This document shows, one piece after another, positions 1 to 64,000 of a DNA stretch of 64,000 bases. The stretch spans positions 99,860 through 163,859 of the forward strand of contig CAWFSD010000003.1 in assembly GCA_963818245.1 (NCBI GenBank), given 5' to 3'. The notes beneath the pieces are model-generated. The model did no database searches and was not told the origin of the DNA. It saw nothing but the letters and a program-made list of their open reading frames with translations. Numbering within the stretch: the first letter of the stretch is position 1; each line of letters opens with the position of its first letter. Source of the stretch: an uncultured Planctomycetota bacterium. GTDB taxonomy: Bacteria; Planctomycetota; UBA11346. The translations under genes and the position numbers were made by a program.

Positions 1-517
1 CCGCGCCGTCCAGCTCGACCACGGTGTGCTCGCCCTTGAAGCAGACCAGGTAGTGGCCATCCGGCAGCTTGCGCGCGCCGCGGAACTGCTCGTGCACCGC
101 CGTGGTCGTGGTCACCAGCTTGATCTCCTTCGCCACGGCGCCGGTGCGGTCGACCTCGACGAGGCGGCTGGTGCCGCACTCGACGACCAGGACGTTGCCG
201 CCCGGCAGCGGCTGGCAGGCGTGGCATTCCGTGCCCGGCGGCGCCTTGTACTGCCAGACGACCTTCTGGTCCTGGTCGGCCTCGATGGCGCCGCCGGCGT
301 GGCAGAACAGGATGTCCCCGTTCGGCAGCTTCCAGCAGTCCTGGGGGTTGCGCGCGGCCATGCGCCAGGTGATCGCGCCACCCTCCGCGACCACGCACAC
401 CTGGCCGCCGTTGTGGTCGCAGCACAGGAAGCTGCGCCCGGGCGCCTCGGCGCCGCGGCAGAGCGCAGGAGCGGCGAGGAGGACCAGCAGCGCAGCGGCG
501 GGCAGGGTGGGTCTCAT
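1..517 (-). CDS. secreted beta-propeller (PQQ-like/YncE-like repeat) protein, C-terminally truncated by the window edge
   Basis: ATG at 515-517 (minus). N-terminus MRPTLPAAALLVLLAAPALCRG is a signal peptide. Repeated Cys/Gly/Val beta-strand pattern. Codon third positions are GC-rich. Confidence 0.5.
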   Translation of the reverse strand, partial: MRPTLPAAALLVLLAAPALCRGAEAPGRSFLCCDHNGGQVCVVAEGGAITWRMAARNPQDCWKLPNGDILFCHAGGAIEADQDQKVVWQYKAPPGTECHACQPLPGGNVLVVECGTSRLVEVDRTGAVAKEIKLVTTTTAVHEQFRGARKLPDGHYLVCFKGEHTVVELDGA

Positions 518-666
518 GCTCGCGACGGTGGCCCGGGGGTCGGCCGGGCCAAGTGCGAAGGATGGACGGCGGCGGGGGTCGTGCGGTGCACCGGCAGGAC
601 GCGCTCGGGAGGGGGCGCCGCGCGCGGTGGGCGTTGTCGTCTGGAGCGTCGGCACCGGGCTGGTGG

Positions 667-1818
667 TCAGCGGAGATGGACCGGGAACGAACCCGACATC
701 TGCTGGCCGCCCAGGCCCCCGCCGCCGCCCCCGCCGTGGTTGAAGTCCCCATCGAAGGGCGCCCAGATCGGGAAGGTGCAGGCCGCGAACGTCCAGCACA
801 GCCCATCGACCACCAGGCAGCCCGGGGTCATGATCACGCGCTCGATGGTGCGCTGCACCAGGTAGGTGGGGAGGCGGATCTTCATCAGCACCTCGACCCA
901 GTGGACCTCGACCCCACGGACCGTGAGCGCATCCGCCGCGGGCGCCGCAGCGGGATCGGTGCCGATCCAGTCGTCCTCGCCGGCCTGGTCGAGCAGGCCG
1001 AGGACGACCAGGTCCATGAGCGGGACCGCCAGCAGGCCTTCGTTCGCCACCCCGCCGGCCAGGGTGTCGCGCTCCAGGCGGCAGGCGAGGCGCAGGTCGG
1101 GCAGGCTGGCCAGGCGGTGGTGCGCGACCAGCTCGTCGACCTGGGCCTCGAGATCGCTGAAGGGCTTGGCGGGGGAGCCGTCGGCGCGCAGCCAGCCGAG
1201 GAAGACCAGGCGCGTGCGGCCATCGTGCGGTGCGCGCCAAGCTGGCGGGCCGCCGGTGATGAGCAGCGCGAGCGCGTCCAGGCCGCGGCCCAGCGGTTCG
1301 GCCGGGCGCTGGGGCAGGTCCATGAGCAGGCCGGTCGGCACGCTGGCGGTGCGCCAGGCGGTGGGCTCGCGCAGCCGCACGTCGAAGGTCAGGCGCGCGC
1401 TCGAGGTCGCGCGTCCGGCGTCGATGCGCAGCCGTGCGGTGGGGGCGCTGAACACGTCGCGGGTCAGCGCCGTGCCGACGGCCCACTTGGCGAGCGCCCC
1501 GGCGCAGGCGAAGCGGTAGGGCACCGGGGCGCCGGCGCGCACCGCGGGCGGCATGGCGCGGCGCTGCTCCGGGGTCAGCGTGGTGGTGTCCACCACCAGA
1601 TCGATCGCCAGCGCGCCCTCGTCGACCAGCAGGTGGTCGGTCGCCGGCGCGTTGCGCAGCGTCGGCAGGTCGTAGCCGCCGGCGTGGTCCGGTCGCCACA
1701 CGTTGCGGGTGAAGTAGCAGCCGGCGAAGAGCAGGCAGCAGGCGCCGACCGCGAGCGCGGCGAAGCGGCGCGCGGCGGCCAGCGATCCGGTGGCCATGGG
1801 TGCGGGCGTGCGGGCCAT
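667..1818 (-). CDS. hypothetical lipoprotein
   Basis: Internal start of track ORF 667..2322. MARTPAPMATGSLAAARRFAALAVGACCLLFAGC carries a lipobox LFAGC. The upstream part of the ORF is low-complexity Arg/Pro read-through. An alternative start is at 1797. Confidence 0.55.
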   Translation of the reverse strand: MARTPAPMATGSLAAARRFAALAVGACCLLFAGCYFTRNVWRPDHAGGYDLPTLRNAPATDHLLVDEGALAIDLVVDTTTLTPEQRRAMPPAVRAGAPVPYRFACAGALAKWAVGTALTRDVFSAPTARLRIDAGRATSSARLTFDVRLREPTAWRTASVPTGLLMDLPQRPAEPLGRGLDALALLITGGPPAWRAPHDGRTRLVFLGWLRADGSPAKPFSDLEAQVDELVAHHRLASLPDLRLACRLERDTLAGGVANEGLLAVPLMDLVVLGLLDQAGEDDWIGTDPAAAPAADALTVRGVEVHWVEVLMKIRLPTYLVQRTIERVIMTPGCLVVDGLCWTFAACTFPIWAPFDGDFNHGGGGGGGLGGQQMSGSFPVHLR

Positions 1819-1918
1819 GGCGGCCGAACCTAACGACCGGGGCGGCCGGGGACAGTCGCAGTCATGGATCCCGGTGCCAGGCCGACCGCCTCCAGGACCT
1901 GCGAACCGTCGGCCCGGT

Positions 1919-2521
1919 TCACCCGGCCGACAGCGCCGCCTGCACCTGCTTCTCGGTCTGCCGCGTGCGCATGGCGATCTCGGCGGTGCCGACCCCCTGG
2001 CGGTGGAGCTGGAGGATCTCCTGCGCGACGAGCTCGGCGATCTTGGACGCGGCGGAGGACGCGCCACCGGCGGTCGGGCCGGCGCCCGGGCGAGGACCGC
2101 CACCCGGCGGTGGTCCTCCGGCCTCGCCGGAGGCGGCAGGCGCGCCCGCGGCGGGCGCCGCTGCGCTCGCAGCCGGCGGCCGCGCCGGCGCGAGCTGTCC
2201 GGAGCGGATGGCGGCGGCGATCTTGTCACGCCCCGCGGCCAGTTCGCTGGCGGTGAGCGTGCCGGACCTGCTGGTGTCCAGGGCGCGGAACAGCGCGGGG
2301 TCGCGCTGGGCGAGATCCGCACCGATGCGCGCGGCGTCGGCGTCGCTCAAAGAGGTGGCGGAACCCGCCTGGGACTGCACCAGCGCCGCGAGCGCGGCGT
2401 CGCTGAAGGCGGCGCTGTCGCTGGTGAACGGGTGCAACGGCGCGGGCGGCGCCGGCGGCGCGGGCCGCGCCCCCGACTGGCTGCCGGCGGCGGCCACGGT
2501 CTCGATGGCTGGGATCTTCAT
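1919..2521 (-). CDS. hypothetical Ala/Pro-rich protein with an EF-hand-like loop
   Basis: Start MKIPAIE at 2521 with upstream GGAAAGGA Shine-Dalgarno (SD). The loop DTSRSGTLTASE fits the 12-residue EF-hand consensus. The opposite-strand ORFs are compositionally junk. Confidence 0.4.
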   Translation of the reverse strand: MKIPAIETVAAAGSQSGARPAPPAPPAPLHPFTSDSAAFSDAALAALVQSQAGSATSLSDADAARIGADLAQRDPALFRALDTSRSGTLTASELAAGRDKIAAAIRSGQLAPARPPAASAAAPAAGAPAASGEAGGPPPGGGPRPGAGPTAGGASSAASKIAELVAQEILQLHRQGVGTAEIAMRTRQTEKQVQAALSAG

Positions 2522-2638
2522 GGCGCGTCCTTTCCCGCCTGGCGCACCGGGTCGGTGCGTGCTGCGACCGTCGCCCGGCGCCATCCGGCTACGAGGTCCG
2601 ATCCCGATGGCGGGGCCGGGCCCCACCTTCCGCAAGGC

Positions 2639-3364
2639 TCAGCATCGGTCGGGGCGGGCGGGACTTGAGGAGGAAGTGCGAGCGCCACCACTCACCAGCG
2701 CGATGCCGCCCAGGACCAGGCCGGCTGCGACCACCAGCCCGCTGGTCAGCGGTTCGCCGAGGAAGGCCACCGCGCCCAGCGCCGTCAGCACCGGCACGCC
2801 GAGTTGGGCGATGGCCGCCTGGGTGACCTCCAGGCCCGCGATGGCGCGGTACCAGATGATGTAGCCGATCCCCGAGGTCAGCGCCCCGGACGCCACCGCC
2901 AGCACCGCCCCGGTGGCGTCCATGGCCAGCGTCGGCAGCAGCGCGGCGGCCAGCGCGGCGGCGAACGGCACGGCGCGGTGGAAGTTTCCCGCCGTCGCCG
3001 CGGCGGGGTCCGCCACCCCGCGCCCGCGGATCGAATAGATCCCCCAGGCGGCGCCCGCCACGGCCATCATGCACGAACTCGCCAGGGGCGGCGCCGCCAG
3101 TCCCGGCACGAACAGCAGCGCGAGCCCGGCCAGCGCCAGCACCAGGCCGAGCATCTGCAGCGGCCGCAGGCGCTCGCCGCGCGCGAGGCCGTAGCCGATC
3201 ATCGTCGCCTGCACCGCCCCGAACAGCAGCAGCGCGCCGGTGCCGGCGGGCAGGCCGACGTAGCCGAACGAGAAGCCGGCGGCGTAGGCGAACAGTGCGA
3301 GCGCCGAAGGCCAGCTCCCCGCCCGCGTCGTCGGCGCGCCCCGCCGGCGCAGCAGCAGCCACAA
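2639..3364 (-). CDS. DMT/EamA-family transporter (the N-terminus probably extends to about 3494 through an apparent frameshift near 3485)
   Basis: EamA-like TM repeats (GYIIWYRAIAGLE...). The same frame upstream encodes TFILTALAVCAFAGNSLLCRLAL without a start codon, while an ATG (MTARP) sits in an adjacent frame. Confidence 0.7.
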   Translation of the reverse strand: MWLLLRRRGAPTTRAGSWPSALALFAYAAGFSFGYVGLPAGTGALLLFGAVQATMIGYGLARGERLRPLQMLGLVLALAGLALLFVPGLAAPPLASSCMMAVAGAAWGIYSIRGRGVADPAAATAGNFHRAVPFAAALAAALLPTLAMDATGAVLAVASGALTSGIGYIIWYRAIAGLEVTQAAIAQLGVPVLTALGAVAFLGEPLTSGLVVAAGLVLGGIALVSGGARTSSSSPARPDRC

Positions 3365-3692
3365 CGCGAGCGCGCCGCTGAGCAGGCGCAGCGCGGTGAA
3401 CCCGGCCGGATCGCAGTGCCCGCCGCGCAGCGCCAGCCGGCACAGCAGCGAGTTCCCCGCGAACGCGCAGACGGCGAGCGCGGTGAGGATGAAGGTCCGG
3501 CCGCGCGGTCATCGCCTCGTTCCAGGCCGGCGGGGGCGGGAGTGCCACCGCGGCGGGTCCTGATTAGCGGGCTTCCACCGCCTGTCGAGGCGGGACCGCG
3601 CCACTCCTCCTGCCGGTGGGTCCGGCCCGACCGGCCGCGTGGCGCGTCAGTCCCGGCGCCACGCGTCGCGCCTCGGAACCCCGGCCGCAGCG

Positions 3693-5247
3693 TCAGCCCA
3701 TGCCGGCCACCGTGAGGATCACATAGAGCCCCGCGGCGAAGATGCCCGAACCGAGGATCACGCACACCGGCATGGTCAGCACCCACGCGAGCAGGATGCT
3801 GACCAGCGTGCGCCCCTGCAGGCCGGAGCCGTTCGCGGCCATGGTGCCGGCGATGCCCGAGGACAGCACGTGCGTGGTCGAGACCGGCAGGCCGAGCACG
3901 TCGGCGGTGGCGATGGTGGTCATCGCCACCAGCTCCGCCGAGGCGCCCTGCGCGTAGGTCAGGTGGGTCTTGCCGATCTTCTCGCCGACGGTGACGACGA
4001 TGCGCTTCCAGCCGATCATGGTGCCGAGGCCGAGGGCGAGCGCGACGGCGATCTTCACCCACAGCGGGATGAACTTGATCAGCGCGTCGAGGGCGCCCTT
4101 GTACGCGACCAGGTCGGTCTGCTCCTTGGCGTCGGTCAGGCGCTTCTGCTTGTTCAGCTTCGCGATCGACTCGTCGACCAGGTAGACGTCCTTGCGCAGG
4201 GCGCGGCGCTCGGCGTCGGTCAGCTGCGCGAGCCCGGTCTTCCCCGCCAACGCGGTGATGATGCGCTGGTTGACCGCGACCAGCGCGGGGTAGGTGGTGT
4301 CGCCGAACGTCCCGCTCGACTTGACGAACGCCGAGAGCGCGTCGGCCTGGTCGAGCGCGATCGGGGCGGGTCCCGCGCCGGGCACGACCAGGGCCGTCGG
4401 CGCGGTCGCCTCGGCGATGGAGGGCGAGGCCGGCGCCGCCGCCGCCGCGTGGGCCGAGAACAGCTCCTGCGCGTGCTGCGCGCGCGCCTGCAGCTGCTTG
4501 AGCGTCTCCACGTCGCTGTCCATGCGCAGCGCGTACACGCCCGGGATGATGCCGATCAGGATCAGCATGATCAGGCCCATGCCCTTCTGCCCGTCGTTGC
4601 TGCCGTGCGCGAAGCTGACGCCGGTGCAGGTCAGCACCAGCAGGCCGCGGATCCACAGCGGCGGCGGCGCGCTTGTCGAGCGGCGCCTGGAACAGCTCGG
4701 GACGGCGCACGGTCACCTTCAGCACCAGCAGCAGCAGGCCCGCCGCGCAGAAGCCGACCACCGGCGAGATCAGCAGCGCCATGAACACGTCCTTGGCCTT
4801 GCCCCAGTTGACGCCGTCGCCGAAGGCGGCGCCCTTGGCCATCAGCGAATTGACCATGCCCACGCCCATGATCGAGCCGATCAGGGTGTGCGAGCTGGAG
4901 GCCGGCAGGCCCAGCCACCACGTGCCCAGGTTCCACATGATCGCCGACAGCAGCAGCGCGAAGACCATGGTGAAGCCCGCCGACGAACCCGAGTTGATCA
5001 CCAGCTCGACCGGCAGCAGCGCGAGGATGCCGAACGCGACGGCGCCGGTCGACACCAGCACGCCGACCAGGTTCCACAGGCCCGACCACACCACCGCCGT
5101 CCACGGTCTCAGGGTGTTGGTGTAGATCACCGTCGCCACCGCGTTGGCGGTGTCGTGGAAGCCGTTGACGAACTCGAAGGCCAGGGCCAGGCCCACGGCC
5201 AGGACCAGGAACAGCAGCGAACCGGTGGTGAGGGAGGCGGCTTCCAT
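3693..5247 (-). CDS. pitA: inorganic phosphate transporter, PiT family. Apparent 1-bp frameshift near 4658-4668 splits it into an N-terminal part (4660-5247) and a C-terminal part (3693-4637).
   Basis: N-terminal part GFHDTANAVATVIYT and C-terminal part SFAHGSNDGQKGMGLI are the two PiT signature repeats. The junction ...PLDKRA/APPLWIRGLLVLTCTG requires one extra G/C in a GC run. SD AGGAGA precedes the ATG at 5247. Confidence 0.8.
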
Positions 5248-5481
5248 GGACGTTCTCCTGCAGCGTGGGCCCGTGGTCGTTGGCGCAGGCCAGGGGCGAG
5301 GGCGCCACGGTGGACGTCCGTGTGTCGGATCGGTGAAGGGCGGGTGAAGGTGGGCGCGTCGCAGGCCCACGGGCGCGGCCTCGGGCCCGGACGGTGGCGC
5401 TGCGAGGCCGTGGCGTCCGCTGCCGACCCGCGCCCGGTTTTCGGCTTCCCCGCCGCGGCCGCCGGCGGCACGATCGCGGCC

Positions 5482-5751
5482 ATGCCGCTGGTCCGCTTCA
5501 CGCCCAACCTGGCGCGGCACTGCGCCGTGGCCGACGCGCAGGTCGACGGCGCGACGGTGGCCGCCGCGCTGGCGGCGGCGTTCGCGGGTCGCGAGCTGGC
5601 GCGCGGCTACGTGCTCGACGAGCAGGGCGGCCTGCGCAAGCACATGTCGGCCTTCGTCGACGGCGAGCAGGTGCGCGACCGGCGCACGCTCAGCGACGCG
5701 GTCGCGCCGTCCTCGACCATCGACCTCATCCAGGCGCTCTCAGGAGGCTGA
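5482..5751 (+). CDS. MoaD/ThiS-family ubiquitin-like sulfur-carrier-type protein (C-terminal Gly-Gly)
   Basis: 89 aa, ends ...LIQALSGG. The stop overlaps the next start (TGAATG). Confidence 0.55.
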   Translation: MPLVRFTPNLARHCAVADAQVDGATVAAALAAAFAGRELARGYVLDEQGGLRKHMSAFVDGEQVRDRRTLSDAVAPSSTIDLIQALSGG

Positions 5752-6864
5752 ATGCTGCTCCACGTCGCGACCCGCAAGGGCCTGTTCGTCTACGACCTGG
5801 GCGACGAGCAGCCGCGCATCAGCGGTCGCCACTTCCTCGGCGACAACGTCACGCTGACGCTGGCCGACCCGCGTTCGGGCAGCTGGTACGCGGCGCTCGA
5901 GCACGGCCACTTCGGCGCCAAGCTCAAGCGCTCGGACGATCGCGGCGCGACCTGGCGCGAACTGCCCGCCCCGGCCTACCCGAAGCGCCCCGCGGGCGAA
6001 CCCGACGAGATCGGCGCCGATGGCCGGCCGCTGCCGTGGGTGCTCAAGCGCATCTGGTCGCTCGAGTGCGGTGGCGGCTCGCAGCCGGGACGGCTGTGGT
6101 GCGGCACCATCCCCGGCGGGCTGTTCGCCAGCGACGACCACGGCGAGAGCTGGGCGCTGAACGCGGCGCTGTGGGCCCACCCCGGCCGCCGCAAGTGGTT
6201 CGGCGGCGGCGCCGACCAGCCCGGCATCCACTCCATCTGCGTCGACCCGCGCGATCCGCGCGTGGTGCGCGTGGCGGTCAGCTGCGGCGGCGTGTGGACG
6301 ACGCGCGATGCCGGCGGGTCGTGGGCCAACACCACGCACGGCATGTTCGCCGCCTTCCTGCCGCCGGAGCAGCGCTACAACGTCGACAGCCAGGACCCCC
6401 ACCGCATGGTGCAGTGCGCGGCGCAGCCGGAGCGCTTCTGGGTGCAGCACCACAACGGCGTGTTCCGCTCCGATGACGGTGCGCTGACCTGGCAGCATTG
6501 CCCGGACGTGCCGCCCTCGGGGATCGGCTTCGGCTTCGCCGTGGTCGTCCACCCGCAGGACGGCGACAGCGCGTGGCTGGTGCCGGGCACCAAGGACGAG
6601 CAGCGCATCCCGGTGGACGGGCGCGTCGCGGTGACGCGCACGCGCGATGGCGGGCGCACCTGGACGGTGCTGCGCGCGGGCCTGCCGCAGCAGGACGCCT
6701 ACGACCTGACCCTGCGCCACGCCTGCGACCTGGCTGGCGACGGCCGCACGCTGGCCTTCGGCTCGACCACCGGTTCGCTGTGGCTCAGCCGCGATGGCGG
6801 CGACCAGTGGACGGAGCTGAGCGCGCACCTGCCGCCGATCCACGCGCTGCGCTTCGTCGGCTGA
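5752..6864 (+). CDS. BNR/Asp-box repeat protein (sialidase-like/Ycf48-like beta-propeller), no signal peptide
   Basis: Six S/TxDxGxTW Asp-box motifs: SDDRGATW, SDDHGESW, TRDAGGSW, SDDGALTW, TRDGGRTW, SRDGGDQW. Confidence 0.8.
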   Translation: MLLHVATRKGLFVYDLGDEQPRISGRHFLGDNVTLTLADPRSGSWYAALEHGHFGAKLKRSDDRGATWRELPAPAYPKRPAGEPDEIGADGRPLPWVLKRIWSLECGGGSQPGRLWCGTIPGGLFASDDHGESWALNAALWAHPGRRKWFGGGADQPGIHSICVDPRDPRVVRVAVSCGGVWTTRDAGGSWANTTHGMFAAFLPPEQRYNVDSQDPHRMVQCAAQPERFWVQHHNGVFRSDDGALTWQHCPDVPPSGIGFGFAVVVHPQDGDSAWLVPGTKDEQRIPVDGRVAVTRTRDGGRTWTVLRAGLPQQDAYDLTLRHACDLAGDGRTLAFGSTTGSLWLSRDGGDQWTELSAHLPPIHALRFVG

Positions 6865-6901
6865 CACGGCTCCGGCACCTGCCGGAATTCCCGCTGCTGG
6901 C

Positions 6902-8044
6902 TCAGAAGCCGGGATTCTCCGCGGGTTTGGGCGCCTCGCCACCCTGCGGCGGCGCGCCGCCCGGCTGGCCGTTGGGTCCGCCTCCGGGACCTCCAGGCCC
7001 GCCCGGCCGCCCATTGCGCCGCCCGTCGCGCGGCGGCCCGCCGCCGCCCCACATGCCCGGGAAGCCGCGCGCGCCGAAGCGCGGGCGCAGCCAGCCGACC
7101 AGCGGCGAATCGCCGGCGATCTGCCAGTGGTCCTCGTGGCGGACGAGCTTGAGCGGCAGCGCCTCGGCCTTGCCGAAGGCGGTGAACGCGACGGTGACGT
7201 AGCGCGCGTCGTCCTCGCCGGGCACGGGCCGGGGCTCGCCGACCTTGGCCGAGTCCAGCACCTGGTCGAGCTGCAGGTCGTAGAGCGCGAGCAGCGCCTT
7301 GAGTCCGCCCAGGCTCTTGCCGAGGCGGCCCGCGGCGTCGTCGATGGTGATGGCGCCGAGCTCCGCGGCCGTGCCCACGCCCAGGCCCTTGATCAGCGCG
7401 GCGAACTGCGCGGTCGCCTTGGCCTGCTTGTCGGCGTCATCCAGCCCCGCGCCCTTGGACCACGCGGCGAAGCCGTCGAGCAGGTCGGCGATGGCCCTGG
7501 TCTGCTCGGCCTCCAGGCCGGTGGCGAGGATGTCGCCGACCGTGCCCGCGAGCAGGTTGGGGACCAGGAAGCCGGTGCGGCGCGGCTCGGCGTCGGCGGG
7601 CGCGCCCGGCTTGGCGGCCAGCCCCTGCAGGGTCGCGGCCAGGCCGTCGCCGCCGATGAACAGCGAGAAGATCTGCTGGAAGTGGCGGTCGGCCTCAGGC
7701 CCGCCGTTGCCGAGCGCGAGCAGGCGCTCGATGACGCCGTCGCGGAACGGGTTGTTCTGCCCGGCGAAGCGCTTCCAGGAGCTCTCGAGGTCGCTGCGCT
7801 GCGCCGGCGCGAGGCGCGCGAGCAGCCCGGTCGCGTCGTTGCCGCGCAGCGCCTTGATCAGCTCGGTCAGCGCGGCGTCGGCGCTCGGCGCGGCCGGCGC
7901 CGGCGGTACAGGCGCGACCGGCGCGACCACCGCGGGTGGCGCGGCCTCGGCGGCGGGCGCGAGCGCCGGGGCGATGGTGAGCGAACCGGTGACCAGCGCG
8001 GCACCGGCGAGGACGGCGAGGCCGCCGATCTTGAGCATGGCCAT
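6902..8044 (-). CDS. secreted hypothetical protein with a Gly/Pro-rich C-terminus
   Basis: Start MAMLKIGGLAVLAGAALVTGSLTIAPALA is a signal peptide, with GGAG 8 nt upstream. It lies in the same frame as the upstream sigma-factor C-terminus with no intervening stop. Confidence 0.5.
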   Translation of the reverse strand: MAMLKIGGLAVLAGAALVTGSLTIAPALAPAAEAAPPAVVAPVAPVPPAPAAPSADAALTELIKALRGNDATGLLARLAPAQRSDLESSWKRFAGQNNPFRDGVIERLLALGNGGPEADRHFQQIFSLFIGGDGLAATLQGLAAKPGAPADAEPRRTGFLVPNLLAGTVGDILATGLEAEQTRAIADLLDGFAAWSKGAGLDDADKQAKATAQFAALIKGLGVGTAAELGAITIDDAAGRLGKSLGGLKALLALYDLQLDQVLDSAKVGEPRPVPGEDDARYVTVAFTAFGKAEALPLKLVRHEDHWQIAGDSPLVGWLRPRFGARGFPGMWGGGGPPRDGRRNGRPGGPGGPGGGPNGQPGGAPPQGGEAPKPAENPGF

Positions 8045-8226
8045 GGTGGTGACTCCAGCGGAAGCGGCGGTGGCGGCGGCAGCGGCGGAAAGCGCGGCGG
8101 CGGGCGGGGCCATGCCCGCCGCGGCGGCGTGCGCGGTGGCGGCGGCGAAGGCGAGGGGCACCGGCGCGGCCGCGGCCTGGGCCTCGGCGGCGAGCAGCCC
8201 GGCGAGGGCGAGCGCACCGACGGCGA

Positions 8227-8783
8227 CGCCGCGGCGGCCGAGCACCTCGCGCAACTGCTCGCGCCCGCGGCTGAGCAGCGAGGCGAGGGTGCCGGGGTTG
8301 AGGTTCAGCAGGCGCGCGACCTCCTCCTGGGGATGGCCTTCGAGGTAGTGCAGGACCAGCGGCACGCGGTAGCGCTCGCTGAGCCGGTCGAGGGCGCCGT
8401 CGAGCTCCTCGCGGAGTTCGGTGCGCCGGCGCTCGTCGAGCGGCTCTTCGGGAAGGGTCATGGCGCTGGCCTCCTCATGGCGACGGCGGATGCGCCCGGC
8501 GTCGCGCTGGCGCGCGGCGACGTGGCGGGCGGTGCGGTGCAGCCAGCCGCCCAGGGTGGGATGGTCGGTGAGCGACCTCGGCCTTGTCGGCGAGGACCAG
8601 GAACACCGCCTGCGCGGCGTCCTCGGCGTCGGCCCCGGGTCCGAGGATGCGCCGGCAGGTCGCCAGCACCATCTGCCCGTGGCGGCGCAGCAGCTCGGCG
8701 AAGGCCGCCTCCCGCTCCACGACCGGCCCGCCGCCGCTGAAGGCGGTGAGCAGGGCGGCATCGCTGGTCGTCGATCGTACCAT
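8227..8783 (-). CDS. ECF-type sigma-70 factor. Apparent 1-bp frameshift near 8575, and no in-frame stop before the downstream gene.
   Basis: Region 2 (FAELLRRHGQMVLATCRRILG...AQAVFLVL) is in the frame of ORF 8475..8783. Region 2.4/4 (LTDHPTLGGWLHRTARHVAARQ...VPLVLHYLEGHPQEEVARLLNLNPGTLASLLSRGREQLREVL) is in the frame of ORF 6902..8899. Confidence 0.6.
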
Positions 8784-8820
8784 GGTTGCCCTCTATCCGG
8801 CCACGCGCCGGTGGACTTGC

Positions 8821-8851
8821 GGGGAACTTCCCGGAACCAGACCTGTTCCCC
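8821..8851. promoter_or_regulatory. overlapping dyads GGGAAcTTCCC and GGAACcagacctGTTCC in the ECF sigma upstream region
   Basis: Direct reading. GGAAC is the typical ECF -35 core. Confidence 0.4.
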
Positions 8852-8883
8852 TGCTCGGGGAGGGGGACGGATGGAACCGCCAG

Positions 8884-8993
8884 GACGCCAAGGCGCCAAG
8901 GGCCGGTGGTTCGAGGTGGAAGGCGCTGCTCATGACGCTCCTAGCGCACGTTCGCTCTGGCTGTCGAGCCTTGGCGCCTTGGCGCCTTGGCGG
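8884..8993. repeat. MITE-like element: arm gacgccaaggcgccaagg, about 65-bp core, inverted arm ccttggcgccttggcgccttggcgg (CGCCAAGG octamer units)
   Basis: Direct reading. Lies in the intergenic region upstream of the ECF sigma gene. Confidence 0.85.
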
Positions 8994-9031
8994 TTCTATC
9001 CTGCGGGTCCGATCACCCCGCGGTCAAGCGC

Positions 9032-10108
9032 TTACGACGCGAACGCCAGGCGCGTCCAGGCGCCGCGGTCGGCCGAGCCGCGGCACGCCCACAGCTCGCG
9101 GCGCGCCGGCACCGTGACCATGCAGGCGTTGGTGCTGGTGCCCTGGCCGTCCTCGGCGAAGCGGTTGATCGAGTCGCTGCCGTCGGCGCGGTCGGCGAAC
9201 AGGCGCTGCAGGCTGGCGACGTCCTGACCACCGCCGTCCAGCAGCGCGCCGAGCCGCGCCAGGCGCGCGCGCGACGACGGGCTCGCCGGCTCGCCCTCGC
9301 GCGCGCGGTGGGCCTCGTCCAGGCAGTGGTTGGTGCGGTAGAGCGGGCGGTCCCCGGCGCGGTGCACCGCGCTGTCGGCGGTGCACTCCCAGTCGTCGAT
9401 CCCGCCCGCGTCCGCCGCCCAGTAGGTGTGCGCGGCCGCGCGCGGGCCACCGGTGAAGACCCGCCCGGCGGCGGCGCGGTCGCTTTCGCGCAGGGCGCGG
9501 TGCAGCAGCGACAGGTAGGGGATGCCCACGCGCGAACCGCGCGTCTTGATGTTGGTGGTGCCCACCGCCACGCCGTGCGCGTTCATGCCGATCAGCGACG
9601 GGCAGCCGGCGCAGGTGATGCTCCAGGTCTCGGGCCCGGCGCTCGGCCGGCGGTGCACCGCGACCACGAAGTCGAGGTCGCCGGGGTTCAGGTCCCAGCT
9701 CTGCGCGGCGTGCACCGCGCCGTCCGCCGCGTGCGTCGCCGGCACCAGCGCCGTCGAGCAGCCCTCCGCCTCGGCCGCGCGCGCCGGCAGCGCGAGGATG
9801 TCGCGGATGTCGGTCATGTTCGCGGTGGTGTAGAGATCGACCGCGTCGACGCCCGCGCCCGCCGCCAGCGCCTGGTGTTCGACCCAGCCCGCCTCGTCCC
9901 ACCCCTTGAGCGCCGCCAGGCACGCCGCGCCGAGCGCGCGGAAGGCCTGCTCATCGCGGATGCCGCGCTCGTACAGGTACGCGCGCGCCGCGCGCAGGCG
10001 CTGGCTCACGAAGTCCCCGATGCGCTCCTTGAGCTGCTCGCCCTGCCCCCGCCCGAGGGCCGCGGCATCGCCGGACACGTGGATCTGGGGGAGGTCGAGC
10101 AGCGGCAT
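9032..10108 (-). CDS. C45-family peptidase / acyl-CoA:6-aminopenicillanic-acid acyltransferase-like protein
   Basis: AAT-like fold with GCSTALV (N-terminal nucleophile Cys context). Possible starts are ATG 10108 or TTG 10141. The antisense ORF 8987..10153 is junk. Confidence 0.7.
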   Translation of the reverse strand: MPLLDLPQIHVSGDAAALGRGQGEQLKERIGDFVSQRLRAARAYLYERGIRDEQAFRALGAACLAALKGWDEAGWVEHQALAAGAGVDAVDLYTTANMTDIRDILALPARAAEAEGCSTALVPATHAADGAVHAAQSWDLNPGDLDFVVAVHRRPSAGPETWSITCAGCPSLIGMNAHGVAVGTTNIKTRGSRVGIPYLSLLHRALRESDRAAAGRVFTGGPRAAAHTYWAADAGGIDDWECTADSAVHRAGDRPLYRTNHCLDEAHRAREGEPASPSSRARLARLGALLDGGGQDVASLQRLFADRADGSDSINRFAEDGQGTSTNACMVTVPARRELWACRGSADRGAWTRLAFAS

Positions 10109-10173
10109 ACGTGGAGGGTACCGCGACCATGGCGGCAGCAAAGGGCCGGGTAAGCAGCGTTGCGCAGTGAAAG

Positions 10174-10412
10174 ACCTGGACCCTGGACCGTGGACACCTG
10201 GACCCTAGACCCTAGACCCTAGACATAGGGACGAGGTGATCAGTAGAGCCTCGACGCGGAACAGGGCATCGAAGATCGCGAAAGTGGATGCATTCCATCG
10301 GCGAAGTTTCAGACAACGCCATAAAAAGCAGGCAGTCCGCCTAGGGTCTAGGGTCTAGGGTCTCAGGGTCTAGGGTCTCAGGGTCTAGGGTCCAGGGTCC
10401 AGGGTCCAAGAA
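10174..10412. repeat. composite element: (GACCCTA)n array, about 105-bp lower-GC core, inverted (TAGGGTC)n array
   Basis: Direct reading: ctggaccctagaccctagaccctaga...core...ctagggtctagggtctagggtctcagggtctagggtc. Lies between the C45 and SnoaL genes. Confidence 0.9.
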
Positions 10413-10414
10413 CC

Positions 10415-10819
10415 CTACCCGATCTGCTTCAACCAATCCTGCACATTGTAATGATTGGTCACCCGCGTGATCGCCCCCGGCCGCATCTCGAAGAACGTCC
10501 CGCCATTCAGGGCGTAGGTCTGCCCGCGCGCCGGCGGCAGGCCCTCGTCGGTGGCCAGGTACTCGCCGCTGACGCGGTACTCGACGGCGGCGCGCTTGGC
10601 GTCCGAGGCGCAGACGATGACGATGTTGCTCAGGCGCTCGCGGTAGCAGCGCGCCATGCGCGCGAGGAAGGCGCGGAAGGCGTCGCGACCCACTTCGCGC
10701 GGGCCCTGGTTGAGGTCGTGGACGACGTCCTCGGCCAGCAGCGCGAGCAGCTCCTCCCACGCGCCGGCGTTGAACGCCTTGTAGTAGCCGCGGATGAGGT
10801 CGATGGCTCCGATGGTCAT
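10415..10819 (-). CDS. SnoaL-like/NTF2-like (ketosteroid isomerase fold) protein
   Basis: 134 aa, MTIGAIDLIRGYYKAFNAGAWEELLALLAEDVVHDLNQGP..., a typical SnoaL_2 pattern. Confidence 0.8.
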   Translation of the reverse strand: MTIGAIDLIRGYYKAFNAGAWEELLALLAEDVVHDLNQGPREVGRDAFRAFLARMARCYRERLSNIVIVCASDAKRAAVEYRVSGEYLATDEGLPPARGQTYALNGGTFFEMRPGAITRVTNHYNVQDWLKQIG

Positions 10820-10934
10820 GGCATCCCTTCCGTGTCCCGCGCGGCCCGCGTCGTGCGGGCCACCCGAGCATGGCGCGGCGCCGGCGCGGGGCGACGCGCG
10901 ATTTCCGACAGCGGCGCCGGACCGTCCGGTACCG

Positions 10935-11978
10935 TCACCAGTCCATGGGCATGGCCCACAGCGGTTCCCCCGCCGCCACGCCCAGGTGCCCGGCGAGATC
11001 GTGGCTGAGGCGCAGGCCCTCGCCCTGCACCGCGCAGGGCGCGAGCAGGAAGCGGTGGCTGGCGGGGTGGACGAGCAGGCGCTCCCCGGTCGCCGCCAGC
11101 GGCGGCAGGTCGAGGCGCACCAGCCGCCGGCTGCGCTGGATCGGCGCGACGTCCGCGACCTCGGCGCCGTCGTGCGGGCCGGCGTCGAAGGGATCGACGG
11201 TGCCGAGCGGCTTGAAGCCGGCGCGCGCGAGCAGCCGGCGCACCGGCGTGGTCGCCGGGCCCTCGTGGCCGACCAGCTCGCGCGCGGCGGGCGGCAGCAG
11301 CTCCATCACGATCTCCTCGTGCGGGAAGAACGCCTCGATGAACTCCTTGTCGCTGCGGCAGAGCAGGTCGGCGCGGTAGTAGCTGAGCCCGGTGAGCGGC
11401 GCGCCCACCGCGTCCCAGAAGGCGTTGCCGCCGTCCTCGCGGCGCGGCGGCAGCAGCTCGGCGAGCAGGCGCCGGCAGAAGCGCTCGCGGTGCATCGCCA
11501 CCAGCAGCAGGCGCGCCGCGACCAGCAGCTTGCCGATGCCCTGCCCGCGCGAGCGCGGGTGCACGATGAGCCCGCCGAGCTCCGTCCACGGTTCGACGTC
11601 GCGGCCGAGCTTGAGCAGGTGGCGCACGCGGTCGGTGCCGAGCTGCCTGCTGTGCACCGTGCTCTCGACGACGCGCAGGTAGTAGTGCGGCTCGTCGGGC
11701 ATGCCGTGGTACGCGAACAGCGACGCGGTGCCGAACAGGCGCTCGGCGCCGTCCTGGTCGCGGCCGACCGCCACCAGGGTGAAGCTGGCGTGGCGCGGGT
11801 CGACGCGCTCCCGGCTCTCCGGGTCGAGAGTGGCGAAGCTGCGCCGGCTGTCGGCGATGATGCCCGCGATCACCGCCGGGTCCTTGGGCAGGTTCACGGT
11901 GTCGAGCAGCCCGGCGAGGGCGAGCAGTTCGCCCGCATCCGCATCATCGACCGGACGGATGGTGATGGGCGGGGGCAC
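10935..11978 (-). CDS. astA: arginine/ornithine N-succinyltransferase (AstA/AruF family)
   Basis: ITIRPVDDADAGELLALAG..., YYLRVVESTV and NAFWDAVG...GLSYYRADLLCRSDKEFIEAFFP match AstA. GTG start at 11978. The track ORF extends N-terminally only by reading through the (GCGAGGC)n repeat as PRASRLA. Confidence 0.75.
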   Translation of the reverse strand: MPPPITIRPVDDADAGELLALAGLLDTVNLPKDPAVIAGIIADSRRSFATLDPESRERVDPRHASFTLVAVGRDQDGAERLFGTASLFAYHGMPDEPHYYLRVVESTVHSRQLGTDRVRHLLKLGRDVEPWTELGGLIVHPRSRGQGIGKLLVAARLLLVAMHRERFCRRLLAELLPPRREDGGNAFWDAVGAPLTGLSYYRADLLCRSDKEFIEAFFPHEEIVMELLPPAARELVGHEGPATTPVRRLLARAGFKPLGTVDPFDAGPHDGAEVADVAPIQRSRRLVRLDLPPLAATGERLLVHPASHRFLLAPCAVQGEGLRLSHDLAGHLGVAAGEPLWAMPMDW

Positions 11979-12039
11979 GGTGGGGGTTCTAGCAGGGGGT
12001 GGGTGGGGACCAAGGGGGGGCTGGGGGGCGTTGGGCGGA

Positions 12040-12302
12040 GGCGAGGCGCGAGGCGCGAGGGACGAGGCGCGAGGCGCGAGGGACGAGGCGCGAGGCACGA
12101 GGCGCGAGGCGCGAGGCGCGAGGCGCGAGGCACGAGGCACCGCGCTCGGGTGCCTGGAATGTTTATAGACCCAAGCGCGAGGAGCCAGCCTTGGGCCATT
12201 GTGCCCGACGATGTCGCTTCACGTGTTCGGCCTATCCGCGCATGAACCGGATATCTAGGGTCTGGGTCCAGGGTCCAGGGACTCGGGGTCCGGGTCCAGG
12301 GA
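12040..12302. repeat. hybrid element: (GCGAGGC)n array, about 110-bp core, (TAGGGTC)-like array
   Basis: cgaggcgcgaggcgcgagggacgaggcg... about 14 units, then tctagggtctgggtccagggtccaggg. Lies between astA and the sigma-factor gene. Confidence 0.85.
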
Positions 12303-12339
12303 GTTCCCCACATCCGATCAGCGTCGCAAAACGGTGCAA

Positions 12340-12407
12340 TTGAAACGACGCAGGTTCAACTGGTCCAAGATTTTACACTTGACCATGGAATTTGTCGCGC
12401 CTACAAG
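12340..12407 (+). promoter_or_regulatory. candidate sigma-70 promoter (TTGACC-17-TACAAG) preceded by the dyad TTGAAacgacgcaggTTCAA, upstream of the sigma-factor gene
   Basis: Low-GC stretch. Spacing counted directly. Confidence 0.35.
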
Positions 12408-12634
12408 ATCGGCCGCGATCCGTGGCCTGGGGATCGAGACGGTGCGGGATGGAACGCATGCCCGTGCCAGCCAGGCGACACGCTCAGCAGCCACGCCGCG
12501 GATCTCAGCCCCATAGCCCAGGGTGCCCCGTGCCGACCACGCCCATACCTCCTTCCAAGCCGTCGGAATCTTCTTCCGGGGCCCTGCTGCCCGGACGGCT
12601 TCCACTCGGCCATCAGGTCTTCCAGCCCGATCAC

Positions 12635-13484
12635 ATGAACGACGCGAGCACGCACAGCTCGATGCTGCGTCCGAGCGGGGCGAAGGCCGATCACGGCTGG
12701 CTCTACTACCAGAAGCCGGTGCGCAATTACCTGCGTGGCCTGGGCTGCGGGGACCAGGACGTCGATGACCTGACCCACGAGATCCTCATCAAGCTGCAGA
12801 CGTACATCGTCCTCAACTACAATCCCAGCCGGCCGTTCCGTCCGTATTTCAAGACCGCGATCCGGCACTTCTACTTCAGCCACCTGCGCGGGCGCGGCGG
12901 CCAGGGGGGCCGCCAGGTGGCGATGACGCCCGGCATCGCCGGGGCCGCCACCGCCGCCGAAGCCGAGGAGGATGAGAGCCAGGCCGGTGAGGACGTGCTC
13001 GCCGCCGGGCTGCTCGACTACGCCCGGCAGATGTACGACCACTTCGCCTCCGAGGCGGGATCCGCCCACGAGGTCGGCATCCAGAATGCTGCAGGCGTGG
13101 ATGCTCGGCGGGCTCAAGCAGGAGCAGCTCGCCACGCGCTGGAAGCTGACCGACCGCCAGGTGCGCACCCACATCGGCCGCGCCGCGGACGAGCTCGCGC
13201 GCTGGATGCAGGAGCGCCTGCACGCCGACGACCTGGCCGCCCTGGCCACCCTGGCCAAGGACAAGGGCGTGGTCCTGGATCTCGAGATGGCCGACATCCG
13301 CGGCCTGTTCAGCCACCTGTCGCGGCAGAAGCGCCTGCGTGCCCTGCTCATCCTCTCGCTCATCTACAAGCGCGAATCCGGATCCGCCGCCGGCACCCCG
13401 CTGACCGCCCTATCCGTGCTGGCTGTGCATGGATTGAGCGCTGGGCATCGCATTCGCCGGTTGAAGGACCGGCGGGTGGTCTAG
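12635..13484 (+). CDS. sigma-70 family RNA polymerase sigma factor (apparent frameshift near 13085)
   Basis: Region 2 (DVDDLTHEILIKLQTYIVLNYNPSRPFRPYFKTAIRHFYFSHLR) in frame 12392. Region 4 HTH (LKQEQLATRWKLTDRQVRTHIGRAADELARWMQERL) in frame 12972. The start could also be 12662. Confidence 0.6.
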
Positions 13485-13535
13485 ACTCGCCAGCCAGGAT
13501 TCCGGTTCTGATGGAGCCCCAGGAGTAAGTCCTGG

Positions 13536-15371
13536 ATGATCCTCATCGCCGACAGGTACCTCATGGACAACGCCTCAGCCCTCAGCAGCGCCTCCGCCCG
13601 CCCCTCCGGCGTGCCGGCCGCGCAGGCCAGTTCCAGCGGCTCGTCGCGCACCCATGAGACCACCTTCACCGCCGGGGTGCCGCTCTTCACCACCCCCCCG
13701 GTGCCGGCGCCCGGCCAGGACGAGGTCAGCGCCAGCATGCCGGCCGATCCCGCCTCGCTGCCGCCCGGGCTGGAGCGCATCGGCGGCGTCCGCCTGCTGC
13801 GCCTGGTCGGCACCGGCGGCATGGGCCGCGTCTACCTCGGCCACCACGAGGCCCTCGACCTGGCGGTCGCGGTCAAGGTGATGAAGGACGGCGCCGGCGA
13901 CCAGGAGCGCTTCATCAACGAAGCGCGCCTGGCCGCGCGCATCCACGACGACCACATCGTGCGCATCCTGAACGCCGGCGAGGAGGGCGGGCGCGCCTTC
14001 CTGGTCCTCGAGTACGTCGCCGGCGTCAACCTCAAGCAGCTGCTCGCCGAGCAGGGCGGGCTGCCCTGGCGCAAGGCGGTGGACATCACCCTGCAGGCGG
14101 CGCGCGGCCTGGCCGCGGCGCACCGCGCCGGGGTCGTCCACCGCGACGTCAAGCCGTCGAACATCCTGGTCGCCGCGAACGGCGTGGCCAAGGTCACCGA
14201 CCTCGGCCTGGCGCGCGAGGCCTTCATGGACAGCGGCGCGACCGAGACCGGCCACGTCCTGGGCACCCCCGCCTACATGGCGCCGGAGCAGGCGCGCGAC
14301 TCGCGCCAGGCCGGCCCGCCCGCCGACGTCTACGCGCTCGGCGTGTCGCTCTGGCACATGCTCGCCGGCGAGGTGCCGTTCAAGAAGTCGAGCCACACCA
14401 ACGTGCTGTTCGCGCACCTGCACGAGAACGTGCCCGACATCCGCCTGCGCGTGCCGGAGCTGCCCGCGCTGCTCTGCGAGCTGATGCGCCGCATGCTCGC
14501 CAAGGACCCCGCCCGCCGCCCCGCCGACGGCGCCGCCGTGGCCGACGAGCTGCAGCGCATCCTCGGCCAGCCCGGCACCACCGCCGTCCAGCGCGGCGGC
14601 AGCAGCGTGCTGCGCCGGCCGCGCATCTCGCGCGCGCTCGGGGCGCGCATCGCCGCGGTGCTGCTGCTCGCCGTGGTCGTCAGCAGCGGCTTCTGGGCCG
14701 GTCGCGGCACCACCGCCCCGGCGCTCGCCGCGGGCGACCCGGCGCCGGCCGCCACCCCGCCGGCCCCCGCCGCCGGCGACGCCTGGCACACCCCGACGCG
14801 CGCGGTCTGCCTGGTCGGCGACCAGCTCGCGCCCGCCACCGAGACCGCCATCCTCCAGGCCCTCGCCGCCAGCGGCCTGCCCGTGGTCGAGCGCGAGCGC
14901 GTCGCGACCATCACCGGCGAGCAGCACCTGGTGCGCGACGGCCACGTCGACCAGCTCAGCGCCGAGCGCATCGGGCGCATGGTCGGCGCGCACATCGTGG
15001 TCTTCGCCAGCGAGCGCGACGGCAAGGTCAGCCTGCGCACCGACCTGCTCGAGACCGCGACCATCGTCGACATCCAGCTCGCCACGCCCGACACCGTCGC
15101 CGCCAGGCTCGACGGCGCGCTGCGCAAGGCCGTCGCCGCGCTGCCCGTGCAGGGCGTGGGCTCGGCCACCGCCGTCGACGTCGGCGCGCGCCACGGCCTG
15201 CGCGTCGGCGACCACGTCGAGCTGCTCGACGGCACGCCCGCCGCCCCCGGCCGCACCGTCGCCACCGGCGAGGTGGTCAAGGTCGAGCCGTCCCACGCGG
15301 TGCTCCGCACCAGCCAGGAGCTGCCGGCCGGCGCGCCGCTGCTGGTGCGGCGCCCCGACCAAGCGCCCTGA
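13536..15371 (+). CDS. Ser/Thr protein kinase with one TM helix and a periplasmic LpoB/CsgG-like domain plus a C-terminal beta domain
   Basis: Hanks motifs GTGGMGRVYLG, AVKVM, HRDVKPSNIL, DLGLA, GTPAYMAPE. TM ARIAAVLLLAVVVSSGFWAG. AGGAG lies 10 nt upstream of the ATG. Confidence 0.85.
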   Translation: MILIADRYLMDNASALSSASARPSGVPAAQASSSGSSRTHETTFTAGVPLFTTPPVPAPGQDEVSASMPADPASLPPGLERIGGVRLLRLVGTGGMGRVYLGHHEALDLAVAVKVMKDGAGDQERFINEARLAARIHDDHIVRILNAGEEGGRAFLVLEYVAGVNLKQLLAEQGGLPWRKAVDITLQAARGLAAAHRAGVVHRDVKPSNILVAANGVAKVTDLGLAREAFMDSGATETGHVLGTPAYMAPEQARDSRQAGPPADVYALGVSLWHMLAGEVPFKKSSHTNVLFAHLHENVPDIRLRVPELPALLCELMRRMLAKDPARRPADGAAVADELQRILGQPGTTAVQRGGSSVLRRPRISRALGARIAAVLLLAVVVSSGFWAGRGTTAPALAAGDPAPAATPPAPAAGDAWHTPTRAVCLVGDQLAPATETAILQALAASGLPVVERERVATITGEQHLVRDGHVDQLSAERIGRMVGAHIVVFASERDGKVSLRTDLLETATIVDIQLATPDTVAARLDGALRKAVAALPVQGVGSATAVDVGARHGLRVGDHVELLDGTPAAPGRTVATGEVVKVEPSHAVLRTSQELPAGAPLLVRRPDQAP

Positions 15372-15384
15372 GAGGTCCCGTCCG

Positions 15385-17091
15385 ATGCCCGCCACCCGCC
15401 CGCCCTTCGCCGTCCCGGGCGCCCTGCTGATCCTCCTCGGGAGCACCTGGCTGGCGGTCGGTTGCGCGGCGCGCGGGGCCACGCCGACCAAGGGCGAGGT
15501 CGGCACCGTCCAGCCCTTCCACGACCGCTGGTGGCAGTACTACGAGCGCGGCGTGGCGTGGGCCGGCATCGGCCGGCTCGGCGAGGCCGAGACCGACCTG
15601 CGCGTGTGCCTCGAACAGCGCCAGGCCGACCGCCGCCGCGCGCGCACCTACGGCATGCACTTCGTGCAGTGCTTCGCGCACCGCGAACTGGGCGCGGTGC
15701 TGCTCAAGCAGGGCAAGCTCGACGAGGCCGAGCGCGAACTGCGCCTGAGCCTGGCCCAGGAGCCGAGCGCCAAGGCCGAATTCCTGCTCCAGCGCCTCGC
15801 CGAGCAGCGCCAGGGCGTGGCCGCGCGGCCCGACCACGCGCCGCTCGTGCAGGGGTCCGCGCCCCTGCCGGTGGCCCCGGTCCCGCCGCCCGGCGCCGCG
15901 CCCGATCCCCAGCGCGAGACCGTGGTGCTCGAGTCGGTCGAGCCCGCCGCCGCCGGCTTCGCGATCAGCGGCCACCTCCAGCCCGCCGACTCCTGGCTGT
16001 GGCTGCTGCCCGCCGCCGGCACCCCGCAGCAGGTGCGGCTCGCCGCCGACGGCGGCTTCAGCGCCACGGTCCCCGCCGGCGCCCAGCTCGCGCGCGGCGA
16101 CGCCAGCGGGCCGGACGCGGCGGCCGCGACCCTGCCGGTGGTCGCGGCCAGCGCCGGTTCGCTGGTGATCGACGGCCCCGACCAGCAGCGCATCGTCCAC
16201 GGCCCGCGCGCCTTCTACCGCTACAAGGCCGCCGCCTCCGGCGGCGTGCGCGAGCTCGTGGTGCGCGACGCGCAGGGCCGCGAGCGCGGCCGCCAGGTCC
16301 TCTCCGGCACGCACGCCGCGGGCACCTTCCCGGTCGCCATCGAGGACGGCGCGCAGGCGCTGACCTTCCGCCTGAGCGGGCCGGCCGGCCAGCTCGGCGA
16401 AGCCACCGTCGCGGTCAGCGGCGAGGGCACCCCGCTGCAGGACCGCCACCTGCGCGCGACCGCGCTGGTCATCCCCCTGCAGAGCCCGCGCCCTGGCGCG
16501 CTGCGCGCGGACGACGACACCCGCCTGATCGGCGCGCTGCTCGCGGATGGCCGTTTCCAGCTCCAGGACCCCGGCGCCGATGCCCTGCTCGCCCGCGAGC
16601 TCGCCCTGGTCGAGGCCGGCTACGTCGACCGCGCCACCGCCGCCGCCGCCGGCCGGCGCCTGGCCACGCGCTACGTGCTGGCCGGGACCCTGACGCGCAG
16701 CCCGGGCCTGCAGCGCGGCGACGTCGAGTGCTACCTGCGCCTGATCTCGTGCGACACCGGCGCCGTGCTGCGCACCGCCGACGCCTTCGCCGAGGACCTG
16801 CCGGCCGCGCGCGACGACGAGTTCTTCACCAGCGTCGCCGGCCTGCTGCGCCAGGAGTTCCCGGTGGTCGAGGGCCGCGTGGTCGAGAACGGGACCGGCG
16901 TGGGCCTGGACGTCGGCGCCCGCGCCGGCGTGGTCAAGACCATGCGCTTCCACATCCTCCCCGCGGCCGGCGCCGACCGCCAGGCGCCGCTGACCGTGGT
17001 CGAGATCCAGGACGTGGACGCCGAGCGCGCCCGCGCCCGCCCCATCGCCGGCGGCTCCGCCGCGCCGGGGGCGACGGCGATCAGCGAGTAG
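15385..17091 (+). CDS. lipoprotein: TPR-like N-terminal region plus an LpoB/CsgG-like and C-terminal beta domain paralogous to the preceding kinase's periplasmic part
   Basis: Lipobox LAVGC. Segments ...GALLADGRFQLQ..ELALVEAGYVDRATAAAAGRRLATRYVLAGTL.. and ..VVEGRVVENGTGVGLDVGARAGV..LTVVEIQDV mirror kinase residues about 455-600. Confidence 0.7.
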   Translation: MPATRPPFAVPGALLILLGSTWLAVGCAARGATPTKGEVGTVQPFHDRWWQYYERGVAWAGIGRLGEAETDLRVCLEQRQADRRRARTYGMHFVQCFAHRELGAVLLKQGKLDEAERELRLSLAQEPSAKAEFLLQRLAEQRQGVAARPDHAPLVQGSAPLPVAPVPPPGAAPDPQRETVVLESVEPAAAGFAISGHLQPADSWLWLLPAAGTPQQVRLAADGGFSATVPAGAQLARGDASGPDAAAATLPVVAASAGSLVIDGPDQQRIVHGPRAFYRYKAAASGGVRELVVRDAQGRERGRQVLSGTHAAGTFPVAIEDGAQALTFRLSGPAGQLGEATVAVSGEGTPLQDRHLRATALVIPLQSPRPGALRADDDTRLIGALLADGRFQLQDPGADALLARELALVEAGYVDRATAAAAGRRLATRYVLAGTLTRSPGLQRGDVECYLRLISCDTGAVLRTADAFAEDLPAARDDEFFTSVAGLLRQEFPVVEGRVVENGTGVGLDVGARAGVVKTMRFHILPAAGADRQAPLTVVEIQDVDAERARARPIAGGSAAPGATAISE

Positions 17092-17109
17092 GAGGGCGCT
17101 GCGCGCAGG

Positions 17110-17200
17110 CACAGGCGCGAGGCGCGAGGCGCGAGGCGCGACGGGCGAGTCACGAGTCACGACGCGCGAGGCACGAGACGCGACGCGCGAGGGACAGCCT
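17110..17200. repeat. (GCGAGGC)n-type heptamer array, degenerating
   Basis: gcgaggcgcgaggcgcgaggcgcgacgggcgagtcacgagtcacgacgcgcgaggcacgagacgcgacgcgcgaggg. Confidence 0.8.
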
Positions 17201-17281
17201 TTGGCTGTCGGTGCGGTAGGGGTGCGAGCGGGCATCGCCGCGCTCGTATGGGCGTGAGGCGCGGGATGCGAGGTGGTGATC

Positions 17282-17590
17282 ATGGGCGGAATGCTGTTCC
17301 TGCTCGGTGCGTTCGGCCTCATGGTGGCAGGGGGATTCGCGTATTTCCTGCGCCGGAGCCGGATCGGCACGTGGGCGGTGCTCGCTGGGGCTGGGGGGCT
17401 GTCGTGGTGGGCAGCGCACTACCTCCACGCATTGGGCAGCGGAGTGCCGCTCACGGCAGACCAGGAATGGCATCGCACCTACCTCGTCTGGCTGCTGGCC
17501 GTCATCCCATGCGCACTGCTCATCGGGGGCGTGATCGGCTTCCACCTGCGCCGGCGCGCGTACATGGCGCAGTACCGTGGGATCCGGTGA
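17282..17590 (+). CDS. small membrane protein (3 predicted TM helices)
   Basis: AGGTGG SD 6 nt upstream of the ATG. Hydrophobic helices. Codon usage is typical. Confidence 0.45.
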   Translation: MGGMLFLLGAFGLMVAGGFAYFLRRSRIGTWAVLAGAGGLSWWAAHYLHALGSGVPLTADQEWHRTYLVWLLAVIPCALLIGGVIGFHLRRRAYMAQYRGIR

Positions 17591-17625
17591 CGGTCACGTG
17601 CTGAGGCGCCTCGCGCCTCACGCCT

Positions 17626-20475
17626 TCAATTCCCCGTCTTCGCCTTCCCCGCATCGTAGCGCCGCCAGAACTCCGCCGCCGGCAGGTCGTTGATGACCAA
17701 GCTGCCCGGCAGCCCGCGCAGGCCGTCGAGTCCGGCGAGGTCCGGGCCCATGGAGAAGCTGAGGAGGCGCAGCGGCTTGCCGGCGAGCGGAGAGAGGTCG
17801 CGCACCAGCGGGCATTCGATGATGGACAGGCCCTCGAGCGGCGCGTCGCGGAAGATGGCGAGGTCGGCGAAGCCGCTGCAGCCGACCATCCACACCTTGG
17901 TCAGCGGCATGCCGGCGAGCGGCGTGAAGTCGCGGACCTTGGCCAGGCCGGCGATGTGCAGCGATGTCACCGGCATGCCGGCGAGCGGGGCGAGGCTCGC
18001 GATCGCGCTGCAGCGGTCCAGGTCCAGGACGGTGATGCGCATGCCGGTGAGCGGCGCGAGGTCGCTCACCAGCCGGCAGTCGGGGGCCATCAGCGTGGTG
18101 AGCGGCATGCCGCGCAGGGGCGTCAGGTCCTGCACCTGGTTGCACCGGCCGATCTCCAGGGCGGTCAGGTGGCCGCCCTGCAGCGGGGCCAAGCTCGCGA
18201 CGCCGGTGCAGCCGACCAGGGACAGCGCGGTCAGCTCCTTGCCGATCACGGGCGCGATGTCGGTCAGCAGCGGGCAGTCGACCAGCGCCAGCTCCTTGAG
18301 CGGCATGCCGGCCAGCATCGAGAAGTCCGCGACCTTGGGCAGCGTGCGCAGATTGAGGTGGACCAGGCGCAGCTGGCGCAGGGGGCCGAGGTCGGCGACG
18401 TGCGGGCACTCCTCGATGATGAGGGTGGTCAGCGGCATGCCGATGAGCGGCGCGAGGTCCTGGACGCGCGGGCAGGCCTTCAGCACCAGCTCGGCCAGCG
18501 GCAGCCCGCGCAGCGGGGTCAGGTCCGAGATCGCCTCGTTGAGGTTGCCGGACTCGAAGCGGTAGCGGCCCTTGCCGAGCGCCACCAGGTGGGCGCCGGC
18601 GCCGGGCCAGGTCTTGTCCAGGCGCTGCCGGTAGGTCGCGTCCAGCCGCGCGGCCGACTTCGCCACGCGCTCGGCCAGTGACGGCGAGCCGAGCTCGACC
18701 AGGACGGTGGCGAGGTCGTCGCCCAGGGCCGTGGAGCCCGCCGGAGCGCCGGCGCCCAGCCGGCACAGCCGGGTGAGCTCCTGGACGGCCGGGAGCTGGC
18801 GGCGGTCGCCCTTCAGCTGCTCGAGAGCGGCGACCGCCGCCGGGAAGTCCTGCGCGCAGACCAGCAGCTCCGCGCGCAGCAGCTGGGCCTCGTCCGCGTC
18901 CGGGTCGAAGTGCAGGGCGAGGTCGACCGCTTCCTTGGCCTGGCCGAGGTCCTGGTTGGAGATCGCCGCCCGGGTCTGGGCGATCAGGGCCGGGACGGCC
19001 GCGTGCTCGGCCGCCTTGCGTCCCTGCTGCTCGGCGGTGACCGCCTCCAGCGCGTCCTCGGCGCGGCGCCGCTCGTGCTTCTCCTCGTGCAGGGCCTGGG
19101 TGGTGATGACCAGGAACAGCGTGGTCAGCACCACCACCAGCGGCACCAGCACGCCGATGGCGATGCTCGCGGCGCGGTTGCGGCGCATCAGCTTGCGCAG
19201 CGTCTCCCAGGCCGAGTCGACCTTGGCCGAGACGCTGCGCCCGTCCAGGTAGAGTTCGAGGTCGCGGCGGAAGTCCTCGACCCACTGGTAGCGCCGGAAC
19301 TGGGAGTGGTGCAGCGCCTTGAGCGCGATCGCCGAGAGTTCGGCCGGGATCGCGCGGTCGGGGGCGCGCATCTCGGGCGCGTCGATGCGCCCCGCCTTGG
19401 CGGCTTCGATGAGGTCCTTGGCGTTCTTGCCGCGCACCGGCGCGCCCAGGGTCAGGCACTCGTAGAGCAGCGCGCCGAGCGCGTAGACGTCGCTGCGCCG
19501 GTCGATGCGCGCGGTGTCGCCCCGCGCCTGTTCCGGGGCCATGTAGGCGGGCGTGCCGGCGACCTGCCCGACGCGCGTGTCGGCCTGGCCGCCGTCGCGG
19601 CTGCTGGTCACCAGCGAGGCCTCGCCGGAGCTGGCCAGGAAGTCGTCGCCCGGCGGGGTCTGGCGGCGCGCGATGCGCTGGGTGCCGTGCTTGGAGACGA
19701 TGCGGGTGGTGCCGTCGCCGGCGGTGCGCGGGTCCATGGGCGGTTCGTCGTCCACGGTGCGCACCGCGCCGCTGCCGTCGCCGACGGCGTCGCCGCTCGC
19801 GGTCGGACGCTTGCCGGCGATCTTGGCCAGGCCCCAGTCCATGACCAGGACCTCGCCGAAGCGGCCGATCATGATGTTGGCCGGCTTGAGGTCGCGGTGC
19901 AGCACGCCCTTGTGGTGCGCGAAGGCGATGGCGTTGGCGACGTCGACCAGGATGCGCACCAGGCGCGGCAGTCCGAACTCCTTGATCGCCTCGGCGTCGC
20001 CGTCGCGCATCTGGCGGAAGATCTGCGCCAGGCTGCGGCCCTTCACCAGCTTCATGGTGAAGTAGGGGCGGCCGTCGTGGTCGATGCCCATCTCGTGCAC
20101 CGGCACGATGCCGGGGTGCTCGAGCTGGCCGGTGACCTGGGCCTCCTCGATGAAGCGCGCGCGCATCGCGCGGTCGTCGCCCAGCATGACCTTCATCGCC
20201 ACGTGGCGGCGCAGGTCGTTGTCCTGGACCTTGAGGATCGCGCCCATGCCGCCGCGCGCGATCTCGCCGAGCTTCTCGTACTGGTGGGGCGAGCCGCTGC
20301 GGCCCTTGACCGGGGCGGTCTGGACGTGCGGGTAGGTGGTGGCCTCGCCGGCGGGCTTGGCGGCCCGCCGCGGCAGCAGCGGCGCGGTGGGGGGAGCATC
20401 GCTCTCCGGCTGCGCGTCGTCACTATCCGACGCCGGCCGTCGGGGTTTTGGCGAGGGCTCCATGGTGAGGACCAT
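17626..20475 (-). CDS. Ser/Thr protein kinase, TM helix, TPR-like region, C-terminal leucine-rich-repeat (LRR) domain
   Basis: GEIARGGMGAILKV, HRDLKPANIM, DWGLA, GTPAYMAPE. TM IAIGVLVPLVVVLTTLFLVI. At least 12 repeats of about 23 aa (LxPLxGMPLTxLxLxxCxxxxDL). Confidence 0.85.
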   Translation of the reverse strand: MVLTMEPSPKPRRPASDSDDAQPESDAPPTAPLLPRRAAKPAGEATTYPHVQTAPVKGRSGSPHQYEKLGEIARGGMGAILKVQDNDLRRHVAMKVMLGDDRAMRARFIEEAQVTGQLEHPGIVPVHEMGIDHDGRPYFTMKLVKGRSLAQIFRQMRDGDAEAIKEFGLPRLVRILVDVANAIAFAHHKGVLHRDLKPANIMIGRFGEVLVMDWGLAKIAGKRPTASGDAVGDGSGAVRTVDDEPPMDPRTAGDGTTRIVSKHGTQRIARRQTPPGDDFLASSGEASLVTSSRDGGQADTRVGQVAGTPAYMAPEQARGDTARIDRRSDVYALGALLYECLTLGAPVRGKNAKDLIEAAKAGRIDAPEMRAPDRAIPAELSAIALKALHHSQFRRYQWVEDFRRDLELYLDGRSVSAKVDSAWETLRKLMRRNRAASIAIGVLVPLVVVLTTLFLVITTQALHEEKHERRRAEDALEAVTAEQQGRKAAEHAAVPALIAQTRAAISNQDLGQAKEAVDLALHFDPDADEAQLLRAELLVCAQDFPAAVAALEQLKGDRRQLPAVQELTRLCRLGAGAPAGSTALGDDLATVLVELGSPSLAERVAKSAARLDATYRQRLDKTWPGAGAHLVALGKGRYRFESGNLNEAISDLTPLRGLPLAELVLKACPRVQDLAPLIGMPLTTLIIEECPHVADLGPLRQLRLVHLNLRTLPKVADFSMLAGMPLKELALVDCPLLTDIAPVIGKELTALSLVGCTGVASLAPLQGGHLTALEIGRCNQVQDLTPLRGMPLTTLMAPDCRLVSDLAPLTGMRITVLDLDRCSAIASLAPLAGMPVTSLHIAGLAKVRDFTPLAGMPLTKVWMVGCSGFADLAIFRDAPLEGLSIIECPLVRDLSPLAGKPLRLLSFSMGPDLAGLDGLRGLPGSLVINDLPAAEFWRRYDAGKAKTGN

Positions 20476-20533
20476 GGAAGCCGGAAACCTCAGTGCAAGA
20501 GCGGGTTGCAGATCCTTGACTGGGGTGGGCGCC

Positions 20534-22084
20534 TCAGCCCGCGTCGGCGGCGTCGCTGCTGGCGCGGCGCAGCAGGCGGTTGGGCACGTAGCTCCAGAAC
20601 GAGGTGCGGCGGCGGATGATCTTGCCCTCGCTGTCGCCACGCGCGCCGCCGCGCGCCGCCGTCCCCGGCAGGTCGCCCTGGGGCAGGGCGGCGAGCAGGT
20701 CCCCGAGCAGCTCGAGCAGCTCGGCGTGGGACTGGATGCGGTTGGACGGGTCGCGGGCCATCATCGACATGATCAGCTGCGAGAGCCGGCGCTCGACCCC
20801 CGGGTGGACCAGGTGCGGCGGGATCGGCGCTTCGCTCAAGCGCTTGACCATGAGCTGGATGGGGTCGGGGTCGGCGAACGGGGTGCGGCCGGTGACGGCG
20901 TGGTAGATGGTGGCGCCGAGGGCGTAGATGTCGCTGCGCTGATCGGCGGCGGCGCGGCCGCCCTCGACCTGTTCCGGGGCGATGTACGAGGGCGTGCCCG
21001 CGACCCGGCCGTGCTGGAAGAGCCCGTCGAAGCCCTGCTCGGCGGTGACCACGGCGGTGGACGGGCGCTTCGCCGCCAGCGTGCTCTTGGCGAGGCCGAA
21101 ATCGGCGATCTTCACCTGCTCATCGCTGGTGGTCAGGATGTTCGACGGCTTGATGTCGCCGTGCACCAGCCCGACCGTCTCGTGGGCGTAGGCCAGGGCC
21201 TCGGCGACCTGGTAGAACAGCGGCAGGGCGAGTTCGCCGGGCAGGCGCTGGTGGCGCTCGATGAGTGCGGCCAGCGACGGGCCGTCGGCCAGCTCCATGA
21301 CCAGGTGCGGGAAGTCGCCCTGGTCGTGGAAGTCGAAGATGCGCAGGATCGCCGGGTGGTTGAGGCGGGCGAGCAGGCGCGCCTCGTTGGCGGTCATCAG
21401 GCGGTGCGATTCGTCGCCGAAGCTGGGCATCAGCACCTTGACCACCACGTCGATCCCCAGGCTGGCGTGCTCGGCGCGGTAGACGACGGCGCTGCCGCCG
21501 CGGCCGAGCTCGTCGCGCAGCGTGCAGCGGCCGAGCACGGTGCCGGGCTCGGGCGGGGCGAAGATGCGCACCGCCTGGGTGGCGTCGGGGTCGGGGGCGT
21601 GGCGGCGGGTGGTGGGGTGGTCGCCCTTGCGCGCGCGGATGCGCGCGCTGGTGCCGTTGCGCTTGCCGGCTGGCGCGGCGGCGGCTGCGTGCTCGCCCGG
21701 CTTGCCGGCCTGCCACAGCCGCTCCGGCGGGTACTCGGCCAGCATGCGCTCGACCGCGTCCAGGATCGACGCGGTGTCCTTGCTGATGTTGGTGCCGGGC
21801 TCGGCCGTGGTGCTGGCGGCGGCCGGCGCGAGTTCGAAGCGGAACTCGGCCTGGCCGATGACGATCAGGCGGGCCAGCGCGGGCGGGCCGGTGATGGCGT
21901 CGAAGGCGGCGGCGCGCACCGCGCCCAGGATGAAGCGCACCGTGCCGGTGTGGCCGCGACCGGTGAGGTGCAGGGTGCCGGTGACGCAGGTGCGGTGCAG
22001 CATGCGCACCAGTTCCAGGACTTCGCGGCCAGCGACGGTGCCGTGGAAACGGTCGTCGTTCGGCAGGAAGGGTGGGGAGTCCAT
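20534..22084 (-). CDS. Ser/Thr protein kinase with an N-terminal DUF4388-like domain
   Basis: LGRGGSAVVYRA, VVVKVL, HGDIKPSNIL, DFGLA, GTPSYIAPE. N-terminus GREVLELVRMLHRTCVTGTLHLTGRGHTGTVRF. Confidence 0.85.
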   Translation of the reverse strand: MDSPPFLPNDDRFHGTVAGREVLELVRMLHRTCVTGTLHLTGRGHTGTVRFILGAVRAAAFDAITGPPALARLIVIGQAEFRFELAPAAASTTAEPGTNISKDTASILDAVERMLAEYPPERLWQAGKPGEHAAAAAPAGKRNGTSARIRARKGDHPTTRRHAPDPDATQAVRIFAPPEPGTVLGRCTLRDELGRGGSAVVYRAEHASLGIDVVVKVLMPSFGDESHRLMTANEARLLARLNHPAILRIFDFHDQGDFPHLVMELADGPSLAALIERHQRLPGELALPLFYQVAEALAYAHETVGLVHGDIKPSNILTTSDEQVKIADFGLAKSTLAAKRPSTAVVTAEQGFDGLFQHGRVAGTPSYIAPEQVEGGRAAADQRSDIYALGATIYHAVTGRTPFADPDPIQLMVKRLSEAPIPPHLVHPGVERRLSQLIMSMMARDPSNRIQSHAELLELLGDLLAALPQGDLPGTAARGGARGDSEGKIIRRRTSFWSYVPNRLLRRASSDAADAG

Positions 22085-22309
22085 GGAAGGTGTCGCCGGT
22101 GTGGAGTTTAGACCGGGATCAGCTGCCGCACCACTGCTAATCCGCTCGCTGGGGTGTCTGCCGGTGCAACCTTCGCACCATCTTCATCGTCGGGAGATGG
22201 CCGAAAAACCGGATTGAAACACCGCGCGCGCAGCGGCGGATGGATTGCTACGCCCAAGGGGGGCGCGCCGACCCATTCCCAAGGCGTTCCGGGCCGGCAC
22301 GGTGGCGGC

Positions 22310-22741
22310 ATGCCCGACGTCACCATCCGCGTGCGCTCCGCCGCCGCTCCCGACCAGCTGGCCTGGCTGACCATGCGCGTGCGCCGGCGCGAGGACCACC
22401 ACATCCACTTCCAGGCCGAGGTCGCCACCGCCCTGGCCAAGGACGCGGTCAGCTTCCTCGCGCCGCTCACCCCGGCCCAGGCCCAGGTGGTGAAGTCCGA
22501 GATCACCGGCGGCATCCTGATGGCGCGCAAGCAGGCCGGCAAGGTCGGTTTCATCGCCGAACTGCTCTCGCTCGGCGGCAGCGTCGGCGACGAGCGCACG
22601 GTGTCCGCGCTGCCGTCGGTCGCCTTCGCGGTGGCGGCGACCCTGGCGGTGGTGCAGGGCTTGGGAGTGGAGGACCTGCGCACCGCGCCGCGCGGCGGGT
22701 TCCAGTGGAAGCTGGATGCGGTGGAGGTCGTGGAGGAATGA
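22310..22741 (+). CDS. hypothetical protein
   Basis: Internal ATG (MPDVTIRV) of ORF 22154..22741. Good GC3 codon bias. The antisense ORF is low-complexity. No recognisable family. Confidence 0.35.
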   Translation: MPDVTIRVRSAAAPDQLAWLTMRVRRREDHHIHFQAEVATALAKDAVSFLAPLTPAQAQVVKSEITGGILMARKQAGKVGFIAELLSLGGSVGDERTVSALPSVAFAVAATLAVVQGLGVEDLRTAPRGGFQWKLDAVEVVEE

Positions 22742-22770
22742 CCCTGGACCCCAGGTAGGTCAGGGGGTTT

Positions 22771-22923
22771 CTGCCGCAGGGACGCAGAGCTGCAGCGAGG
22801 GCCGCAGAGGGGAGGTGCTGGCGAGGCGGGAAGGTGACGTGACGGCTGCACCAGCGTCAGACCGCAGATCCCCTGCAGGCCGTCCTCCGCGGCCCTCGCT
22901 GCAGCTCTGCGTCTCTGCGGCAG
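22771..22923. repeat. MITE-like element with 40-bp terminal inverted repeats (ctgccgcagggacgcagagctgcagcgagggccgcagagg / cctccgcggccctcgctgcagctctgcgtctctgcggcag)
   Basis: 2 mismatches in 40 bp. 73-bp core. Lies between the hypothetical gene and ychJ. Confidence 0.85.
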
Positions 22924-22942
22924 GATCCTTCGGGATCCCTGC

Positions 22943-23470
22943 TCAGGCCCCGTGGCACTTCTTGAATTTCTTCCCGCTGCCGCAGTGGCAGGGGTCGTTG
23001 CGGCCGATGGTGGGCTCGTTCTTCACGAACGGCTTCTGGCCCGGGGTCTGGCCGTCGACGTAGTGCCAGCGGCCGTCGACGCGGCTGAACTCGCTGCGCT
23101 CGCGGTGCGCGTGGTCGGCGCCGTTCAGGTGGAAGCGCGCGATGAATTCGACCACGCCGGTCTGGTCGTCCACGCCGCCGGCCTCGGTGGCGACGACTTC
23201 CAGGCCCTGCCACTGCGACTTGGTCGCCCAGGCGACCGCGGCCTCGCGGTTGAACTCGCCGCGCCGCGACGGGTGGTCGGTGGCCGCGATGTAGTCGACC
23301 TGGTTGAGCACGTAGGCGCTGTAGCGCGAGCGCATCAGCGCCTCGGCGGTCGGCGCCGGCGAGGTGCCGCGCAGGTAGGGCGCGCAGCAGTCGGCGAAGG
23401 TGCGGCCGCTGGTGCACGCGCAGGGCGCGCCGCCCTCGAGGGTGATGGCGGGGGAGGTGCTGGTGGTCAT
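22943..23470 (-). CDS. ychJ: YchJ-family (UPF0225) protein with SEC-C metal-binding motifs
   Basis: N-terminal [13 protein letters not shown] and C-terminal [16 protein letters not shown]. Confidence 0.8.
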
Positions 23471-23474
23471 GCGG

Positions 23475-25289
<1,815 letters not shown>

Positions 25290-25350
25290 GGTCGGTCGCG
25301 CGTGGGAGGGCGCACGGTAGGTGGCGTGCGGGGGCGGGCAATGGACAGGC

Positions 25351-27237
<1,887 letters not shown>

Positions 27238-27280
27238 GGTGGGCCCCCGGCCCGTGCAATGGCCCGGGGGCGCGGGGCAG

Positions 27281-27552
27281 ACCTTGGACAGACCCTGGAC
27301 CCTGGACCCTGGGCCTGGGCCTGGGCCCTGGACCCTGGACCCTAGACCCTAGACCCTAGACCCTAGACCCTAGACCCTAGCCAGTCCGACCGGGTCGGAA
27401 GAGCGTCATCGCGAACGAGGGTCCGAATGCGTTCTTCGTGATGATTGAAAAGCCGCATGCGGTGATCCGGCCGACGACGCGCGCGGGCGACGCACCGGTA
27501 ACATGTCTAGGGTCTAGGGTCTAGGGTCTAGGGCCTCGCGCCTCGCGCCCCC
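27281..27552. repeat. composite element: (GACCCTR)n about 14 units, about 125-bp core, inverted (TCTAGGG)4 directly abutting (CCTCGCG)3
   Basis: Direct reading. Lies in the divergent region between the ABC-F gene and the nfu-like gene. Confidence 0.9.
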
Positions 27553-27593
27553 CGCCCGGGCGTGCAGAGCACGCCGGACTTCTCCCTGTCCCC

Positions 27594-28392
27594 ATGCGCC
27601 GGTTCTGGTACAAGTCCGACCGCAGGAGACCCGCCGTGTCCGCCCCCGTGCCCGCCCCCAGCGCAAAAGTCCTCGCCCGGCTCGCGGCCCTGCGCTTCGC
27701 CGGCGAGCTGACTGCGGCCGACGCGGCGGCGCAGGACTGCCGGCTGGTCGCGACCGAGCACGGGGCGCAGAGCGCGCCGGACCACATCGGCCTGACCCTG
27801 CTGCTCGACGCCGCGGGCATCGTGCGCGATGTGCGCTTCCGCTCGCCCGCGCAGGGCGCGCAGCTCGCCGCCTACGACGCGCTGGCCGAGCAGGCCGTCG
27901 GCCGCCTGCTGACCGACGCGGCGCGCCTGACGCCGCGCCAGATCGACGCGCTGCTGCGCGATGCCGGCGGCGGGCCGGTGCTCGACCTGGTCGCCACCAA
28001 CCACCCCGACGCCGACCACCCGTACTACGTGCTGCGCAAGGCCGCCGAGCGCGCGCTGAGCGTCGAACCCGAGACCCCGCCAGCCCGGTGCCAGCACCGC
28101 CGCTGCGCTGCCGTGGAGCGACATCGGCCTGTTCGAGAAGGTGCGGCGCATCGAGGGCGTGCTCGACACCCACGTGCGTCCGGCGCTGGCCAGCGACGGC
28201 GGCGGTCTGGACCTGGTCGACCTCAAGGACGACGACCTGTTCGTGCAGTACCACGGCGCCTGCGGCTCGTGCTCGTCCTCCATCGGCGGGACCCTGAACT
28301 TCATCCAGGACTCGCTGAACAACCACCTGCAGACCAGGCTGGCGGTGCGCGTCACCGAGGCGGGCGGCGGCGAGAGCATCGTCGGGCTCTAG
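27594..28392 (+). CDS. NifU/Nfu-like Fe-S cluster assembly protein (N-terminal domain of unknown function plus C-terminal Nfu domain; apparent frameshift near 28080)
   Basis: C-terminus (frame 28141) ...WSDIGLFEKVRRIEGVLDTHVRPALASDGGGLDLVDLKDDDLFVQYHGACGSCSSS carries the Nfu CxxC motif. The N-terminal domain is in frame 27594. Confidence 0.6.
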
Positions 28393-28461
28393 ACCCCAGA
28401 CCCCGGAGTGGTGTTCTCGGGTACGGAAGTGGAGAGGGGGCCGCAGGGCTCGTAAAGATCT

Positions 28462-28490
28462 CGGAACCGCGGTCTCGGGTCTCGGGTCCA
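28462..28490. repeat. short (GGTCTCG)3 heptamer tract (variant of the TAGGGTC family)
   Basis: cgcggtctcgggtctcgggtcc, upstream of cimA. Confidence 0.6.
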
Positions 28491-28513
28491 GCCCTAAACC
28501 ATCGGTATATCGA

Positions 28514-28536
28514 GTGAAATGGGTTGTCATTTTCAC
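28514..28536. promoter_or_regulatory. AT-rich dyad GTGAAATGggttgtCATTTTCAC in the cimA leader
   Basis: Direct reading. ATG-N6-CAT core. Confidence 0.35.
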
Positions 28537-28709
28537 GTGGACCATAGCTTTCGGGCATGCGCCGCATCCTGCCGGTCCGAATTATTCCCGGCCACTAGCC
28601 GTCCGCAGCGCGAGCCCGAACCCCGTCGTCCGAGCCACTTGCCTGCGTGCGAGCCACGTGGCCGTTGCGTTTTTCGGACACCCAGGCCACGGACGCATAA
28701 CGGAAACCC

Positions 28710-30351
28710 ATGAATCCTCCCGCCCCCAAGTCCCCTGCCACCGCTCTCGAGATCTACGACACCACGCTCCGCGACGGCTCGCAGGGCGAGGGCGTCAACC
28801 TCAGCCTGGCCGACAAGCTGGCGCTGACCGAGGCCCTCGACTGGCTGGGCGTCGCCTACATCGAAGGCGGCTGGCCCGGTTCGAACCCCAAGGACGAGGC
28901 CTACTTCGCCGAGGTCGGCAAGTTCACGCGCACGCACGCCAAGATCGCCGCCTTCGGCTCGACGCGCCGCGCCAAGTCGACCGCCGCGACCGATGACAAC
29001 CTCGGCAAGCTGGTCGCCTCCGGGGCCGACGTCATCACCATCTTCGGCAAGTCCTGGGACATGCAGGTGATCGAGGCCCTGCGCGTGCGCCTCGAGGACA
29101 ACCTCGAGATGATCGCCGACTCGGTCGCCTACCTGCGCCAGGCCACCGGCCGGCCGGTGTTCTACGACGCCGAGCACTTCTTCGACGGCTGGAAGGCCAA
29201 CCCCGGCTACGCCCTCGACACCGTCGCGGCCGCGTGGACGTCGGGCGCCAGCCGCCTGATCCTGTGCGACACCAACGGCGGCACCATGCCGCACGAGGTC
29301 ACCGCCGCGGTGGCCGCGGTGCGCGCGCGCCTGCCCGAGGCGGTCCTGGGCATCCACGTGCACAACGACGGCGGCCTGGCGGTGGCGAACACCCTGGCCG
29401 CGGTCGCGGCCGGCTGCACGCAGGTGCAGGGCACCATCAACGGCGTCGGCGAGCGCTGCGGCAACGTCGACCTGACCACGGTCATCGCCAACGCCGAGGT
29501 GAAGCTCGGCCACCGCTGCCTGCCCGCACGGCCACCTCCAGCGCCTGACCGAGCTCAGCCGCCTGGTGTGGGAGCGCATCAACCAGGTGGGCCCGGTGAA
29601 CCAGCCCTACGTCGGCCGCGCCGCCTTCGCCCACAAGGGCGGCGTGCACGTCAGCGCGGTGCAGCGCAACGCCCTGACCTACGAGCACGTGCCGCCCGAG
29701 ACCGTCGGCAACACCCGGCGCATCCTGATCAGCGAACTGGCCGGCCGCTCCAACGTCCAGGCCAAGCTCGCCAACCGCTACCCCAGCCTGAACGACCCGG
29801 GGGTCATCGCCAAGGTGCTGAACGAGGTCCAGGACCGCGAGAACGAGGGCTACAGCTACGAGGCCGCGGAGGCCAGCTTCGACCTGCTGGTGCGCCGCCA
29901 CGTCGGCGCCTGGCAGCCCGCGTTCGTCCTGCACCACTACCGCATCCACGGCCTCGGCACGCCAGGCGACGCCAAGGACCTGGTCGAGGCCACGGTCAAG
30001 CTCGACGTGCGCGGCCAGGTCCGGCTGTGCGTCGCCGAGGGCCACGGCCCGGTCGACGCGCTCAGCCACGCCCTGCGCGAGGCCCTGCTGCCGTCCTTCC
30101 CCCAGCTCCAGGAGCTGGCGCTGGTCGACTACAAGGTGCGCGTGGTCAACAGCGCCGACGGCACCGCCGCCAAGGTGCGCGTGTTCATCGAGCACCACAT
30201 CCACGGCCGTTCCTTCGGCACCGTCGGGGTGAGCGAGAACATCATCGAAGCGAGCTGGAAGGCGCTGGTCGAGGCCGTCGAGTACGGGCTGCTGAACGGC
30301 GGCGCGCCCGCCGAGGGCGGGAAGCCGGTCGTCGCGGTCGGGGCAGGGTAG
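28710..30351 (+). CDS. cimA: (R)-citramalate synthase / 2-isopropylmalate synthase family (apparent 1-bp frameshift near 29527)
   Basis: EIYDTTLRDGSQGEGVNLS, YIEGGWPGSNPKD, HVHNDGGLAVANTLAAV. The C-terminal LeuA-dimer-like domain is in frame 29566. The junction HRCLPA/GHLQRLTEL needs a 1-nt change. Confidence 0.8.
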
Positions 30352-30357
30352 GTGCTG

Positions 30358-30510
30358 GGCGCGAGGCGCGAGGCGCGAGGACCTGATTCGAGGTCTAATA
30401 AGTGAAACCCAGAACGGGCACAGTGGACCGGGTCCCAGGACCTCGTGCCTCGTGCCTCGTGCCTCGTGCCTCGTGCCTTGTGCCTCGTGCCTCGCGCCTC
30501 GCGCCTCCCC
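30358..30510. repeat. composite element: (GCGAGGC)3, about 60-bp lower-GC core, inverted (GCCTCGY)9
   Basis: gcgaggcgcgaggcgcgagg ... cctcgtgcctcgtgcctcgtgcctcgtgccttgtgcctcgtgcctcgcgcctcgcgcctc. Lies between cimA and the brx-like gene. Confidence 0.9.
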
Positions 30511-30587
30511 GTCGTCCAAACCGACCCCGGGTGCCCCTTGGTGGCATCCGGATGCGGCCCATGATCCCCTGACCACAAAGGAACCCC

Positions 30588-31001
30588 ATGTATCCTCCCG
30601 AACTCACCGACCCCATCCGCGGCGAAGTCCACCAGATCGGCCTGACCGAGCTCAAGACCCCCGGTGACGTGGATATCGCGCTGACCAAGCCGGGCACCGC
30701 GCTGGTGTTCGTCAACAGCGTGTGCGGCTGCGCGGCCGGCGGCGCCCGCCCCGGGCTGTACATGGCCCTGCAGAAGGCGGCGAAGAAGCCCGCCCAGCTC
30801 ACCACCGTGTTCGCCGGCGTCGACAAGGAGGCGGTGGCCAAGGCGCGCAGCTACTTCGCCGAGTACCCGCCGTCCAGCCCCAGCGCCGCGCTGCTCAAGG
30901 ACGGCGAGGTGGTGTGGGTGCTGCACCGCCACCAGATCGAGGGCCGGCCGCCGCAGCAGATCGCGGAAGCCTTCCAGAAGGCGTTCGAAGCGAACTGCTG
31001 A
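30588..31001 (+). CDS. BrxA/BrxB (YphP/YqiW, DUF1094) bacilliredoxin-family thiol-disulfide oxidoreductase
   Basis: FVNSVCGCAAG, the CGC redox motif in the family-typical context. Confidence 0.7.
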   Translation: MYPPELTDPIRGEVHQIGLTELKTPGDVDIALTKPGTALVFVNSVCGCAAGGARPGLYMALQKAAKKPAQLTTVFAGVDKEAVAKARSYFAEYPPSSPSAALLKDGEVVWVLHRHQIEGRPPQQIAEAFQKAFEANC

Positions 31002-31059
31002 CGCTGCGGCGCGTGCGTGGGATCCCGCGGCCCGACGCGCGCGCACACCCGGAGGTGTC

Positions 31060-31936
31060 ATGGCCGACCGCACCCTCGCCTACGCCGAGAACGCCCCCGG
31101 CGGCTTCTTCGTCGACAGCACGTGCATCGACTGCGACACCTGCCGGCAGGTCGCGCCGGCGTCCTTCGTGGCGGTCGACGGGCACTCGGCGGTGGGCGTC
31201 CAGCCGCGCAGCGAGGACGAGGCGCGGGCGGCGGCGCGCGCGGTGCTGTGCTGCCCGACCAATTCCATCGGCAGCGACCAGGCGGCGCTGGTGCGCGCGG
31301 CGAGCGCGGACTTCCCCGCTGCCGATCACCGGCGACGTCGCCTACTGCGGCTTCGCGGCCGCCTCCTCGTTCGGTGCGTCGAGCTACTTCATCCGCCACG
31401 CCGACGGGAACTGGCTGATCGACGCGCCGCGCTGGACGCCGCAGCTGGTCCAGGCCATCGCGCGCGCCGGCGGCCTGAGCGGGATCTTCCTCACCCACCG
31501 CGACGACGTCGCCGACGCGGCGCGCTACGCGCAGCGCTTCGGCGCGCGCCGCGTGATCCACGCGCGCGACGCCGACGCCATGCCCGGCGCCGAGCAGGTG
31601 CTGACCGGCGAGGGCGAAACGACGCTCGCCGCCGACCTGGTCGCCATCCCCACGCCCGGCCACACCGCCGGCCACTGCGTCGCACTGTGGCGCGGCACCC
31701 ACCTGTTCAGCGGCGACCACCTGTGGTGGAGCCGGCGCCTGGGCGCGCTGAACGCGTCGCGCGAGGTGTGCTGGCACTCGTGGACCGAGCAGACCGCGTC
31801 GGTGCGGCGGCTCGCCGACCTCGCCTGCACCTGGGTGCTGCCGGGGCACGGCGAGCGGCGGCGAGATGACCGTGGCGGACTACCGCGCCGGGATGCGCGC
31901 CCTGGTGGAGCGCATGGAGCGCGCCCCGCTCGAGTC
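31060..31936 (+). CDS. ferredoxin-domain / MBL-fold metallo-hydrolase fusion protein (apparent frameshifts near 31320 and near 31860)
   Basis: N-terminus CIDCDTCRQVAP...CPTNSI is a ferredoxin cluster motif. Then the MBL frame: THRDDVADAARYAQ, PTPGHTAGH, LPGHGE. The probable C-terminus EMTVADYRAGMRALVERMERAPLESWP* is in a third frame. Confidence 0.6.
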
Positions 31937-31943
31937 CTGGCCG

Positions 31944-32362
31944 TGACGTTGCGTTCCAAACTCGCCAGGCTGGGAGCGCAGGGCATCGCGGATCTGGAAG
32001 AGCAGCAGCTCCATGCGATCCAGAAGGCCTGGCTCCAGGCGTTCTGCCAAGAGGTGAAGGCGCGACGCGGGCGATGGATCCACAACGGCTCCATGTGGCA
32101 CGCCTTCAGTTTCGACTACTGCGCGTGCCTGAGAGGCTTAAAGGCCTTGGCCGCGTATGAGAGGGTGCAGGGCGGGCCGTGCTACGCCTTCAACGAGGAC
32201 ATGGACACCGGTTGCGGATTCACCGCCACGGCGGGGCCGCCGGACCTGACGTCATCGAAGGACGACTGGTACGTGTGCGCCCAGGACATGGGCTGGACCA
32301 TGGTCTTCACCCATGAGCAGCCGGAGCTCGGACCGTTCTTCGCGAAGAATCCCCGGCTCTAG
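31944..32362 (+). CDS. small hypothetical protein, lower GC than its surroundings
   Basis: In frame with the tail of ORF 30722..32362. Follows the MBL gene stop. TTG/GTG start near 31944. Cys-containing (FDYCACLRGL, GPCYAF, TGCGF). Confidence 0.35.
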
Positions 32363-33168
32363 CGCTCCCGCTCCCGCCGCAGCGCCTCGCTGCGCAACCC
32401 GCTGTACCACGGATCCAGCGCCGCCCGCGGCTGCAGGGTGGTGAGCATCAACCCCTCCGCCTGGTGCACCGTGCGCACCCCGCGCGCATCCCACAGCCCG
32501 CTATCGACCCAGCGATCAGGCGCCGCGGTGTTGGCCAGCAGCAGCGGCGTCGCCCACTCCGCGGCGCGCGCGCTGTAGAGCGCGGGGACGACCTCCGCCT
32601 TGGTGCCGGCGTCGACGTCGGTGCCGGCCATGTGCGCGATGGTGGCGAAGGCGTCGACCTCGAGCGCGGCGAGCTCGGCCCACAGGCGGCCGAAGCGCAA
32701 CTCGTAGCAGATGGTCAGGCCCAGCGTCCAGCCCGCGCAGCGAAAGGTGCAGGGCTGCGCCCCGGGTACGAAGTGCCTGGTGTCGAACGGGGTCAGGGCG
32801 CGCTTGCGGTAGCGCAGGGGCTTGGCCTCGGCGCCGAGCACCACCGCCTCGTTGGCGATGAGCATGGGCCGCCCACCGCCCGCCGCCGCGACCGGGGCGG
32901 CGGTGCCCAGCACCAGCGTCACGCCGCGGCGCACGGCCTCCTCCTCGAGCGACTCCTCGAGATCAGCGGCCTGGCACCAGTTGACTCCGGCGAGGGTGTC
33001 CCGGGCGGCGCCGGGATAGCCGATCAGGGCGCATTCGGGGGTGAGCAGCAGCTGGGCCCCGGCGGCCGCCGCGCCGGCCAGGGCACGCCGGATGGCGGCG
33101 GCGTTGACCGCAGGGTCGGATACCGCGGTATGGGCCAGGACGGCGACCGGCAGGGCGGTACTGGGCAT
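32359..33168 (-). CDS. carbon-nitrogen hydrolase (nitrilase-superfamily) protein
   Basis: Start [19 protein letters not shown] catalytic-triad context ([20 protein letters not shown]). Confidence 0.7.
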
Positions 33169-33272
33169 GGGTTGCCTCGACCGTGATCGTCCCGATCCTG
33201 GGCCGCCCGCCAGTCCCGATCGGCCGATCCCCGCCGCGCCGGACCCACCACCCGCCAAGCCGCGACCCCGCC

Positions 33273-34706
33273 ATGCCCACCGACCGCTACGACTCGCCCC
33301 TCTGCTCGCGCTACGCCTCCAAGGAGATGCAGCGGCTGTTCTCCGACGACGTCAAGTTCTCGACCTGGCGCAAGCTGTGGCTGGAGCTGGCCAAGGCGGA
33401 GCGGGACCTGGGCCTGCCGATCAGCGACGCGCAGGTCGCCGAGCTCGCGGCGCACCTCACGGACATCGACTACGCGATGGCCGCGGCGGAGGAGAAGAAG
33501 CGCCGCCACGACGTCATGGCGCACGTCCACACCTTCGGCCACGCGTGCCCGACCGCGGCGCCGATCATCCACCTCGGCGCGACCAGCTGCTACGTCACCG
33601 ACAACGCCGACCTGCTGGTGATGCGCGACGGCCTCGACCTGCTCGCGCTCAAGCTCGCGCGCGCCATGGACCGCCTCGCGCACTTCGCAGAGAAGCAGCG
33701 CGCGCTGCCCACGCTGGGCTTCACCCACTTCCAGGCCGCGCAGCTGACCACCGTGGGCAAGCGCGCCTGCCTGTGGCTGCAGGACCTGGCGATGGACCTG
33801 CGCAACCTCGAGCGCGCGCGCGCCGAGCTGCGCTTCCGCGGCGTCAAGGGCACCACCGGCACGCAGGCCTCGTTCCTGGCGCTGTTCCACGGCGACCACG
33901 AGAAGGTCGAGGAGCTCGACCGCCGCGTCACCGCCGCGTTCCAGTTCGGCAAGCCCTTCCTGGTCACCGGGCAGACCTACACGCGCAAGCAGGACACCGA
34001 GGTGCTCACGGTCCTCGCCGGCCTGGGCGCGAGCGCGCACAAGCTCGCCACCGACCTGCGCCTGCTCGCCCACCTCAAGGAGATCGAGGAGCCGATCGAG
34101 AAGGACCAGATCGGCTCCAGCGCGATGGCCTACAAGCGCAACCCGATGCGCGCCGAGCGCGTGTGCTCGCTGGCCCGCCACCTGATGACCCTGGTCGGCG
34201 ACGCCTACGCCACGCACAGCGTGCAGTGGATGGAGCGCACCCTGGACGACAGCGCGGTGCGCCGCATCAGCATCCCCGAGGCCTTCCTCGCCGCCGACGC
34301 GGTCCTGGGCATCCTGCAGAACGTCTTCGAGGGCCTCGACGTGCACGAGAAGGTCATCGCCCGGCGCATCGCCGAGGAGCTGCCCTTCATGGCCACCGAG
34401 AACCTGATCATGGCCCTGGTCGAGGCCGGCGGCGACCGCCAGGAGGCGCACGAGCGCATCCGCGTGCTCTCCCGCGAAGCCGCGGCCGAGGTCAAGGACC
34501 ACGGCCGCGACAACGACCTGATCGCGCGCGTGCGCGCCGACGCCTTCTTCGCCCCCATCCACGCGCAGCTGCCGGCCCTGCTCGACGCCAGCACCTTCGT
34601 CGGCCGCGCCCCGCAGCAGGTCGACCGCTTCCTCGCCGAGGAGATCCGCCCCGCCCTCGCCCCCTACGCCGGCCGCCTCGGCGGCACCAGCACGCTCAGC
34701 GTCTGA
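33273..34706 (+). CDS. purB: adenylosuccinate lyase
   Basis: [25 protein letters not shown]..., [26 protein letters not shown] (the fumarate-lyase signature). Confidence 0.9.
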
Positions 34707-34749
34707 GCGGGCGTAGGTGCCGGGGGCTGGTTCTGGATTCGAGGGGTTT

Positions 34750-35024
34750 CAGCCGCAGAGACGCAGAGTTGCGGAGAGGGCCGCAGAGAAGAATGAGGAC
34801 TGGGTGCGGCGACCCGAAGCGTCAAGGCTTTCGACCTTTCGCGGTTGGAAAGCGCTGTCCTCTGCGGCCCTCTCTGAAACTCCGCGTCTCGCGGCAAAGT
34901 CGCCGAACGACAGAGCCGGCGCTTGGCGGCGCCGGTCTCGATCGGCTGCTGCCGCATCGGTCACCCAGCTCCAGGGTCCGCCCTCTGCGGCCCTCTCTGG
35001 AACTCTGCGTCTCTGCGGCTATGG
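34750..35024. repeat. MITE-like element of the same CTCTGCGGCC-TIR family, with an extra internal arm copy near 34858-34896
   Basis: Left arm cagccgcagagacgcagagttgcggagagggccgcagag. Right arm ccctctgcggccctctctggaactctgcgtctctgcggct. Lies downstream of purB. Confidence 0.85.
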
Positions 35025-35040
35025 CTGTCCGATCGCGAGA

Positions 35041-36225
35041 TCAGCGCTTGCGGGCGGCGGCCTTGGGTGCGGGTGCGGCCCACTCGACGCCGGTCTTCTG
35101 CCACTTCCCGGTGGCGGCGGACTTGAGGACCGCGTCGCAGACCTTGTCGGTCTCGAGGGCGTCGCGGAAGGTCGGCGCGCAGGGTTTGCCGCTGCCCAGC
35201 GCGGCCAGGAAGTCGGCGGCCTGGTGCACGAAGCTGTGCTCGTAGCCGATCTGCAGGCCCGGGACCCACCAGCTCTTCATGTAGGGCTGGTCGCCGTCGC
35301 TGACGTGGATCGAGCGCCAGCCGCGGGTGATCGACTCGTCGCGGTAGTCGAACATCTCGAGGCGGTGCAGGTCGTGCAGGTCCCACTTCAGCGAAGCGTT
35401 CTCGCCGTTGATCTCGAAGGTGTACTGCGCCTTGTGGCCGCGCGCGTAGCGCGTCGACTCGAAGTTGCACAGCGCGCCGTTGGCGAAGCGCCCGATGAAG
35501 GTGCAGGCGTCGTCGATGCTGACCTTCTCGACCTTGCCGGAGCCGACGTGGGTGCGCTCCTTGATGAAGGTCTCGGTCAGGGCGGTGACCTCGGTGATGC
35601 CGCCGTTCAGCCACATCGCGGTGTCGATGCAGTGCGAGAGCAGGTCGCCGGTGACGCCGGAGCCGCTGGCCTTGGCGTCGAGCCGCCACAGTCCGGCGCC
35701 GCCCTGCGGCAGGTCGGCGTTGATCGTCCAGTCCTGCAGGAAGTTCGCGCGGTAGTGGAAGATGCGCCCGAGCTTGCCGCTGTCGATCAGCTGCTTGGCC
35801 AGGGTCACCGCCGGGATGCGGCGGTAGTTGTACCACACCGTGTTGGGCACGCCGGCGGCCTCGACGGCCTTGACCATGCGCAGGGCCTCGGCGGCGGTGC
35901 GGCCGAGCGGCTTCTCGCACAGCACCATCTTGCCGGCCTTGGCCGCGGCGATGGCGATCTCGGCGTGGCTGTCGTTGGGCGTGCAGATGTCGATGGCGTC
36001 GATGTCCTTGCGGGCGATCAGCTTCTTCCAGTCGCTCTCGACCGACTCGTAGCCCCACTGCGCGGCGAAGGCGCTGGTCTTGGCCGCATCGCGGCCGCAC
36101 ACCGCCTTCAGCACCGGCAGGTACGGCAGGTCGAAGAAGTTGCCGACCCGGCGGTAGGCGTTGGAGTGGGTGCGGCCCATGAAGCCGTAGCCGACCAGGC
36201 CGATGTTCAGAGCTTTCGCAGTCAT
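35041..36225 (-). CDS. Gfo/Idh/MocA-family NAD(P)-dependent oxidoreductase
   Basis: [18 protein letters not shown] Rossmann fold. EKP motif MVLCEKPL. Confidence 0.85.
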
Positions 36226-36305
36226 GGTGTCTTCCTGAAATGAAGTGTGTGTATGTGATTCGAGCGGCGGTCAGCCGTCAGCCGTCAGCCTGTCAGGCCG
36301 AGGCC

Positions 36306-37385
36306 TCAGGCCTTCGCCGCTTCCGCCTGCTGCCAGCCGTGCGCGTCGCGCACCGCCAGCATGGCGGCGAGGATGTCGTTCCAGGTCTGCTGCTGCTTCA
36401 TCACGCTGTTGGGGAACATGCAGCCGTCCCAGCACAGGTGCTTGACCGCCTTGGTCACCGCGCCCTTGCCGTCGCGCAGCCAGTAGCCCGCGGCCTTGGG
36501 GATGTCGAGCTTGCCGTTCGGGTCCTTGGCCAGGCAGTGACGCCCGGTCTTGTCGTGCGAGCCCTGGCCCTTGACCGTGCCGTCGTTCTGGGCGACGTGG
36601 AAGTCGAGCGTCCACGGGCGCAGCACGTCGGTCATCTTCTTGTAGGCGCTGTAGAAGACCTCCTTGTCCTGCCAGTCGTAGCCGGCGGGCAGCAGCGCGT
36701 CCTCGGGCGCGTTGTAGCCCATCAGGAAGAGCAGGGTGTGGGCCATGTCGGCCTGCATGCCCACCGTGCCGGGCATGCCGACCTTCTCGAAGAGGTCGGC
36801 GATCTTGCGCCAGCTCTGCATGCCGCCCCAGCAGATCTCGCCCTCGGCGGCGAGGCGCTCGCCGTGGTCCTTGGCGATGCTGCCCGCTTCGCGGAAGGTG
36901 TCGGCGATCTTGCGCGTGTTGCCCACCGGGTCCTTGGCCCAGTCGGCCGGGCCGCCGGCGGAGTCGATGCGGATGAGGTTGTCGCTGCGCACGCCGAGCT
37001 GCTTGAGCTTGTCGGCGATGCGGCAGGACTTCTTCACCTGCTCGACGAACTGCTTGCGCTCGGCGTCGCTGCCGAAGGCCGAGCCGCCCCCGGTCGGCGG
37101 CCACACCGGGGCGACCAGCGAGCCGATGGTCAGGCCGCGCGCGCGCACCTTGTCGGCGAGCGCCTTCAGCGCGTCGTCGCTGGCGTCGATCGAGAGGTGC
37201 GGGTCGAAGAGGAAGATGTCGACGCCGTCGAACTTCACGCCATCGACCTCCGCCTTCGCGGTCATGTCGAGCATGGTGTCGAAATCGATGAACGGCTCGT
37301 CGTTCGGGCCGGAGCCGCCCTTGCCGACCATGCCGGGCCAGGTGGCGTTGTGCAGCTTGGGGAAGTTGTTGGGGTGCTTGCTCAT
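36306..37385 (-). CDS. sugar phosphate isomerase/epimerase (xylose isomerase-like TIM barrel)
   Basis: 359 aa with the typical AP-endonuclease-2/TIM-barrel pattern. Adjacent to the Gfo/Idh/MocA gene. Confidence 0.8.
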
Positions 37386-37619
37386 GGCTGGCGGTCTTTG
37401 CGGCAGTGCGGCAGCGGGCGGCCGGCGCGTGATTCACGATGGGGTGCGAGGGCGCGCGCGACGAACACGTGGTTCGCGCACCTGTGCAGATCTACAGGCG
37501 GTCGCGCTCGGTCAACGGGTGAAGGAGGCATTTCCGCCCCGCGGGACATCCCAGTGCAACTAATCTGGAAAATCTGTCCAGGCCGCGTGCGCAGCGCCGC
37601 CGTGGCGCTACCGTCCGCC

Positions 37620-38156
37620 ATGCCCAAGCCGTGGACCGTCGTCTCCCGTCGCACCCTGATCAGCGATCCCTGGCTGCGGCTGCACTCCGAACGGGTGCGC
37701 ACCGGCCAGGGCCTCGAGCTCGAGCCCTGGTACGTGGTCGAGGCCGCGCACTGGGTGGCGGTGGTGCCGGTGCTGCCCGATGGACGCCTGGTGCTGGTCG
37801 AGCAGTACCGCCACGGCGCGGAGCGCATCTGCCGCGAGCTGCCCGCCGGCAACATCGACGCCGGCGAGGACCCCGCCGCCGCCGCGCTGCGCGAACTCGC
37901 CGAGGAGACCGGCTACCAGGCGCTGTCCGCGCCGGTGCCGCTCGGCACCTTCTGGCCGGAACCGGCGCGCTCGCGCGCCACCGCCACCGGTTTCCTGGTG
38001 CGCTGCGCCGCCACGCCGCAGGCGCAGCGGCTGGACCAGTCGGAGGACATCGCGGTGACCACCATCGCCCAGTCCGAGGCGTTCGGGCCGACCCATGGTG
38101 GCATCGTGCACGGAGCGCAGCTTGCATTCCTGCACCTGGCTCGGCCGCTGCTGTGA
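37620..38156 (+). CDS. Nudix hydrolase
   Basis: Nudix box GNIDAGEDPAAAALRELAEETGY. It is the internal start of the long spurious ORF 36240..38156. Confidence 0.8.
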   Translation: MPKPWTVVSRRTLISDPWLRLHSERVRTGQGLELEPWYVVEAAHWVAVVPVLPDGRLVLVEQYRHGAERICRELPAGNIDAGEDPAAAALRELAEETGYQALSAPVPLGTFWPEPARSRATATGFLVRCAATPQAQRLDQSEDIAVTTIAQSEAFGPTHGGIVHGAQLAFLHLARPLL

Positions 38157-38300
38157 GGGGAGGCGCGAGGCATGAGCCACGACATGCCCCAAGCCGCAGG
38201 CGACAGGCGCCTCGCGCCTCGCGTGCCTTCCCCCCAAAACGCCGGACGGGCAGACCCACAAGGCCTGCCCGTCCGAGATGTCGCACGTGGTGGAGACGAT

Positions 38301-38705
38301 TCAGCGCTTGGCGGCGCCGGCAGTGGCGAAGCAGCCCTGCTCGGCGATGAACGACTTGGCCTTGGTGTCCACGTCGGCGGTGGTCACCAGCCAGCCGGTC
38401 ACCTTCTGGCCGGGGTAGCGCTGCTGCAGCTTGTCGCGCATCTCGACGAAGGCCTCGCCATCCTTGGAGGAGATCTTCGAGGCGCGGCGCTTGATGTCGA
38501 CGAACCAGACGTCCTTGCGGCCGCGGGCGACGACGATGCGACCGGTGCCTTCGATGCCGTAATTCTTGACCGGGACGGCTTCGACGCTCTGGAACACCGG
38601 CAGGCGGGTCTCGAGTTCACGGTCGACCACGTCGCCGGGAAGGGGGTGGCCGGCGCGGAGCAGGCGGATGATGGCTTCCTCGGTAGCACGGACGGCGATG
38701 CGCAT
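38301..38705 (-). CDS. PD-(D/E)xK nuclease-fold protein (Mrr-catalytic-domain/YraN-like)
   Basis: YGIEGTGRIVVARGRKDVWFVDIKRR has E...VDIK, a (D/E)xK motif. AGGAG SD 9 nt upstream. Confidence 0.55.
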   Translation of the reverse strand: MRIAVRATEEAIIRLLRAGHPLPGDVVDRELETRLPVFQSVEAVPVKNYGIEGTGRIVVARGRKDVWFVDIKRRASKISSKDGEAFVEMRDKLQQRYPGQKVTGWLVTTADVDTKAKSFIAEQGCFATAGAAKR

Positions 38706-38859
38706 GCGAACTCCTGTGACGTTGTGGAATGAGCAGACGATGGACAGCTCGGCAATCCCATGAGATTGCTCAAAAATCGAGCGCTTGAGGTTAGCAATCG
38801 GGGTGAAAACTCAAGCGCAAATTTTTCTTGCCTTCACCGCGCCCCGGATAAGGGCGACC

Positions 38860-38873
38860 TCCAACATGTTGGA
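38860..38873. promoter_or_regulatory. perfect 14-bp palindrome TCCAACATGTTGGA in a low-GC intergenic stretch
   Basis: Direct reading. Confidence 0.4.
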
Positions 38874-38969
38874 AGACGAGGCTTTGGAGTGAAGCTGTCG
38901 GGACGGTCGCGGGCCTTGCCGAACCCTGGGCGCGCGGCCCGAGGGATCCGCATGGACCCATGACGTGTC

Positions 38970-38993
38970 GGTTTCCACTCAGGAGTGGAAACC
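38970..38993. promoter_or_regulatory. perfect palindrome GGTTTCCACTC-ag-GAGTGGAAACC
   Basis: Direct reading. 11-bp arms. Confidence 0.4.
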
Positions 38994-39409
38994 GGCCAGC
39001 TCCACCGCCAAGCGTTCCTGGGCCGCGGCCGCTGGCGCCCGCGAGCGGGGCCCCAGCAGCCGGTCGATGGCGGCCACCGCGGTGGCCAGGCGTCGCGTGG
39101 TCACCGCTCAGGCGCACCACCGGCCGGTCGTGGGCGGCGAGCACGGCCTGGCAGCGCGCGGCGAACTCCGCGCGGCGGTGCGGCATGTCGCGCTGGCCGT
39201 CGGCGACCCACGGGGTCCCACTCCTGGCCGTTCGTCGGCAGGCCGAGGGCCCGTAGGCGCCCGGCCGCGGCGTCGAGATCGTCTTGCGTCCCGCACCACC
39301 ACCACAGCAGCGGAGCGGTGACCAGCGGCAGCCCGAAGGCGAGCGCCGCCAGCAGCCACCAGCCGCGCCGGCTGCAGCGCTGGGGCGGCGGTGGGCGGCG
39401 GCGCCTCGT

Positions 39410-40453
39410 TCACGGCGCCGCGGCCAGCTCCCGCGCCAGCGCGTGGTGCTTGGCGAACGCCGCCGCCACCTTCCCGCTCGTGAGCGCCGCGCGCGCGGCC
39501 GCGACACCCTGGCCGTCGCCGAGGATCGGCCGGCCGTGCCAGCAGTCGAGCGCGGCGCCGGCATTGACGCACACCAGGTCGAGCAGCGGGCCGCGCTCCT
39601 CGCCGGCGAGCAGGCGCCGGAACAGGTGCTTGTTGACCGGCGCGTCGCCGCCGGGCAGCTGGTCGTGGGTCAGGCCTGGCTGGTGGAAGTGCTCGGCGAT
39701 GCGGTGGTGGACGCGGCCGTCGTGCACCTCCCACAGGTGGCTGGGGCCGGAGATCGACAGCTCGTCGATGCCGGGGTGGCCGAGCACCACCACCGCGCGC
39801 TCGCTGCCCAGGCGCACCAGCGCCTCGGCGACCACGCGCGCGACCTGCTCATCGCTGACGCCGACGATCTGGCGGCGCGGGCGGAAGGGGTTGGCGAGCG
39901 GGCCGGCGAGGTTGAAGACGGTGCGCCGCACGTGCTGCGCGGCGAGCTTGCGCGCGGGCGCGACCGCGGCGACCGCCGGGTGCACCTGGCGCGCGAACAG
40001 GAAGCACACGCCGCTCTCGGCGTGCAGGCGCGCGAGGCGCTCGGGCGGCAGCTGGTAGGGCACCTCGAGCGCGTCGAGCAGGTCGAAGCCGCCGTTCGGC
40101 CGCGCGCTGCCGCGGTTGCCGTGCTTGGCCACCGGCACGCCCAGGGCGGCGAGCACGAAGGCCGCGGTGGTCGAGACGTTGAAGCGCGTCAGCCCGCTGC
40201 CGCCGGTGCCGCACAGGTCCATGCACGCCGGGCTGGCCGGGACCTGCGCGCGCGCCAGCAGGTTCCACACCACCGCCGCGAGCTCGACCGCGGTCTCGCC
40301 GCGGCGCGTCCAGGCGACCAGCAGGTCGGCGCCCTCCGCGGCCGCGAGTTCGCCGCTGATCAGCAGGTCGACGAGCGCGCCGGTCTCGGCCTCGCTCATC
40401 CCCGACGGGTTGAGGACCTGGCGCTGCATGGCGGTGAAGGCAGGGCTGGGCAT
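39410..40453 (-). CDS. trpD: anthranilate phosphoribosyltransferase family (TrpD/glycosyltransferase family 3)
   Basis: DLCGTGGSGLTRFNVSTTAAFVLAALGVPVAKHGNRG. Alternative start at 40429. Confidence 0.8.
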   Translation of the reverse strand: MPSPAFTAMQRQVLNPSGMSEAETGALVDLLISGELAAAEGADLLVAWTRRGETAVELAAVVWNLLARAQVPASPACMDLCGTGGSGLTRFNVSTTAAFVLAALGVPVAKHGNRGSARPNGGFDLLDALEVPYQLPPERLARLHAESGVCFLFARQVHPAVAAVAPARKLAAQHVRRTVFNLAGPLANPFRPRRQIVGVSDEQVARVVAEALVRLGSERAVVVLGHPGIDELSISGPSHLWEVHDGRVHHRIAEHFHQPGLTHDQLPGGDAPVNKHLFRRLLAGEERGPLLDLVCVNAGAALDCWHGRPILGDGQGVAAARAALTSGKVAAAFAKHHALARELAAAP

Positions 40454-40622
40454 GCCCCCGATCCTACGCACGCGGCCCATCCCGCCAAGGGGCGGGGGGA
40501 GGCAAATGGGGAGGATGCGAGTCGCGAGCTGCTCGCCACGAGGGGTGGATGGGCGCACCGCGTACGGGTCTCGAAGCCCGCAACCCGCAACTCGCAACCA
40601 TGCGAGTCCGGTATCCAGCCTG

Positions 40623-43214
40623 CTACTGCCGCGGTCGCCCCCGCGCCTGCGGCGGCGCCGTCAGCGGATCGTCCGGCCACGAGTGCTTGGGGTAGCGCGC
40701 GCGCAGGTCCTTGCGCACCTGCGGGTAGGTGTTGGCCCAGAACGAGGCCAGATCCTGGGTGATCTGCTCCACGCGGTAGTTCGGGGCGAGCAGGTGGAGG
40801 AGGATCGGGACGCGGCCGCGCGCCAGGCGCGGCGTCGCGGCCAGGCCGAACAGCTCCTGCAGGCGCACCGCCAGGATCGGGGCGCGCTCCTCGCCGTACT
40901 GGAGGCGGATGGCGTTGCCGGTCGGCACGGTGAAGCGCTCCGGAGCGTGCTCGGCCAGGGCCTGCTGCTGGGCGCGGTCGAGGCGCGCGGCGAGCCAGTC
41001 GAGCGCCGGCTTGGCCGCGACCTCGGCGCGCATGGTGCAGCCGGCGCACAGCTCGCGCACCAGCTCGGCGAGGTCGGCGTCGCCGAGTTCCGGCAGGCCC
41101 AGCTCAGGGAGCTCGCGGCGCAGCCAGGCGACGCGCGCCAGCCACGAGCGCAGCGCGAGCTGGGCCTCGTCCGCGCCGTCCTCGGGGCCGAGCAGCAGCG
41201 CGCGCGCCTGCGGGGCGAGCGCGTCGGCGAGCAGCGTCGAGGCGGCGGCGGCGTCACCGGGCTGGCCGGGCGCCTCGCGCACCGCGAGGTCGCGGTACAT
41301 CCAGCGGATGGCGCTGACCACGCGGCCGCGCTCGGGGTCGTAGGCCAGGCGTTCCTCGCGGCGCACGCCGCCGGGCAGGTCGGCCAGCCAGGCCTCCTCG
41401 ATCTCGGCGCCCTGGCGCATCAGCACCACCGGTTTTCCGCCGCGCACCAGCTCCTGCAGCTCGGTGGCGACCAGCAGCGGCGCGCGCTCCTGGCCCTTGG
41501 CGGCGTGCAGCGCCGAGCCACGGTCGATCTCGATCGCCACGCCGCCGGCCAGCGCCGCGCGGTTGGCGTCGCCGCTGGCCCGCCCGTCGCCGCTGCGCTT
41601 GGCGACGCGGTCGGGGTAGGCGGCGAGCAGCAGCCGGCAGATCAGGTCGGGGTCGGCGCTGCGCTCGCGGTCGGCCTGGCGCCAGCCGCCGCCCCACGCC
41701 GCCAGGATCTCATCGCGCGCCTGCACCACCTGCGCGCACGCGCCGGGGTCGATGCCCTGGCTGCGCAGGTGGCCGGCGAAGCGCGCCTTGACGGCGTCGG
41801 CGAGCAGCTCGAGGCGCTCGAGCGCGTCGCACGGCGCGGGGTCGGCCGGTGGCTCGTCGTGGCGCGGCGGCAGGCGCACGTCGCGTTCGCCGGCCAGCGC
41901 GGCGAGGGTGGCGCCGAGCTGCGGGCACTGCGCCTGCGCGGCGGCGTGCAGCAGGCGCCCGAGGCGCGGGTGCAGCGGCAGACCGGCGAGGCGCTCGCCG
42001 AGCTGGGTGAGTCCGGCGTACGGCGCGGTGAGCGCGCCGAGCAGGTGCAGCAGCTCCTCCGCGGCCGCCCCGCGCACCGCCTCGGGCGGGTCGAACCACG
42101 GGAAGGTGCGGGTGTCGGCGTAGCCCAGGCCCTTGAGCGCGAGGGTCACCGGCGCGAGGTCGACGCGGCGGATCTCCGGCGCGGTGGCGGCCTCGAGGCG
42201 GCCGTCGGCGAGCGGCGTCCACAGGCGGATGCAGCGCCCCGGCGCGGTGCGTCCGGCGCGGCCGGCGCGCTGGGCCGCGGACTGGCGGCTGATCATCTGC
42301 AGGCGCAGCTCGTCCAGGCCGGTGCCCGGGTCGTGGCGCAGCACGCGCGCCTGCCCGGAGTCGATCACCGTGCGCACGCCGGGGATGGTCACCGAAGTCT
42401 CGGCGACGTTGGTGGCGAGGACGATGCGCGGCCGCGGACCCGGCGACAGCGCGCGGTCCTGCTCCTCGGGCGGCAGCGCGCCGTGCAGGGGCAGGACGTC
42501 CACCCCCTGGACGGCCTCCAGCGCGCGCTGGCAGGCGCGGATCTCGCCCATGCCGGCGAGGAACACCAGGATGTCGCCGCACTCCGGGTCGAGGCGTGCC
42601 TGCGCCACGCAGCGCGCCACGGTGTCGCCGATGGCGAGGTCCTGCGCGCCCTGCCAATGGCTGGTGACGACCGGGAACGCCCGCCCGGGCGATTCGACCA
42701 CTGCGCACCCGCCGAGGAACTCGGCGACCGGCCGCGCGTCCATGGTCGCCGACATCACCACGATGACCAGGTCCTCGCGCACCGTGCGCTGCAGTTCGCG
42801 CAGGTAGGACAGCGCCAGGTCGGTGTGCAGGCTGCGCTCGTGGAACTCGTCGAGGATCACCACCCCGACGCCGTCCAGGTAGGGGTCGGCCTGGAGCTGG
42901 CGCGTCAGCGAGCCTTCGGTCATCACCCACAGCCGCGTCGCCGGCCCGCCGCTCTTCTCGAAGCGCACGCGGAAGCCGACCTCGCGCCCGAGCTGCCAGC
43001 CCTGCTCGTGCGCGATGCGCCGCGCCAGCGCCTTGGCAGCCAGCCGGCGCGGCTGCAGCAGGTAGACCTGCTTGCTCGACAGCCCGACCAGCAGCGGGGG
43101 CACGCGCGTGCTCTTGCCGGCGCCGGGCGGCGCCGTCAGCACCAGTGCCCGCCCCGCCGCCAGGGTGGCACGCAGCTCCGGCAGGATCTCGTCGATGGGC
43201 AGGGGGTCGGGCAC
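40623..43214 (-). CDS. hrpB: ATP-dependent RNA helicase HrpB
   Basis: DEAH box ILDEFHERS, Walker A PPGAGKST, SATMD, QRAGRAGR. Full-length HrpB C-terminal domain. Confidence 0.9.
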   Translation of the reverse strand: MPDPLPIDEILPELRATLAAGRALVLTAPPGAGKSTRVPPLLVGLSSKQVYLLQPRRLAAKALARRIAHEQGWQLGREVGFRVRFEKSGGPATRLWVMTEGSLTRQLQADPYLDGVGVVILDEFHERSLHTDLALSYLRELQRTVREDLVIVVMSATMDARPVAEFLGGCAVVESPGRAFPVVTSHWQGAQDLAIGDTVARCVAQARLDPECGDILVFLAGMGEIRACQRALEAVQGVDVLPLHGALPPEEQDRALSPGPRPRIVLATNVAETSVTIPGVRTVIDSGQARVLRHDPGTGLDELRLQMISRQSAAQRAGRAGRTAPGRCIRLWTPLADGRLEAATAPEIRRVDLAPVTLALKGLGYADTRTFPWFDPPEAVRGAAAEELLHLLGALTAPYAGLTQLGERLAGLPLHPRLGRLLHAAAQAQCPQLGATLAALAGERDVRLPPRHDEPPADPAPCDALERLELLADAVKARFAGHLRSQGIDPGACAQVVQARDEILAAWGGGWRQADRERSADPDLICRLLLAAYPDRVAKRSGDGRASGDANRAALAGGVAIEIDRGSALHAAKGQERAPLLVATELQELVRGGKPVVLMRQGAEIEEAWLADLPGGVRREERLAYDPERGRVVSAIRWMYRDLAVREAPGQPGDAAAASTLLADALAPQARALLLGPEDGADEAQLALRSWLARVAWLRRELPELGLPELGDADLAELVRELCAGCTMRAEVAAKPALDWLAARLDRAQQQALAEHAPERFTVPTGNAIRLQYGEERAPILAVRLQELFGLAATPRLARGRVPILLHLLAPNYRVEQITQDLASFWANTYPQVRKDLRARYPKHSWPDDPLTAPPQARGRPRQ

Positions 43215-43249
43215 GGGGGCGGGATGTTCGGGGTGCGCCGGCGCTGTGC

Positions 43250-43400
43250 TAGACCTTAGATTTGAGACCCTAGACCCTAGACCCTAGACCCTAGACCCTA
43301 GACCCTAGACCCTAGGAAACCGGCTGCGCCTCAGGAGTCGTGCAGCGTCGCGTGCGTTGGCCGCGAGGAGCCGGGCGGAGGGCTGTCGCCAGGGTCCAGG
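43250..43400. repeat. composite element: (GACCCTA)9, about 65-bp core, degenerate inverted (CAGGGTC)2
   Basis: gagaccctagaccctagaccctagaccctagaccctagaccctagaccctagg ... ccagggtccagggtctg. Lies between hrpB and aroG. Confidence 0.85.
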
Positions 43401-43472
43401 GTCTGCCCCGCAGGGCGCGCGGAACTCGCGCTTGGCACCCGCGAAATCCCCCGGATCGTCCCACCCACCCCC

Positions 43473-44508
<1,036 letters not shown>

Positions 44509-44537
<29 letters not shown>

Positions 44538-45390
44538 CGGCCTCGTCCCCCGGCTCCTCCGCGGCCATCACCTCCACGCCGTCCTCGAGGCGCAGGAACC
44601 ACGGCGTCATCAGCCGGTTCCGGGGCTGACGCAGGTGGGGATGCGGCGACGTGGGGGGAATGAGGTCGTCGACGTCCTTCGCATCGACGCGCAGGAAGGC
44701 CCAGCGCAGGGGTGGTACCCGCGTTCCGTCGCGGCGCGCGGTCTCCAGCCAGTGGGGCATGCCTCCACGGCAATGCGCGCACGTGCTCCGGTAGCAGCAG
44801 ATCACCCAGCGTCCGTGGTGCCAGGCCTCCGGCAGGGCGGCGATGAGGTCCAGGTCGGCGCTGGTCGTTGGGGCGCGGGCTCCGGTCGTGGGCCTGCTGG
44901 CGGTCGCTACCGCCAGCCAGCCCACCAGCATGGCCGACACCAGGGCCGCCAGCAGCGCGCCGTGACGGGGATGAGAACGATGGGCCGGCCGGGGCGGCGG
45001 CCGCAGCACCCAGAAGGCGGCCGCGTAGAGCACGTCGGCCGCTGCGGCGGCCCAGGGTGGCACCGTCAGCTCACCGAAGCACCCGCAACTCGTAGCGCCG
45101 CTGATGGCCGCTGCCGTGGCGAGCAGGGCGAAGGCGCAGAAGGTGGCCCTGGCCGCCACCCACACGTGAACCGACCAGGAGGCCAGCAGCAACCCGACAG
45201 CCAGCGTGGTCTCCCACGTCAGGGCAGCGACGCCCACACTGGTCGGCAGGGCCCATCCCGCGAAGACCGGCTGCCCGGTGTGCAGCCAGACGCCGGTTTT
45301 GGCCACTGCGGCCGCGAGCAGCATGCCAGCCGCGGTGATTGCGAGGAGCGCCGGCAGGAGGTGGGAGATGGGAGGGTAGAGGGTGCGCAT
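44509..45390 (-). CDS. MauE/DoxX-like membrane domain fused to a thioredoxin-like CxxC domain
   Basis: TM helices with the SCGCFG motif (MauE-like). C-terminus has CCYRSTCAHCRGGMPHW, a redoxin CxxC. Convergent 29-bp overlap with aroG. Confidence 0.6.
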
Positions 45391-45493
45391 CGCCTCGAAT
45401 CCTGCACCAGGGATGAGCGGTGCCGATCCGGACCCGGCCGCGGCTGGTGGGTTTGATCGACATCCAGAAGACGGGAGCGCAGAGGCGAGGGCT

Positions 45494-46560
45494 TCAGAAG
45501 CCCGATGGTGCGGCCACCGCGGGCGCCGCTTCCGAGGCGCGCCCGGAGGCGGGTCCGACCGTAGCGTAGAAGGGAATGCGCAGGATGCCGCCATCCGTGA
45601 AGGTGACATCGAAGTGCCCCGGAGCGGGGGCGATGGGGCTGGCGCCGGTGAAGCGGGTCTCGAGGTGCTGCGTCCCATCCTCCTCGAGCAGCTGGCACGT
45701 CGCCCGTTCGGGATCGCTGGAGACGATCCGCACCACCTGGGCTCGCGCCGTACCGGAACGGGCCCGCAATTGCAGGGTCTTGTGCGCTTCGCCATCCACC
45801 GGCACGACCCCGAAGAGCGCTCCAGCCGGTTTCGCCTCCCATGGTCCTGGCACGGTCCAGCGGACCGGGGCACTCGGCTGGTGTGGTCCCAGGTGCGCCC
45901 CGCCTCGCTGAAGGAGACAACCAGGCGCGCGGTCATGACTCCGCTGACGCGGGTCGGCTTCGCGGTGAACGCGATGTCCAGGAATCCGCGTCACGGCTGC
46001 CACCGCGGCGACCAGCAGAATCCTCGCCGCCGACCAGCGCGGCAGTGATCGCATCGAAGTGGCCGGGGTGGGACCCCGTCGCAGGATGACCGGACGCGGC
46101 CTCGCCGGATGCCGAGCCGGTCGATCACCCAGGTCGATGAGCCTGCCACGTGGCCACAGCAGGTGCTCGCTGACGTGGGCCTCCAACTCGCAGTGGACGT
46201 GCGCCTCGTGGCCGTCCTCGTCGCCGATGATGGTGAATTCGCTGCCGATCTCGCCCGCCAACTCACCGGCATAGAAGGTGACTTGAGCACGCGCTCCTGG
46301 CCCGCGCCGATGACCTCGTCCGGCAAAGGGTCGACGCGCACGCAACTGCAGGTGCGGCGGACCCGATGGGTCGGAAGCTGTGTCCGGAGGGGATGGTGAA
46401 CGGAACGTCGAGTGCCCGGTACTCCCCCGGGTAGAGCGCCATGACGGGCGGGTGGATGTCGACCAGGGCGCCGATTCCGCCGCGGCGGTGAGGTGGCCGG
46501 CGCACATGACCAGCAGAACGATGGTGCGCAGACGGCAGTGCTCGCGGCGAGGGCGATCGC
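45494..46560 (-). pseudogene. secreted-protein gene disrupted by multiple frame changes
   Basis: The signal peptide (MTPSREPGRDRPRREHCRLRTIVLLVMCAGHLTAAA) is in one frame. Plausible segments (GIGALVDIHPPVMALYPGEYRALDVPFTIPSG; VTFYAGELAGEIGSEFTIIGDEDGHEAHVHCELEAH; ...ATCQLLEEDGTQHLETRFTGA...HFDVTFTDGGILRIPFYATVGP) are scattered over all three minus-strand frames. Confidence 0.35.
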
Positions 46561-46581
46561 GGCCGGGTTCACGGGATGGTG

Positions 46582-47565
46582 TCATTTGCCGCCCTCCCCG
46601 TTGGCGTCCTTCTGCAGGGGCACCAACCCGCCATTCACGGCGAAATCGTTGATGGTGCGCACGTGGGTGGGATCGATCTCGAATTCGCTGTCGTCGATCG
46701 GGATGCCGAGGTGCACAGCGGTCACCGTCTGCGTGCTTACGGCGACCTCCTTGCCCCATTCCGTGGTCACCGCCTGGGACGGCAGGGGATAGGGTCCGCT
46801 GCCATCGGCCGCCGTCACCAGGCGGTACGTGATGCGCTCCCGCAGCATCGGCGCCTGGTCCACCCAGCCCCAGTGGATCTCAGCGATGAGCCGGACCCCG
46901 CCGAACTCCGGAAATGGGCGGATCAGGTAGCGCGCCTCGGCGTTCTGCAGCGCCTCGACGAACTCGTTCTCACCGACCTTCTTGGCGCTGGTCTGGGGAA
47001 CGTGCAGGATGGTGGTGCCGTCGGCACCGTGTTCGACGGTGGCGAGCGAGGTGGTGAGGTGCGCCTTCACCCAGTCGGGGTCCAGCAGCTGGTCCCATCC
47101 CAGGGTCAGCGAGTTCGTCGCGTGGTGGTCGTGGTAGGCGAGGAACGAGAAGAGTTGGAGCGACAGCGGGCACGGCATGAAGCCAGAGTAGGGGATTTCC
47201 GAGTAGACGGGGTATCCCGGACCCTTGTGCATGAGGAAGAGGTCGGTCTTGCCCTCGAGGTATTGCCAGCCGTCGTTGTTGGCGACGTAGACCAGGGAAT
47301 CGACCTTATGGCCGGGATTCGTGCCCTCCCAGCGGATCACCCGGAATTTCGCGCCCTTCATGTGGTAGCTGATGCCATAGCGCGTCCCCGCTGCGACATC
47401 CTCCGCCATGTCCTCCTCGAAACTCGCGCTGGAGATGTGGGCATAGATCCTGAGCTGATCGGCGAAGATGGCCGGGTCGGCGGGCTCCTGGGCGCCCGGC
47501 AGTTCCAGGCGGGCGGTGGTGCTCAGCAGCACCAGCAGGATCACCGTCGAGGCGCGTCGTATCAT
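46582..47565 (-). CDS. secreted hypothetical protein (lower-GC gene)
   Basis: Signal peptide MIRRASTVILLVLLSTTARLELPGA. 327 aa with coding-like composition. Confidence 0.6.
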   Translation of the reverse strand: MIRRASTVILLVLLSTTARLELPGAQEPADPAIFADQLRIYAHISSASFEEDMAEDVAAGTRYGISYHMKGAKFRVIRWEGTNPGHKVDSLVYVANNDGWQYLEGKTDLFLMHKGPGYPVYSEIPYSGFMPCPLSLQLFSFLAYHDHHATNSLTLGWDQLLDPDWVKAHLTTSLATVEHGADGTTILHVPQTSAKKVGENEFVEALQNAEARYLIRPFPEFGGVRLIAEIHWGWVDQAPMLRERITYRLVTAADGSGPYPLPSQAVTTEWGKEVAVSTQTVTAVHLGIPIDDSEFEIDPTHVRTINDFAVNGGLVPLQKDANGEGGK

Positions 47566-47682
47566 GGCCGTGGTCCTGGTCGGTTAGGGAATCATGGTGA
47601 TGGGCTGTCGGGGTTCAGGCGGTCCGTGGTGCGCACGCACCACGGACACGCGAACTCACCGGTTATGCGTGGTTTCCATCCT

Positions 47683-48189
47683 TCAGCCCTTGGGCAGGAT
47701 GGGCGGAGGCGTCGGAACCCCGTAGACCGGGGCGCAGTCATTGTCCATGAAGTGGTAGCCGCACGGCTGCGGGATCATGGGCTTCTCGTAGGGATCGGGC
47801 TGGCCGGTCGTCGGATCGATGTAGTAGGGGTTGGGGATCATGGGCACGACCCATGGGGCGGTGGCATTCAGGCGCTTTTTGATGCCGCCGCACTTGCGCG
47901 GGTTGGCGGTGTACTTGCCGGCTGTGCCCGGGGGGTAGGACGGCCGGATCTGCGGGCTTTCATTGGCGTCGACCGCGTTGACGAACATGACCGCCGGCGG
48001 CTGCATGCCGCGGACCGGCTGCACGTACTGGGCTGCGCAGATGTAGTTGCCATCGTAGAGCCCGTTGTCCGGGTTCTTCATGGTGAAGTTCATGCAGTAG
48101 GACTTGTCCCAGCAGACGTTGGCCGCTGAAAGGGAGATGGAGAACAGCGTGAGCAGTGCTCCGGCGCTGGCGATCCTGGTGATGGGCAT
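47683..48189 (-). CDS. small secreted Cys/Pro-rich hypothetical protein
   Basis: Start MPITRIASAGALLTLFSISLSAANVCW is a signal peptide. GGAAGG 9 nt upstream. 8 Cys. Confidence 0.5.
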   Translation of the reverse strand: MPITRIASAGALLTLFSISLSAANVCWDKSYCMNFTMKNPDNGLYDGNYICAAQYVQPVRGMQPPAVMFVNAVDANESPQIRPSYPPGTAGKYTANPRKCGGIKKRLNATAPWVVPMIPNPYYIDPTTGQPDPYEKPMIPQPCGYHFMDNDCAPVYGVPTPPPILPKG

Positions 48190-48306
48190 GGGAAACCTTC
48201 CGTGGTGATGGCCGGAGGCCGATGAGCGCTCGCGTGAGCGCACGGGATGCCGCATCCGCCGCCGGTGGTCACCGGCTATGGGAACGGATGGGCAAGGAGG
48301 ACAATC

Positions 48307-48329
48307 AGTATTCGCATTCTGCGAATACT
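48307..48329. promoter_or_regulatory. palindromic operator-like site AGTATTCGCA-ttc-TGCGAATACT, about 120 bp upstream of the secreted small-protein gene
   Basis: 10-bp perfect arms. AT-rich in a GC-rich genome. Confidence 0.45.
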
Positions 48330-48540
48330 CCGATGGTGGAGTATGGCGATGCGATGTCAACCTGGCAGGGCGAAGATGGTCCGATCAGGCGCGCAGAGGA
48401 TCGTGGCCGGGTGCGCGGAAGCGGCGCCATGGGGACACGCGACGTCCAGCACAGGCTGCGCATCCAGCGAACCGGCGGCAGCGACGCAGCGCGACCCGTG
48501 ACGAGACGCGTGGTTACGAGAGCCATAGTGAAAACGTCCA

Positions 48541-48561
48541 GTATTCGCCTGGTGCGAATAC
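48541..48561. promoter_or_regulatory. second copy of the GTATTCGC-N5-GCGAATAC dyad
   Basis: Same half-site as 48307-48329, 210 bp away. Confidence 0.45.
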
Positions 48562-48681
48562 GTGAATGTCGCCTCCAGCCGGCTGCTGTCAATGTGGCGG
48601 CAAAACCTCCAGGCGCGGACCTGGTTTCCGCACCGGTCGCGCCGGGGAAGGGTCAGCTCCGGAGCGGGTCCCCAGCCACGC

Positions 48682-50814
48682 TCACGCCAAGCCGGTCTGC
48701 CTGAGCAGCGCGCGCGTGCTCGGCGCGCGCCCGCGGAACGCCGTGAAGACCTCCAGCGGGTGCCGGCTGCCGCCCAGCGCCAGCACGGTGTCGCGGAAGC
48801 GCGCGCCGGTCGCGGCGACCGCGGCGGGATCGTCGAGCCCGGCCTCCTCGAAGGCGCCGAAGGCGTCGGCGGAGAGCACCTCGGCCCACTTGTAACTGTA
48901 ATAGCCCGCCGCGTAGCCGCCGGCGAAGATGTGCGAGAAACCGCACAGGAAGCGGTCCTCGGGCAGCGGCGGCAGCACGACGTTGGCGCGCGCGATGCGC
49001 TCCTGCACCGCCAGCACGCCGCCCTGCGCCGGGTCGTAGCGGTGGTGCAGCTCGAGGTCGAGCAGCGAGAGGTAGCCCTGGCGCGCGGTCGCCGAGCCGG
49101 CGCGGAAGGTGCGCGCCGCGCGCACCTTGGCGAACAGCTCGCGCGGCAGCGGCGCGCCGGTCTGGAAGTGGCGCGCCAGCCCGGGCTGGCCGTTCGCGCC
49201 GTAGACGGTCGGTTCGTGGTAGCACCAGTTCTCCATGAACTGGCTGGGCAGCTCGACCGCGTCCCATTCGACGTTGTTGATGCCAGCGGCCTCGACGTAC
49301 GGCACGCGCGTCAGCATGTGCTGCAGGCCATGGCCGAACTCGTGGAACAGCGTCTCGACCTCGCGGAAGGTCATCAGCGACGGCGCGTCGCCGACCGGCG
49401 GGGTCTGGTTGCAGACCAGGTAGGCGACCGGCAGGCGCCAGGCGCCGCCCGCGAGCCGCTTGCGGTCGAGCGCGTTGTCCATCCACGCGCCGCCGCGCTT
49501 GTTCGCGGGGCGGCTGTAGGGGTCGAGGTAGAACGCGGCGATGTCGCGGCCCGTCTCGTCGGCGATGCGGAAGAAGCGCACCGCGGGGTCCCACACCGGC
49601 ACCTCGCCGTCGGCGGCGCGCACGCGCACGCCGAACAGGCGCTGCGCCGTGGCGAACAGGCCGTCGAGCACGTTGGGCAGCGCGAAGTAGGGGCGCAGCT
49701 CCTCGTCGGTGTAGGCGTAGCGCTGCTCGCGCAGGCGCTCGGCCCAGTAGGCGATGTCCCAGTGGCGCAGCTCCAGCGCGGGATCGCCGCTCTGCGCGCG
49801 CGCCAGCGCGGTCAGCTCGGCGAGTTCGGCGCGGGCCTTGGGCAGGGCCGCGTCGCGCAGGTCGGCGAACAGGCGCTCGACCTCCGCCACGCCGGGCGCC
49901 ATCTTCGCGGCCAGCGACAGCTCGGCGAAGGAGGCGAAGCCGAGCAGCGCCGCCTTCTCCTTGCGCAGCGCCAGGATGCGGGTGATGAGCGGCTGGTTGT
50001 CGGTCGCGCCGGACGAGGCGCGCGTCACGAAGGCGCGGTAGAGCGCCTCGCGCAGGTCGGCGCGGCGGCTGTGCTCCATGAACGGGATGTAGGCGGGCGC
50101 GTCGAGGGTGATGCGCCACGGCCCGCGCTCGGGGTCGACCGGGCGGCTGGCGTCGCCGGCGTGCGCGCCAGACGCTGCGGCCGCGTGCGCGGCCTGGGCC
50201 GCGGCGGCGCGCAGGCTGGCGGGCAGGCCCTCGACCTCGGCCGGGCTGGTGAGGTCCAGCGCGAACGCCTTGTTGGCGTCGAGCAGGTGGTTGCTGAACT
50301 CCGTGGCGAGCTTCGCCAGCTCCATCTCGATGGCCTGGAAGCGCGCGCGCGCGGCGCCGGTCAAGCCGACGCCGGCGTGCTCGGCGCTGCGGATGGCGAG
50401 GCCCAGGATGCGCTGCTGCGCGGGGTCGAGCGCGGCCGCGCCCGCGCCACCACGGAGCGCGACCAGGCCCTGGTAGAGGGGCACGCTCTGCCCGACGCGC
50501 ATGAAGGCGGCGACCACCTCGCTCTGCACGGCCTCCTGGGCCGCGCGCAGCGCCGGGCTGTTCTGCACGCCGAGCAGGTGCTGGGTGACGCCCCAGGCGT
50601 AGCCGAGCGGCTCGGTCAGCGCGGTGATGCGCGCGACCAGGCCGTCCCAGCTCGGCACCAGGCTCTTCTCGAGTTCGGCGAGGCCGGCCTCCAGGCGCGG
50701 CAGCAGGGCGCGCACCGCGGGCACCACGTGCTCGGCCCGGATCAGGTCGAAGCGCGCCGGCGCGTCGTGGGCGAACAGCGGATTGGTCGCGGGGTCGAGG
50801 CTGGGCGTGGGCAT
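48682..50814 (-). CDS. prlC: oligopeptidase A (M3 family zinc metallopeptidase)
   Basis: HEFGHGLQHML zinc motif. Full-length M3 architecture. Start MPTPSLDPATNPLFAHD. Confidence 0.9.
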   Translation of the reverse strand: MPTPSLDPATNPLFAHDAPARFDLIRAEHVVPAVRALLPRLEAGLAELEKSLVPSWDGLVARITALTEPLGYAWGVTQHLLGVQNSPALRAAQEAVQSEVVAAFMRVGQSVPLYQGLVALRGGAGAAALDPAQQRILGLAIRSAEHAGVGLTGAARARFQAIEMELAKLATEFSNHLLDANKAFALDLTSPAEVEGLPASLRAAAAQAAHAAAASGAHAGDASRPVDPERGPWRITLDAPAYIPFMEHSRRADLREALYRAFVTRASSGATDNQPLITRILALRKEKAALLGFASFAELSLAAKMAPGVAEVERLFADLRDAALPKARAELAELTALARAQSGDPALELRHWDIAYWAERLREQRYAYTDEELRPYFALPNVLDGLFATAQRLFGVRVRAADGEVPVWDPAVRFFRIADETGRDIAAFYLDPYSRPANKRGGAWMDNALDRKRLAGGAWRLPVAYLVCNQTPPVGDAPSLMTFREVETLFHEFGHGLQHMLTRVPYVEAAGINNVEWDAVELPSQFMENWCYHEPTVYGANGQPGLARHFQTGAPLPRELFAKVRAARTFRAGSATARQGYLSLLDLELHHRYDPAQGGVLAVQERIARANVVLPPLPEDRFLCGFSHIFAGGYAAGYYSYKWAEVLSADAFGAFEEAGLDDPAAVAATGARFRDTVLALGGSRHPLEVFTAFRGRAPSTRALLRQTGLA

Positions 50815-50915
50815 GGGGTCCTCGCAGGGGCGCGCAGCCGCGCACGCCGCTCGCACGGGTGCCGGCACGCAGGGGGGATCGGGGGCGATGCCTCCGGCCG
50901 CGGCCGGGCCGCGCT

Positions 50916-51158
50916 TCAGGCCCCGGCCGGCACGCCGCCCGTGGTCTGCAGCATGGCGAGCACGGTGCGCCGCGCGGTGACGCGGTCGACCCAGTGGCGG
51001 TTCTGGATCTTGGCGATGAGCAGGTCGATGCGCTGCTGGGTCTCGCTGAGATCGAGGACGGTCAGGCGCGGGCACTGCTTGCGCAGTTTCGGCAGGAGCT
51101 GCTGCCACTGGTCATCGGGGATGGTGAGCATGGGCTTCCAGGGTTCGCGGAAGCGCAT
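50916..51158 (-). CDS. small hypothetical protein
   Basis: 80 aa ORF with a plausible composition (MLTIPDDQWQQLLPKLRKQ...). Family unclear. Confidence 0.4.
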   Translation of the reverse strand: MRFREPWKPMLTIPDDQWQQLLPKLRKQCPRLTVLDLSETQQRIDLLIAKIQNRHWVDRVTARRTVLAMLQTTGGVPAGA

Positions 51159-51200
51159 CCTAAAGGCCGTGGGCGCGGGTCCAGCGGCGCCTCCGTTGCA

Positions 51201-51400
51201 GACCCTGGATCCTAGACCCTAGACCCTAGACCCTAGACCCTAGACCCTAGATCGATGCCCAGGGTCTCGGGTCATTGAAAAGGAACAAACTGCGCCTTGG
51301 TCCGGTATCTAGGGTCTCGGGTCTAGGGTCTAGGGTCTACCGTCGATCTAGGGTCTCGGGTCTCGGGTCTCGCGGTCTGCTCCCAGGGTCCCCATTGCCC
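51201..51400. repeat. composite element: (CCTAGAC)7, about 58-bp core, inverted (TAGGGTC/TCGGGTC)n
   Basis: Direct reading. Lies between the small gene 50916..51158 and the HIT gene. Confidence 0.9.
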
Positions 51401-51419
51401 ATACGGCCTTCCCCCGACG

Positions 51420-51851
51420 ATGCCCCCCATGCCCAGCCTCTTCACCCGCATCATCGCCGGCGCCATCCCGGCGCAGTTCGTCTTCCAGGAGGCGCAGTGG
51501 GTCGCCTTCCTCGACATCAACCCGACCGCGCCGGGGCACGCCCTGCTGGTGCCGCGCCTCGAGGTGCAGCACCTCGGCGAGCTGCCGCCGGACCTGCAGG
51601 CGGGGTTCGGTGTCCACCTGGTCCGCCTGATCGCGGCCGTCAAGCGCGCCAGCGGCGCGCCGGCGGCCAACGTCCTGATCAATGACGGGCCGGCTGCCAA
51701 CCAGGCCATCCCCCACGTCCACGCCCACGTCGTCCCGCGCTTCCCTGGCGATGGGAAGGTGGTGCACCCCCACGGCGCGCCCTACGCCGACGCGGCCGAG
51801 GCGCAGGCCTGGGGCGACAAGCTGCGCGCGGCGTGGGCGGCTGGCGGCTGA
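51420..51851 (+). CDS. HIT-family (histidine triad) nucleotide hydrolase
   Basis: HVHAHVVPR histidine triad. NPTAPGHALLVPR. Confidence 0.8.
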   Translation: MPPMPSLFTRIIAGAIPAQFVFQEAQWVAFLDINPTAPGHALLVPRLEVQHLGELPPDLQAGFGVHLVRLIAAVKRASGAPAANVLINDGPAANQAIPHVHAHVVPRFPGDGKVVHPHGAPYADAAEAQAWGDKLRAAWAAGG

Positions 51852-51852
51852 C

Positions 51853-52152
51853 GTGGCCTTCGACCTGGCCGCCTTCCAGGCGCACATCGCCGCCACCTAC
51901 GGCGCCAAGGACGCACAGCGCGGCAGCGCCGGCACCTTCATGTACCTGATGGAGGAGGTCGGCGAGCTCGCCGAGGCCCTGCGCGAGCCGCAGCGCCACG
52001 ACCTGCCCGGCGAGTTCGCCGACTGCCTGGCGTGGCTGACCTCGCTCGCCCACCTCGCCGGCGTCGACCTCGCCGCCGCCACCGCCGCGAAGTACCCCGG
52101 CGTCTGCCTGCGCTGCGGGGTGACGCCGTGCGCCTGCGCCTCGAAGCCATGA
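51853..52152 (+). CDS. MazG-like nucleotide pyrophosphohydrolase-domain protein
   Basis: GTG start overlapping the HIT stop (TGACGTG). LMEEVGELAEAL is the EEVGEL MazG motif. Confidence 0.55.
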   Translation: MAFDLAAFQAHIAATYGAKDAQRGSAGTFMYLMEEVGELAEALREPQRHDLPGEFADCLAWLTSLAHLAGVDLAAATAAKYPGVCLRCGVTPCACASKP

Positions 52153-52180
52153 CCAGGATCACACCGGGGACCTTGATTTT

Positions 52181-52314
52181 AACCGCCAAGACGCCAAGGC
52201 GCCAAGGCTCGAGGGAGGGGGGTCGCGAAAAGTGCGGACGGGCGCCACGGGGGTGGGCCGCCGGCGGTCCCGCCCGGGGTCATGCCTTCCGTGGCGCCGT
52301 GGCGTCTTGGCGGT
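52181..52314. repeat. MITE-like element of the same family: 27-bp arm aaccgccaagacgccaaggcgccaagg, about 80-bp core, inverted arm ccgtggcgccgtggcgtcttggcggtt
   Basis: The arms are reverse complements with 2 mismatches. Lies between mazG-like and lpxL-like. Confidence 0.85.
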
Positions 52315-52339
52315 TGAAACCCTTGTTCGCAGCCAGCCG

Positions 52340-53242
52340 ATGAGCGGCCTGAAGATCGCCATCCTCGACCGCCTGCTCGCCTGCGCGCGCATCGTCCCCC
52401 CGGGCTTCGCCTGGTGGCTGGGCGGCGTGCTCGGCGACGCCTTCGGGCGGCTGCCCATGCGCGACCAGGGCCGCGCCCGCGCCCACCTCGCGCGCGCCTT
52501 CCCGGAGCGCGGCCACCACTGGCTGGAGCGCACGGCGCGCGCCAGCTTCCGCCACGTCGGGCGCATGGCGCTGGCCACCCTGGCCACCCTGCACCGCGAC
52601 GCGCGCGGGCTGCGCCGCGGCGTGCTGGTGGAGGGCGTGGAGAACCTCCGCGGGCTGCTCGCCGCGACGCGGCGCGGCGAGGGCACGGTGTGCTTCACCG
52701 GCCACTTCGGCAACTGGGAGCTGTTCGCGCGCCTGGGCGGGGCGATGATCCCGCTCACCGTGGTCGGTCGGCGCCTGCGCAACCCGCTCGCCGACCACCT
52801 GGTGCAGGGCGCGCGCACGCGCAGCGGGGCGCGCCTGCTCTACCAGGACAGCCCGATCCGCGCCTTCGTGCACGAACTGCGCGCCGGGCGCATGCTCGCC
52901 GTGCTCATCGACCAGGATATCCCCCGTCTGCCCGGCGCCTTCGTACCATGGTTCGGCATCCCCGCGCACACTCCGACCGGACCCGCCGGCCTCGCCCTGC
53001 TGACCGGCGCCGCGGTGCAGCCGGCCTTCCTCTACCGCCGTGATGGCCGCTGGGTCCTGCACGCCGGTCCGCGCCGGCGCTTCCCGCGCACCGGCGACCG
53101 CGACGCAGACGCCGCCGCGATCACCGCCTGGGCCACCGCCTACGAGGAGGCGCTGGTGCGGCGCCACCCGGAGCAATGGGTGTGGTGGCACCGGCGCTGG
53201 CACACGCGGCCGGCGGAGAAGGAGGCGGTGCCCCGAGCGTGA
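52340..53242 (+). CDS. lipid A biosynthesis lauroyl/myristoyl acyltransferase family (LpxL/HtrB-type)
   Basis: HFGNWE is the H(X)4(D/E) acyltransferase motif. Typical LpxL length and layout. Confidence 0.75.
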   Translation: MSGLKIAILDRLLACARIVPPGFAWWLGGVLGDAFGRLPMRDQGRARAHLARAFPERGHHWLERTARASFRHVGRMALATLATLHRDARGLRRGVLVEGVENLRGLLAATRRGEGTVCFTGHFGNWELFARLGGAMIPLTVVGRRLRNPLADHLVQGARTRSGARLLYQDSPIRAFVHELRAGRMLAVLIDQDIPRLPGAFVPWFGIPAHTPTGPAGLALLTGAAVQPAFLYRRDGRWVLHAGPRRRFPRTGDRDADAAAITAWATAYEEALVRRHPEQWVWWHRRWHTRPAEKEAVPRA

Positions 53243-53469
53243 TGCTTCGCAGGTGTTCGTGTCGGAAAAAGCCCTCGCGCACGGGAGCCATCGGTCACTT
53301 GGGATAAAGTCGGAATGTCGCTTCTCGCTTCTCGCTGTCCGCTGTCCGCTCGACGCGGATGGGTCGTCCTGACTTCCCTGTCTGCCACGGTCCGCCGAGA
53401 CCCTAGCGCCTCCCGAGCCCCCGCGTCTCCTCCCCCTGGCAGTCCACCCTCCGCCCCTAGGCTTCCGCC

Positions 53470-54573
53470 ATGCCTCGCACCAGCATCCGCGCCAGCGGCA
53501 ACGTCCGCGCCCTGCCCGCCGCCCTGTGGGACAGCCCCTTCCTGCGCGCCTGCCGTGGCGAACCGGCGCCGCGCACGCCGGTGTGGCTGATGCGCCAGGC
53601 CGGGCGCTACATGCAGCACTACCGCGGCATCCGTTCCGGGCGCTCGTTCCTGGAGCTGTGCAAGGACCCGGCGCTGGCCGCCGAGGTCACGGTGTTCGCG
53701 CGCCAGTGGCTGGGCGTGGACGCGGCGATCATCTTCAGCGACATCCTGGTGGTGCTCGAGGCGCTCGGCCTGCCGCTGGAGTTCGTCGCCGGCGACGGCC
53801 CGTCGCTGCCCAAGGCGATCCGCAGCGCGGCCGCGGTCGACGCGCTGCGCTCCGGCGCCCAGGCGGCGGCCGACCTGGCCTACGTCAGCGAGGCCATCCG
53901 GCAGACCGTGCGCGCCCTGCCCGCGGACATCCCGCTGATCGGCTTCTGCGGCGCGCCGTTCACCCTCGCCGCCTACGCGATCGAGGGCGGCTCGAGCCGC
54001 CAGTTCGCCAGCACGCGCGCCTTCATGTACCAGGAGGGCGCGGCCTGGCACCGCCTGCTCGCGCGCCTGGTCGAGGCGCTGATCCCGTACCTGGGCGCGC
54101 AGGTCGCCGCCGGCGCGAGCTGCGTGCAGGTGTTCGACAGCTGGGTGGGCACGCTGACGCGCGCGGACTTCCGCGAGTTCGTCGCACCGCACCTGACCGC
54201 GCTGGTCGCCGGCATCCCCGCCGGCGTCCCGGTGATCCTCTTCGGCACCGACACCGGCCACCTCGTCGACCTGATCGCGGCCTGCGGCGCCGACGTCATC
54301 GGCGTCGACAGCGTGACCGAGCTGTCGCCCGCCTGGGAGCGCTGTGGCGGCCCCGGCCGCGTCGCCGTGCAGGGCAACCTCGACCCCTGCCTGCTGCTCG
54401 CGCCGCGCGCGCGCCTGCTGGCGGGCGCCGACGCGGTGCTGGCCGCCGCCGGCGGCCGGCCCGGCCACATCTTCAACCTCGGCCACGGCGTGCTCAAGGA
54501 GACCGATCCGGAGCAGGCGAAGGCGCTGGTCGAGCACGTGCACGCGGCATCGGCGCGGCAGGCGCGCGCCTGA
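53470..54573 (+). CDS. hemE: uroporphyrinogen decarboxylase
   Basis: PVWLMRQAGRYM is the HemE signature. Full-length. Confidence 0.9.
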   Translation: MPRTSIRASGNVRALPAALWDSPFLRACRGEPAPRTPVWLMRQAGRYMQHYRGIRSGRSFLELCKDPALAAEVTVFARQWLGVDAAIIFSDILVVLEALGLPLEFVAGDGPSLPKAIRSAAAVDALRSGAQAAADLAYVSEAIRQTVRALPADIPLIGFCGAPFTLAAYAIEGGSSRQFASTRAFMYQEGAAWHRLLARLVEALIPYLGAQVAAGASCVQVFDSWVGTLTRADFREFVAPHLTALVAGIPAGVPVILFGTDTGHLVDLIAACGADVIGVDSVTELSPAWERCGGPGRVAVQGNLDPCLLLAPRARLLAGADAVLAAAGGRPGHIFNLGHGVLKETDPEQAKALVEHVHAASARQARA

Positions 54574-54580
54574 GGGCGTG

Positions 54581-56008
54581 ATGGCCTCGACGCTGGTCAT
54601 CGGCGGCGGCATCAGCGGCCTGGCCACCGCCTTCCGCCTGCGCGCCGCGGCGCTCGCGCGCGGCGAGACGCCCGCCATCACCGTGCTCGAGGCCGGTGCG
54701 CGCTGGGGTGGCGTCATCCAGTCCAGCGTGCACGACGGCTGCGTGCTGGAGCACGGTCCCGACTCGCTCATCCGCACCAAGCCCGCTGGCCTGCGCCTGA
54801 TCGCCGACCTCGGCCTCGACGGGGAGGTGCAGGGCACCAGTCCCGAGGCGCGGCGCAGCCTGATCGCGCGTGGCGACCGCCTGCTGCCGGTGCCCGAGGG
54901 CCTCTACCTGCTCGCTCCGGGTCGGATGCTGCCCTTCCTGGCCTCGCCGCTGCTGAGCTGGCCGGGCAAGCTGCGCATGGCGCTCGACCTGCTGCTGCCG
55001 CGGCGCGCGCCGGACGCGCCCGAGGAATCGCTCGCCGCCTTCGTGCGCCGCCGCCTCGGCCGCGAGGCCCTGGCGCGCATCGCCCAGCCGCTGGTCGGCG
55101 GCATCTACACCGCCGATCCGGAACTGCTCAGCCTGCGCGCCACGATGCCGCAGTTCCTGGCCATGGAGCAGGAGCACCGCTCGCTGATCCTGGCGATGCG
55201 CGCGCGCAGCCGCGCGGCGGCGGGTGCGGAGCTCGCCGCCGCCAGCGGCCCGCGCTACGGCCTGTTCGTCACCCTGCGCGGCGGCCTGCAGCGCCTGACC
55301 GACGCGCTCGCCGCGCAGCTCGGCGGCCTCGATCTGCGCCTGGGCGCGCGCGCCACCGCGCTCGAGAGGCGCGCGCATGGCGGTTTCACCGCGACCCTCG
55401 CCGACGGCACCGCGCTGGCGGCGGACCGGGTGGTGATCGCAGGGCCGGCGCACCGCGCCGCGCCGCTGCTCGCGCCGTTCGCCACGGAGCTGGCCGCGGA
55501 GCTGGCCGCCATCCCCTACGCCGGCGTCGCGACCGTCAACCTCGCCTTCGCCCCGGAGCAGATCGCGCGCCTGCCGCGCGCCGCCGGCTTCGTGGTGCCC
55601 GCGGTCGAGGGCCGCACCATCATCGCCTGCACCTTCGCCGACCAGAAGTACGCCGGGCGCGTCCCCGCCGGCACCGTGCTGCTGCGCGCCTTCGCCGGCG
55701 GCGCGCTGCGCCCCGAGGTGCTCGCCCTCGATGACGCCACCCTGGTCGCGCGCCTGCTCGCCGACCTGCGCGACCTGCTCGGCGTGCGCGGCGAGCCGCG
55801 CTTCGCCACCGTGCACCGCTGGCCGCGGGCCATGGCCCAGTACGTCCTCGGCCACGAGGCGCGCGTGCGCGCCATCCGCGCGGCAGAAGCCGCCATCCCC
55901 GGCCTCGCCCTGGTCGGCAACGGCTACGAGGGCGTCGGCATCCCCGATCTGGCCGCGCAGGCCGAGGACGCCGCTGATAGACTAGGGACCCCAGACCGCA
56001 AATCTTAG
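54581..56008 (+). CDS. hemY: protoporphyrinogen/coproporphyrinogen oxidase, FAD-dependent (HemY family)
   Basis: VIGGGISGLATAF FAD-binding motif. It starts 8 nt after the hemE stop. Confidence 0.8.
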   Translation: MASTLVIGGGISGLATAFRLRAAALARGETPAITVLEAGARWGGVIQSSVHDGCVLEHGPDSLIRTKPAGLRLIADLGLDGEVQGTSPEARRSLIARGDRLLPVPEGLYLLAPGRMLPFLASPLLSWPGKLRMALDLLLPRRAPDAPEESLAAFVRRRLGREALARIAQPLVGGIYTADPELLSLRATMPQFLAMEQEHRSLILAMRARSRAAAGAELAAASGPRYGLFVTLRGGLQRLTDALAAQLGGLDLRLGARATALERRAHGGFTATLADGTALAADRVVIAGPAHRAAPLLAPFATELAAELAAIPYAGVATVNLAFAPEQIARLPRAAGFVVPAVEGRTIIACTFADQKYAGRVPAGTVLLRAFAGGALRPEVLALDDATLVARLLADLRDLLGVRGEPRFATVHRWPRAMAQYVLGHEARVRAIRAAEAAIPGLALVGNGYEGVGIPDLAAQAEDAADRLGTPDRKS

Positions 56009-56045
56009 ACCCTCCCCCTCGGGCCTACCCACGACTCCCAGCTTC

Positions 56046-56112
56046 ATCTCTCAATCGGCGAAATCTGCGGAATCTGCGGACTCTCCCCTCTTGAGAATCC
56101 GCCGATTCCGCA
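56046..56112. repeat. hairpin element with 19-bp perfect inverted repeat cggcgaaatctgcggaatc / gattccgcagatttcgccg around a 29-bp loop
   Basis: Direct reading. Lies just downstream of the hemY stop. Could act as a terminator or REP-like element. Confidence 0.8.
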
Positions 56113-56224
56113 GATTTCGCCGATTATGAATGAATGCGACCGCATGTCCGTCGGGGCCAAGGTGACGTGTGGGTAATGGGCGGACCTCGGGCCCTGGGAG
56201 CGGTCCAACGATTCCTGGATTTCA

Positions 56225-56343
56225 ACGCAGAGGCCGCAGAGGAGAAAGGTCCGATTCCGCCGCCGTCATGCGCGTCTCGGTCAACCCACTCCTTCCGGCC
56301 GTCCTCTGCGGCCTCCTGCCTTCACCCTCTGCGGCCTCTGCGG
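56225..56343. repeat. short element of the CTCTGCGGCC family (aacgcagaggccgcagaggag ... cctctgcggcctctgcgg)
   Basis: Direct reading. The 3' end shares a 35-bp near-identical block with 61450-61484 (cctctgcggcctctgcggYaagcSgtccgcagga). Confidence 0.75.
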
Positions 56344-56431
56344 TAAGCCGTCCGCAGGACATCCCTGTCCCATTCTAGACGACCTGCCCGCCGCGAGACC
56401 TGGATCTGGAAGCGCGCAGAGGTTCGACTCC

Positions 56432-56995
56432 TCAGATCTTCCCGACCAGACCCAGCCCCGGCTTCAGGGTCGCCGCGCCCGGCTTCCACCTGGCCGGGCA
56501 GACCTCGCCGGGGTTCTTGGCGATGTACTGCGCGGCCTGGATCTTGCGCAGCAGCTCGTCGGCGTTGCGGCCGATGCCGTTGTCGTGGATCTCGGCGATC
56601 TTGATGCGCCCGTCGGGCGCGACCACGAAGGTGCCGCGGTAGGCGATGCCCTCCTCCTCGATGTGCACGCCGAAGCCGCGCGTCAGCGTGCCGGTCGGAT
56701 CGGCGAGCAGCGGGTAGGTGACCTTCCGGATGGTCTCCGACGCGTCGTGCCACGCCTTGTGCACGAAGTGCGTGTCGGTGCTGACGCCGTAGACCTCGAC
56801 GCCCAGCTTCCGCAGCTCCGGGTGCTTCTCGGCGAGGTCCGCGAGCTCGGTCGGGCAGACGAAGGTGAAATCAGCCGGGTAGAAGAAGAATACCGCCCAT
56901 TTCCCGGCGATATCCGCGTTGCTGACGGTCTTGAAGGTGTCTTCGTGGTACGCCTGCACGGTGAAGGCGGGCACGGTGCTGTTGATGATGGGCAT
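56432..56995 (-). CDS. ahpC: 2-Cys peroxiredoxin (AhpC/Prx1 type)
   Basis: FFFYPADFTFVCPTEL peroxidatic-Cys motif and the resolving EVCPA motif. Confidence 0.9.
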   Translation of the reverse strand: MPIINSTVPAFTVQAYHEDTFKTVSNADIAGKWAVFFFYPADFTFVCPTELADLAEKHPELRKLGVEVYGVSTDTHFVHKAWHDASETIRKVTYPLLADPTGTLTRGFGVHIEEEGIAYRGTFVVAPDGRIKIAEIHDNGIGRNADELLRKIQAAQYIAKNPGEVCPARWKPGAATLKPGLGLVGKI

Positions 56996-57203
56996 GACGG
57001 GGTTCCTCGCGTCGCGGTGATGGTGGTTCGTCCCGGGGCGCATCGTGCAGCTCGGGAACGGCGCGCCCAATCGGTCCTGACGATCGACGCGATAGAGCAC
57101 GTCGATGGTGACGCTCGCGCGTTCCTCGCACGCGGCGCAGCGAAACCTCTGGCGGTTCCGCCGCGTGTGCGTCTACTGCCGCCTCACCCACACAAGGACA
57201 TGC

Positions 57204-57404
57204 ATGCCCTCCAGCATCGCACTCAGCAAGAAGATCGCTTCCCTCAAGGCCAAGGCCGCCGACACCCGCGGCAAGATCGCGTCCCTCAAGCCCATGCTCG
57301 CCGCCGCCAAGGCCGCCGACAAGGTCAAGAAGGCCGCCGCCAAGCTCAAGGGGAAGGGCAAGAAGATCGTGAAGAAGGCCAAGAAGGTCATCAAGAAGAA
57401 GTGA
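57204..57404 (+). CDS. histone H1-like (Hc1/AlgP-type) basic DNA-binding protein
   Basis: 66 aa, Lys/Ala repeats KAKAADTRGKIASLK...KVKKAAAKLKGKGKKIVKKAKKVIKKK. Locally lower GC. Confidence 0.55.
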   Translation: MPSSIALSKKIASLKAKAADTRGKIASLKPMLAAAKAADKVKKAAAKLKGKGKKIVKKAKKVIKKK

Positions 57405-57803
57405 CGCGGCGCGCCGGCCGCGCCCACCGGGACGCGGCCGTCGCCGATGCGGAGCCCATGCTGCCCTCGCGGTGGCATGGGCTTTTCCGTTCCTGGGGGG
57501 ATGTGACCAGCTCCTCAGCGCACGAGCGCGGGCACCGGCTCGCGTCCGGCACCGACAGGTGCGGACTTGCCGGCGGCGTGGCGGCGCTACGGTCTCGCCC
57601 ATGCTCCGCCCCACCAGCCCTGCACGCGCCGCCTTCGCCGGCCAGCCCCCGCTCTGGTGGCGCACGCCTACGCATCCGACCTGAGCGCGCGTCCTTCCTG
57701 TCACTTCCGACGACGGCCCGCTCATCCGAGCGGGCCGTTCACGTTGGCCCGGGCGTCGTCCGGGCGTCCCGGGCCCTGTCCCATCCGGACCCGAGGACTT
57801 CCC

Positions 57804-58724
57804 ATGACCCAGAATCCGGGCGCCACCCCGGCCGCGACCGGGCGCCGCGACCTGCTGTTCGGCGCCGCCGCCACCGTGCTCAGTGCGCTGTGCTTCGCCA
57901 CCAAGGGCGTGATCGTGAAGTGCGCCTACCCCTACGGCGTCGACGCGCCCACGCTGCTCGCGCTGCGCATGGCCGGCGCGCTGCCGGTGTTCGCGGTCCT
58001 CGCCTGGCGCTGCGAGCGCGCCGCGGCTCCGCTGCCGGCGCGCCGCTATGCGGCCATCGCCGGCCTGGGCGTGGTCGGGTATTTCCTGTCCAGCCTCCTC
58101 GACTTCCACGGCCTGGCGTACATCACCGTCGGCACCGAGCGCATGGTGCTGTTCCTGTACCCCACCATCGTCGTGCTGCTGGCGGTCCTGGCGCTGCGCC
58201 AGCGCCTCAGCGGCCGCGTGGTCGCCGCGCTGCTGGCGACCTACGCAGGCGTGGCGCTCACCTGCTGGGGCCAAGCCGATGGCGGCGACCACCTGGTGCG
58301 CGGCGTGCTGCTGGTCGCCGGCAGCGCGCTGTCCTACGCCGTGTTCATCGTGTGGAGCGGCCCGGCCATGCGCGGTGTCGCACCGCTGCGCTTCATGGCG
58401 CTGGCGATGACCGCCGCGGCGGTCGCGGTGCTGTTGCAGTTCACCGCGACGCGCACGGTCGCCGCGCTCGTCCAGCCGGCGCCCGTCTACGCGTACGGAC
58501 TGACCCTCGCGCTGCTCGGGACGGTGGCCCCATCGCTGCTCATGGGTGAAGGCTTGAAGCGCCTGGGCGCGCAGCGCTTCGCCGTCCTCAGCACCATCGG
58601 TCCGGCCGCGACCGTCGTCCTCGCCTGGCTCGTACTCGGCGAACGACCCGGGGCGCTCGCTGGCTGCGGCATGGCGCTGACGGTGGCGGCGAGCGTGGCG
58701 ATGGGGGTGGGGAAGGGGCGGTGA
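57804..58724 (+). CDS. DMT/EamA-family transporter
   Basis: 10 predicted TM helices with the EamA repeat pattern. Start MTQNPGATPAATGRRDLLFGAAATVLSALCFATKGV. Confidence 0.8.
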   Translation: MTQNPGATPAATGRRDLLFGAAATVLSALCFATKGVIVKCAYPYGVDAPTLLALRMAGALPVFAVLAWRCERAAAPLPARRYAAIAGLGVVGYFLSSLLDFHGLAYITVGTERMVLFLYPTIVVLLAVLALRQRLSGRVVAALLATYAGVALTCWGQADGGDHLVRGVLLVAGSALSYAVFIVWSGPAMRGVAPLRFMALAMTAAAVAVLLQFTATRTVAALVQPAPVYAYGLTLALLGTVAPSLLMGEGLKRLGAQRFAVLSTIGPAATVVLAWLVLGERPGALAGCGMALTVAASVAMGVGKGR

Positions 58725-58750
58725 GGTGCGAGGCGCGAGGCGCGGAGAAA
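58725..58750. repeat. short (GCGAGGC)2-3 tract
   Basis: ggtgcgaggcgcgaggcgcgg, downstream of the EamA gene. Confidence 0.5.
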
Positions 58751-58841
58751 ACGGGGATCCTGCGTGGTGCGAGAGGGTCGCGTGGCGTCTGGTGTCTCGC
58801 GCATCTCGCAACTCCACCCGCTGACGTGGAGACCGGGGAGC

Positions 58842-59336
58842 TTATTGGATGAGCTTGTTGCCCACCGACTGGACCTGCGCGGGGCGTTCGCCGGGGGTGG
58901 CGCCATCGGCGGCGGCGGGATCGACCACCGTCGCCTGGCCACCGCTGACCACGACGTAGACCGGATGCTTGGCGTTCGACCCGGGCACCTGGAAGACCTG
59001 CGTCACCGGCTGCGCGGGCGCGCTGGGCTGCTCGGGCGCGTAGCCCAGCCACACGACCGTGGCGGCCAGGCCCGCGGCGGCGGCGGCGAAGGGGAGCGGC
59101 AGGCGGAAGCGCAGCGCGCGCGGCGTCGACGGGGCGACGCTGCGACCCTGCTCCAGCGCCAGCGTGACCAGGTCGAGGCGGGCGAGGTGGTCCTGGCAGT
59201 CGGTGCAGCGCGCGAGGTGCTCGAAGAGCGGGGTGTCCGCGGCCGGCTCGATCGCCCCGTCGGCGACCATGGGCAGCAGCGGCAGGGCCTCGTCGCAGCT
59301 CAGCTCGCGGGCGTGGGGCGTATCCTGCGGAATCAC
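58842..59336 (-). CDS. anti-sigma factor, zf-HC2 type, single TM
   Basis: GTG start overlapping the sigma stop (TTGTGATT), preceded by GGGAGGGGAG. LSCDEALPLLPMVADG...HLARCTDCQDH zinc-finger motif. TM LPLPFAAAAAGLAATVVWLGY. Confidence 0.7.
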   Translation of the reverse strand: MIPQDTPHARELSCDEALPLLPMVADGAIEPAADTPLFEHLARCTDCQDHLARLDLVTLALEQGRSVAPSTPRALRFRLPLPFAAAAAGLAATVVWLGYAPEQPSAPAQPVTQVFQVPGSNAKHPVYVVVSGGQATVVDPAAADGATPGERPAQVQSVGNKLIQ

Positions 59337-59902
59337 AACTCCCCTCCCAGGATCTCGTCGAGCTGGTCCTTGATGGTGGCGCGGCCGCGGCACAGGCGCA
59401 CCTCGACCGCCTGGCGGCTGATGTGCAGGCGCGCGGCGATGGCTTCGTGGTCGAGGCCTTCCTCGATGCGCAGGCGGATGACCTCGCGCTGGCTCTCGGG
59501 CAGGCGCTCGAGGGCGCGCTGCACCGCGCTGATGCGCTCACGCGACAGGAACTGCTCGCCGGGGTTGCGGCCGAGGTCGCCCTGCGCCGGCCGCTCGCCC
59601 AGCACATCGCTGGCGCCGGCCTGGCGGCGGTCCTCACGGCGCAGGTAGTCCAGGCAGGCGTTGCGCGCGAGCTGGAACAGCCAGCCGCGCAGCGCGGCCG
59701 GCTCGCGCACGCTGTCGATGCGGCGCAGGACCTTGAGGCTGACCTCCTGGTAGAGGTCGTCGACGGTGCTGGCGTCGCGCACGTAGCGCTGGATGACGCG
59801 CCGCAGCGCGCCCTCCTCGCGGGTCAGCAGGGCCATGGCGTCGTTCTCGGAATCGACGCCGGCGAGAGCCGCCAAATCACCGATCAGGGCCGTGGTGGTC
59901 AT
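59333..59902 (-). CDS. ECF sigma-70 factor
   Basis: Region 2 (YVRDASTVDDLYQEVSLKV...LRGWLFQLARNACLDYLRR). Region 4 (LPESQREVIRLRIEEGLDHEAIAARLHISRQAVEVRL). Alternative start at 59983. Confidence 0.8.
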   Translation of the reverse strand: MTTTALIGDLAALAGVDSENDAMALLTREEGALRRVIQRYVRDASTVDDLYQEVSLKVLRRIDSVREPAALRGWLFQLARNACLDYLRREDRRQAGASDVLGERPAQGDLGRNPGEQFLSRERISAVQRALERLPESQREVIRLRIEEGLDHEAIAARLHISRQAVEVRLCRGRATIKDQLDEILGGEL

Positions 59903-60138
59903 CGTCTGGGGGGACGCAGCCGCCGCCGGGAACCTTACCGGTTGCCCGCTCGGCTCATGAAGGTTGTCCGCAGCGCTGGTCATAGCATATAACCCATTGA
60001 AGGTAATGGCGCTACGAGGAGGAGTGCACGAGAGGCGAAGGCCATGGGCCAGAGGCTGCGAGGTATGTCGGAACGCGTCATGCCCCACATCATACAAGCC
60101 AGCATCGTGCCACCGGACCGCCAGGGACCTGAACCAGT

Positions 60139-61365
60139 CTACTCGACGACCTGATCGATGGGAATGGCGTTCACGATGGAGGCCTTGGCGCGCAGCATCG
60201 CGACCATGCGCTTCCTGGTCTCTTCGTGCTGCGCGTCGGACAGCTCGGTCTCGATCTCGGCGCTGACCTCGGCGAAAGGAAGGGTGCGCGCCTCCTTGCG
60301 CTCGGTGACGAAGAGCAGGTTGGCGGTGTCCTCGCTCCAGAAGACCTCGGACAGCGTGCCGGCTGCGAGCGAGAACGCGACCGCATCGAAGCCGGGGCTG
60401 TACGTGCCCGGCTCGATCCAGCCCAGGTCGCCGCCATCGCTGGCCTTGGGCCCCTGGCTGACGGTCTTGGCCAGGTCCATGAAGGCGGTGGCGTCCCGAC
60501 CGGCGAGCCGGGCGCGGATGTCGGCGAGCTGCTTCATGGTCGCATCCTGGTCGCGGAACGCTTCCTGCCGCTTGAGGATCTTCCCCGCGCCTTCGACCAT
60601 CTGCAGGTCGGCGGCCATCAGGTCGGTGCGCGCCGCCATCGCGGCGACCGCGGCGATGGTCTCGTCCAGCAGCCGGTCCTGCTCTTCGGTCGAGCCGGCC
60701 AGGTAGCGGTCGAGGCGGGCCTCGACGATGGCGCGCAGTGCCGGATCCGCCGCGTTCTGCAGGTTCTTGAACAGCGCCAGCTTCTGCCCGCGCACCTCCT
60801 TGCGCTCGGCCTTGTCGCTCGGGCGCAGGACGATCTGCAGGACCTTGGCCTGCGCCGGCCGGTGGTACTTGTGGGCGCGCGCCAGGTATTCCTCGTACAG
60901 CTCGTTGGGCGTGATGTGCGCGTTGCGGCTCTCGAAGTAGCCGAGCACCGCCTGGATGGTGCGGAAGCGCTCCAGGCGCTTGCGCTGCTCGGCCTGCTCG
61001 CGCAGCGACATGCGCCGGCCGGTGGAGCGCGCCTGCTCGATCACCTGCTGGGCGATCGCGTCGTGGTCGACGAGCTGGACCTTGTGCTCGGTGGCGAACT
61101 GCTTGCCGTACTGGATGAGCAGCTCCTCGTCGGTGAGGTCCTCGAGCGCCTCCTTGAAGAAGGCGATCGACTCGGCGCGGTTGGACGGGGTGGGCTTGCC
61201 CTTGCGGGTGTAGTCCTCGAAGCGCTCCGCCGCGCGCACGCGGATGTCCGACCCGGTCACCACCGTGTCGTTCACGTAGCGCACCACCAGATCCATGACC
61301 AGGCCCTCCCCGCCGCGCAGGCAGGGGCAGGTCAAGGCCAGGAGCAGCAGGAGGCAGGCGCGCAT
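60139..61365 (-). CDS. SurA/PpiD-like periplasmic peptidyl-prolyl cis-trans isomerase (parvulin domain)
   Basis: Signal peptide MRACLLLLLALTCPCLRG. Parvulin motif SDGGDLGWIEPGTYSPGFDAVAFSL. Confidence 0.75.
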   Translation of the reverse strand: MRACLLLLLALTCPCLRGGEGLVMDLVVRYVNDTVVTGSDIRVRAAERFEDYTRKGKPTPSNRAESIAFFKEALEDLTDEELLIQYGKQFATEHKVQLVDHDAIAQQVIEQARSTGRRMSLREQAEQRKRLERFRTIQAVLGYFESRNAHITPNELYEEYLARAHKYHRPAQAKVLQIVLRPSDKAERKEVRGQKLALFKNLQNAADPALRAIVEARLDRYLAGSTEEQDRLLDETIAAVAAMAARTDLMAADLQMVEGAGKILKRQEAFRDQDATMKQLADIRARLAGRDATAFMDLAKTVSQGPKASDGGDLGWIEPGTYSPGFDAVAFSLAAGTLSEVFWSEDTANLLFVTERKEARTLPFAEVSAEIETELSDAQHEETRKRMVAMLRAKASIVNAIPIDQVVE

Positions 61366-61449
61366 GGGTGGGCAGCCTAGGAGGGTTCGCATGGGGAGAA
61401 GCGGGAACCGCTCGGAGACTGGGGACCCGAGAGCCGAGACCGGGTGGCT

Positions 61450-61484
61450 GGAGAGCGGACCGGGTCCCTCTGCGGCCTCTGCGG
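61450..61484. repeat. solo copy of the cctctgcggcctctgcggcaagcggtccgcagga hairpin-containing block
   Basis: Near-identical to 56318-56352. Contains the stem ctgcgg/ccgcag. Confidence 0.75.
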
Positions 61485-61571
61485 CAAGCGGTCCGCAGGA
61501 AGCCCTGGTCCACCTTCCGGACGCGCTACGAGGTGCCCAGTCCGGGACCGCGGTGGGGTCGTTAAACGCAG

Positions 61572-61594
61572 CACCCTCCGCGTGGCGGAGGGTG
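61572..61594 (-). terminator. candidate intrinsic terminator hairpin CACCCTCCGC-gtgg-GCGGAGGGTG downstream of the OmpA-family gene
   Basis: 10-bp GC stem followed on the minus strand by ctgcgtttaac (short T-run). Confidence 0.45.
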
Positions 61595-61630
61595 TGCGAG
61601 GGACGACGCGACCGGATGGGTCGCGCGGGC

Positions 61631-62293
61631 TCAGTCGCCGCTGCCGAGGTAGATCTCGACGCGGCGGTTCTTGGCCTTGTCGGACGCGCCCGTACGCGGC
61701 GCGTACTCGCCGCGGAAGGCGCCGTGGATGCGGTGCGCTTCGAGGCCGGCGACCTGCAGGGCGCGCACCACCGCGGCGGCGCGGGCGCCGGACAGGCCCC
61801 AGTTGTCGGTGTACTTCTCCTTGGTCGAGGCGCGGCTGACGGGCGTGTCGTCGGTGTGGCCCTCGACGATGACCTTGGCGCTCTTGTACTCGCCCTCGTT
61901 CAGGCGGGCGGCGATCTTCTCGATCGACTTCTTGCCCTCGGGGCTGAGGTCGGCCGAACCCTTGGCGAAGGCGAAGTCCTCGTCCAGGGCGAGGCCGCCG
62001 CGCTCGGTGGCGGTGGTGCCGGGGATCTCGGGGCCGGCCATGATCTTGCCGAGCTGGGTCCCGACGCTGTCGGGCGCCGGCTTGGCGGCGAGCTGGGCGC
62101 GCGCGTTCGCGAGGTCGGTGCGCAGCCCGGCGTTCTCGGCGCGCAGCGCGGCGTTCTCGGTGGCCACGCGGTCGCGCTCGTTGGCGGATTCCTCGTCCAC
62201 GGCGTTGCTGCCGCCGCCGGTACGGGTGTGGCAGCCGGTGACCGCGAACGCGGCGATCAGGGGGATGAGCAGGACGCTGCGGGCGACGCGCAT
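61631..62293 (-). CDS. OmpA-family peptidoglycan-associated lipoprotein (Pal-like)
   Basis: Lipobox AVTGC. OmpA C-like domain VEGHTDDTP...NRRVEIYL. Confidence 0.85.
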   Translation of the reverse strand: MRVARSVLLIPLIAAFAVTGCHTRTGGGSNAVDEESANERDRVATENAALRAENAGLRTDLANARAQLAAKPAPDSVGTQLGKIMAGPEIPGTTATERGGLALDEDFAFAKGSADLSPEGKKSIEKIAARLNEGEYKSAKVIVEGHTDDTPVSRASTKEKYTDNWGLSGARAAAVVRALQVAGLEAHRIHGAFRGEYAPRTGASDKAKNRRVEIYLGSGD

Positions 62294-62449
62294 GGATGGA
62301 CTCCGGAGGTAGGGTGGGCCAGTCCGGCGCCATGCCGGCTCGCCGCGCGAGGAAGGATGGCGACCATAGGCGTCGCCGGGCCGGGGGTCAAGTGGGCCAG
62401 GAGCGTGCTGCTGCAGCGCTTGCGCGAGGACGAAGCGTCCCGCGGCGGC

Positions 62450-62911
62450 TTATTTGCCGCCGTTGTCCTTCCAGCCCAGGTCGACCTTCTGCTCGGTGAA
62501 GGTCTCGGGGCCGACCTGGTACTTCTCGCCTTCGACCACCGGGTAGGTGATGGCGCCGGCCTTGACCTGCTTGCCACCGGGCACGACCTCGGTGATCACG
62601 AAGCTCTTCAGGCGCTCGCCCTTGCCGGGCATGCCGTTCAGGTACTTCTGGAAGCGCCAGTCGGCCTGGGGATCGCGCTCCTTGCGGATGTCGATGTACT
62701 CGCCGCCATCGGTGTGGTGCTCCTTCCAGCGCTTCTCGTTCGGCTCGACGGTGAAGCCGGCCAGGGTCGAGGCCATGTTGGTCCAGGCGTTGTCGTCCAG
62801 GCCGCGGCGGGTGTTGCCGGCCGCGTCCTTCTCACCGACGCCATAGGGGCTCATGGCCAGGAAGTAGAAGGGCAGGATCAGGGCCAGGCCGATGATCAGG
62901 GTCAGGGTCAT
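62450..62911 (-). CDS. membrane-anchored protein: TM helix plus periplasmic domain. Probably the C-terminal part of the upstream HTH protein after a frame change.
   Basis: MTLTLIIGLALILPFYFLAM TM helix. The same frame continues upstream without a start. It overlaps ORF 62832..63491 by 80 nt. Confidence 0.45.
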   Translation of the reverse strand: MTLTLIIGLALILPFYFLAMSPYGVGEKDAAGNTRRGLDDNAWTNMASTLAGFTVEPNEKRWKEHHTDGGEYIDIRKERDPQADWRFQKYLNGMPGKGERLKSFVITEVVPGGKQVKAGAITYPVVEGEKYQVGPETFTEQKVDLGWKDNGGK

Positions 62912-63491
62912 CAGGGTCGGCCAGAATCCAGTGCACGCGCGGGATCTCGGCCTTGGCGCGGCTGCTGCGCACGCTGCGGCGCGACGAGCTGCCGACGTTG
63001 CTGTTGCTGCTGCCGGCCTCGATCTGCGAGGTCTGGAAGTCGATGGGCGCGGTGGTGGCGCCGACCTGGGTCTCCTCGACCGCGGTCATGACCGCGGTGT
63101 TGGAGTCGGTGAAGTTCAGGCTGGCCACGCCGGGCGAGGCCTTGGCCACGTCCTTGGCGTGCGGATCGTCGAAGCTCACCACTTCGAGCTCGTCGCCGAA
63201 GGTGATCGACTCGGACGCGTTGGTGTCCTTGCGCGGCTGGACGATGGTCTCGCTGGCGTCGTCCACGACCTTGCCGAGATCGATCGACAGCTCGTCGCTG
63301 TCGCCGGTCAGCACGATGGTGCCTTCGTCCCCTTCGGCGCGCGCGAGCTTCTCGACGTCGTCGCGGTTGAGCTGCAGCTTGCCGCCGACGCGCTGGGCGC
63401 GGATGGCGCCGCCGTTGATATGGTTGTTGAGCGCGGCGTCGTCGCAGCCCAGCAGGGCCTTTGCTTCCTTGGCGTCGATCATGTCAGCCAT
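62832..63491 (-). CDS. HTH_17 (excisionase-type helix-turn-helix) domain protein with an acidic/Ser-rich linker
   Basis: MIDAKEAKALLGCDDAALNNHINGGAIRAQRVGGKLQLNRDDVEKLA matches the HTH_17 pattern. GGAG 7 nt upstream. The C-terminus runs into the tandem repeat ccctgatgaccctgaccctgatcat. Confidence 0.5.
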   Translation of the reverse strand: MADMIDAKEAKALLGCDDAALNNHINGGAIRAQRVGGKLQLNRDDVEKLARAEGDEGTIVLTGDSDELSIDLGKVVDDASETIVQPRKDTNASESITFGDELEVVSFDDPHAKDVAKASPGVASLNFTDSNTAVMTAVEETQVGATTAPIDFQTSQIEAGSSNSNVGSSSRRSVRSSRAKAEIPRVHWILADPDDPDPDHRPGPDPALLLPGHEPLWRR

Positions 63492-63607
63492 GCGATCTCC
63501 AGTCTCGGGCGTGCGTACGGAACGGGACGGAGGTCCCGCGGGAAGGCAACCCTAGGTCGCGTCGCCCCAGGCGGCAAGGAGGTGGCCGGGGGTGTCCGCC
63601 CCCCGGC

Positions 63608-64000
63608 TCATACACCCGGGTGCCCGGCCCGCCTCCCCCCGTCGAGCAGGGCCACCTCCCCGGCCGTGAAGCCGGCCGCGGCGCGGCCGGCGTGGTCGAG
63701 GGGGGTCGGGCCGGGCACCTGGCCGGGGAAGAGGCGGGCGACCACCGCCGCGAAGTGGGCCTGCCCGTCCAGGCCCTGGGCCTGGCACCAGATGCGATGC
63801 CAGCGGGTGCCCAGGCCGACGTGGCCGATCTCGTCCTGGTAGATGACGCTCAGGACAGCGTGGGCTTCCGGGTCCAGGCTGATCAGCCTCGGCAACAGCT
63901 CGGCCGAGACGTCCAGACCGCGCGCCTCGAGGAAGCGCGGCACGGCGACGAGGTGCTCGCCGAGGTCGCTGCAGGCCAGGGCGGTCTCCCACAGGCGGTG
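63608..64000 (-). CDS. ferritin-like/DUF455-like protein, C-terminal part. The N-terminus lies beyond the window.
   Basis: The ORF is open to the window edge. LSVIYQDEIGHVGLGTRWHRIWC is an E..H di-iron-like motif. Confidence 0.45.
   Translation of the reverse strand, partial: HRLWETALACSDLGEHLVAVPRFLEARGLDVSAELLPRLISLDPEAHAVLSVIYQDEIGHVGLGTRWHRIWCQAQGLDGQAHFAAVVARLFPGQVPGPTPLDHAGRAAAGFTAGEVALLDGGRRAGHPGV

Follow-up and report, generated by a model that had tools for sequence, protein, structure and literature searches.

Single-base frame disruptions in a Planctomycetota metagenome contig very probably reflect assembly consensus errors

Decaying genomes with many pseudogenes are known from Mycobacterium leprae and from recent host-restricted symbionts, and Mira, Ochman and Moran reportedly found in 2001 that bacterial mutation is deletion-biased. 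In programmed frameshifting of the prfB type, a +1 shift is required to read through an otherwise functional gene. Long-read assemblies are said to have a frameshift problem of their own that stems from residual indels, a point attributed to Watson and Warr in 2019, and such artefacts weigh most heavily on bins of low coverage. In long-read MAGs below ~40x coverage, indels that cause frameshifts are documented and leave gene calls fragmented (PMC9262707), and the proovframe preprint likewise concerns frameshift artefacts that arise from long-read assembly indels (10.1101/2021.08.23.457338).

Here we consider a 64,000-nt stretch of DNA (the window) that belongs to a public 184,323-bp Planctomycetota MAG contig (~72% GC; NCBI, ENA). 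GC content is 70-75% all along the window, the nearest named relatives are Planctomycetota MAGs, and the 184-kb contig is the sole record for most of the window proteins. Ten intact window ORFs are identical to proteins on record for this contig. A sequence-only reading had listed frame switches at nine loci; all nine are real by Pfam domain splits, Viterbi segmentation and orthologue alignment, although some positions had to be refined. The three genes in the first 2.6 kb are all intact. From sequence comparison, we judge that the frame disruptions are very probably single-base errors in the assembly consensus that the organism itself does not carry, and that the affected genes should be read as intact. 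A single-base indel artefact is a known kind of problem and nothing new biologically.

How does the window compare with the described systems? It resembles long-read indel artefacts in that conserved genes are split or chimeric but otherwise intact, and in that the disruptions vanish in independent or more accurate assemblies. The classic errors differ in being homopolymer-length changes and mostly deletions, whereas the isolated errors here are insertions in runs of one or two bases, and the window adds one 600-bp patch of dense indels. The likeness to decaying bacterial genomes lies in the many conserved genes that are frameshifted, about one per 6-7 kb. As in prfB-type frameshifting, a +1 shift would be required to read through each gene. 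However, the window has no conserved shift site, nor an in-frame stop with an upstream Shine-Dalgarno-like element; the shifts affect unrelated genes and an intergenic site, and they are missing from orthologues.

The affected features are as follows, with the extra base in square brackets where its context is given.

2639..3512, minus strand: EamA-family transporter gene (Pfam EamA); extra base at 3509, gene strand ATG[A]CC
3693..5247, minus strand: pitA, a PHO4 phosphate transporter gene; extra base at ~4665 within cgcGCCGCCGCCgct (gene-strand context GCCGCCGCC), exact base ambiguous
6902..8780, minus strand: ECF sigma factor gene with a ~430-aa conserved C-terminal extension; extra base at 8580
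12635..13484, plus strand: sigma-70-like factor gene; extra A at 13086, CAGA[A]TG
27594..28392, plus strand: NifU_N-NifU (Nfu-like) gene; extra A at 28082, CGCC[A]GCC
28710..30351, plus strand: cimA / 2-isopropylmalate-synthase-like gene; extra A at 29528, CCGC[A]CGG
31060..31946, plus strand: ferredoxin-metallo-beta-lactamase (Fd-MBL) gene; extra G at 31318, CCCC[G]CTG, and extra G at 31863, GGC[G]AGA
45494..46585, minus strand: secreted-protein gene; 11 single-base indels (7 losses, 4 gains) at 45870-46466
53317, non-coding: extra G, GGAAT[G]TCG, between the lipid A acyltransferase gene and hemE
62450..63491, minus strand: HTH_17 plus transmembrane (HTH_17-TM) protein gene; extra base at 62926, gene strand GGA[T]TCTGG

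Sequences from several sources were compared with the window. L081 and L169 are contigs of JGI metagenome 3300048998, with ~94-97% nucleotide identity to the window, and L083, L084, L168 and L176 come from MAG GCA_038213805.1, with 82-93% identity. At 98.8-99.9% identity stand L087 and L179, which are independently assembled Logan contigs of run ERR11523670, and L086, which is ENA ERZ25039523 contig_59368.

At this GC content, stop codons are too rare for plain ORF lists to be informative. Frame plots based on GC3 only flagged sites, but strands and gene boundaries were inseparable in them, and a codon-usage Viterbi segmentation over six frames was used instead. We checked the frame switches in three independent ways, which were concordant: Pfam domains by frame, the Viterbi segmentation, and orthologue alignment. 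Exact lesion sites were taken from DNA alignment to intact orthologues, and the pitA site from tblastn. The Viterbi scan of the whole window recovered every mid-gene site, with same-strand frame changes that involve no stop or gap at 4657/8, 8571/2, 13085/6, 28074/5, 29524/5, 31316/7, 31854/5 and 62915/6, and it also gave a patchwork at 45.56-46.58 kb. Frame changes at 15346, 50922, 51838, 54569 and 59336 are not lesions but places where neighboring genes overlap in the ordinary way; the boundary pairs behind these false positives are sigma/anti-sigma, HIT/MazG, small ORF/M3 peptidase and hemE/hemY-like. The scan also gave blips at 3301-3344, 6907-7022 and 44963-45001, which amount to noise or to length differences that keep the frame.

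Leaving aside the secreted-protein gene and the intergenic base, nine isolated sites in eight genes each carry one extra window base. Close relatives (85-97% nucleotide identity) have an intact orthologue for seven of the eight genes, pitA being the exception, with uninterrupted homologues at the amino acid level. When one base per site is deleted, a full-length, stop-free ORF with the expected stop results in all eight genes. The corrected lengths match the orthologue exactly or within 5 aa, barring start-call differences (265 versus 251 aa for the Nfu-like protein and 290 versus 281 aa for the EamA protein).

The EamA shift sits at the second codon, immediately 3' of the ATG. L084 reads ATG-CCG at this point and encodes an intact protein of 281 aa, and the window without 3509 gives an ORF that begins MPRGRTF and has no internal stop. 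A disruption of the EamA N terminus had been thought probable at about 3485, and the comparison with L084 bears it out at 3509 instead. In pitA, the PHO4 profile matches over positions 1-146 in one frame and over 199-350 in the next (Pfam). By tblastn, homologue residues 189 and 190 map to window positions 4666 and 4664, in frames -2 and -3, and removal of 4665 yields an intact ORF of 517 aa. A metagenome scan gave pitA homologues with ~60% amino acid identity at best, and all 80 of 80 metagenome loci are uninterrupted across the junction. At ~60% identity, the relatives place the pitA junction at the protein level, but they do not allow the inserted base to be called in the DNA.

Both sigma factor genes are intact in L084. 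In the ECF sigma gene, Sigma70_r2 (positions 1-37) and Sigma70_r4_2 lie in different frames (Pfam); L084 lacks the extra base and encodes 623 aa, the corrected window ORF has 625 aa, and dN/dS downstream of the shift is 0.20. This gene had been thought to lack a stop before the next gene, but the long C-terminal extension is conserved, and the sigma factor with its extension (623 aa in GCA_038213805.1) is one fused protein from which no stop is missing. The extension contains a predicted membrane-spanning Ala-rich stretch, a large domain and a Gly/Pro-rich tail. The sigma-70-like gene of L084 is likewise without the extra base and encodes 287 aa, compared with 282 aa for the corrected window ORF, and dN/dS downstream is 0.12.

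Domains are split between frames in three further genes. NifU_N and NifU of the Nfu-like gene fall in different window frames, whereas they share one frame in L001, L002 and L005; L083 is without the extra base and encodes 251 aa. The cimA product has HMGL-like in one frame and HCS_D2 plus LeuA_dimer in another. The 97%-identical L081 lacks the extra base and encodes 546 aa, which is also the length of the corrected window ORF; dN/dS is 0.03 upstream and 0.23 downstream of the shift, and cimA orthologues are uninterrupted at 80 of 80 genome loci. In the Fd-MBL gene, Fer4_13 and Lactamase_B lie in different frames, and L081, L082 and L176 are all without both extra bases. The corrected Fd-MBL ORF has no internal stop, and its final stop overlaps the start of the next gene. 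That gene, a DUF4275 gene at 31943-32362 on the plus strand, follows by a GTGA stop/start overlap and is missing in L176. On the uncorrected sequence it is in frame with the middle of the MBL region, so that a gene caller may fuse the two.

The HTH_17-TM gene lacks the extra base in L168, and the corrected window protein has 346 aa. Its lesion had been placed inside a ccctga repeat, but 62926 lies ~15 nt upstream of that repeat. In the public protein collection, the 184-kb contig contributes this protein as two broken pieces, one of 219 aa and one of 134 aa. An intact 346-aa protein occurs on four other contigs, one of them 99.1% identical to the corrected window protein. Since the broken pieces are found in public gene calls, the lesions belong to the deposited record and were not introduced later. 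Five of six guessed frameshifted ORFs, and one guessed C-terminal fragment, were absent from public protein records; other gene-caller boundaries are the probable reason, so this result is uninformative.

Are these single bases present in the organism? The strongest evidence for error is, at the level of sequence, contradiction by contigs of what appears to be the same strain. L179 aligned to window 52228-53347 with 0 mismatches over 1,120 nt, and the sole difference is the G at 53317, which is missing from L179. This base is intergenic; insertions of one type therefore occur in coding and non-coding DNA alike. The secreted-protein gene had been described as having several frame switches, and comparison with L086 and L087 resolves these into 11 single-base indels. 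The 11 lie within 597 bp, an indel density of ~1.8%, and at 11 of 11 positions L086, which is from a different assembly, has the reading of L087 and not that of the window. Over ~3 kb (45702-48690), the window differs from L087 by 2 substitutions and 11 single-base indels. Between the window and L169, by contrast, 2.5 kb of the M3 peptidase gene contain 84 substitutions and not a single indel. Indel-to-substitution ratios of 11:2 and 1:0 are hence not those of natural divergence. The L087 protein is uninterrupted, and a hybrid of L087 with the window 3' end restores an intact 364-aa ORF that resembles the 357-aa protein of L169. Altogether, 12 of the 21 window indels (the 11 of the cluster and 53317) are missing from same-strain contigs, with 0-2 substitutions over 1.1-3 kb. 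Same-strain contigs were also sought for the nine isolated coding sites; none was found, and the comparisons at those sites are with relatives only. At any single isolated coding site, the extra base could thus, formally, still be a very recent real mutation.

Genuine recent pseudogenisation would mean relaxed selection and real frameshifts in ~10 of ~55 genes. The frameshifts are indeed present in the deposited public contig, and one neighbour gene downstream of trpD, homologous to a 415-aa protein, has been cut short, so some real gene loss is possible. Yet 12 indels are missing from same-strain contigs, and the 11 indels to 2 substitutions of the cluster are unlike natural divergence. The affected genes also lack the mixed lesions of decaying genomes: we found no nonsense codons, IS elements or truncations in them, and codon bias stays strong past each shift. 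Purifying selection appears to persist, with dN/dS of 0.12-0.37 downstream of each shift and values within 0.03-0.50 in the corrected ORFs. The genes hit include some with housekeeping roles, for example cimA and the Nfu-like gene. Finally, the isolated events are all insertions, opposite to the deletion bias of natural mutation and of decaying genomes, and the same-strain sequences are free of the lesions that they cover. Taking these points together, we regard pseudogenisation as very unlikely.

The direction and context of the isolated changes are informative in their own right. All nine are +1 insertions (two-sided binomial p ~0.004), and this uniform direction, together with the like insertion in intergenic DNA, points to a process bias and not to selection. 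The sequence-only reading had explained the sites by a single-base gain or loss in a short run, typical of homopolymer indels. We find gains in nine of nine cases; counting the inserted base, run length is 1 at six sites, which are thus in no run, and 2 at the other three. None of the nine isolated sites lies within a run of three or more identical bases, despite the 2,229 such runs in the window, and no common sequence or methylation-like motif was seen in the contexts of the insertion sites. Of that reading's leaning towards errors over pseudogenisation, the choice of errors is upheld by the same-strain contigs, the orthologues and the restored ORFs (eight of eight genes with isolated sites, and the secreted-protein gene by way of the L087 hybrid), but the homopolymer mechanism is not. 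Nor is the density of isolated sites uniform across the window: they are concentrated in two stretches, 3.5-13 kb and 28-32 kb (p ~0.02 by gap-variance simulation).

Could a co-existing strain have contributed real alleles to the consensus, and could these account for some of the isolated insertions? In favor of such heterogeneity of the population, the locus at 44.5-48.6 kb is strain-variable and is duplicated by L086 at 98.75% identity. However, a frameshifted allele would have to be in the majority, or be chosen, each time in nine different conserved genes. Moreover, L086 has indels of its own at 45695 and 45699, where two bases are missing; at both positions the window retains the frame that matches L169, unlike L086. 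The assembly of L086 is therefore error-prone as well, and its private indels point to errors in both contigs. We consider population heterogeneity a very unlikely source of the insertions.

The region itself is an island at 44500-48650 that contains the MauE-like gene, the secreted-protein gene, a 327-aa protein gene and others. L176 lacks it, and there the DAHP synthase gene adjoins the M3 peptidase gene. In L169 the island is ~65% identical and its flanks are 94-97% identical. L086 is a 4.2-kb alternative contig that duplicates the island and aligns to window 44478-48714. Its further private changes include extra bases at 46393 and 46333, so that the secreted-protein gene is broken in L086 too, at other places.

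A reading in which part of the nine isolated +1 insertions are true alleles that have become fixed is, in our estimate from these alignments, highly improbable. Under it, a free-living lineage of the Planctomycetota would be carrying or decoding +1 frameshifts in housekeeping genes, among them cimA, the Nfu-like gene, pitA and two sigma factor genes. Programmed +1 recoding, by which ribosomal frameshifting or transcriptional slippage would let the genes be expressed despite the extra base, accords with the same +1 direction of all nine isolated events, but it is scarcely credible given that no site has a common motif, slippery run or in-frame stop, that no orthologue has the extra base and that the same type of insertion is found in intergenic DNA.

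Consensus errors remain the reading that we favor. The source would be uncorrected errors in the consensus of a metagenome assembly, probably a long-read assembly and probably of a low-coverage organism. Isolated single-base insertions occur about every 5-7 kb, whether the DNA is coding or not, and the indel rate at 45.87-46.47 kb is near that of raw reads. In the most economical account, reads from the island were probably split between the window contig and L086, which would have left the consensus poorly polished; both the polishing failure and the sequencing platform are steps that we infer. The spatial clustering of the isolated sites would fit only if local differences in coverage or quality are assumed. 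An exclusive set of insertions outside homopolymers is unlike the classic nanopore/454 signature of homopolymer deletions.

The name "contig_59368" in the sibling ENA assembly is in (meta)Flye style. The Logan assembly of ERR11523670 covers the strain patchily, with 2 of ~17 window proteins tested. Contig naming, this patchy representation and the private indels of L086 are consistent with a low-coverage long-read assembly, though they do not prove it. A full-text literature search for ERR11523670 and ERZ25039523 returned no mention of either.

The consequences for annotation follow from base composition. With so few stops at 72% GC, a shifted frame can run on for hundreds of codons before it closes, and gene callers therefore emit chimeric or truncated proteins. 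Frameshifts that bring no early stop are in turn under-detected by simple ORF or length checks. At least nine window genes have wrong annotations, either as fragments or as chimeric proteins whose tails are out of frame; an example is a 682-aa "pitA" ORF of which ~490 residues are junk. Both pieces of the HTH_17-TM protein already circulate in public protein collections. The 21 indels need to be corrected before novelty, gene loss or domain architecture is claimed from the 184-kb contig.

One multi-frame patch, at 39.05-39.42 kb, was considered as a single-base error and rejected; comparison with relatives shows a truncated gene, and a Pfam search of the patch gave no match. In L176 and L177, a 415-aa protein is encoded at the place of window 39170-39409 (minus strand), which lies downstream of trpD (39410-40453). 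In the window, only ~70 N-terminal codons of this gene are left; 2 nt are deleted at 39380, and the gene body is short of ~860 bp. The truncated gene may be a true remnant, or the assembly may have collapsed here.

Tandem arrays of 7-nt units were also observed in intergenic DNA, at 10175-10408, 27291-27560, 30346-30510, 51200-51390, 12041-12138, 17101-17192 and 43249-43315. The units are AGACCCT/CTAGGGT and GCGAGGC/CCTCGCG, and many of the arrays are paired in inverted orientation with 30-150 nt between them, so that long hairpins could fold. In L081, the 97% relative, the matching intergenic position also carries arrays, built from a different heptamer, GGCGCTA.

Follow-up and report, generated by a model that had tools for sequence, protein, structure and literature searches.

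Two intergenic elements in the 64,000-nt stretch of planctomycete DNA analyzed here (the window) are built from a short module that recurs, letter for letter, in several bacterial phyla and in phages. The reading we favor, tentatively and at a probability of roughly 0.45, is that these elements, A and B, represent two copies of a REP/REPIN-like module, cosmopolitan and non-autonomous, that is copied without leaving a target-site duplication (TSD) and forms hairpins at the 3' ends of genes. The evidence comes from the anatomy of the elements, the identity of the module across phyla, the absence of TSDs, a bias toward positions just past stop codons, the absence or replacement of the elements in relatives, and a polymorphism in the number of repeat units, each of which was observed directly.

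Both elements consist of two inverted 27-nt arms of the form AAC+(CGCCAAGR)x3 around a core, element A covering positions 8875-8995 and element B positions 52181-52315:

8875-8901, plus strand: left arm of element A (forward module), AACCGCCAGGACGCCAAGGCGCCAAGG, which reads AAC + CGCCAGG-A-CGCCAAG-G-CGCCAAG-G
8902-8968: core of element A, 67 nt, unique, GC 66%, unstructured alone
8969-8995, minus strand: right arm of element A (reverse module), a perfect three-unit copy and the exact reverse complement of AACCGCCAAGGCGCCAAGGCGCCAAGG
52181-52207, plus strand: left arm of element B (forward module), AACCGCCAAGACGCCAAGGCGCCAAGG, which reads AAC + CGCCAAG-A-CGCCAAG-G-CGCCAAG-G
52208-52288: core of element B, 81 nt, unique, GC 78%, unstructured alone
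52289-52315, minus strand: right arm of element B (reverse module), the reverse complement of AACCGCCAAGACGCCACGGCGCCACGG

The arms of A are mismatched at two positions, as are those of B, where two A-to-C changes in the right arm produce CGCCACG units. A preliminary description of this DNA had recognized the right elements, although its positions were off by up to 9 bases, and it had counted the two mismatches in the right arm of B but left the two in A unmentioned. A repeat finder extended the inverted repeat of A to 33 nt (8869-9001, 91% complementary) and that of B to 31 nt (52177-52319, 90% complementary), and TRF reported three copies of period 8 in each arm. One arm of A and one arm of B have five extra bases in common (CGCCAAGG-CTCGA). 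The GC content of the window is 72%, and the two cores are unrelated to each other (local alignment, p=0.37).

A search of the window for the double octamer, allowing up to two mismatches, returned eight matches against 0.26 expected, all of them within the four arms, and none of 100 shuffles attained this number. Folded as a whole, A and B form long hairpins on both strands (z -6.2 to -7.9), and the stems are continuous, without an unpaired central spacer or extrahelical bases. The arms, their folding and the octamer count thus establish that inverted-arm elements around non-homologous cores exist, as the preliminary description had claimed. Chance palindromes are ruled out by the octamer statistics, the hairpin z-scores and the frequency of the arm relative to expectation. 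An assembly artefact or a contaminant is ruled out as well, because the flanks are lineage-specific, the module is present in finished isolate genomes, and the core and right arm of B were confirmed by the independent Logan assembly L121. Both contigs L121 and L122 terminate at element B.

A structured RNA gene within the cores was ruled out, as the cores alone fold no better than shuffles (z +1.1 and +1.5) and have no match in Rfam. Across the window, Rfam returned nothing at or above the gathering threshold; far below it, generic long-hairpin matches appeared at A and none at B. We found no terminator-like site (a GC-rich hairpin followed by a U tract) at A or B and no canonical promoter at the elements. 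The arm mismatches did not display strand-specific G-U wobble (37 versus 28 transitions, with 47 transversions), and their within-element concordance was 7 versus 7. With no strand-consistent G-U preference, the mismatches offer no support for RNA-level selection on the stem.

The repeated unit is a single module of about 27-30 nt and not the whole element. In loci matching the pattern AACCGCCARGRCGCCAMGG, sister arrays carry an AAC lead followed by three C[G/A]C-NNNN units (CGCAGAG, CGCAAAG, CACAGAG, CACGAAG, CGCAGAT or CGCAAGG) with one or two spacer bases, and their reverse arms terminate in GYG-GTT. From this shared plan it follows that the octamer is a heptamer plus a spacer; the arms earlier called octamer-based do have a period of 8, but their underlying unit is seven bases long. 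Single modules occur mostly in Nostocales, and doubled or nested ones in L003, L015, L051, L078, L104 and L071. Paired modules may converge on a core, as those of A and B do, or diverge from a loop of 9-11 nt (L137, L138 and L241), and pairs of mixed families occur in L137 and at 12041-12301 of the window. Across 59-70 arm pairs the cores are unrelated and 57-261 nt long. In a Dehalococcoidia MAG (L012, 1386-1760), we also observed tandem units of ~115-145 nt, each with a CGCCAAG module followed by a parS-like TGTTTCACGTGAAAC.

Scanning one genome per species for the 19-mer pattern AACCGCCARGRCGCCAMGG yielded at least 120 loci, where chance would produce roughly 35-250 matches over the whole genome collection. 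Among the matches listed, a third CGCCAAG unit follows in 72% of 142 and a reverse arm lies within 450 nt in 56% of 142, and the module consensus reads ttG-AAC-CGCCAAG-A-CGCCAAG-GA-CGCCAAG-aa. The isolates among these listed matches are Sorangium (several species), Nostoc, Tolypothrix, Scytonema, Oscillatoria and Botrimarina, and the MAGs among them add about ten further phyla, with labels including Chloroflexota, Verrucomicrobiota, Lentisphaerae, Acidobacteriota, Armatimonadota, Bacteroidota, Methylomirabilota and others as well as alpha-, beta- and gamma-Proteobacteria. At least 120 metagenome contigs (49-74% GC) contain the exact 27-mer of the window, against a chance expectation of ~0.001 per Tb. 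Phage contigs carry true modules too (four in L263), a Nostoc megaplasmid holds one exact copy and the module at four further places, and at a Nostoc plasmid locus (L127) the module sits within the loop of an outer 13-bp inverted repeat. In 5,426 E. coli genomes (28 Gb) the module had no match. An unannotated direct array on Vibrio parahaemolyticus plasmids, (ACGCCAAG)x7 at L128 1478-1530, has no AAC lead and is probably an unrelated simple repeat. The further copies of the arm that the preliminary description had proposed to look for thus exist, and the second family it named is real, but the arm is common to many phyla instead of being confined to the source genome. This identity across phyla is the surprising part of the finding.

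According to a crude GC3-based gene map and Pfam scans, the genes of the window are ordinary housekeeping genes throughout, and the nearest named homologues are from Planctomycetota. A and B both separate co-directional housekeeping genes. Element A lies on the minus-strand transcript; it follows a C45/AAT peptidase gene (9032-10108, minus), starting 30 nt past its stop codon, and ends ~90 nt ahead of an ECF sigma gene (ATG at 8783). Element B belongs to a HIT-MazG-LpxL-HemE cluster, where it follows the MazG-like gene, 24 nt past its stop codon, and precedes the gene for an LpxL-like acyltransferase by 20 nt. Paired elements in high-GC loci (n=83) occupy 45 co-directional, 28 convergent and 10 divergent spacers, a distribution that differs from the spacer baseline of 362/108/119 (chi-square p=0.0008). 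When the spacer is co-directional, they lie at a median of ~23 nt from the upstream stop codon, to which A and B conform. Unpaired modules are likewise biased, 66 versus 28 being downstream of a same-strand gene (p=1e-4). Modules within predicted genes are in sense orientation in 13 of 14 cases, for which over-extension of ORFs by the gene finder may account. T is absent from forward modules and A from reverse modules (e.g., 8875-8901), so that the modules are free of stop codons in all six frames. Elsewhere in the window, ARAGORN reported a 92-nt tRNA-Glu (41854-41945) inside an HrpB-like helicase ORF (40623-43214), probably a false positive.

The spacers that hold the elements differ among close relatives. 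The relative L272 is 94-97% identical to the window over ~10 kb, with 97% identity in the flanks of the A site, and it fails to align only at two repeat elements and at one 1.7-kb indel. The segment that bears element A has no counterpart in L272; it extends from immediately behind the C45/AAT peptidase stop codon to a point ~50 nt short of the ECF sigma ATG. In a more distant relative (L273, 75%), the A site is occupied by an inverted heptamer element of the GTGCGAA type. Moreover, a GACCCTA/TAGGGTC element at 10168-10413 of the window is replaced in L272 (1613-1861) by (CGCGAGG)x14...CCTCGTG of similar length, and the two cores have only ~12 bases in common, namely GGCGGACNGCC after the left array. 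The compared segments are as follows:

8833-9029: segment with element A, 197 nt, in place of which L272 has 50 unrelated nt
52153-52339: MazG-to-LpxL spacer holding element B, which varies among relatives
B site in L270 (94% MazG identity): a CGCAGAG-family module 22 nt past the stop codon
B site in L271 (93% MazG identity): a (TGCGGAG)x5 array
B site in L269 (85% MazG identity, full synteny): no spacer (0 nt), the genes overlapping
B site in L265-268 (86% MazG identity): a 79-nt spacer without arrays
B site in L125 (60% LpxL identity): a 97-nt spacer without B, with a GTCCGGG mini-array

In all relatives compared, divergence sets in directly after the stop codon, and the final 12-50 nt before the next start codon are conserved. 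The comparison of empty sites proposed earlier gave a divided answer: A is gone from L272, and B is absent or replaced in relatives, but no clean empty site was found among them, because the whole segment from the stop codon on differs. As the sites are not clean empties, homologous recombination that swapped spacer alleles would leave the same picture. Further differences were observed. A 1.7-kb segment of the window (3707-5411), which includes part of a PHO4-like transporter gene and some small ORFs, is missing from L272, where the flanks are joined within ~37 nt. The ECF sigma/anti-sigma gene (6902-8783, minus) contains a 1-nt insertion relative to L272 at ~8578; L272 has a single ORF of 626 aa there, and Sigma70_r2 and Sigma70_r4 are in different frames in the window. 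The split is due to a sequencing error, or else the gene is a pseudogene. In L269, the spacers that border the HemE homologue on either side (7293-7467 and 8569-8868) carry inverted copies of a different ~150-nt palindromic repeat (CTAGCAGGATGCTG..., TTTTCGCGCG...), and L269 thus uses another repeat type at those positions.

Nearly every longer spacer of the window holds an inverted tandem-array element, from the GACCCTA, CGCGAGG, CGCAGAG-type and CCGCAGATT families. At 12041-12301, (GCGAGGC)x14 faces (GGGTCCA)x5 over a core, and at 27505-27549, (TAGGGTC)x4 directly abuts (GCCTCGC)x2.4. At 17101-17625, a GCGCGAG array on one side (17101-17192) and an inverted GCGCCTC array on the other (17606-17625) flank a core the size of a gene, with an ORF (17270-17590) for a hydrophobic protein of 107 aa; the ORF has no Pfam match, and its GC3 is comparatively low (0.84). 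Further inverted elements, at 22766-22928, 34751-35020, 56226-56342 and 56053-56125, have arms that are longer and composite, either CGCAGAG-type (38-45 nt, 91-95% complementary) or CCGCAGATT-type, and these two composite families also occur in other phyla and at the B site of L270. Telomere-like end addition would account for arrays inverted about a core, but we rejected it since the arrays come in both polarities (C-rich first in the window, G-rich first in L125). The earlier suggestion that one process generates all array families is supported, though not proven, by the different families found at the same site in near-identical genomes, by the mixed-family pairs and by families that directly abut.

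How the module spreads was addressed through the ends of the elements and the genes around them. No TSD is present at A or B. Among 59 arm pairs, TSDs were absent from 54 at the AACC/GGTT boundary and from 49 at the boundary of the extended inverted repeat, and the counts were indistinguishable from a shuffled-flank control; the TSDs that the preliminary description had proposed to look for thus did not appear beyond this control. In the absence of such duplications, the spread would resemble REP/REPIN or single-strand and hairpin routes and not cut-and-paste transposition. Among the ~50 proteins of the window there was no Pfam match to a transposase, an integrase or RAYT/Y1_Tnp, and at the 120 loci listed no gene family was linked to the module, the neighbors being only generic kinase, ABC and SDR clusters. 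An autonomous IS with module ends was found neither in the window, nor around the 120 loci listed, nor between distant arm pairs, where the ORFs, judged by inspection of their sequences, look like ordinary phage or metabolic genes.

Taking these results together, we infer copy-and-insert spread, the kind of enzyme behind it and a role at the RNA level as follows. A module of ~27-30 nt, consisting of (t)TG-AAC and three CGCCAAG heptamers spaced by 1-2 bases, would be copied into short spacers, mostly just past stop codons. Two modules in inverted orientation would bracket whatever DNA lies between them and give a stem of 26-33 bp. After arrival, the arms may behave as simple-sequence repeats that gain and lose units by slippage, and whole spacer segments may be gained, lost or swapped for elements of sister families. 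At the 3' end of the upstream mRNA, the hairpin would most likely act as a stem-loop or be tolerated as one. The polymorphism of four units versus three in orthologous contigs and the 27/27 identity of the forward arm in three diverged orthologs, both described below, also speak for this reading. Several observations do not sit easily with a copied module: ~10 of the 83 paired elements lie between divergent genes, no copying enzyme was found in the window and no linked gene family at the 120 loci listed, relatives offer no clean empty site, the cores are unique with no donor copy of A or B seen within 64 kb of the source genome, and A and B bear no U-tract terminator signature.

Among known systems, the REP, BIME and REPIN sequences resemble the CGCCAAG module most in their arrangement, being short extragenic units that occur singly, as inverted dimers (either head-to-head or tail-to-tail) and in clusters, with dimers that form long hairpins around a less conserved spacer, no TSD, a preference for the 3' side of genes and proposed roles in mRNA 3'-end stability (Bertels and Rainey, 2011, PMC3116915; Di Nocera, 2013, PMC3733652). 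The module is likewise extragenic, mostly 3' of genes, and present as inverted dimers in both orders and as doubled arms. However, a REP unit is a small self-palindromic stem-loop with a GTAG or CGTC tag (PMC3733652), whereas the module, a triple heptamer preceded by AAC, is not palindromic apart from an internal GGCGCC and carries neither tag. Moreover, REP families are restricted to species or genera, while the CGCCAAG module is identical across phyla, and no RAYT association was seen for it among the window proteins.

The GGGAATC arrays of Xanthomonas form 70-75 convergent heptamer-array pairs per genome (Rehm, 2015, PMC4692102); they are intergenic, rare between divergent ORFs, located near stop codons and without a link to IS, and their unit number differs between relatives (PMC4692102). 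The elements studied here share with them head-to-tail units of 7-9 nt in convergent arrays, the positional biases and the variation in unit number, but the CGCCAAG module differs in its fixed three-unit design, its specific lead and spacers and its occurrence across phyla. Neither a quadruplex-type nor a lineage-specific unit was found: CGCCAAGG contains no GGG run, and without G-tracts the quadruplex idea is inapplicable to it. The GACCCTA/TAGGGTC elements of the window fit directly among the Xanthomonas-type inverted heptamer arrays. The TAACTGA direct repeats of Beggiatoaceae, Cyanobacteria and Bacteroidetes, for which horizontal spread is suspected and the mechanism is unexplained (MacGregor, 2015, PMC4679880), are, like the cyanobacterial STRR heptamers, a case of a specific heptamer in the intergenic DNA of distant lineages. 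TAACTGA repeats differ in being almost always direct arrays just 5' of start codons, with one inverted case reported, and in having a sequence and spacing unlike those of the CGCCAAG module. A literature search for the literal arm and for sister and heptamer sequences returned primer coincidences only, none of the papers in the library searched showing the module, and a topic search only related heptamer and REP papers. The SDRs of Nostoc, reportedly described by Elhai and colleagues in 2008, are said to be dispersed units of 21-27 nt that seem mobile, encode nothing, often lie inside other repeats or hairpins and are specific to cyanobacteria. By this description, they resemble the module as very short dispersed non-coding units, and the module of L127 nested in an outer inverted repeat is comparable.

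It is conceivable, although we consider it unlikely, that the modules are functional cis-elements, either arrays of heptamers to which a conserved protein would bind in DNA or RNA, or an mRNA leader or trailer that is rich in purines and unstructured. Selection would then fix the sequence, the hairpin would be one arrangement of it, and spread would be secondary, via recombination or horizontal transfer of spacers. The forward arm is indeed 27/27 identical in three diverged orthologs in which the adjacent 43-nt leader (5'UTR) has diverged, and the module is conserved in Nostocales, where it is compositionally odd against genomes of 43% GC. The compact phage contig L263 retains four single sense modules between structural genes, immediately 5' of ribosome-binding sites, and the orientation bias of single modules relative to genes would also be expected; a comparable proposal exists for the TAACTGA heptamer repeats (PMC4679880). 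However, relatives with 93-97% identical flanks have no module or another family at the same spacer, which is hard to square with an essential site. The 8-9-nt spacing is unlike that of known bacterial DNA-binding arrays, and the inner spacer base is frequently mismatched, without co-variation, between the arms of an element. We know of no candidate protein that binds the module.

An origin in place without any mobility, by slippage expansion of a short unit, intramolecular template switching at a quasi-palindrome that would transfer changes from one arm to the other, and ectopic gene conversion that would make the arms of a genome uniform, appears improbable to us as an account of the whole, although parts of it agree well with the arms. 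The number of units in an arm changes through slippage, one arm being longer by a single 8-nt unit in one of several orthologous metagenome contigs (four units versus three, L146 versus L189/L210). Within an array, a unit resembles its neighbors more closely than remote units. In addition, the outer spacer bases of the two arms of an element co-vary (55 of 70 versus 38 expected), and the Xanthomonas GGGAATC arrays hold their position across species while their unit number shifts, without linkage to IS (PMC4692102). What such an origin fails to explain is the same 27-30-mer, with its non-repeated AAC lead and its A and GA spacers, in several phyla and phages, and the wholesale substitution of both arms and core in genomes whose flanks are 97% identical.

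We regard it as very improbable that A and B are classical MITEs, whose arms would be terminal inverted repeats recognized by a DDE transposase from another part of the genome. The elements resemble MITEs in being small, non-coding and multicopy, with inverted ends (the 27-nt arms), and in being polymorphic between relatives, including absence from a close one. Furthermore, in L156, L203, L206, L220 and L232, the module lies inside a longer conserved-core repeat with ~55-nt inverted ends at different insertion sites, and in Sorangium it lies inside a conserved repeat of ~170 bp. A and B, however, are alike in their arms alone and have no common internal sequence, no TSD was distinguishable from the control in the 59 pairs, and no cognate transposase was found in the window or between distant arm pairs. 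The arms behave as independent modules, single, doubled and in either order, and an identical arm across phyla is unlike the behavior of IS ends. The label MITE-like used in the preliminary description is therefore only partly supported: a dispersed, dynamic family with inverted arms around unrelated cores is there, but TSDs and a conserved body are not, and no linked transposase was found in the window or at the 120 loci listed.

We give hardly any credence to attC-like or other site-specific recombination sites, whose AAC...GTT ends would be cut by a tyrosine recombinase and whose spacers would be exchangeable cassettes: AAC and GTT are the only outer-end bases common to all sister families, integron attC R boxes likewise carry AAC/GTT, the size (57-260 nt) and variable center agree, and whole elements are replaced cassette-like at fixed sites, but measured against the attC boxes (RYYYAAC / GTTRRRY) the consensus tTGAAC / GTTCAa breaks the Y/R positions, with a fourth base that is usually C (GTTC) and not a purine, the stems run through without a break and leave neither a central spacer unpaired nor any base extrahelical, and the elements are scattered in all orientations among housekeeping genes, with no integrase in the window and no cassette array.

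Returning to the copied module, a broader proposal is possible, which we put forward with more doubt than the reading of A and B itself. CGCCAAG and its sisters (CGCAGAG, CGCAAAG, CACAGAG, CACGAAG and CGCAGAT) may represent previously undescribed, pan-bacterial mobile modules of ~30 nt that pass between phyla, including by phages, are written behind stop codons by a trans-acting activity that leaves no duplication, and are the source of the excess of heptamer repeats long noted and unexplained in cyanobacteria, xanthomonads, planctomycetes and myxobacteria. REPs, BIMEs, heptamer arrays and other short intergenic repeats are commonly regarded as lineage-specific curiosities. In contrast, the non-coding 27-30-mer studied here is letter-identical from Nostoc to Sorangium, planctomycetes and phages, and its host spacers are among the fastest-changing parts of genomes when 93-97% identical relatives are compared. 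A conserved module within such fast-changing spacers points to an active, sequence-specific writing and erasing of DNA downstream of genes. In practice, the modules could be used as markers for strain typing and could help to understand where metagenome contigs break. Identifying the putative process could explain the heptamer excess in many large-genome bacteria and may provide a new DNA-insertion activity.

Follow-up and report, generated by a model that had tools for sequence, protein, structure and literature searches.

A receptor Ser/Thr kinase and its neighbouring lipoprotein carry paralogous periplasmic modules and belong to a cross-phylum cassette proposed for envelope signalling

In Enterobacteria, the Rcs (RcsF-OMP-IgaA) and NlpE-CpxA relays employ an outer-membrane lipoprotein that informs a signalling protein of the inner membrane, across the periplasm, about the state of the envelope, with RcsF acting in complex with a beta-barrel OMP. 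The FecA-FecR-FecI system combines in one set of genes a barrel in the outer membrane, a transducer spanning the periplasm, and an ECF sigma factor. Kinase-associated ECF groups without anti-sigma factors, as well as direct phosphorylation of sigma factors, are established (PMC7826278; PMC13147305). The window analysed here, a stretch of 64,000 nucleotides from an uncultured Planctomycetota bacterium, encodes a receptor kinase (K1) and a lipoprotein (LP) with a common periplasmic module (Lmod), next to a sigma gene and two further kinases (K2 and K3; Table 1).

The gene block at 12635-22084 is real, and all genes listed for it in the first-pass annotation are present. K1, LP, K2, and K3 agree base-exactly with the database gene calls, have identical sequences in the protein collection, and show a third-codon-position GC of 0.96-0.99. 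Three Ser/Thr kinases had been proposed, and Pkinase is indeed strong in K1, K2, and K3 (Pfam, E = 5e-49, 1e-31, and 5e-45, respectively). The further domains named at that stage (CsgG, LpoB, TPR, DUF4388, LRR) are likewise real, but score below the Pfam cutoffs in the window proteins; the assignments gain firmness when orthologues are included.

Table 1. Features of the locus, with positions in the window.
Feature	Position	Strand	Basis
ECF-like sigma-70-family gene	12635..13484	+	Sigma70_r2, TIGR02937, GC3 frame switch, indel mapping against L002 and L082
K1, single-pass receptor Ser/Thr kinase, 611 aa	13536..15371	+	Pkinase E 4.6e-49; orthologues; AlphaFold
K1 cytoplasmic Hanks-type kinase domain, residues ~80-343	13773..14564	+	Pfam, orthologue alignment, AlphaFold
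K1 transmembrane helix, residues 366-383	14631..14684	+	hydropathy scan and AlphaFold helix
K1 periplasmic Lmod, residues ~424-605	14805..15350	+	AlphaFold, profile matches, hhalign
LP, lipoprotein, 568 aa	15385..17091	+	82 homologues, alignment, AlphaFold
LP N-terminal TPR-like domain, residues ~45-142	15517..15810	+	alignment and AlphaFold
LP two tandem Ig-like beta-sandwich spacer domains, residues ~179-347	15919..16425	+	AlphaFold, Foldseek
LP Lmod, residues ~358-567	16456..17085	+	hhalign, AlphaFold, Foldseek, profile matches
Heptamer tandem array GCGCGAG x13	17101..17192		just downstream of LP
Small ORF with two TM segments	17273..17590	+	segment comparison with L002 and L082
K2, receptor Ser/Thr kinase, 949 aa	17626..20475	-	Pfam, TM scan, internalin models
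K3, soluble Ser/Thr kinase, 516 aa	20534..22084	-	Pkinase E 4.6e-45

K1 has about 50 orthologues with a coverage of at least 79%, its catalytic residues are invariant in 38 orthologues, and translation may actually begin at Met 13563. In the AlphaFold model (mean pLDDT 77.3) the transmembrane helix is followed by a disordered Pro/Ala-rich linker of ~40 residues (pLDDT <50 over 384-414) and then by Lmod (pLDDT mostly >90), which consists of a CsgG/LpoB/FlgO-fold alpha/beta domain and a FlgT_C-like beta domain. Residues 438-491 match CsgG (Pfam, 17.6 bits against a cutoff of 20.8); among 19 orthologous ectodomains, CsgG is matched in 11 and FlgT_C in 5. Of the 210 positions in the CsgG profile, the matches span only ~43-97, leaving out the transmembrane hairpin region.

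LP starts 13 nt after the stop codon of K1. The protein (AlphaFold mean pLDDT 79.9) begins with a signal peptide and a lipobox whose Cys27 is invariant in the alignment, and is probably located in the outer membrane, the one basis for this being the E. coli +2 rule, which may not hold for Planctomycetota. LP has 82 homologues, and a separate count at E <= 1e-30 gives 530 clusters (50% identity). No other part of the cassette is as conserved as the TPR-like domain (TPR_2, 25.3 bits, Pfam cutoff 27): residues 41-142 reach up to 72% identity in distant loci, with the motifs RWWxxYERG, RRARTYGMHF, REL, and EPSAKA. The two spacer domains give Foldseek matches of Ig/FN3 type, and Glucodextran_B and Big_13 are matched in the orthologue of locus L042. 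LpoB matches residues 384-460 of LP (17.0 bits, Pfam cutoff 22.3), and FlgO and LpoB are each matched in 12 of 15 LP C-termini. An invariant S-E follows Lmod at the very C-terminus.

It had been proposed that one sensor module of two domains is common to the kinase and the free lipoprotein, with a profile-profile comparison of the two C-termini and the synteny of the pair in relatives named beforehand as possible refutations. BLASTP of K1 against LP yields nothing significant (one in-register piece, E = 0.98). By contrast, hhalign of the 19 kinase ectodomains against the 15 lipoprotein C-termini gives a probability of 97.5% (E = 6.8e-12, 163 columns), aligning K1 ~437-598 onto LP ~379-561. This range is almost exactly the predicted one and covers both subdomains, and the order of secondary-structure elements is equal in the two AlphaFold models. 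The two Lmods are only ~19% identical and differ in their invariant residues. All four classes of Lmod are homologous, the kinase Lmod being closest to the Lmod of transducers from other phyla (E = 6.9e-20). Because nearest neighbours fall within one class of Lmod in 118 of 120 cases, and the identity within one locus pair equals that across loci, the sequences indicate that the Lmods of K1 and LP are ancient paralogues kept side by side rather than recent copies.

The synteny of the pair is kept in every assessable Planctomycetota relative. In all 21 assessable loci, and in all 10 that have full flanks, a kinase with Lmod lies directly upstream of LP, an adjacency that is retained at 36-50% protein identity. 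The genes upstream of K1 at other loci are unrelated, hence the conservation is specific to the cassette. A gene for a FadL-like outer-membrane barrel is present in 7 of the 10 fully flanked Planctomycetota loci; no match to it was found in the 64-kb window, and it is also absent from the related loci L002 and L014.

In other phyla, 32 fully flanked loci contain a transducer with Lmod in 24 cases and FadL in 25. The cassette consists of a single-pass transducer with periplasmic Lmod, a lipoprotein of TPR-Ig-Lmod architecture, the FadL-like barrel, and, optionally, an ECF sigma factor with its anti-sigma factor, whose genes are frequent outside Planctomycetota. The cytoplasmic output of the transducer is a Ser/Thr kinase (STK), a cyclase plus CHAT protease, a combination of STK, cyclase, and CHAT, or none; output-less transducers adjoin a two-component system of a PAS histidine kinase and a LuxR regulator. 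Both types of transducer have the same topology, that is, a cytoplasmic enzyme, one TM segment, and periplasmic Lmod. The conserved third partner, the barrel, points to the outer membrane rather than to peptidoglycan.

The logic proposed for the cassette is analogous to that of the Rcs and Cpx relays, without any relationship in sequence or fold: here, both partners carry a paralogous module, the barrel is FadL-like, and the outputs are a Ser/Thr kinase, cyclase/CHAT, or an ECF sigma factor instead of a His-Asp phosphorelay. The cassette resembles FecA-FecR-FecI in encoding barrel, transducer, and ECF sigma factor together and, outside planctomycetes, also in its anti-sigma gene; it differs in that the barrel is FadL/TodX/PorV-like and not TonB-dependent, the additional lipoprotein is obligatory, and kinase or cyclase/CHAT enzymes are attached to the transducer. 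With respect to structure, the relatives of the Lmod fold are ring or adaptor proteins of the periplasm that associate with the outer membrane. The best Foldseek match of LP is an LPHT-ring chain (8z5n, E = 2.4e-8), which, judging from chain length and the structure's paper, would be FlgT. Vibrio H-ring FlgT (with FlgO and FlgP) likewise combines a TolB-N/CsgG-type alpha/beta domain with a beta domain in the periplasm near the outer membrane. However, FlgT is structural and not fused to signalling enzymes, no flagellar genes occur at the locus, and the FlgT_N and FlgT_M profiles gave no matches. LP further matches PelC (TM-score ~0.6) and TolB, and the first Lmod subdomain has the alpha/beta fold and the motif VVER...E..L...G.VD..tA...G of the PelC/LpoB/CsgG/TolB-N superfamily, although the window proteins score below or close to the gathering thresholds in these matches, the CsgG membrane hairpin is missing, and the locus has neither a PBP context nor a pel operon.

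The sigma gene, located 51 nt upstream of K1, had been annotated as one gene. Its assignment to the sigma-70 family holds (Sigma70_r2, 26.2 bits, Pfam cutoff 24), but its 850 nt do not form one ORF. The coding frame, as judged by GC3, changes at about 13085 owing to an additional A (CAGAATG instead of CAGATG, mapped against the loci L002 and L082), with the sigma-2 part (12635-13084) in one frame and the sigma-4 HTH plus a C-terminal extension (13086-13484) in the next. L082 (97% identity) and L002 (89% identity) carry the gene as one uninterrupted ORF; with the TIGR02937 ECF superfamily profile, the intact copy of L002 reaches 33.5 bits and stays under the cutoff of 42.9. No anti-sigma gene lies beside the sigma gene at this locus. 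The gene thus resembles ECF43 EcfP/PknT, EcfK/PknS, and the planctomycetal ECF59-62, which are found beside a transmembrane Hanks kinase without an anti-sigma gene (PMC7826278, PMC13147305). In contrast to phospho-activated ECF43 with its QTTA motif, region 2.2 retains acidic residues (DVDDLTHE in the family alignment), and, unlike kinase-associated ECF groups, the protein has its own conserved C-terminal extension (~50 aa) and accompanies the pair in one subclade only. The sigma gene occurs in 4 of the 10 Planctomycetota loci with full flanks. An A-S-T-x-S-S motif at the N-terminus of the protein is invariant.

The remaining genes are not conserved parts of the unit, nor is the sigma factor. 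K2 and K3 accompany the pair only in relatives with at least 89% nucleotide identity (L002, L082) and are neighbours, not conserved cassette members. K2 has an insert in its kinase domain and one TM segment (438-456); it also contains a TPR-like region and, at residues ~640-949, ~12 LRRs outside the cytoplasm (LRR_4, 17.5 bits, Pfam cutoff 27; internalin models, E = 6e-10). Its topology is as described when it was called a mirror of plant receptor kinases, a comparison with no evidential content beyond topology. K3 begins with a DUF4388/PATAN-like domain (residues 15-102; 21.7 bits, below the cutoff of 25) and has no TM segment. The small ORF, earlier listed as a membrane protein of the block, lies in a 480-bp segment (17129-17609) that is absent from L002 and replaced in L082 by a non-homologous insert with an acyltransferase gene; it has no family matches, is absent from the protein collection, shows no conservation in relatives, and is probably lineage-specific and outside the system. 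An array (GCGAGGC x14) similar to that downstream of LP precedes the sigma gene at 12041-12138.

The best explanation takes sigma-K1-LP, not the 9.4-kb block, as the functional unit, and we consider it somewhat more probable than its negation that this unit works as a periplasmic Lmod-Lmod relay from LP to K1, derived from the cross-phylum cassette. K1 would sit in the inner membrane, with its kinase in the cytoplasm and its Lmod extended outward on the flexible linker, while LP, with its TPR-like head next to the lipid anchor, would push its own Lmod inward by means of the Ig-like spacers, such that both meet in the periplasm. There they may form a hetero-oligomer, as is common in the fold family (PelC, CsgG, and FlgT/FlgO rings), that conveys to the kinase which state the periplasm or the outer membrane is in; for most relatives, this state would be reported via the adjacent FadL-like barrel bound by LP, a step that cannot operate in the window if no barrel is encoded outside it. 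Autophosphorylation and downstream phosphorylation would then change as K1 clusters or is released, the likely target being the co-transcribed ECF-like sigma factor with its A-S-T-x-S-S motif. The cassette in the window is best explained as derived, with a sigma gene added (frameshifted in this assembly) and the FadL gene lost from the locus. Counting against this explanation are the absence of FadL, the sigma frameshift, the acidic region 2.2, and the limited sigma linkage.

The first-pass annotation had suggested a decoy or a co-receptor arrangement, and the present data are compatible with both. As a decoy or competitor, LP would bind the same periplasmic ligand via Lmod without contacting K1 and would buffer or titrate the signal, in line with the common module and the co-expression across a short gap. 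The low identity and differing invariant residues of the two Lmods argue against identical ligand specificity, however, and a most conserved region in the TPR-like head rather than in Lmod, together with a conserved barrel partner, fits an adaptor better than a sink; we regard the decoy as unlikely, and co-receptor or relay as the best reading of LP. It is also improbable that LP and the barrel build an outer-membrane conduit or ring for export or assembly, like PelC/PelB or CsgG, with the Lmod enzyme as a regulatory or scaffolding subunit rather than a sensor of external cues. Matches to PelC dodecamers, the LPHT-ring chain, CsgG, FlgO, and FlgT_C would agree with such a machine, as would a TPR region beside a barrel, which resembles PelB and PgaA, but conserved genes for biosynthesis, polymerases, or substrates are lacking next to the cassette, the partner that varies is in every case a signalling enzyme or a sigma/anti-sigma pair, and the part of CsgG that forms the transmembrane hairpin is missing.

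The earlier analogy to LpoB, in which LP would act on a peptidoglycan synthase and K1 would sense the state of peptidoglycan, finds no specific support and has little probability. Linker and spacers could reach the peptidoglycan layer, and LpoB matches recur among LP orthologues; these matches are nevertheless sub-threshold (TIGR02722 LpoB, 17 bits, cutoff 110), do not surpass the FlgO or CsgG matches, and concern a fold common to CsgG, FlgO, PelC, TolB-N, and FlgT, and no PBP or other peptidoglycan gene is conserved nearby. Mere chance adjacency of a kinase and a lipoprotein with a widespread periplasmic fold would accord with the BLASTP result and the sub-threshold Pfam matches, yet is extremely unlikely in view of the profile-profile E-value, and is already contradicted by the synteny within Planctomycetota and across phyla with different outputs.

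The link between the two proteins reaches further than the first-pass annotation supposed. The same LP family adjoins Lmod transducers with swapped outputs across phyla, which is strong evidence for a receptor/co-receptor relationship. No description of the cassette was found in the literature searched. What is new here is the assignment of the K1-LP pair: it is one version of an undescribed envelope-signalling cassette that occurs in several bacterial phyla.

The genes of the single-pass receptor Ser/Thr kinase K1, the lipoprotein encoded directly after it (LP), the LRR receptor kinase K2 and the DUF4388-like soluble kinase K3 all have exact entries in the protein collection, on a contig of 184 kb, hence the coordinates assigned to them in the first-pass annotation are right to the base. 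The window has a G+C content of ~72%, its coding frames are cleanly separated by third-position GC (GC3), and nearly all homologues of its genes are in uncultured Planctomycetota MAGs. Heptamers repeated in tandem (4–14 copies; units include GCGAGGC and AGACCCT/CTAGGGT) occupy many of the intergenic gaps, and two such arrays flank the sigma-K1-LP operon on both sides.

Coordinates of the features discussed, in the window and in related loci (L002, 89%, and L082, 97% nucleotide identity to the window; L009, L014, L015, L016 and L049, further relatives)
Feature	Locus	Position	Strand	Remark
K1	window	13536-15371		exact entry in protein collection
LP	window	15385-17091		exact entry in protein collection
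K2	window	17626-20475	-	exact entry in protein collection
K3	window	20534-22084	-	exact entry in protein collection
Sigma gene	window	12635-13484		frameshifted
Cassette-linked sigma gene	L082	396-1163		intact
Cassette-linked sigma gene	L002	7257-8015		intact
Cassette-linked sigma gene	L009	6141-6869	-	
Cassette-linked sigma gene	L014	4368-5102		
Slot after LP	window	17129-17609		480-bp insert with 2-TM ORF
Slot after LP	L082	4898-6061		Acyl_transf_3 gene
Slot after LP	L002	11705-11833		empty
Lmod protein	L015	9195-9977		
PAS histidine kinase and LuxR-type response regulator	L015	6289-8643		precede Lmod protein
Diverged kinase	L016	2995-4680		
Diverged kinase	L049	7018-9789		
Sigma70_r4_2 protein	window	6902-8929	-	
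YchJ/SEC-C gene	window	22943-23512		upstream of both ABC-F genes
ABC-F type gene	window	23475-25289	-	double ABC_tran
ABC-F type gene	window	25351-27348	-	double ABC_tran
Heptamer arrays	window	10175-10406, 12041-12138, 12264-12301, 17101-17192, 27291-27378		
Heptamer arrays, continued	window	27505-27533, 30441-30507, 43265-43315, 51200-51251, 51308-51378		

The three kinases are of the Hanks type, as had been proposed, with strong Pkinase matches and intact catalytic motifs: K1 (E = 5e-49) has VAVK, HRDVKPSN, DLG and APE in its translation, K2 (E = 1e-31) has VAMK, HRDLKPAN, DWG and APE, and the soluble K3 (E = 5e-45) has VVVK, HGDIKPSN, DFG and APE. The catalytic residues of K1 are invariant across 38 orthologues; a single transmembrane (TM) helix (residues 366-383) leads into a disordered linker of Pro and Ala, and the ectodomain beyond it (424-605) is modelled with confidence. 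LP starts with a hydrophobic segment (8-26) and the lipobox L-A-V-G-C27, whose cysteine is invariant in 24 homologues, and is predicted from this signal peptide and lipobox to be a lipoprotein. It continues with a helical, TPR-like head (45-142), two beta sandwiches (179-347) that are absent from the earlier description, and an alpha/beta domain followed by a C-terminal beta domain (358-567). A loop of the head, RRARTYGMHF (residues 85-90), is invariant, yet modelled with pLDDT <50; it is a candidate partner-binding motif. Clustered at 50% identity, the LP family, currently nameless in Pfam and NCBIfam, counts 530 clusters for E<=1e-30 and 1243 for E<=1e-10.

K1 and LP give no significant match in pairwise BLASTP, and profiles are therefore needed to compare them. 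Profiles built from 19 kinase ectodomains and 15 lipoprotein C-termini of related loci align in hhalign with a probability of 97.5% (E = 6.8e-12, 163 columns), registering K1 ~437-598 on LP ~379-561 with both subdomains included, and the AlphaFold models have an identical order of secondary structure in both regions. The claim that kinase and lipoprotein share a two-domain module is thereby borne out. This module, Lmod, is defined as a domain of the CsgG/LpoB/FlgO/PelC/TolB-N fold plus an FlgT_C-like beta domain; receptor and lipoprotein carry paralogous periplasmic copies, and their genes are predicted to be co-transcribed. Among the orthologues, the kinase Lmod is matched by Pfam CsgG (11 of 19) and FlgT_C (5 of 19), the lipoprotein Lmod by FlgO and LpoB (12 of 15 each) and CsgG (7 of 15). 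For the window proteins themselves, the CsgG, LpoB, FlgO and FlgT_C-type families of Pfam and NCBIfam all stay below threshold. In NCBIfam, neither the K1 ectodomain nor LP, the sigma factor or the FadL/TodX-like outer-membrane protein (barrel) encoded next to LP in most relatives reaches the cutoff of any family.

In Foldseek, the top match of the LP model is to the Vibrio flagellar LPHT ring 8z5n (E = 2.4e-8), in a chain of 352 residues that is probably FlgT as judged from the paper on 8Z5N, followed by PelC dodecamers (TM-score ~0.6) and then TolB. Among PDB sequences searched with profiles, the best match is FlgO (E 0.06-0.13), and no solved structure is related at the sequence level. Membership in FlgT was rejected, since FlgT_C is the only part matched, in the five orthologues mentioned (best E = 2.6e-4); there are no flagellar genes near the locus. 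An export role like that of PelC or CsgG is possible, and the PelC matches point in its direction; the CsgG matches (17.6-19.9 bits vs a cutoff of 20.8 in the window protein) extend over profile positions ~43-97 of 210 only, without the transmembrane hairpin region, and a CsgG channel was rejected on this ground. The first-pass annotation had likened the sensor domain to LpoB, with peptidoglycan as a possible input. Membership in the LpoB family was rejected, as PF13036 (17.0-19.1 bits vs a cutoff of 22.3) and TIGR02722 (17.2 vs 110.6) are both under threshold and neither the surroundings of the genes in the window nor the related cassettes inspected contain a PBP gene; the resemblance is one of fold only. 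A peptidoglycan-related role is nevertheless possible, as is a decoy role for LP, which had been suggested from the sensor pair shared by a kinase and a free lipoprotein. We regard these three roles as less well supported than a signalling contact between the two Lmods.

The genomic context of LP was surveyed by a scan with the LP profile over one genome per species, which yielded 80 loci; all ORFs of these loci were translated and searched with domain queries from the window and one well-annotated locus. In all 21 Planctomycetota loci with any upstream DNA, LP is immediately preceded, in the same orientation, by a gene for an Lmod protein, which confirms the expected synteny of the pair, and in 19 of them this protein is a Ser/Thr kinase. 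The fully flanked Planctomycetota loci (n = 10) contain the transducer in every case, the barrel directly downstream of LP in seven and a sigma gene in four. Other genes upstream of the kinase are unrelated between loci, which leaves kinase-LP-barrel as the unit conserved in planctomycetes. The pair in the window fits the definition of the cross-phylum cassette proposed here, a transducer with periplasmic Lmod adjoining an LPn-Ig-Lmod lipoprotein. No FadL-like ORF is present in the whole 64-kb window, and none adjoins the pair in L002, L082 or L014; the barrel, if essential, must have its gene at another site of the genome. Two cassettes occur in the MAG that holds L014 and L018, one with and one without the barrel. 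The window carries a derived form of the cassette: it has gained a sigma gene, whose frame is broken in this assembly, and the barrel is absent from the locus.

The slot just 3' of LP is variable among close relatives and holds the FadL-like barrel in distant ones. The small membrane protein that had been listed in the block is probably not a member of the system, as its segment is absent from L002 and its place is taken by an acyltransferase gene in L082; an origin of the small ORF as a remnant of that gene was rejected (no tblastn match). L002 and L082, both near-identical relatives, are the only loci in which K2 and K3 accompany K1-LP. The kinase-inside/LRR-outside topology described for K2 stands: the kinase lies on one side of the single predicted TM helix (438-456), and on the other a TPR-like stretch is followed by some twelve LRRs of the internalin type (E = 6e-10). 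The likeness to plant LRR receptor kinases is one of topology alone and does not imply homology of the ectodomains. At the N-terminus of K3, DUF4388 (PF14332) scores 21.7 bits, short of its cutoff of 25, with E = 2.2e-4 and an alignment over profile positions 2-105 of 122. The tandem ABC-F type genes of the window and the YchJ/SEC-C gene upstream of them are unrelated to K1-LP.

The assignment of the gene preceding K1 to the sigma-70 family holds (Sigma70_r2, 26.2 bits vs a Pfam cutoff of 24). The interval of 850 nt is not a single ORF. GC3 places a +1 shift of the coding frame at about 13085, and alignment with L002 and L082, where the gene is intact (protein of 253-255 aa), locates an extra A at this position (CAGAATG vs CAGATG). 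Every other gene of the region collinear with these two loci is intact, hence the frameshift reflects a local error of the assembly or else marks a pseudogene particular to this strain. From its domain matches the protein is classed as ECF-like: TIGR02937 covers residues 24-188 and thus both regions (33.5 bits, under the cutoff of 42.9), and sigma-4 has no Pfam match, with a conserved HTH-like segment. The ECF43 group is characterized by loss of the acidic DxxD of sigma 2.2 and by a conserved Thr (QTTA) (PMC13147305); here the sigma 2.2 motif is acidic (D-V-D-D-L-T-H-E; four relatives all keep D42 and D45), and the region is not of the ECF43 type. Within the cassette-linked sigma family, an N-terminal A-S-T-x-S-S motif is invariant and is a candidate phospho-acceptor site; the conserved C-terminal extension of ~50 aa (..IRGLFSHLS..KR.R.L..L..IY) is a candidate regulatory element. 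Kinase-ECF pairs are established as a precedent, and by analogy the adjacent sigma factor may be a substrate of K1 (PMC7826278, PMC13147305). Elsewhere in the window, a 675-aa protein with Sigma70_r4_2 at residues 173-226 and a C-terminal extension of ~450 residues may be a second ECF-like sigma factor with a fused regulatory domain.

Outside Planctomycetota, the LP family reaches Thermodesulfobacteriota, Geobacteraceae, Nitrospirota and others. In these phyla the Lmod protein next to LP is usually a transducer of ~1100 aa that combines a class III nucleotide cyclase with a CHAT protease, a TM helix, TPRs and Lmod. Its topology is that of K1, with the enzyme inside and Lmod outside (in locus L042, one TM helix at 633-651). 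A kinase is fused to the cyclase-CHAT protein in two loci, and a separate kinase gene is added in four. The fully flanked non-planctomycete loci (n = 32) contain the transducer in 24 cases, the barrel in 25, both in 19 and an ECF sigma gene in nine; in cassettes with a sigma gene, a zf-HC2 anti-sigma gene is usually found alongside. The receptor-lipoprotein pair is thus conserved jointly while the cytoplasmic output is swapped. In a low-GC planctomycete MAG (L015) the Lmod protein lacks a kinase and, at 260 aa, consists of a TM anchor and Lmod only; a two-component system precedes it. In two Brocadiaceae-type MAGs (L016 and L049) the kinase domain is strongly diverged (E ~1e-7, vs 1e-60 to 1e-115 in the other loci), and these transducers may, judging by sequence, be pseudokinases. 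A role in anti-phage defence was rejected, as PADLOC yields only generic kinase-domain (PD-T4-6, mad6) and cyclase (PycC) matches; it returns none for LP or the barrel.

All four classes of Lmod are linked by profile comparisons. The kinase Lmod is closest to that of other transducers (E = 6.9e-20), lipoprotein Lmods being further away (1e-11 to 1e-13), and in 118 of 120 cases an Lmod has its nearest neighbour within its own class. Transducer Lmods are as similar to the lipoprotein Lmods of their own genome as to those of other genomes (identity 0.196 vs 0.192 in Planctomycetota, 0.242 vs 0.232 outside). Hence the two Lmods go back to an ancient duplication and have stayed side by side ever since; the same comparison rejects recent duplication or gene conversion between them.

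Tentatively, and with a confidence slightly short of even, we propose that K1-LP belongs to a new multi-phylum system of trans-envelope signalling, in which a barrel and a TPR-Ig-Lmod lipoprotein feed interchangeable inner-membrane transducers through Lmod-Lmod contact. The transducer would be a Ser/Thr kinase, an adenylate/guanylate cyclase with CHAT protease, or just an anchored Lmod next to a two-component system, often with an ECF sigma/anti-sigma pair attached. LP would extend inward via its Ig spacers and K1 outward via its flexible linker, such that the two Lmods may touch in the periplasm; the fold family of PelC, CsgG and FlgT/FlgO typically gives rings or adaptor contacts. The TPR-like head, which adjoins the lipid anchor and is conserved to an extreme degree, may dock to the FadL-like barrel where present, in which case the signal would start at the outer membrane. 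Signalling from an outer-membrane lipoprotein and a barrel to an inner-membrane transducer is a well-known logic (Rcs, Cpx, Fec), and the proposed cassette, if true, would be a modular counterpart of these surface signalling systems.

In the full-text literature, within the limited libraries searched, neither the cassette nor the kinase-lipoprotein pair is described, and Pfam, NCBIfam and PADLOC have no model for the LP head, for Lmod as a unit or for the cassette. The sensor domains of bacterial Ser/Thr kinases are mostly orphan, with unknown inputs. K1 has a defined and conserved extracytoplasmic partner, and its relatives usually also a defined outer-membrane barrel. One sensor and its partner are wired to at least four outputs across phyla; the input side is therefore testable by interaction assays and by genetics in cultured carriers, which include Desulfosarcina variabilis and Desulfamplus magnetovallimortis. 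If true, the cassette would constitute a new modular signalling route from the outer membrane to the cytoplasm, and would provide the first functional handle on the LP family with its roughly 500-1200 clusters at 50% identity.

Follow-up and report, generated by a model that had tools for sequence, protein, structure and literature searches.

Heptamer-array foldback elements of an uncultured planctomycete and their probable kinship with cassettes carrying a GxxExxY gene

In Drosophila and other eukaryotes, the transposons known as foldback (FB) elements have long inverted arms built of short tandem subrepeats, and these arms surround a loop that is heterogeneous or absent and that in some copies bears a gene; the elements are kilobases long and make target duplications. 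The nearest described thing to the elements reported here is another kind of insert, the intervening sequence of 23S rRNA. In Coxiella, the 28-bp terminal stem of such an intervening sequence encloses a small ORF (S23p), the start codon is immediately preceded by tandem heptamers of the form GACAGAT, and the first of these repeats is where RNase III cleaves (PMC4990558). It has long been suspected that the 23S intervening sequence is mobile and that its ORF serves that mobility (PMC4990558). Heptamers in tandem are also known as the GGGNATC arrays of Xanthomonas and Nostoc (PMC4692102) and the TAACTGA arrays of Beggiatoaceae and cyanobacteria (PMC4679880), and REPs of the GTAG type have been reported in Planctomycetes (PMC3733652). 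As for the protein family to which the present elements lead, PF13366 was entered with ‘Unknown’ function and ‘multiple transfers’ in a survey of PD-(D/E)XK proteins (PMC3424549), and the name GxxExxY is rarely mentioned in the literature we searched. The element type described below is widespread but undescribed, with complete versions in at least six phyla.

The window analysed here is a stretch of 64,000 nucleotides from an uncultured Planctomycetota bacterium. It contains at 22773-22921 an element, which we call element 1, whose two strict arms are each 38 nt long and follow the pattern GCCGCAGAGACGCAGAG-N7-GAGGGCCGCAGAGG, the left arm at 22773-22810 on the forward strand and the right arm at 22884-22921 on the reverse strand, with 73 nt of loop, or cargo, between them (22811-22883). 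The left arm reads GCCGCAGGGACGCAGAG-CTGCAGC-GAGGGCCGCAGAGG and holds three CGCAGAG-type units; in full, the arm of this element can be written GCCGCAG(G/A)GACGCAGAG-CTGCAGC-GAGGGCCGC(A/G)GAGG. A preliminary description of this DNA had recorded near-perfect terminal inverted repeats of 40 bp around a 73-bp core at 22771-22923, and this is borne out both by the strict arms and by a repeat finder, which widens them to 22766-22810 and 22884-22928 (45 nt each, 91% complementary and 73 nt apart), so that the inverted repeat reaches outward to 22766. Folded as RNA, element 1 forms a single hairpin of -115.8 kcal/mol with a stem of ~38 bp (z = -9.6 relative to shuffles), and no U-tract follows the stem. 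It lies between two convergent genes, one at 22154-22741 on the forward strand and a YchJ/SEC-C gene at 22943-23470 on the reverse strand, and its loop is similar, among all the copies compared, solely to that of the orthologous copy in a relative (L034) discussed below. A scan of the whole window at Rfam gathering thresholds returned no family, rRNA included.

Three or four CGCAGAG heptamers make up every arm, at a spacing of 8-10 nt. In the usual make-up, GC-CGCAGAG-A-CGCAGAG-[N7]-GGC-CGCAGAG-G, the heptamers are joined by linkers of 1-3 nt and the units start at positions 0, 8, 18 and 28 within the arm, a spacing of about one helical turn, with the N7 segment being itself a fourth unit in one MAG. 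Nearly all arms have the sequence of their outer 16 nt and inner 13 nt in common, each genome has its own variant of the N7 segment, and within an element the left arm is 93% identical to the right from end to end. N7 pairs across the two arms of an element at a level just weakly above background (0.735 vs 0.693, p = 0.014), and because of this the stem cannot be said to be strictly kept along its whole length; strong arm-to-arm covariation in N7 was considered as evidence of a conserved structure and, the signal being weak, is not used as such. Taken alone, an arm is not a palindrome: its units form a direct, purine-rich array without self-complementarity. In the window, CTCTGCGGCC occurs 8 times where 0.9 occurrences are expected, a count reached by 0 of 100 shuffles. 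Over-representation of the kind seen with DNA uptake sequences was also entertained and rejected, as the CGCAGAG occurrences that fall outside elements (9 of 27) are all scattered single copies.

Element 2 has its left arm at 34752-34789 (forward strand) and its right arm at 34982-35019 (reverse strand), both matching the arm pattern, and between them, at 34855-34896 on the reverse strand, a degenerate arm of the right type that is 74% identical to the arm at 22880-22921. The same arms with an internal third copy had previously been placed at 34750-35024, and they are indeed there; what had been called a nested copy is better described as an additional arm, comparable with the multi-arm arrangements of L024, L028 and L007, than as a nested insertion. 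Element 3, at 56225-56343 between hemY and ahpC, is a short version with two left units and three right units: its short left arm occupies 56225-56242 on the forward strand (two units, ACGCAGAGGCCGCAGAGG), and its right-arm units, at 56303-56343 on the reverse strand, read CCTCTGCGGCC ... CCCTCTGCGGCCTCTGCGG and are followed at 56344-56359 by TAAGCCGT-CCGCAGGA. A solo two-unit right arm at 61466-61500, also on the reverse strand, consists of CCCTCTGCGGCCTCTGCGG (the arm proper, 61466-61484) plus CAAGCGGT-CCGCAGGA. That these last two sites share a 35-nt block holds good (33 of 35 positions are identical between 56326-56360 and 61466-61500), but the suggestion that the block is an RNA hairpin does not, its ctgcgg-N8-ccgcag fold being no stabler than shuffles (z = -0.3); the block was not found in the 84 other loci compared, and it is more naturally taken for a short right arm against which the first unit of a left arm lies.

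The hairpin at 56046-56112, on the other hand, is as separate as the preliminary description had it, with a folding energy of -44 to -50 kcal/mol and a z of about -8; its tandem AATCTGCGG units run with reverse polarity (CTGCGG ... CCGCAG), and it is probably a related but distinct arm type. Two foldbacks of the same design are built of CGCCAAG units, one at 8870-9000 (GGAACCGCCAGGACGCCAAGGCGCCAAGG ... CCTTGGCGCCTTGGCGCCTTGGCGGTTC; z = -7.05) and the other at 52178-52318 (TTAACCGCCAAGACGCCAAGGCGCCAAGG ... GGCGTCTTGGCGGTTGAA; z = -5.76), and the arm type of the second also flanks a GxxExxY gene elsewhere (L085). Together with period-7 arrays at about nine further sites in the window, these foldbacks lend plausibility to the earlier figure of at least 14 small elements. 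The window copies all lie between protein-coding genes, which are convergent at three of the four sites. There is no GxxExxY gene inside the 64-kb window.

Beyond the window, a scan for the exact arm pattern, which covered one genome per species and among whose matches the window's own genome does not figure, found 48 arms at 35 loci, exclusively in five Planctomycetota MAGs, and a scan of metagenomes added 18 arm loci from microbial-mat samples, so that the arms form a dispersed family, as had been proposed. Among these 53 loci and the window there are 46 paired elements, with sizes of 91-559 nt, and every one of the 46 is oriented as left arm, loop and reverse-complemented arm, the loops measuring 19-487 nt; solo arms and multi-arm clusters in mixed orientation are also present. 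Arms that recur with a period of 82 nt in L024 invite a CRISPR-like reading, which we rejected on finding them to be a tandem duplication of arm plus flank with identical ‘spacers’. Crude gene calls allowed the setting of 26 elements to be classed: tandem genes flank 15 of them, convergent genes 10 and divergent genes 1, and in this set all but one (25/26) adjoin at least one gene 3' end. Integron attC cores (RYYYAAC / GTTRRRY) do not occur in the arms, and the copies are singly scattered between housekeeping genes.

The loops are a different matter from the arms. In an all-against-all blastn comparison, loops matched solely between orthologous copies with the same flanks and were unrelated between non-orthologous ones, such that about 30 independent copies share their arms alone and no internal sequence. 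Loops are unrelated even among copies within one finished replicon, that of Gemmatirosa, which a model of whole-element copy-and-paste fails to explain. The idea of an invertible segment was dropped, as the loop keeps the same orientation to its flanks in orthologous copies. No direct target duplication was found at 46 junctions, where the boundaries are known to within ~8 nt, nor is one visible at the filled and empty sites provided by the window and a close relative (L054). The longest stretch enclosed by a pair of arms is 487 nt, and the sole recognised gene to be enclosed is GxxExxY.

The enclosed gene lies, in the Planctomycetota, between sucB and lpd (L024, L026, L013, L042, L051, L053 and L061). 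In L024 and L026 the ORF is 128-132 aa long, begins 6-20 nt past the left arm and ends 5 nt before the right arm, and the GAGG at the inner end of the left arm could be its ribosome-binding site. Profile searches assign the enclosed ORF to Pfam PF13366 and to TIGR04256, each at 4e-42. The arms of L026 (MGR_bin416), a locus ~90-93% identical to the window where the two can be aligned, match the arm at 22773 at 36 of 38 positions. Between L024 and L026 about 90% of the flanking DNA is common whereas the protein stands at just 62%, and each locus carries the arm variant of its own genome; in L013 the arm variant is 33 nt long and the GxxExxY copy is frameshifted in situ. Within the planctomycete clade, the gene-bearing evidence amounts to one independent site, sucB-lpd. 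The earlier expectation of a gene-less element served by a transposase with matching terminal repeats is partly upheld: there is a gene-bearing relative, but its product is a PD-(D/E)XK protein of 125 aa, GxxExxY, and no known transposase. Arms are also met with translated as protein ends, as in NRQDAK... and ...FSAPSAPPRF.

The GxxExxY proteins, of ~125 aa, form a very large family with a PD-(D/E)XK nuclease fold (PF13366 / TIGR04256), and D71, E81 and K83 are shared by all of 12 diverse members examined. The AlphaFold model has a pLDDT of 91, and a Foldseek comparison of the model with the PDB gave weak matches only (E no lower than 4.5e-3 in any), to restriction-endonuclease-like, lambda-exonuclease and Cas4 folds; these support the PD-(D/E)XK fold and not a specific activity. 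Searching PDB sequences with the GxxExxY profile produced no match, and a scan of viral contigs for GxxExxY relatives yielded none that could be confirmed. Identity within the family reaches a plateau at 60-68%.

Outside the clade, 13 further GxxExxY loci were chosen by protein similarity alone, with their flanks disregarded, and at nine of them inverted arrays, made of C[A/G]C[A/G]GAG-like or similar units, stand on either side of the gene. Eight of these (L059, L060, L062, L063, L064, L066, L068 and L076) score 18-42.5, with shuffle maxima of at most 14.5, and the ninth, L085, has a flanking inverted repeat of ~45 nt that was seen by eye; among 64 control genes taken at these loci, none reaches 12 and none lies above 11.5. 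The remaining four loci (Persicobacter, Prevotella, Fusobacteria and Treponema) lack a significant flanking repeat, that of Treponema being at best marginal. The arm is TTCACCACAGAGGACGCAGAGGACACGGAG in Bacteroides finegoldii (L062), AACACAGAG... in Bernardetia (L063), TTCACGCGAAGGCGCGAGGACGCGA in Sphingomonas (L064), where the cassette sits between fabD and fabG, TTGAACCGCGGAGGCGCGGAGGACGCGGAG in Deferrisoma (L060), TGAACCACAGAGATCACAGAGATCACAGAG in an Anaerolineae MAG (L076), between purB and purC, and TTGAACCGCCAAGACGCCAAG... on the contig of L085, while the MAG of L059 has its arm before rpsM. In Gemmatirosa, one locus (b, L068) has the arm AACCGCAGAGGACGCAGAGGGCCGCAGAGGA, which is almost the planctomycete arm, and another (a, L066) has 11-nt units of GGACTGAAGAA. 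Most of the bracketing arms have (TT)GAACC at their outer end, and this sequence recurs across phyla together with units of the C[A/G]C[A/G]GAG type. In at least five phyla beyond Planctomycetota, GxxExxY genes are bracketed by arms that follow this design. Wherever flanking genes were called or annotated, both are read in the same direction as the GxxExxY gene and lie 30-60 nt from it; the position of the GxxExxY gene relative to the repeats differs by taxon, being inside the arms in most and between two complete hairpins in Gemmatirosa.

Gene-less copies far outnumber GxxExxY genes. An example is Gemmatirosa, where two 1-Mb replicons each have a hairpin in 39 or more places (at least 78 gene-less copies) beside few GxxExxY genes, and where the excess of hairpins over genes is more than 10:1. 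Other plasmids of the collection gave no match to this hairpin. A 200-kb stretch of Gemmatirosa has 17 arms, mostly in hairpins with loops of 16-145 nt, as against 2 GxxExxY genes; each of the two genes has an arm family of its own and is flanked by two complete hairpins, and both families also occur gene-less. The GxxExxY copy of L068 is frameshifted in situ. The polarity also differs in Gemmatirosa.

The planctomycete arms make up one family with those of the sucB-lpd cassettes, and that family is associated with the GxxExxY gene. We think it probable that the elements of the window are gene-less foldback members of this GxxExxY-cassette repeat family. Among other explanations, one would have the arms be REP- or REPIN-type elements mobilised by a RAYT, an enzyme of the HUH Y1 type, encoded elsewhere in the genome, in which case their link with GxxExxY would be one of co-location in permissive intergenic sites. 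Copies that are dispersed, intergenic and biased to gene 3' ends are what this account would predict, and the inverted pairs, solo copies and mixed-orientation clusters recall those of BIMEs; moreover, GGTAG stands directly outside many arms of the JANPLC and JACDEI loci (cggTAG abutting CCGCAG), and GTAG tags are a hallmark of REPs. The copies in the window, however, have CAG, CTG or TAG where GTAG would be, and an arm by itself, with its purine-rich units in direct array, is not the palindrome that a REP would be. No Y1 transposase came to notice in the loci. REPIN spacers, furthermore, are conserved within a family whereas those seen here are unique, and the bracketing of GxxExxY genes across phyla (9/13 vs 0/64) is too specific for mere co-location, all of which makes this account unlikely.

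We find it similarly improbable that the gene-less elements are products of decay, that is, remnants of cassettes of GxxExxY or of other small ORFs in which the whole cassette is what moves and the hairpins arise by internal deletion. A profile search of the gene-less loops, run with filters off, detected no GxxExxY fragments or other remnants of the gene, and in Gemmatirosa the combination of near-identical arms with loops of 16-27 nt looks like recent spread, not slow decay; the numerical excess of hairpins over genes points the same way. It is true that the frameshifted genes of L013 and L068 are just what decay in place would leave behind, and that unique loops would be expected if the parent genes were as diverse as the identity plateau of the family implies.

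Comparison with close relatives provides a view of how these copies come and go. A syntenic relative, L034 (MGR_bin416; 89-93% identical), has element 1 at the same site. In L054 (GCA_038213805.1; ~89% identical), by contrast with the window, the spacer between purB and the Gfo/Idh/MocA gene measures 49 nt and is without ~34744-35026: the junction is GGATTCGAG-A-GTCCG in L054 vs GGATTCGAG-gggtttca[arm ... arm]tatggct-GTCCG in the window, a difference of ~283 nt. No arms are present in L054 and L057, which together represent 26.8 kb of one genome, and in L057 the spacer orthologous to that of the solo arm at 61466-61500 is without it; L057 also has ahpC inverted, followed by ahpF. In L058, which is 95-97% identical, hemY and ahpC are separated by a (GACCCTA)n array and other palindromes, and not by the hairpin and element of the window. 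Copies are therefore gained or lost between close relatives, and such rapid turnover makes the hairpins strain markers. At purB-Gfo the change is unpolarised as between insertion and deletion, since synteny is lacking in L055 and L056, the more distant relatives.

This turnover bears on the notion that the hairpins are immobile and selected by the host at gene ends, as bidirectional terminators, mRNA 3' stabilisers or binding arrays for nucleoid proteins. Such hairpins ought not to be absent from the orthologous spacers of an ~89% identical relative (L054, L057) or to be substituted by other repeats in one that is 95-97% identical, and a terminator would be expected to have a U-tract after its stem. 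The persistence of element 1 at the orthologous site in L034 accords with host selection, as do the great stability of its stem, the near-universal adjacency to gene 3' ends (25/26) and the spacing of units at 8-10 nt, or about one helical turn, but an arm design that travels across phyla with a horizontally spread gene (PF13366, ‘multiple transfers’; PMC3424549) does not, and we regard host selection of immobile hairpins as very unlikely to be the explanation. An effect on neighbouring genes as terminator, mRNA stabiliser or REP-like sequence is possible as a by-product. Least probable of all is the classical MITE, in which a DDE-type insertion sequence with terminal inverted repeats of 40 bp would have given rise to the copies by deletion, and cut-and-paste would move them. 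The inverted repeats at the ends, the small size, the many copies and presence or absence among relatives are all in keeping with it, as is the resemblance of the unit arrays to the subterminal repeat arrays that transposases bind in Tn7 and Mu, but we do not take the elements for classical MITEs, because the ~30 independent copies share arms and not a core and because direct target duplications are absent at every copy and at the filled/empty pair, and their sizes range over 91-559 nt, with arm pairs enclosing at most 487 nt and no recognised gene other than GxxExxY.

If the window elements are gene-less members of the GxxExxY-cassette family, it is attractive to suppose that the GxxExxY protein recognises the arrays of units, or the hairpin or cruciform that they would form, and that it drives the spread or homogenisation of the arms in trans, much as RAYT does for REPINs. 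Such action of GxxExxY on the arms we consider a real possibility, if somewhat short of an even prospect. A further aspect concerns RNA, for a transcribed perfect stem of 36-45 bp would be a substrate for RNase III, and an element of this kind could then behave as an insert that excises itself at the RNA level, like the 23S rRNA intervening sequence. Removal from the transcript by RNase III would explain why the elements are tolerated inside operons and at gene 3' ends, and the prospects seem to us evenly balanced that transcribed stems are in fact cut by this enzyme, rendering the insertions harmless in those places. More tentatively still, GxxExxY proteins may be the enzymes of an unrecognised class of prokaryotic foldback elements, one that would combine recognition of arrays, hairpins or cruciforms by a minimal nuclease, RAYT-like spread or homogenisation of hairpins and a stem removable by RNase III, and that would also account for ORF-bearing 23S intervening sequences and, in at least six phyla, for many ‘unexplained’ heptamer arrays between genes.

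Whatever the mechanism, an abundant class of repeats is now tied to a widespread protein family, PF13366. Were the link functional, it would constitute a second and mechanistically independent relationship of the REPIN-RAYT type, would offer a testable origin for ORF-bearing rRNA intervening sequences, and would explain the small ‘hypothetical’ genes found inside housekeeping operons, among them fabD-fabG, sucB-lpd, purB-purC and that of rpsM. On a practical note, perfect stems of 36-45 bp will break assemblies and mislead ORF callers.

Set beside known systems, the elements share with bacterial MITEs (Correia/NEMIS, RUP) their small size, terminal inverted repeats, many copies and intergenic location, whereas MITE copies have internal sequence in common and make target duplications, and the present elements do neither. 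The GGGNATC and TAACTGA arrays are similar in consisting of tandem 7-nt units, two to dozens of them, in intergenic positions and under-represented between divergent genes; these, however, have been described as direct arrays for which G-quadruplex or translational roles were proposed, and not as inverted pairs tied to a nuclease gene. Foldback transposons would seem to offer a parallel in their arms of subrepeats and their heterogeneous loops, a likeness that implies no homology.

The 23S intervening sequences of Coxiella burnetii and Leptospira come closer, in that terminal inverted repeats forming a long stem surround an ORF of ~120 aa or none, and in that a heptamer (GACAGAT in Coxiella) builds part of the stem region. 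They reside, unlike the elements here, in helices 25 or 45 of the rRNA and not between protein-coding genes, their ORF encodes the S23p four-helix bundle where ours encodes the PD-(D/E)XK protein GxxExxY, and it is only in the present case that gene-less copies form a high-copy dispersed family. The 23S intervening sequence is cut out by RNase III and the host RNA survives; for the elements here such cleavage is a prediction drawn by analogy. With REPIN-RAYT systems the differences lie chiefly in the parts: the RAYT enzyme has the HUH Y1 fold and GxxExxY that of PD-(D/E)XK, a REP unit is an imperfect palindrome of 20-40 nt and the arm here a direct array of heptamers, and the REPIN spacer is conserved where the spacer here differs from copy to copy. 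The organisation is nonetheless similar, with many short gene-less hairpins of inverted repeats at gene 3' ends, one or a few genes for a small enzyme flanked by the same repeats in inverted orientation, a repeat family proper to each gene, as in Gemmatirosa, and repeat variants specific to each lineage.

The foldback design of the main family recurs, now with CGCCAAG units, in the window at 8870-9000 (z = -7.05) and at 52178-52318 (z = -5.76), in each case with the outer end (G/T)AACC. An arm of the type found in these foldbacks (TTGAACCGCCAAGACGCCAAG...) flanks a GxxExxY gene on another contig (L085). Arms are also present in protein records, as the N- or C-terminal extensions of two database GxxExxY proteins, P0256 and P0289, are translated arms (MNRQDAKFAEEEE..., ...FSAPSAPPRFKRF); ORF prediction has evidently run on into the repeat sequence. 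In the Anaerolineae MAG (L076) the purL-purB interval contains a second small ORF (123 aa, positions 154-525), a short way upstream of the GxxExxY insertion between purB and purC; this ORF has no Pfam match and no obvious arms at either end, and it may be another cassette. The product of the window's own purB (33273-34703), an adenylosuccinate lyase, shares ~70% identity with vertebrate ADSL over 97-99% of its length, an unusually high similarity between a bacterial and an animal protein.

Several segments of the window differ from their counterparts in relatives. The ahpC segment (55977-57495) is inverted relative to GCA_038213805.1, in which the position of the window's EamA-like gene near ahpC is occupied by ahpF, and ~430 nt containing a small ORF (31925-32356) are replaced in the orthologous region of that assembly by ~120 nt that show no relation to them. 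The hemY-ahpC spacer is an entirely different sequence in L058, a metagenome relative with 95-97% identity. That spacer carries, at L058 1670-1830, one copy of a separate palindromic repeat family of the form GAGCCCTGTA(R)GGGCG ... CGCCC(Y)TACAGGGCTC, bounded by CCCAGGGC-N4-GCCCTGGG; another copy lies within the loop of an element at a further arm-bearing locus (L021, 1990-2190). Immediately beyond the right arm of the element at 22773-22921, the window has a perfect GGATCC-TTCG-GGATCC hairpin with a UUCG tetraloop (22923-22938), which is partially conserved in the syntenic relative MGR_bin416 and could represent the YchJ gene's own 3' hairpin.

Heptamer arrays of other units are also present. 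Those of (GCGAGGC)n, at 12041-12138, 17101-17192 and, as an inverted pair at 30.4 kb, 30358-30380 and 30441-30507, were not seen to have the (G)AACC outer end. Pure arrays arranged as (GACCCTA)n ... (TAGGGTC)n inverted pairs are located at 10175-10406, 27291-27533, 43249-43420 and 51200-51378. The array in GCA_038213805.1 that is orthologous to the one at 43.2 kb has partly different units (GACGCGA), which shows turnover of units in place. The G-rich strand of the GACCCTA arrays has the form GGGNNNN, as in the repeats discussed as G-quadruplex-forming in PMC4692102.

Follow-up and report, generated by a model that had tools for sequence, protein, structure and literature searches.

Positions 27281–27552 of a 64,000-nt stretch of DNA from an uncultured Planctomycetota bacterium (the window, by which we mean the whole stretch analysed) hold an array of 7-bp units, a unique core and a second array in inverted orientation, all placed between two ordinary genes. 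What kind of element is this, and what could have produced it? The initial annotation had described a family of such elements across the window and had suggested mobile elements ending in microsatellites, paired contingency or regulatory tracts, or recombination substrates. We therefore asked whether the arrays are real, how their units are related, where they lie with respect to genes and whether comparable repeats exist elsewhere.

The window has a GC content of 70–77%, and about 72% was used as the value for comparison with the cores. It carries ordinary chromosomal genes, identified by Pfam, for ABC-F, NifU-like and LeuA-like proteins, DAHP synthase, HrpB, an M3 peptidase, HIT and AstA. 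When the ABC-F protein was used in a homologue search, the next-best relative after the exact match was 63% identical, and the named matches were mostly metagenome-assembled genomes (MAGs) of Planctomycetota. Contig JBBQSO010000093.1 (L054), from a Planctomycetota MAG, showed ∼90% DNA identity to positions 39217–44530 and 48682–50086 of the window. These matches place the host as an uncultured planctomycete, of which one sister species has been sequenced in the form of the MAG that contains L054.

Inverted heptamer arrays around unique cores

A mechanical scan of the window detected 11 long tracts of period 7, a single one of period 8 and none of periods 4–6 or 9–12. Not one long period-7 tract appeared in 100 first-order Markov simulations of the window, and Tandem Repeats Finder (TRF) agreed with the mechanical scan on the period-7 tracts. 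These tracts fall at nine sites, each located in a non-coding spacer as judged from GC3 frame plots and Pfam matches of the flanking genes; by a rough count, some 25 spacers appear to be genuinely non-coding, and about a third of them carry period-7 arrays. All of the sites reported in the initial annotation were present where it had placed them. The proposed architecture, inverted tandem-heptamer arms around unique cores of lower GC content, was likewise seen at the window sites, with seven clear inverted pairs and one weak pair (site 9) among the nine. The features are given below, with the strand of the flanking gene in brackets.

Site 1, left arm, 10174–10224: GACCCTG-like units on the gene side, three GACCCTA on the core side; 33–66 nt upstream of the start of gene 9032–10141 (−)
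Site 1, unique core, 10225–10340: 116 bp, 54% GC
Site 1, right arm, 10341–10412: (TCTAGGG/TCTCAGGG)×7, then TCCAGGG units; ends 3 nt from the stop of the SnoaL-like gene 10415–10819 (−)
Site 2, left arm, 12041–12141: GCGAGGC/GCGAGGG/ACGAGGC, about 14 units (TRF), derived type; upstream of astA (−)
Site 2, unique core, 12142–12255
Site 2, right arm, 12256–12302: one TAGGGTC, then CAGGGTC-type units; hybrid, unpaired with the left arm
Site 3, solo array, 17101–17192: about 13 derived units (GCGAGGC, GAGACGC, GAGTCAC); begins 10 nt past the stop at 17091
Site 4, left arm, 27281–27381: about 14 units, GACCCTG and GGCCTG on the gene side, six GACCCTA on the core side; 44–59 nt upstream of the ABC-F start (−)
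Site 4, unique core, 27382–27504: 123 bp, 63% GC
Site 4, right arm, 27505–27552: (TCTAGGG)×4, then (CCTCGCG)×2; 42 nt upstream of the nifU-like start at 27594 (+)
Site 5, small pair, 28389–28492: TAGACCC CAGACCC, a 63-bp core, then GGTCTCG GGTCTCG GGTCCAG; the first TAG of the left arm doubles as the nifU-like stop codon (28390–28392)
Site 6, left arm, 30358–30380: (GCGAGGC)×3; begins 7 nt past the leuA-like stop at 30351
Site 6, unique core, 30381–30440: 60 bp, 55% GC
Site 6, right arm, 30441–30510: (CCTCGTG)×7, then (CCTCGCG)×2; 78 nt upstream of the start at 30588 (+)
Site 7, left arm, 43249–43315: (GACCCTA)×7; 35 nt upstream of the hrpB start at 43214 (−)
Site 7, core, 43316–43388
Site 7, right arm, 43389–43405: CCAGGGT CCAGGGT; 68 nt upstream of the DAHP-synthase start
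Site 8, left arm, 51200–51251: (GACCCTA)×5 and two degenerate units on the gene side; upstream of the M3 peptidase gene (−)
Site 8, unique core, 51252–51307: 56 bp, 55% GC
Site 8, right arm, 51308–51378: TCTAGGG and TCTCGGG units, the last being TCTCGCG; 42 nt upstream of the HIT start at 51420 (+)
Site 9, weak pair between convergent genes, 58725–58800: (GCGAGGC)×3 directly past the stop at 58724, a short core, then GGCGTCT GGTGTCT
8-bp-unit element, 8878–8992: (CGCCAAGG)×3, a 66-bp unique core, (CCTTGGCG)×3
Second 8-bp-unit element, 52184–52312: (CGCCAAGG)×3, a unique core, (CCGTGGCG/TCTTGGCG)×3

The unique cores span 56–123 bp and have mostly 54–63% GC, compared with about 72% for the window. 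They are not homologous to each other and have only short k-mers in common, some of which come from the repeat units. A ATTGAAAAG said to be common to two cores does occur in both; it carries no weight, being one of 14 shared 9-mers when shuffled sequences gave 5.5 ± 4.7. The arms measure 17–101 bp, differ from one another in unit type and are degenerate at their outer edges, and the arrays comprise 2–14 units, with exactly four only at 27505–27533. Three tracts had been taken for solo ones. This holds for site 3, whereas the tract at 28462 has a short left partner at 28389–28405 (TAGACCC CAGACCC) and that at 58725 a weak right partner at 58775–58800.

Polarity was the same at all nine sites: the left arm is of the GACCCTA or GCGAGGC type and the right arm of the TAGGGTC or GCCTCGC type. 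The C-rich arm is thus the 5′ one, and reading outward from the core always gives (TCTAGGG)n-type units on either side, the G-rich strand changing sides across the core, as had been claimed. The hybrids described earlier are also present, with GCGAGGC on the left and TAGGGTC on the right at 12041–12302, and with TCTAGGG abutting CCTCGCG at 27505–27552. Two elements built from 8-bp units, overlooked in the earlier description, share the architecture of the heptamer elements; their unit CGCCAAGG has 8 matches in the window compared with 0.26 expected by chance.

We predicted the folding of several elements. Site 1 as a whole folded into an RNA hairpin with a z-score of −10.4, and z-scores of −6.0 and −5.8 were obtained for site 4 (as DNA) and site 6 (as RNA), respectively. 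The hybrid site 2 reached only −0.18, and its arms do not pair. Arm pairing is therefore a frequent consequence of the architecture and not a requirement, which rules out a cruciform or hairpin as the universal form of these elements. A potential for G-quadruplexes had also been proposed and is supported at the level of a motif match, since (TCTAGGG)4 fits the formal motif G3N4G3N4G3N4G3. Arrays of the CCTCGCG/CCTCGTG type lack a G tract and do not fit this motif, yet they reach 13–14 units. Because such arrays persist and expand although they cannot form a G-quadruplex, this structure is ruled out as a general requirement.

A single unit series and its polar gradient

The (GACCCTA) and (GCGAGGC) arrays had been regarded as separate families; they turned out to be the two ends of one mutational series. 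Going outward from the core, the units are linked by single substitutions, from TCTAGGG to TCCAGGG or TCTCGGG, then to TCTCGCG, CCTCGCG and CCTCGTG, and intermediate units are found inside single arms (51308–51378 and 27505–27552). Intermediates also occur in the sister species, where one arm consists of (GAGACGC)5–6 followed by (GACCCTA)3. The GCGAGGC/GCCTCGC tracts are thereby shown to descend from the TCTAGGG unit via single substitutions. That both unit types belong to one series also explains why the hybrids keep the uniform polarity.

Within the arrays, the canonical TCTAGGG adjoins the core, whereas the units nearer the genes are derived and mostly richer in GC. In 12 of 13 arrays, divergence was greater in the distal half than in the proximal one, and the observed sum was not reached in any of 5000 within-array permutations. 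Plain slippage alone does not explain the canonical units on the core side or the uniform polarity.

The sister species allowed us to compare one element between related genomes. In this relative, ∼90% identical to the window, the HrpB/DAHP-synthase spacer of L054 contains the same element as site 7, at the same position and with the same polarity. The arms of the two species align in register and are nearly equal in length. However, the five distal units of the left arm are TAGACCC in the window and GAGACGC in L054. The left arm of L054 is made up of (GAGACGC)×5–6 and (GACCCTA)×3 and its right arm of (TCTAGGG)×3 and degenerate units, unlike the window in both unit type and copy number. The core is conserved over its first 23 nt, mostly alike beyond them and in the same orientation in both species. 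Occupation of the site in both species, together with the conserved core edge, indicates vertical inheritance with turnover of the arrays in place and not insertion, as judged from this one orthologous site (n = 1). A metagenome scan for the orthologous DAHP-synthase start gave 0 matches.

Relation to genes and to repeats in other genomes

The arrays are positioned differently at the two ends of genes. On the stop-codon side they come within 0–10 nt of the stop (stop and array edge at 30351/30358, 58724/58725, 17091/17101 and 10415/10412), whereas on the start-codon side they stay 33–93 nt from the start, several of them at 35–44 nt. The flanking genes are divergent at four of the nine sites, co-directional at four and convergent at one, the weak site. 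No TANNNT box separates the several arms at 35–44 nt from their start codons. Such arms are too near the start codons to leave room for a promoter and a normal leader, and the promoters are therefore most likely located in the core or in the array itself. In that case the arms would be transcribed, forming G-rich 5′ leaders of the flanking genes and C-rich trailers past the stop codons. Array orientation may then be constrained by transcription, with the G-rich strand as the sense strand of the adjacent gene.

We also considered whether the TAGGGT of the units could be a −10 box (TANNNT) that faces outward. The lengths of the leaders would be suitable, but neither a −35 nor an extended −10 element matches the period, and the box would point inward in lineages whose pairs start with the G-rich arm; we rejected this candidate. 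A sigma-70 and terminator scan of 43000–59000 (sites 7–9), which does not cover planctomycete promoters, found nothing in the cores. Rfam gave zero matches to known RNA families for the whole window at gathering thresholds, the cores included.

To see how widespread the unit is, we scanned one genome per species for (GACCCTA)3 and obtained at least 104 stretches. The matches listed include Aliivibrio, Vibrio, Photobacterium and Shewanella, two archaea of the Methanomassiliicoccales, and MAGs of Polyangiales, Gemmatimonadales, Planctomycetota, Omnitrophota, Hydrogenedentota, Acidobacteriota, Bacteroidota, Armatimonadota and Chloroflexota. At the high-GC loci among the matches listed, four units were the most frequent array length (46 of 89 arrays). 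Genomes with arrays often hold several unrelated heptamers, some of them in inverted pairs (L003, L042 and L093). In a Polyangiales MAG the elements are layered like onions: outer arms of (TCTAGGG)4 with a conserved inner flank, GGGTCCGAGACGAG, enclose cores that are themselves nested inverted arrays of other heptamers.

Among the matches listed there were 21 inverted pairs, and in 20 of them the G-rich arm was 5′, opposite to the window. Pairs starting with the C-rich arm came, among the matches listed, only from the sister MAG (L021, L054, L064 and L099) and one further Planctomycetota MAG (L048). A metagenome scan for such C-first pairs gave a single match, on a TTTAGGG-rich contig that is probably a eukaryotic subtelomere. 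Based on crude gene calls, the G-first pairs among the matches listed were situated between convergent genes in 6 cases, between co-directional genes in 12 and between divergent genes in 1; the C-first pairs, small in number and called equally crudely, were divergent in 5 cases and convergent in 1. For polarity against context (5/1 versus 1/6), a hand-calculated Fisher test on these crude and small numbers gave p of about 0.03; a computed test without L099 (4/1 versus 1/6, again small numbers) gave p = 0.07. Both patterns fit one rule, namely that the adjacent gene tends to have the G-rich strand as its sense strand.

The initial annotation had not recognised the elements as a described repeat class. 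However, G3N4 heptamers with inverted pairs have been published for Xanthomonas (Rehm et al. 2015, PMC4692102). These intergenic GGGAATC repeats are dispersed through the genome, show a preference for four units and number about 186 arrays in 5 Mb, with 70–75 close inverted pairs per genome (PMC4692102). They form G-quadruplexes in vitro, and no function was identified; their position is kept between species and their length varies, they are under-represented between divergent ORFs, and the strand rich in G is the sense strand past stop codons but the antisense strand ahead of start codons (PMC4692102). The same study lists GGGGAYT as a G-quadruplex-type heptamer of Nostoc and cites polymerase slippage to explain the heptamer excess (PMC4692102). 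Our literature search found no follow-up explaining the Xanthomonas repeats. A search with our repeat as 14-mers gave no match; the 7-mer form matched a Vibrio cholerae VNTR and nucleomorph telomeres.

The window elements resemble the Xanthomonas class in having a 7-bp unit with a G3–4 tract (TCTAGGG, TCCAGGG, TCTCGGG), an intergenic position, housekeeping neighbours and close inverted pairs, and in varying in length between related species while keeping their position. They differ in the unit itself, TCTAGGG, and in the derived CCTCGCG/CCTCGTG arrays without a G tract. Moreover, their C-rich arm is 5′ and the G-strand rule is reversed in the window and the sister MAG, whereas 20 of the 21 pairs that other taxa contributed to the matches listed follow the Xanthomonas polarity. 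The window pairs are also frequent between divergent genes (4 of 9 sites), show no mode at four units, are far denser (about 9 sites in 64 kb compared with about 186 arrays in 5 Mb) and display a polar decay series of units. New here are the unit and its occurrence in this phylum, the very high density of sites, a polarity that is reversed and a frequent location between divergent genes, as well as the decay series that unites two apparent families, the polar gradient and the parallel 8-bp family.

Other known systems share single features with the window. (GACCCTA)n is the V. cholerae VNTR VC0437, an MLVA typing locus (PMC6905556). Its 7-bp unit is identical and its copy number is hypervariable through slippage, but this low-GC gammaproteobacterium has it as one solo array and not as a paired family found throughout the genome. 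TAACTGA heptamers are common to Beggiatoaceae, cyanobacteria and Bacteroidetes (MacGregor 2015, PMC4679880). These STRR/TAACTGA repeats are likewise intergenic tandem heptamers near start codons, with a unit common to distant phyla and no known transfer mechanism; they have other units, however, and are nearly all direct and unpaired (169 direct sets versus one indirect set).

REP, BIME and REPIN sequences are abundant extragenic inverted repeats as well, able to form hairpins at transcript ends, and a REPIN is an inverted doublet with a short spacer. REP units, however, are imperfect palindromes of 20–40 bp with a GTAG or CGTC head that are copied by RAYT, whereas the window has non-palindromic tandem 7-mers in variable number and unique cores. 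Finally, a similarity to the plant telomere repeat had been noted. TCTAGGG is in fact identical to the telomere repeat of chlorarachniophyte nucleomorphs, (TCTAGGG)n (PMC4494063). Those arrays are terminal on linear chromosomes and made by telomerase, whereas the arrays of the window are internal inverted pairs located between bacterial genes, and we regard the identity as coincidence.

Origin and possible function of the arrays

With moderate confidence, we favour a combined reading in which the elements are heptanucleotide G3N4 microsatellites of the quadruplex type, driven by slippage and constrained in their orientation by transcription. The first part, that they belong to a microsatellite class and are not mobile, is very probable. 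Arrays would arise and change by slipped-strand mispairing, with turnover or selection concentrated at the core-proximal end, and older units would decay under the AT-to-GC pressure of the genome. The part concerning function is tentative. Any function would be structural and modest, for example a G-quadruplex formed in the leader or by the non-template strand; where the two arms are alike and the spacer is co-directional, a long hairpin could separate transcription units. The outcome might be a modest effect on gene expression or transcript separation.

Several of the functions proposed earlier can be judged against the same data. Contingency loci do not fit, since the neighbours are housekeeping genes (ABC-F, NifU, DAHP synthase, HrpB, HIT, M3 peptidase, AstA and LeuA) and no array lies in an ORF. 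A role as recombination substrates or as regulatory tracts in promoters is possible.

The abundance of 5–11-bp repeats in free-living bacteria was reportedly ascribed by Mrazek and colleagues (in PNAS in 2007) to a general tendency to expand. Along these lines, the arrays could be functionless by-products of the spontaneous expansion of 7–8-bp repeats that fill all dispensable spacer DNA, their polarity and position showing only which orientations and places are harmful. We consider this unlikely, even though it would account for arrays that abut stop codons and stop short of start codons, for units that reach 13–14 copies while unable to form a G-quadruplex, and for copy numbers and unit types that differ between related species; polymerase slippage is also what Rehm et al. 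cite for the heptamer excess (PMC4692102). It is harder to reconcile with the uniform polarity and the canonical units beside the core, with the mode of four units in other phyla (among the matches listed) and in the 2015 Xanthomonas study, and with an element kept at an orthologous site.

Alternatively, the heptamer could be recognised by a DNA- or RNA-binding protein that is recruited by the mirrored arrays, for example to insulate or loop promoter regions, and selection for binding would keep the core-proximal units canonical. Positions G1, G3, C5 and T6 of GxGxCTx are indeed constant through the unit series (four of seven positions). Strict polarity at 9 of 9 sites, canonical units adjoining the core, the dispensability of arm pairing and the presence of the heptamer in many phyla would all agree with binding sites, and three units of 7 bp would correspond to two helical turns. 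However, no candidate protein was identified, and decayed arrays persist and expand. The several unrelated heptamers per genome (L003, L042 and L093) and the 8-bp family further point to a process that depends on unit length rather than to one recognition sequence. We consider binding sites a rather improbable explanation.

More of a long shot is that the arrays are built by a polar, core-anchored process in which new TCTAGGG units are added only at the core boundary; older units would be pushed towards the genes and decay there. Such growth would be comparable to that of CRISPR arrays, which extend next to the leader, or to the turnover of minisatellites beside a hotspot, which is likewise polar. 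If true, the process would imply that an activity, either dedicated or coupled to transcription, adds repeats on either side of spacers that bear promoters, and it might account for the recurrence of 7-bp units across bacterial phyla.

An inversion switch, in which recombination between the inverted arms flips the core and its promoter between divergent genes, is very improbable. The inverted arms of 30–100 bp around cores of 56–123 bp and the 4 of 9 sites between divergent genes would suit it; on the other hand, the core is oriented alike in L054 and the window, about half of the sites lie between co-directional genes, hybrid arms are without homology and there is no invertase gene nearby.

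MITE- or REPIN-like mobile DNA with microsatellites as terminal inverted repeats, as first suggested, is scarcely credible and close to refuted for the window: like MITEs, the elements have terminal inverted repeats around a short non-coding interior and exist in many copies, and the stereotyped arms of the Polyangiales MAG (four units and the conserved inner flank GGGTCCGAGACGAG) look like module copying, but those in the window have no shared interior and no fixed terminal repeat, their cores are unrelated, their arms vary in length and unit type and include hybrids, the orthologous site in L054 is occupied with a conserved core edge (n = 1), and neither a transposase nor a RAYT was noticed among the flanking genes examined by Pfam. 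By eye, no direct repeats indicative of a target-site duplication were evident at the flanks of the window elements, whose outer arm edges are degenerate.

To our knowledge, the heptamer is the one over-represented microsatellite length in many free-living bacteria. The present lineage is an unusually dense and ordered case, with strict polarity and an age gradient visible from core to genes. The question of junk or function thereby becomes testable: do arrays turn over at the core edge, does their orientation follow transcription, and does a G-rich leader affect expression? On the practical side, heptamer arrays break short-read assemblies, and because they introduce TAG stops in every frame at the ends of genes, they affect the annotation of MAGs.

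Arrays of other repeat units

Tandem arrays in the window were not confined to the TCTAGGG/GACCCTA series. Two elements are laid out like the heptamer pairs but are built from units of 8 bp instead of 7, with arms that start with AACCGCCA and finish with TGGCGGTT and with cores that are unrelated to each other. Small solo arrays of further 7-bp units were found in spacers.

Arrays of other units in the window
8878-8992: 8-bp-unit element, (CGCCAAGG)x3, unique core, (CCTTGGCG)x3
52184-52312: 8-bp-unit element, (CGCCAAGG)x3, unique core, (CCTTGGCG)x3
36270-36296: solo array, (GTCAGCC)x3.7
53318-53350: solo arrays, (TCGCTTC)x2.7 then (CGCTGTC)x2.6

In some genomes that carry GACCCTA arrays, heptamers of unrelated sequence (ACTGAGG, AATTGAG, AATACTG and others) also formed arrays, both solo and in inverted pairs, as in a Blastocatellia MAG (L093, 1296-1436 and 6350-6496), Snuella (L042) and Shewanella (L003). 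This co-occurrence suggests a heptamer process that is independent of the unit sequence. Several units were nested in the 'onion' palindromes of the Polyangiales MAG JBKJQC01 (L033 7690-7907, L039 461-707, L094 4001-4195 and L100 5916-6085), where stereotyped outer arms of (TCTAGGG)4 with a conserved inner flank, GGGTCCGAGACGAG, enclose cores of nested inverted arrays of GAGAGTC, CAGTCGT and TCTCGTC.

Among the single substitutions by which TCTAGGG units decay away from the core, CTAGG to CCAGG was the most frequent (window 10379-10412, 12264-12302, 27281-27340 and 43389-43405). It abolishes the CTAG tetranucleotide, and would be expected under a very-short-patch-type repair bias or general AT-to-GC pressure.

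Metagenomic and viral matches

An inverted TCTAGGG pair at 100-340 of L105 (metagenome contig Ga0209555_10121644) lies within a contig rich in TTTAGGG and TTCAGGG. This contig resembles subtelomeric DNA of a eukaryote, of the plant type, more than it does a bacterial element. Tracts of (GACCCTA)3 or longer were present in ten IMG/VR viral contigs (L106-L115), one of them a giant-virus MAG.

Gene context in the window

A 4.1-kb segment of the window (44538-48681) is missing from the sister MAG, whose locus L054 joins 44530 directly to 48682. The segment, probably inserted recently, has lower GC (0.665 at 46-48 kb) and a weak coding signal, two ORFs in it gave no Pfam matches, and heptamer arrays are absent from it.

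Several housekeeping genes are broken over two reading frames, with Pfam domains carrying on in the second, reflecting either assembly indel errors or pseudogenes.

Split genes in the window
12635-~13000 / 12972-13484: sigma-70-like, Pfam continuation
27594-~28030 / 28141-28392: nifU-like, Pfam continuation
28710-29558 / 29566-30351: leuA-like, Pfam continuation
possibly 50916-51158: M3 peptidase N-terminus, perhaps split

Directly before start codons, we observed C-runs (CCCC ATG) and not a Shine-Dalgarno sequence, both in the window (27584-27593, 30578-30587, 43215-43223 on the minus strand, 43463-43472 and 51410-51419) and in L054 (5518-5527). Such C-runs likewise precede starts in other Planctomycetota loci (L048, L080 and L092).
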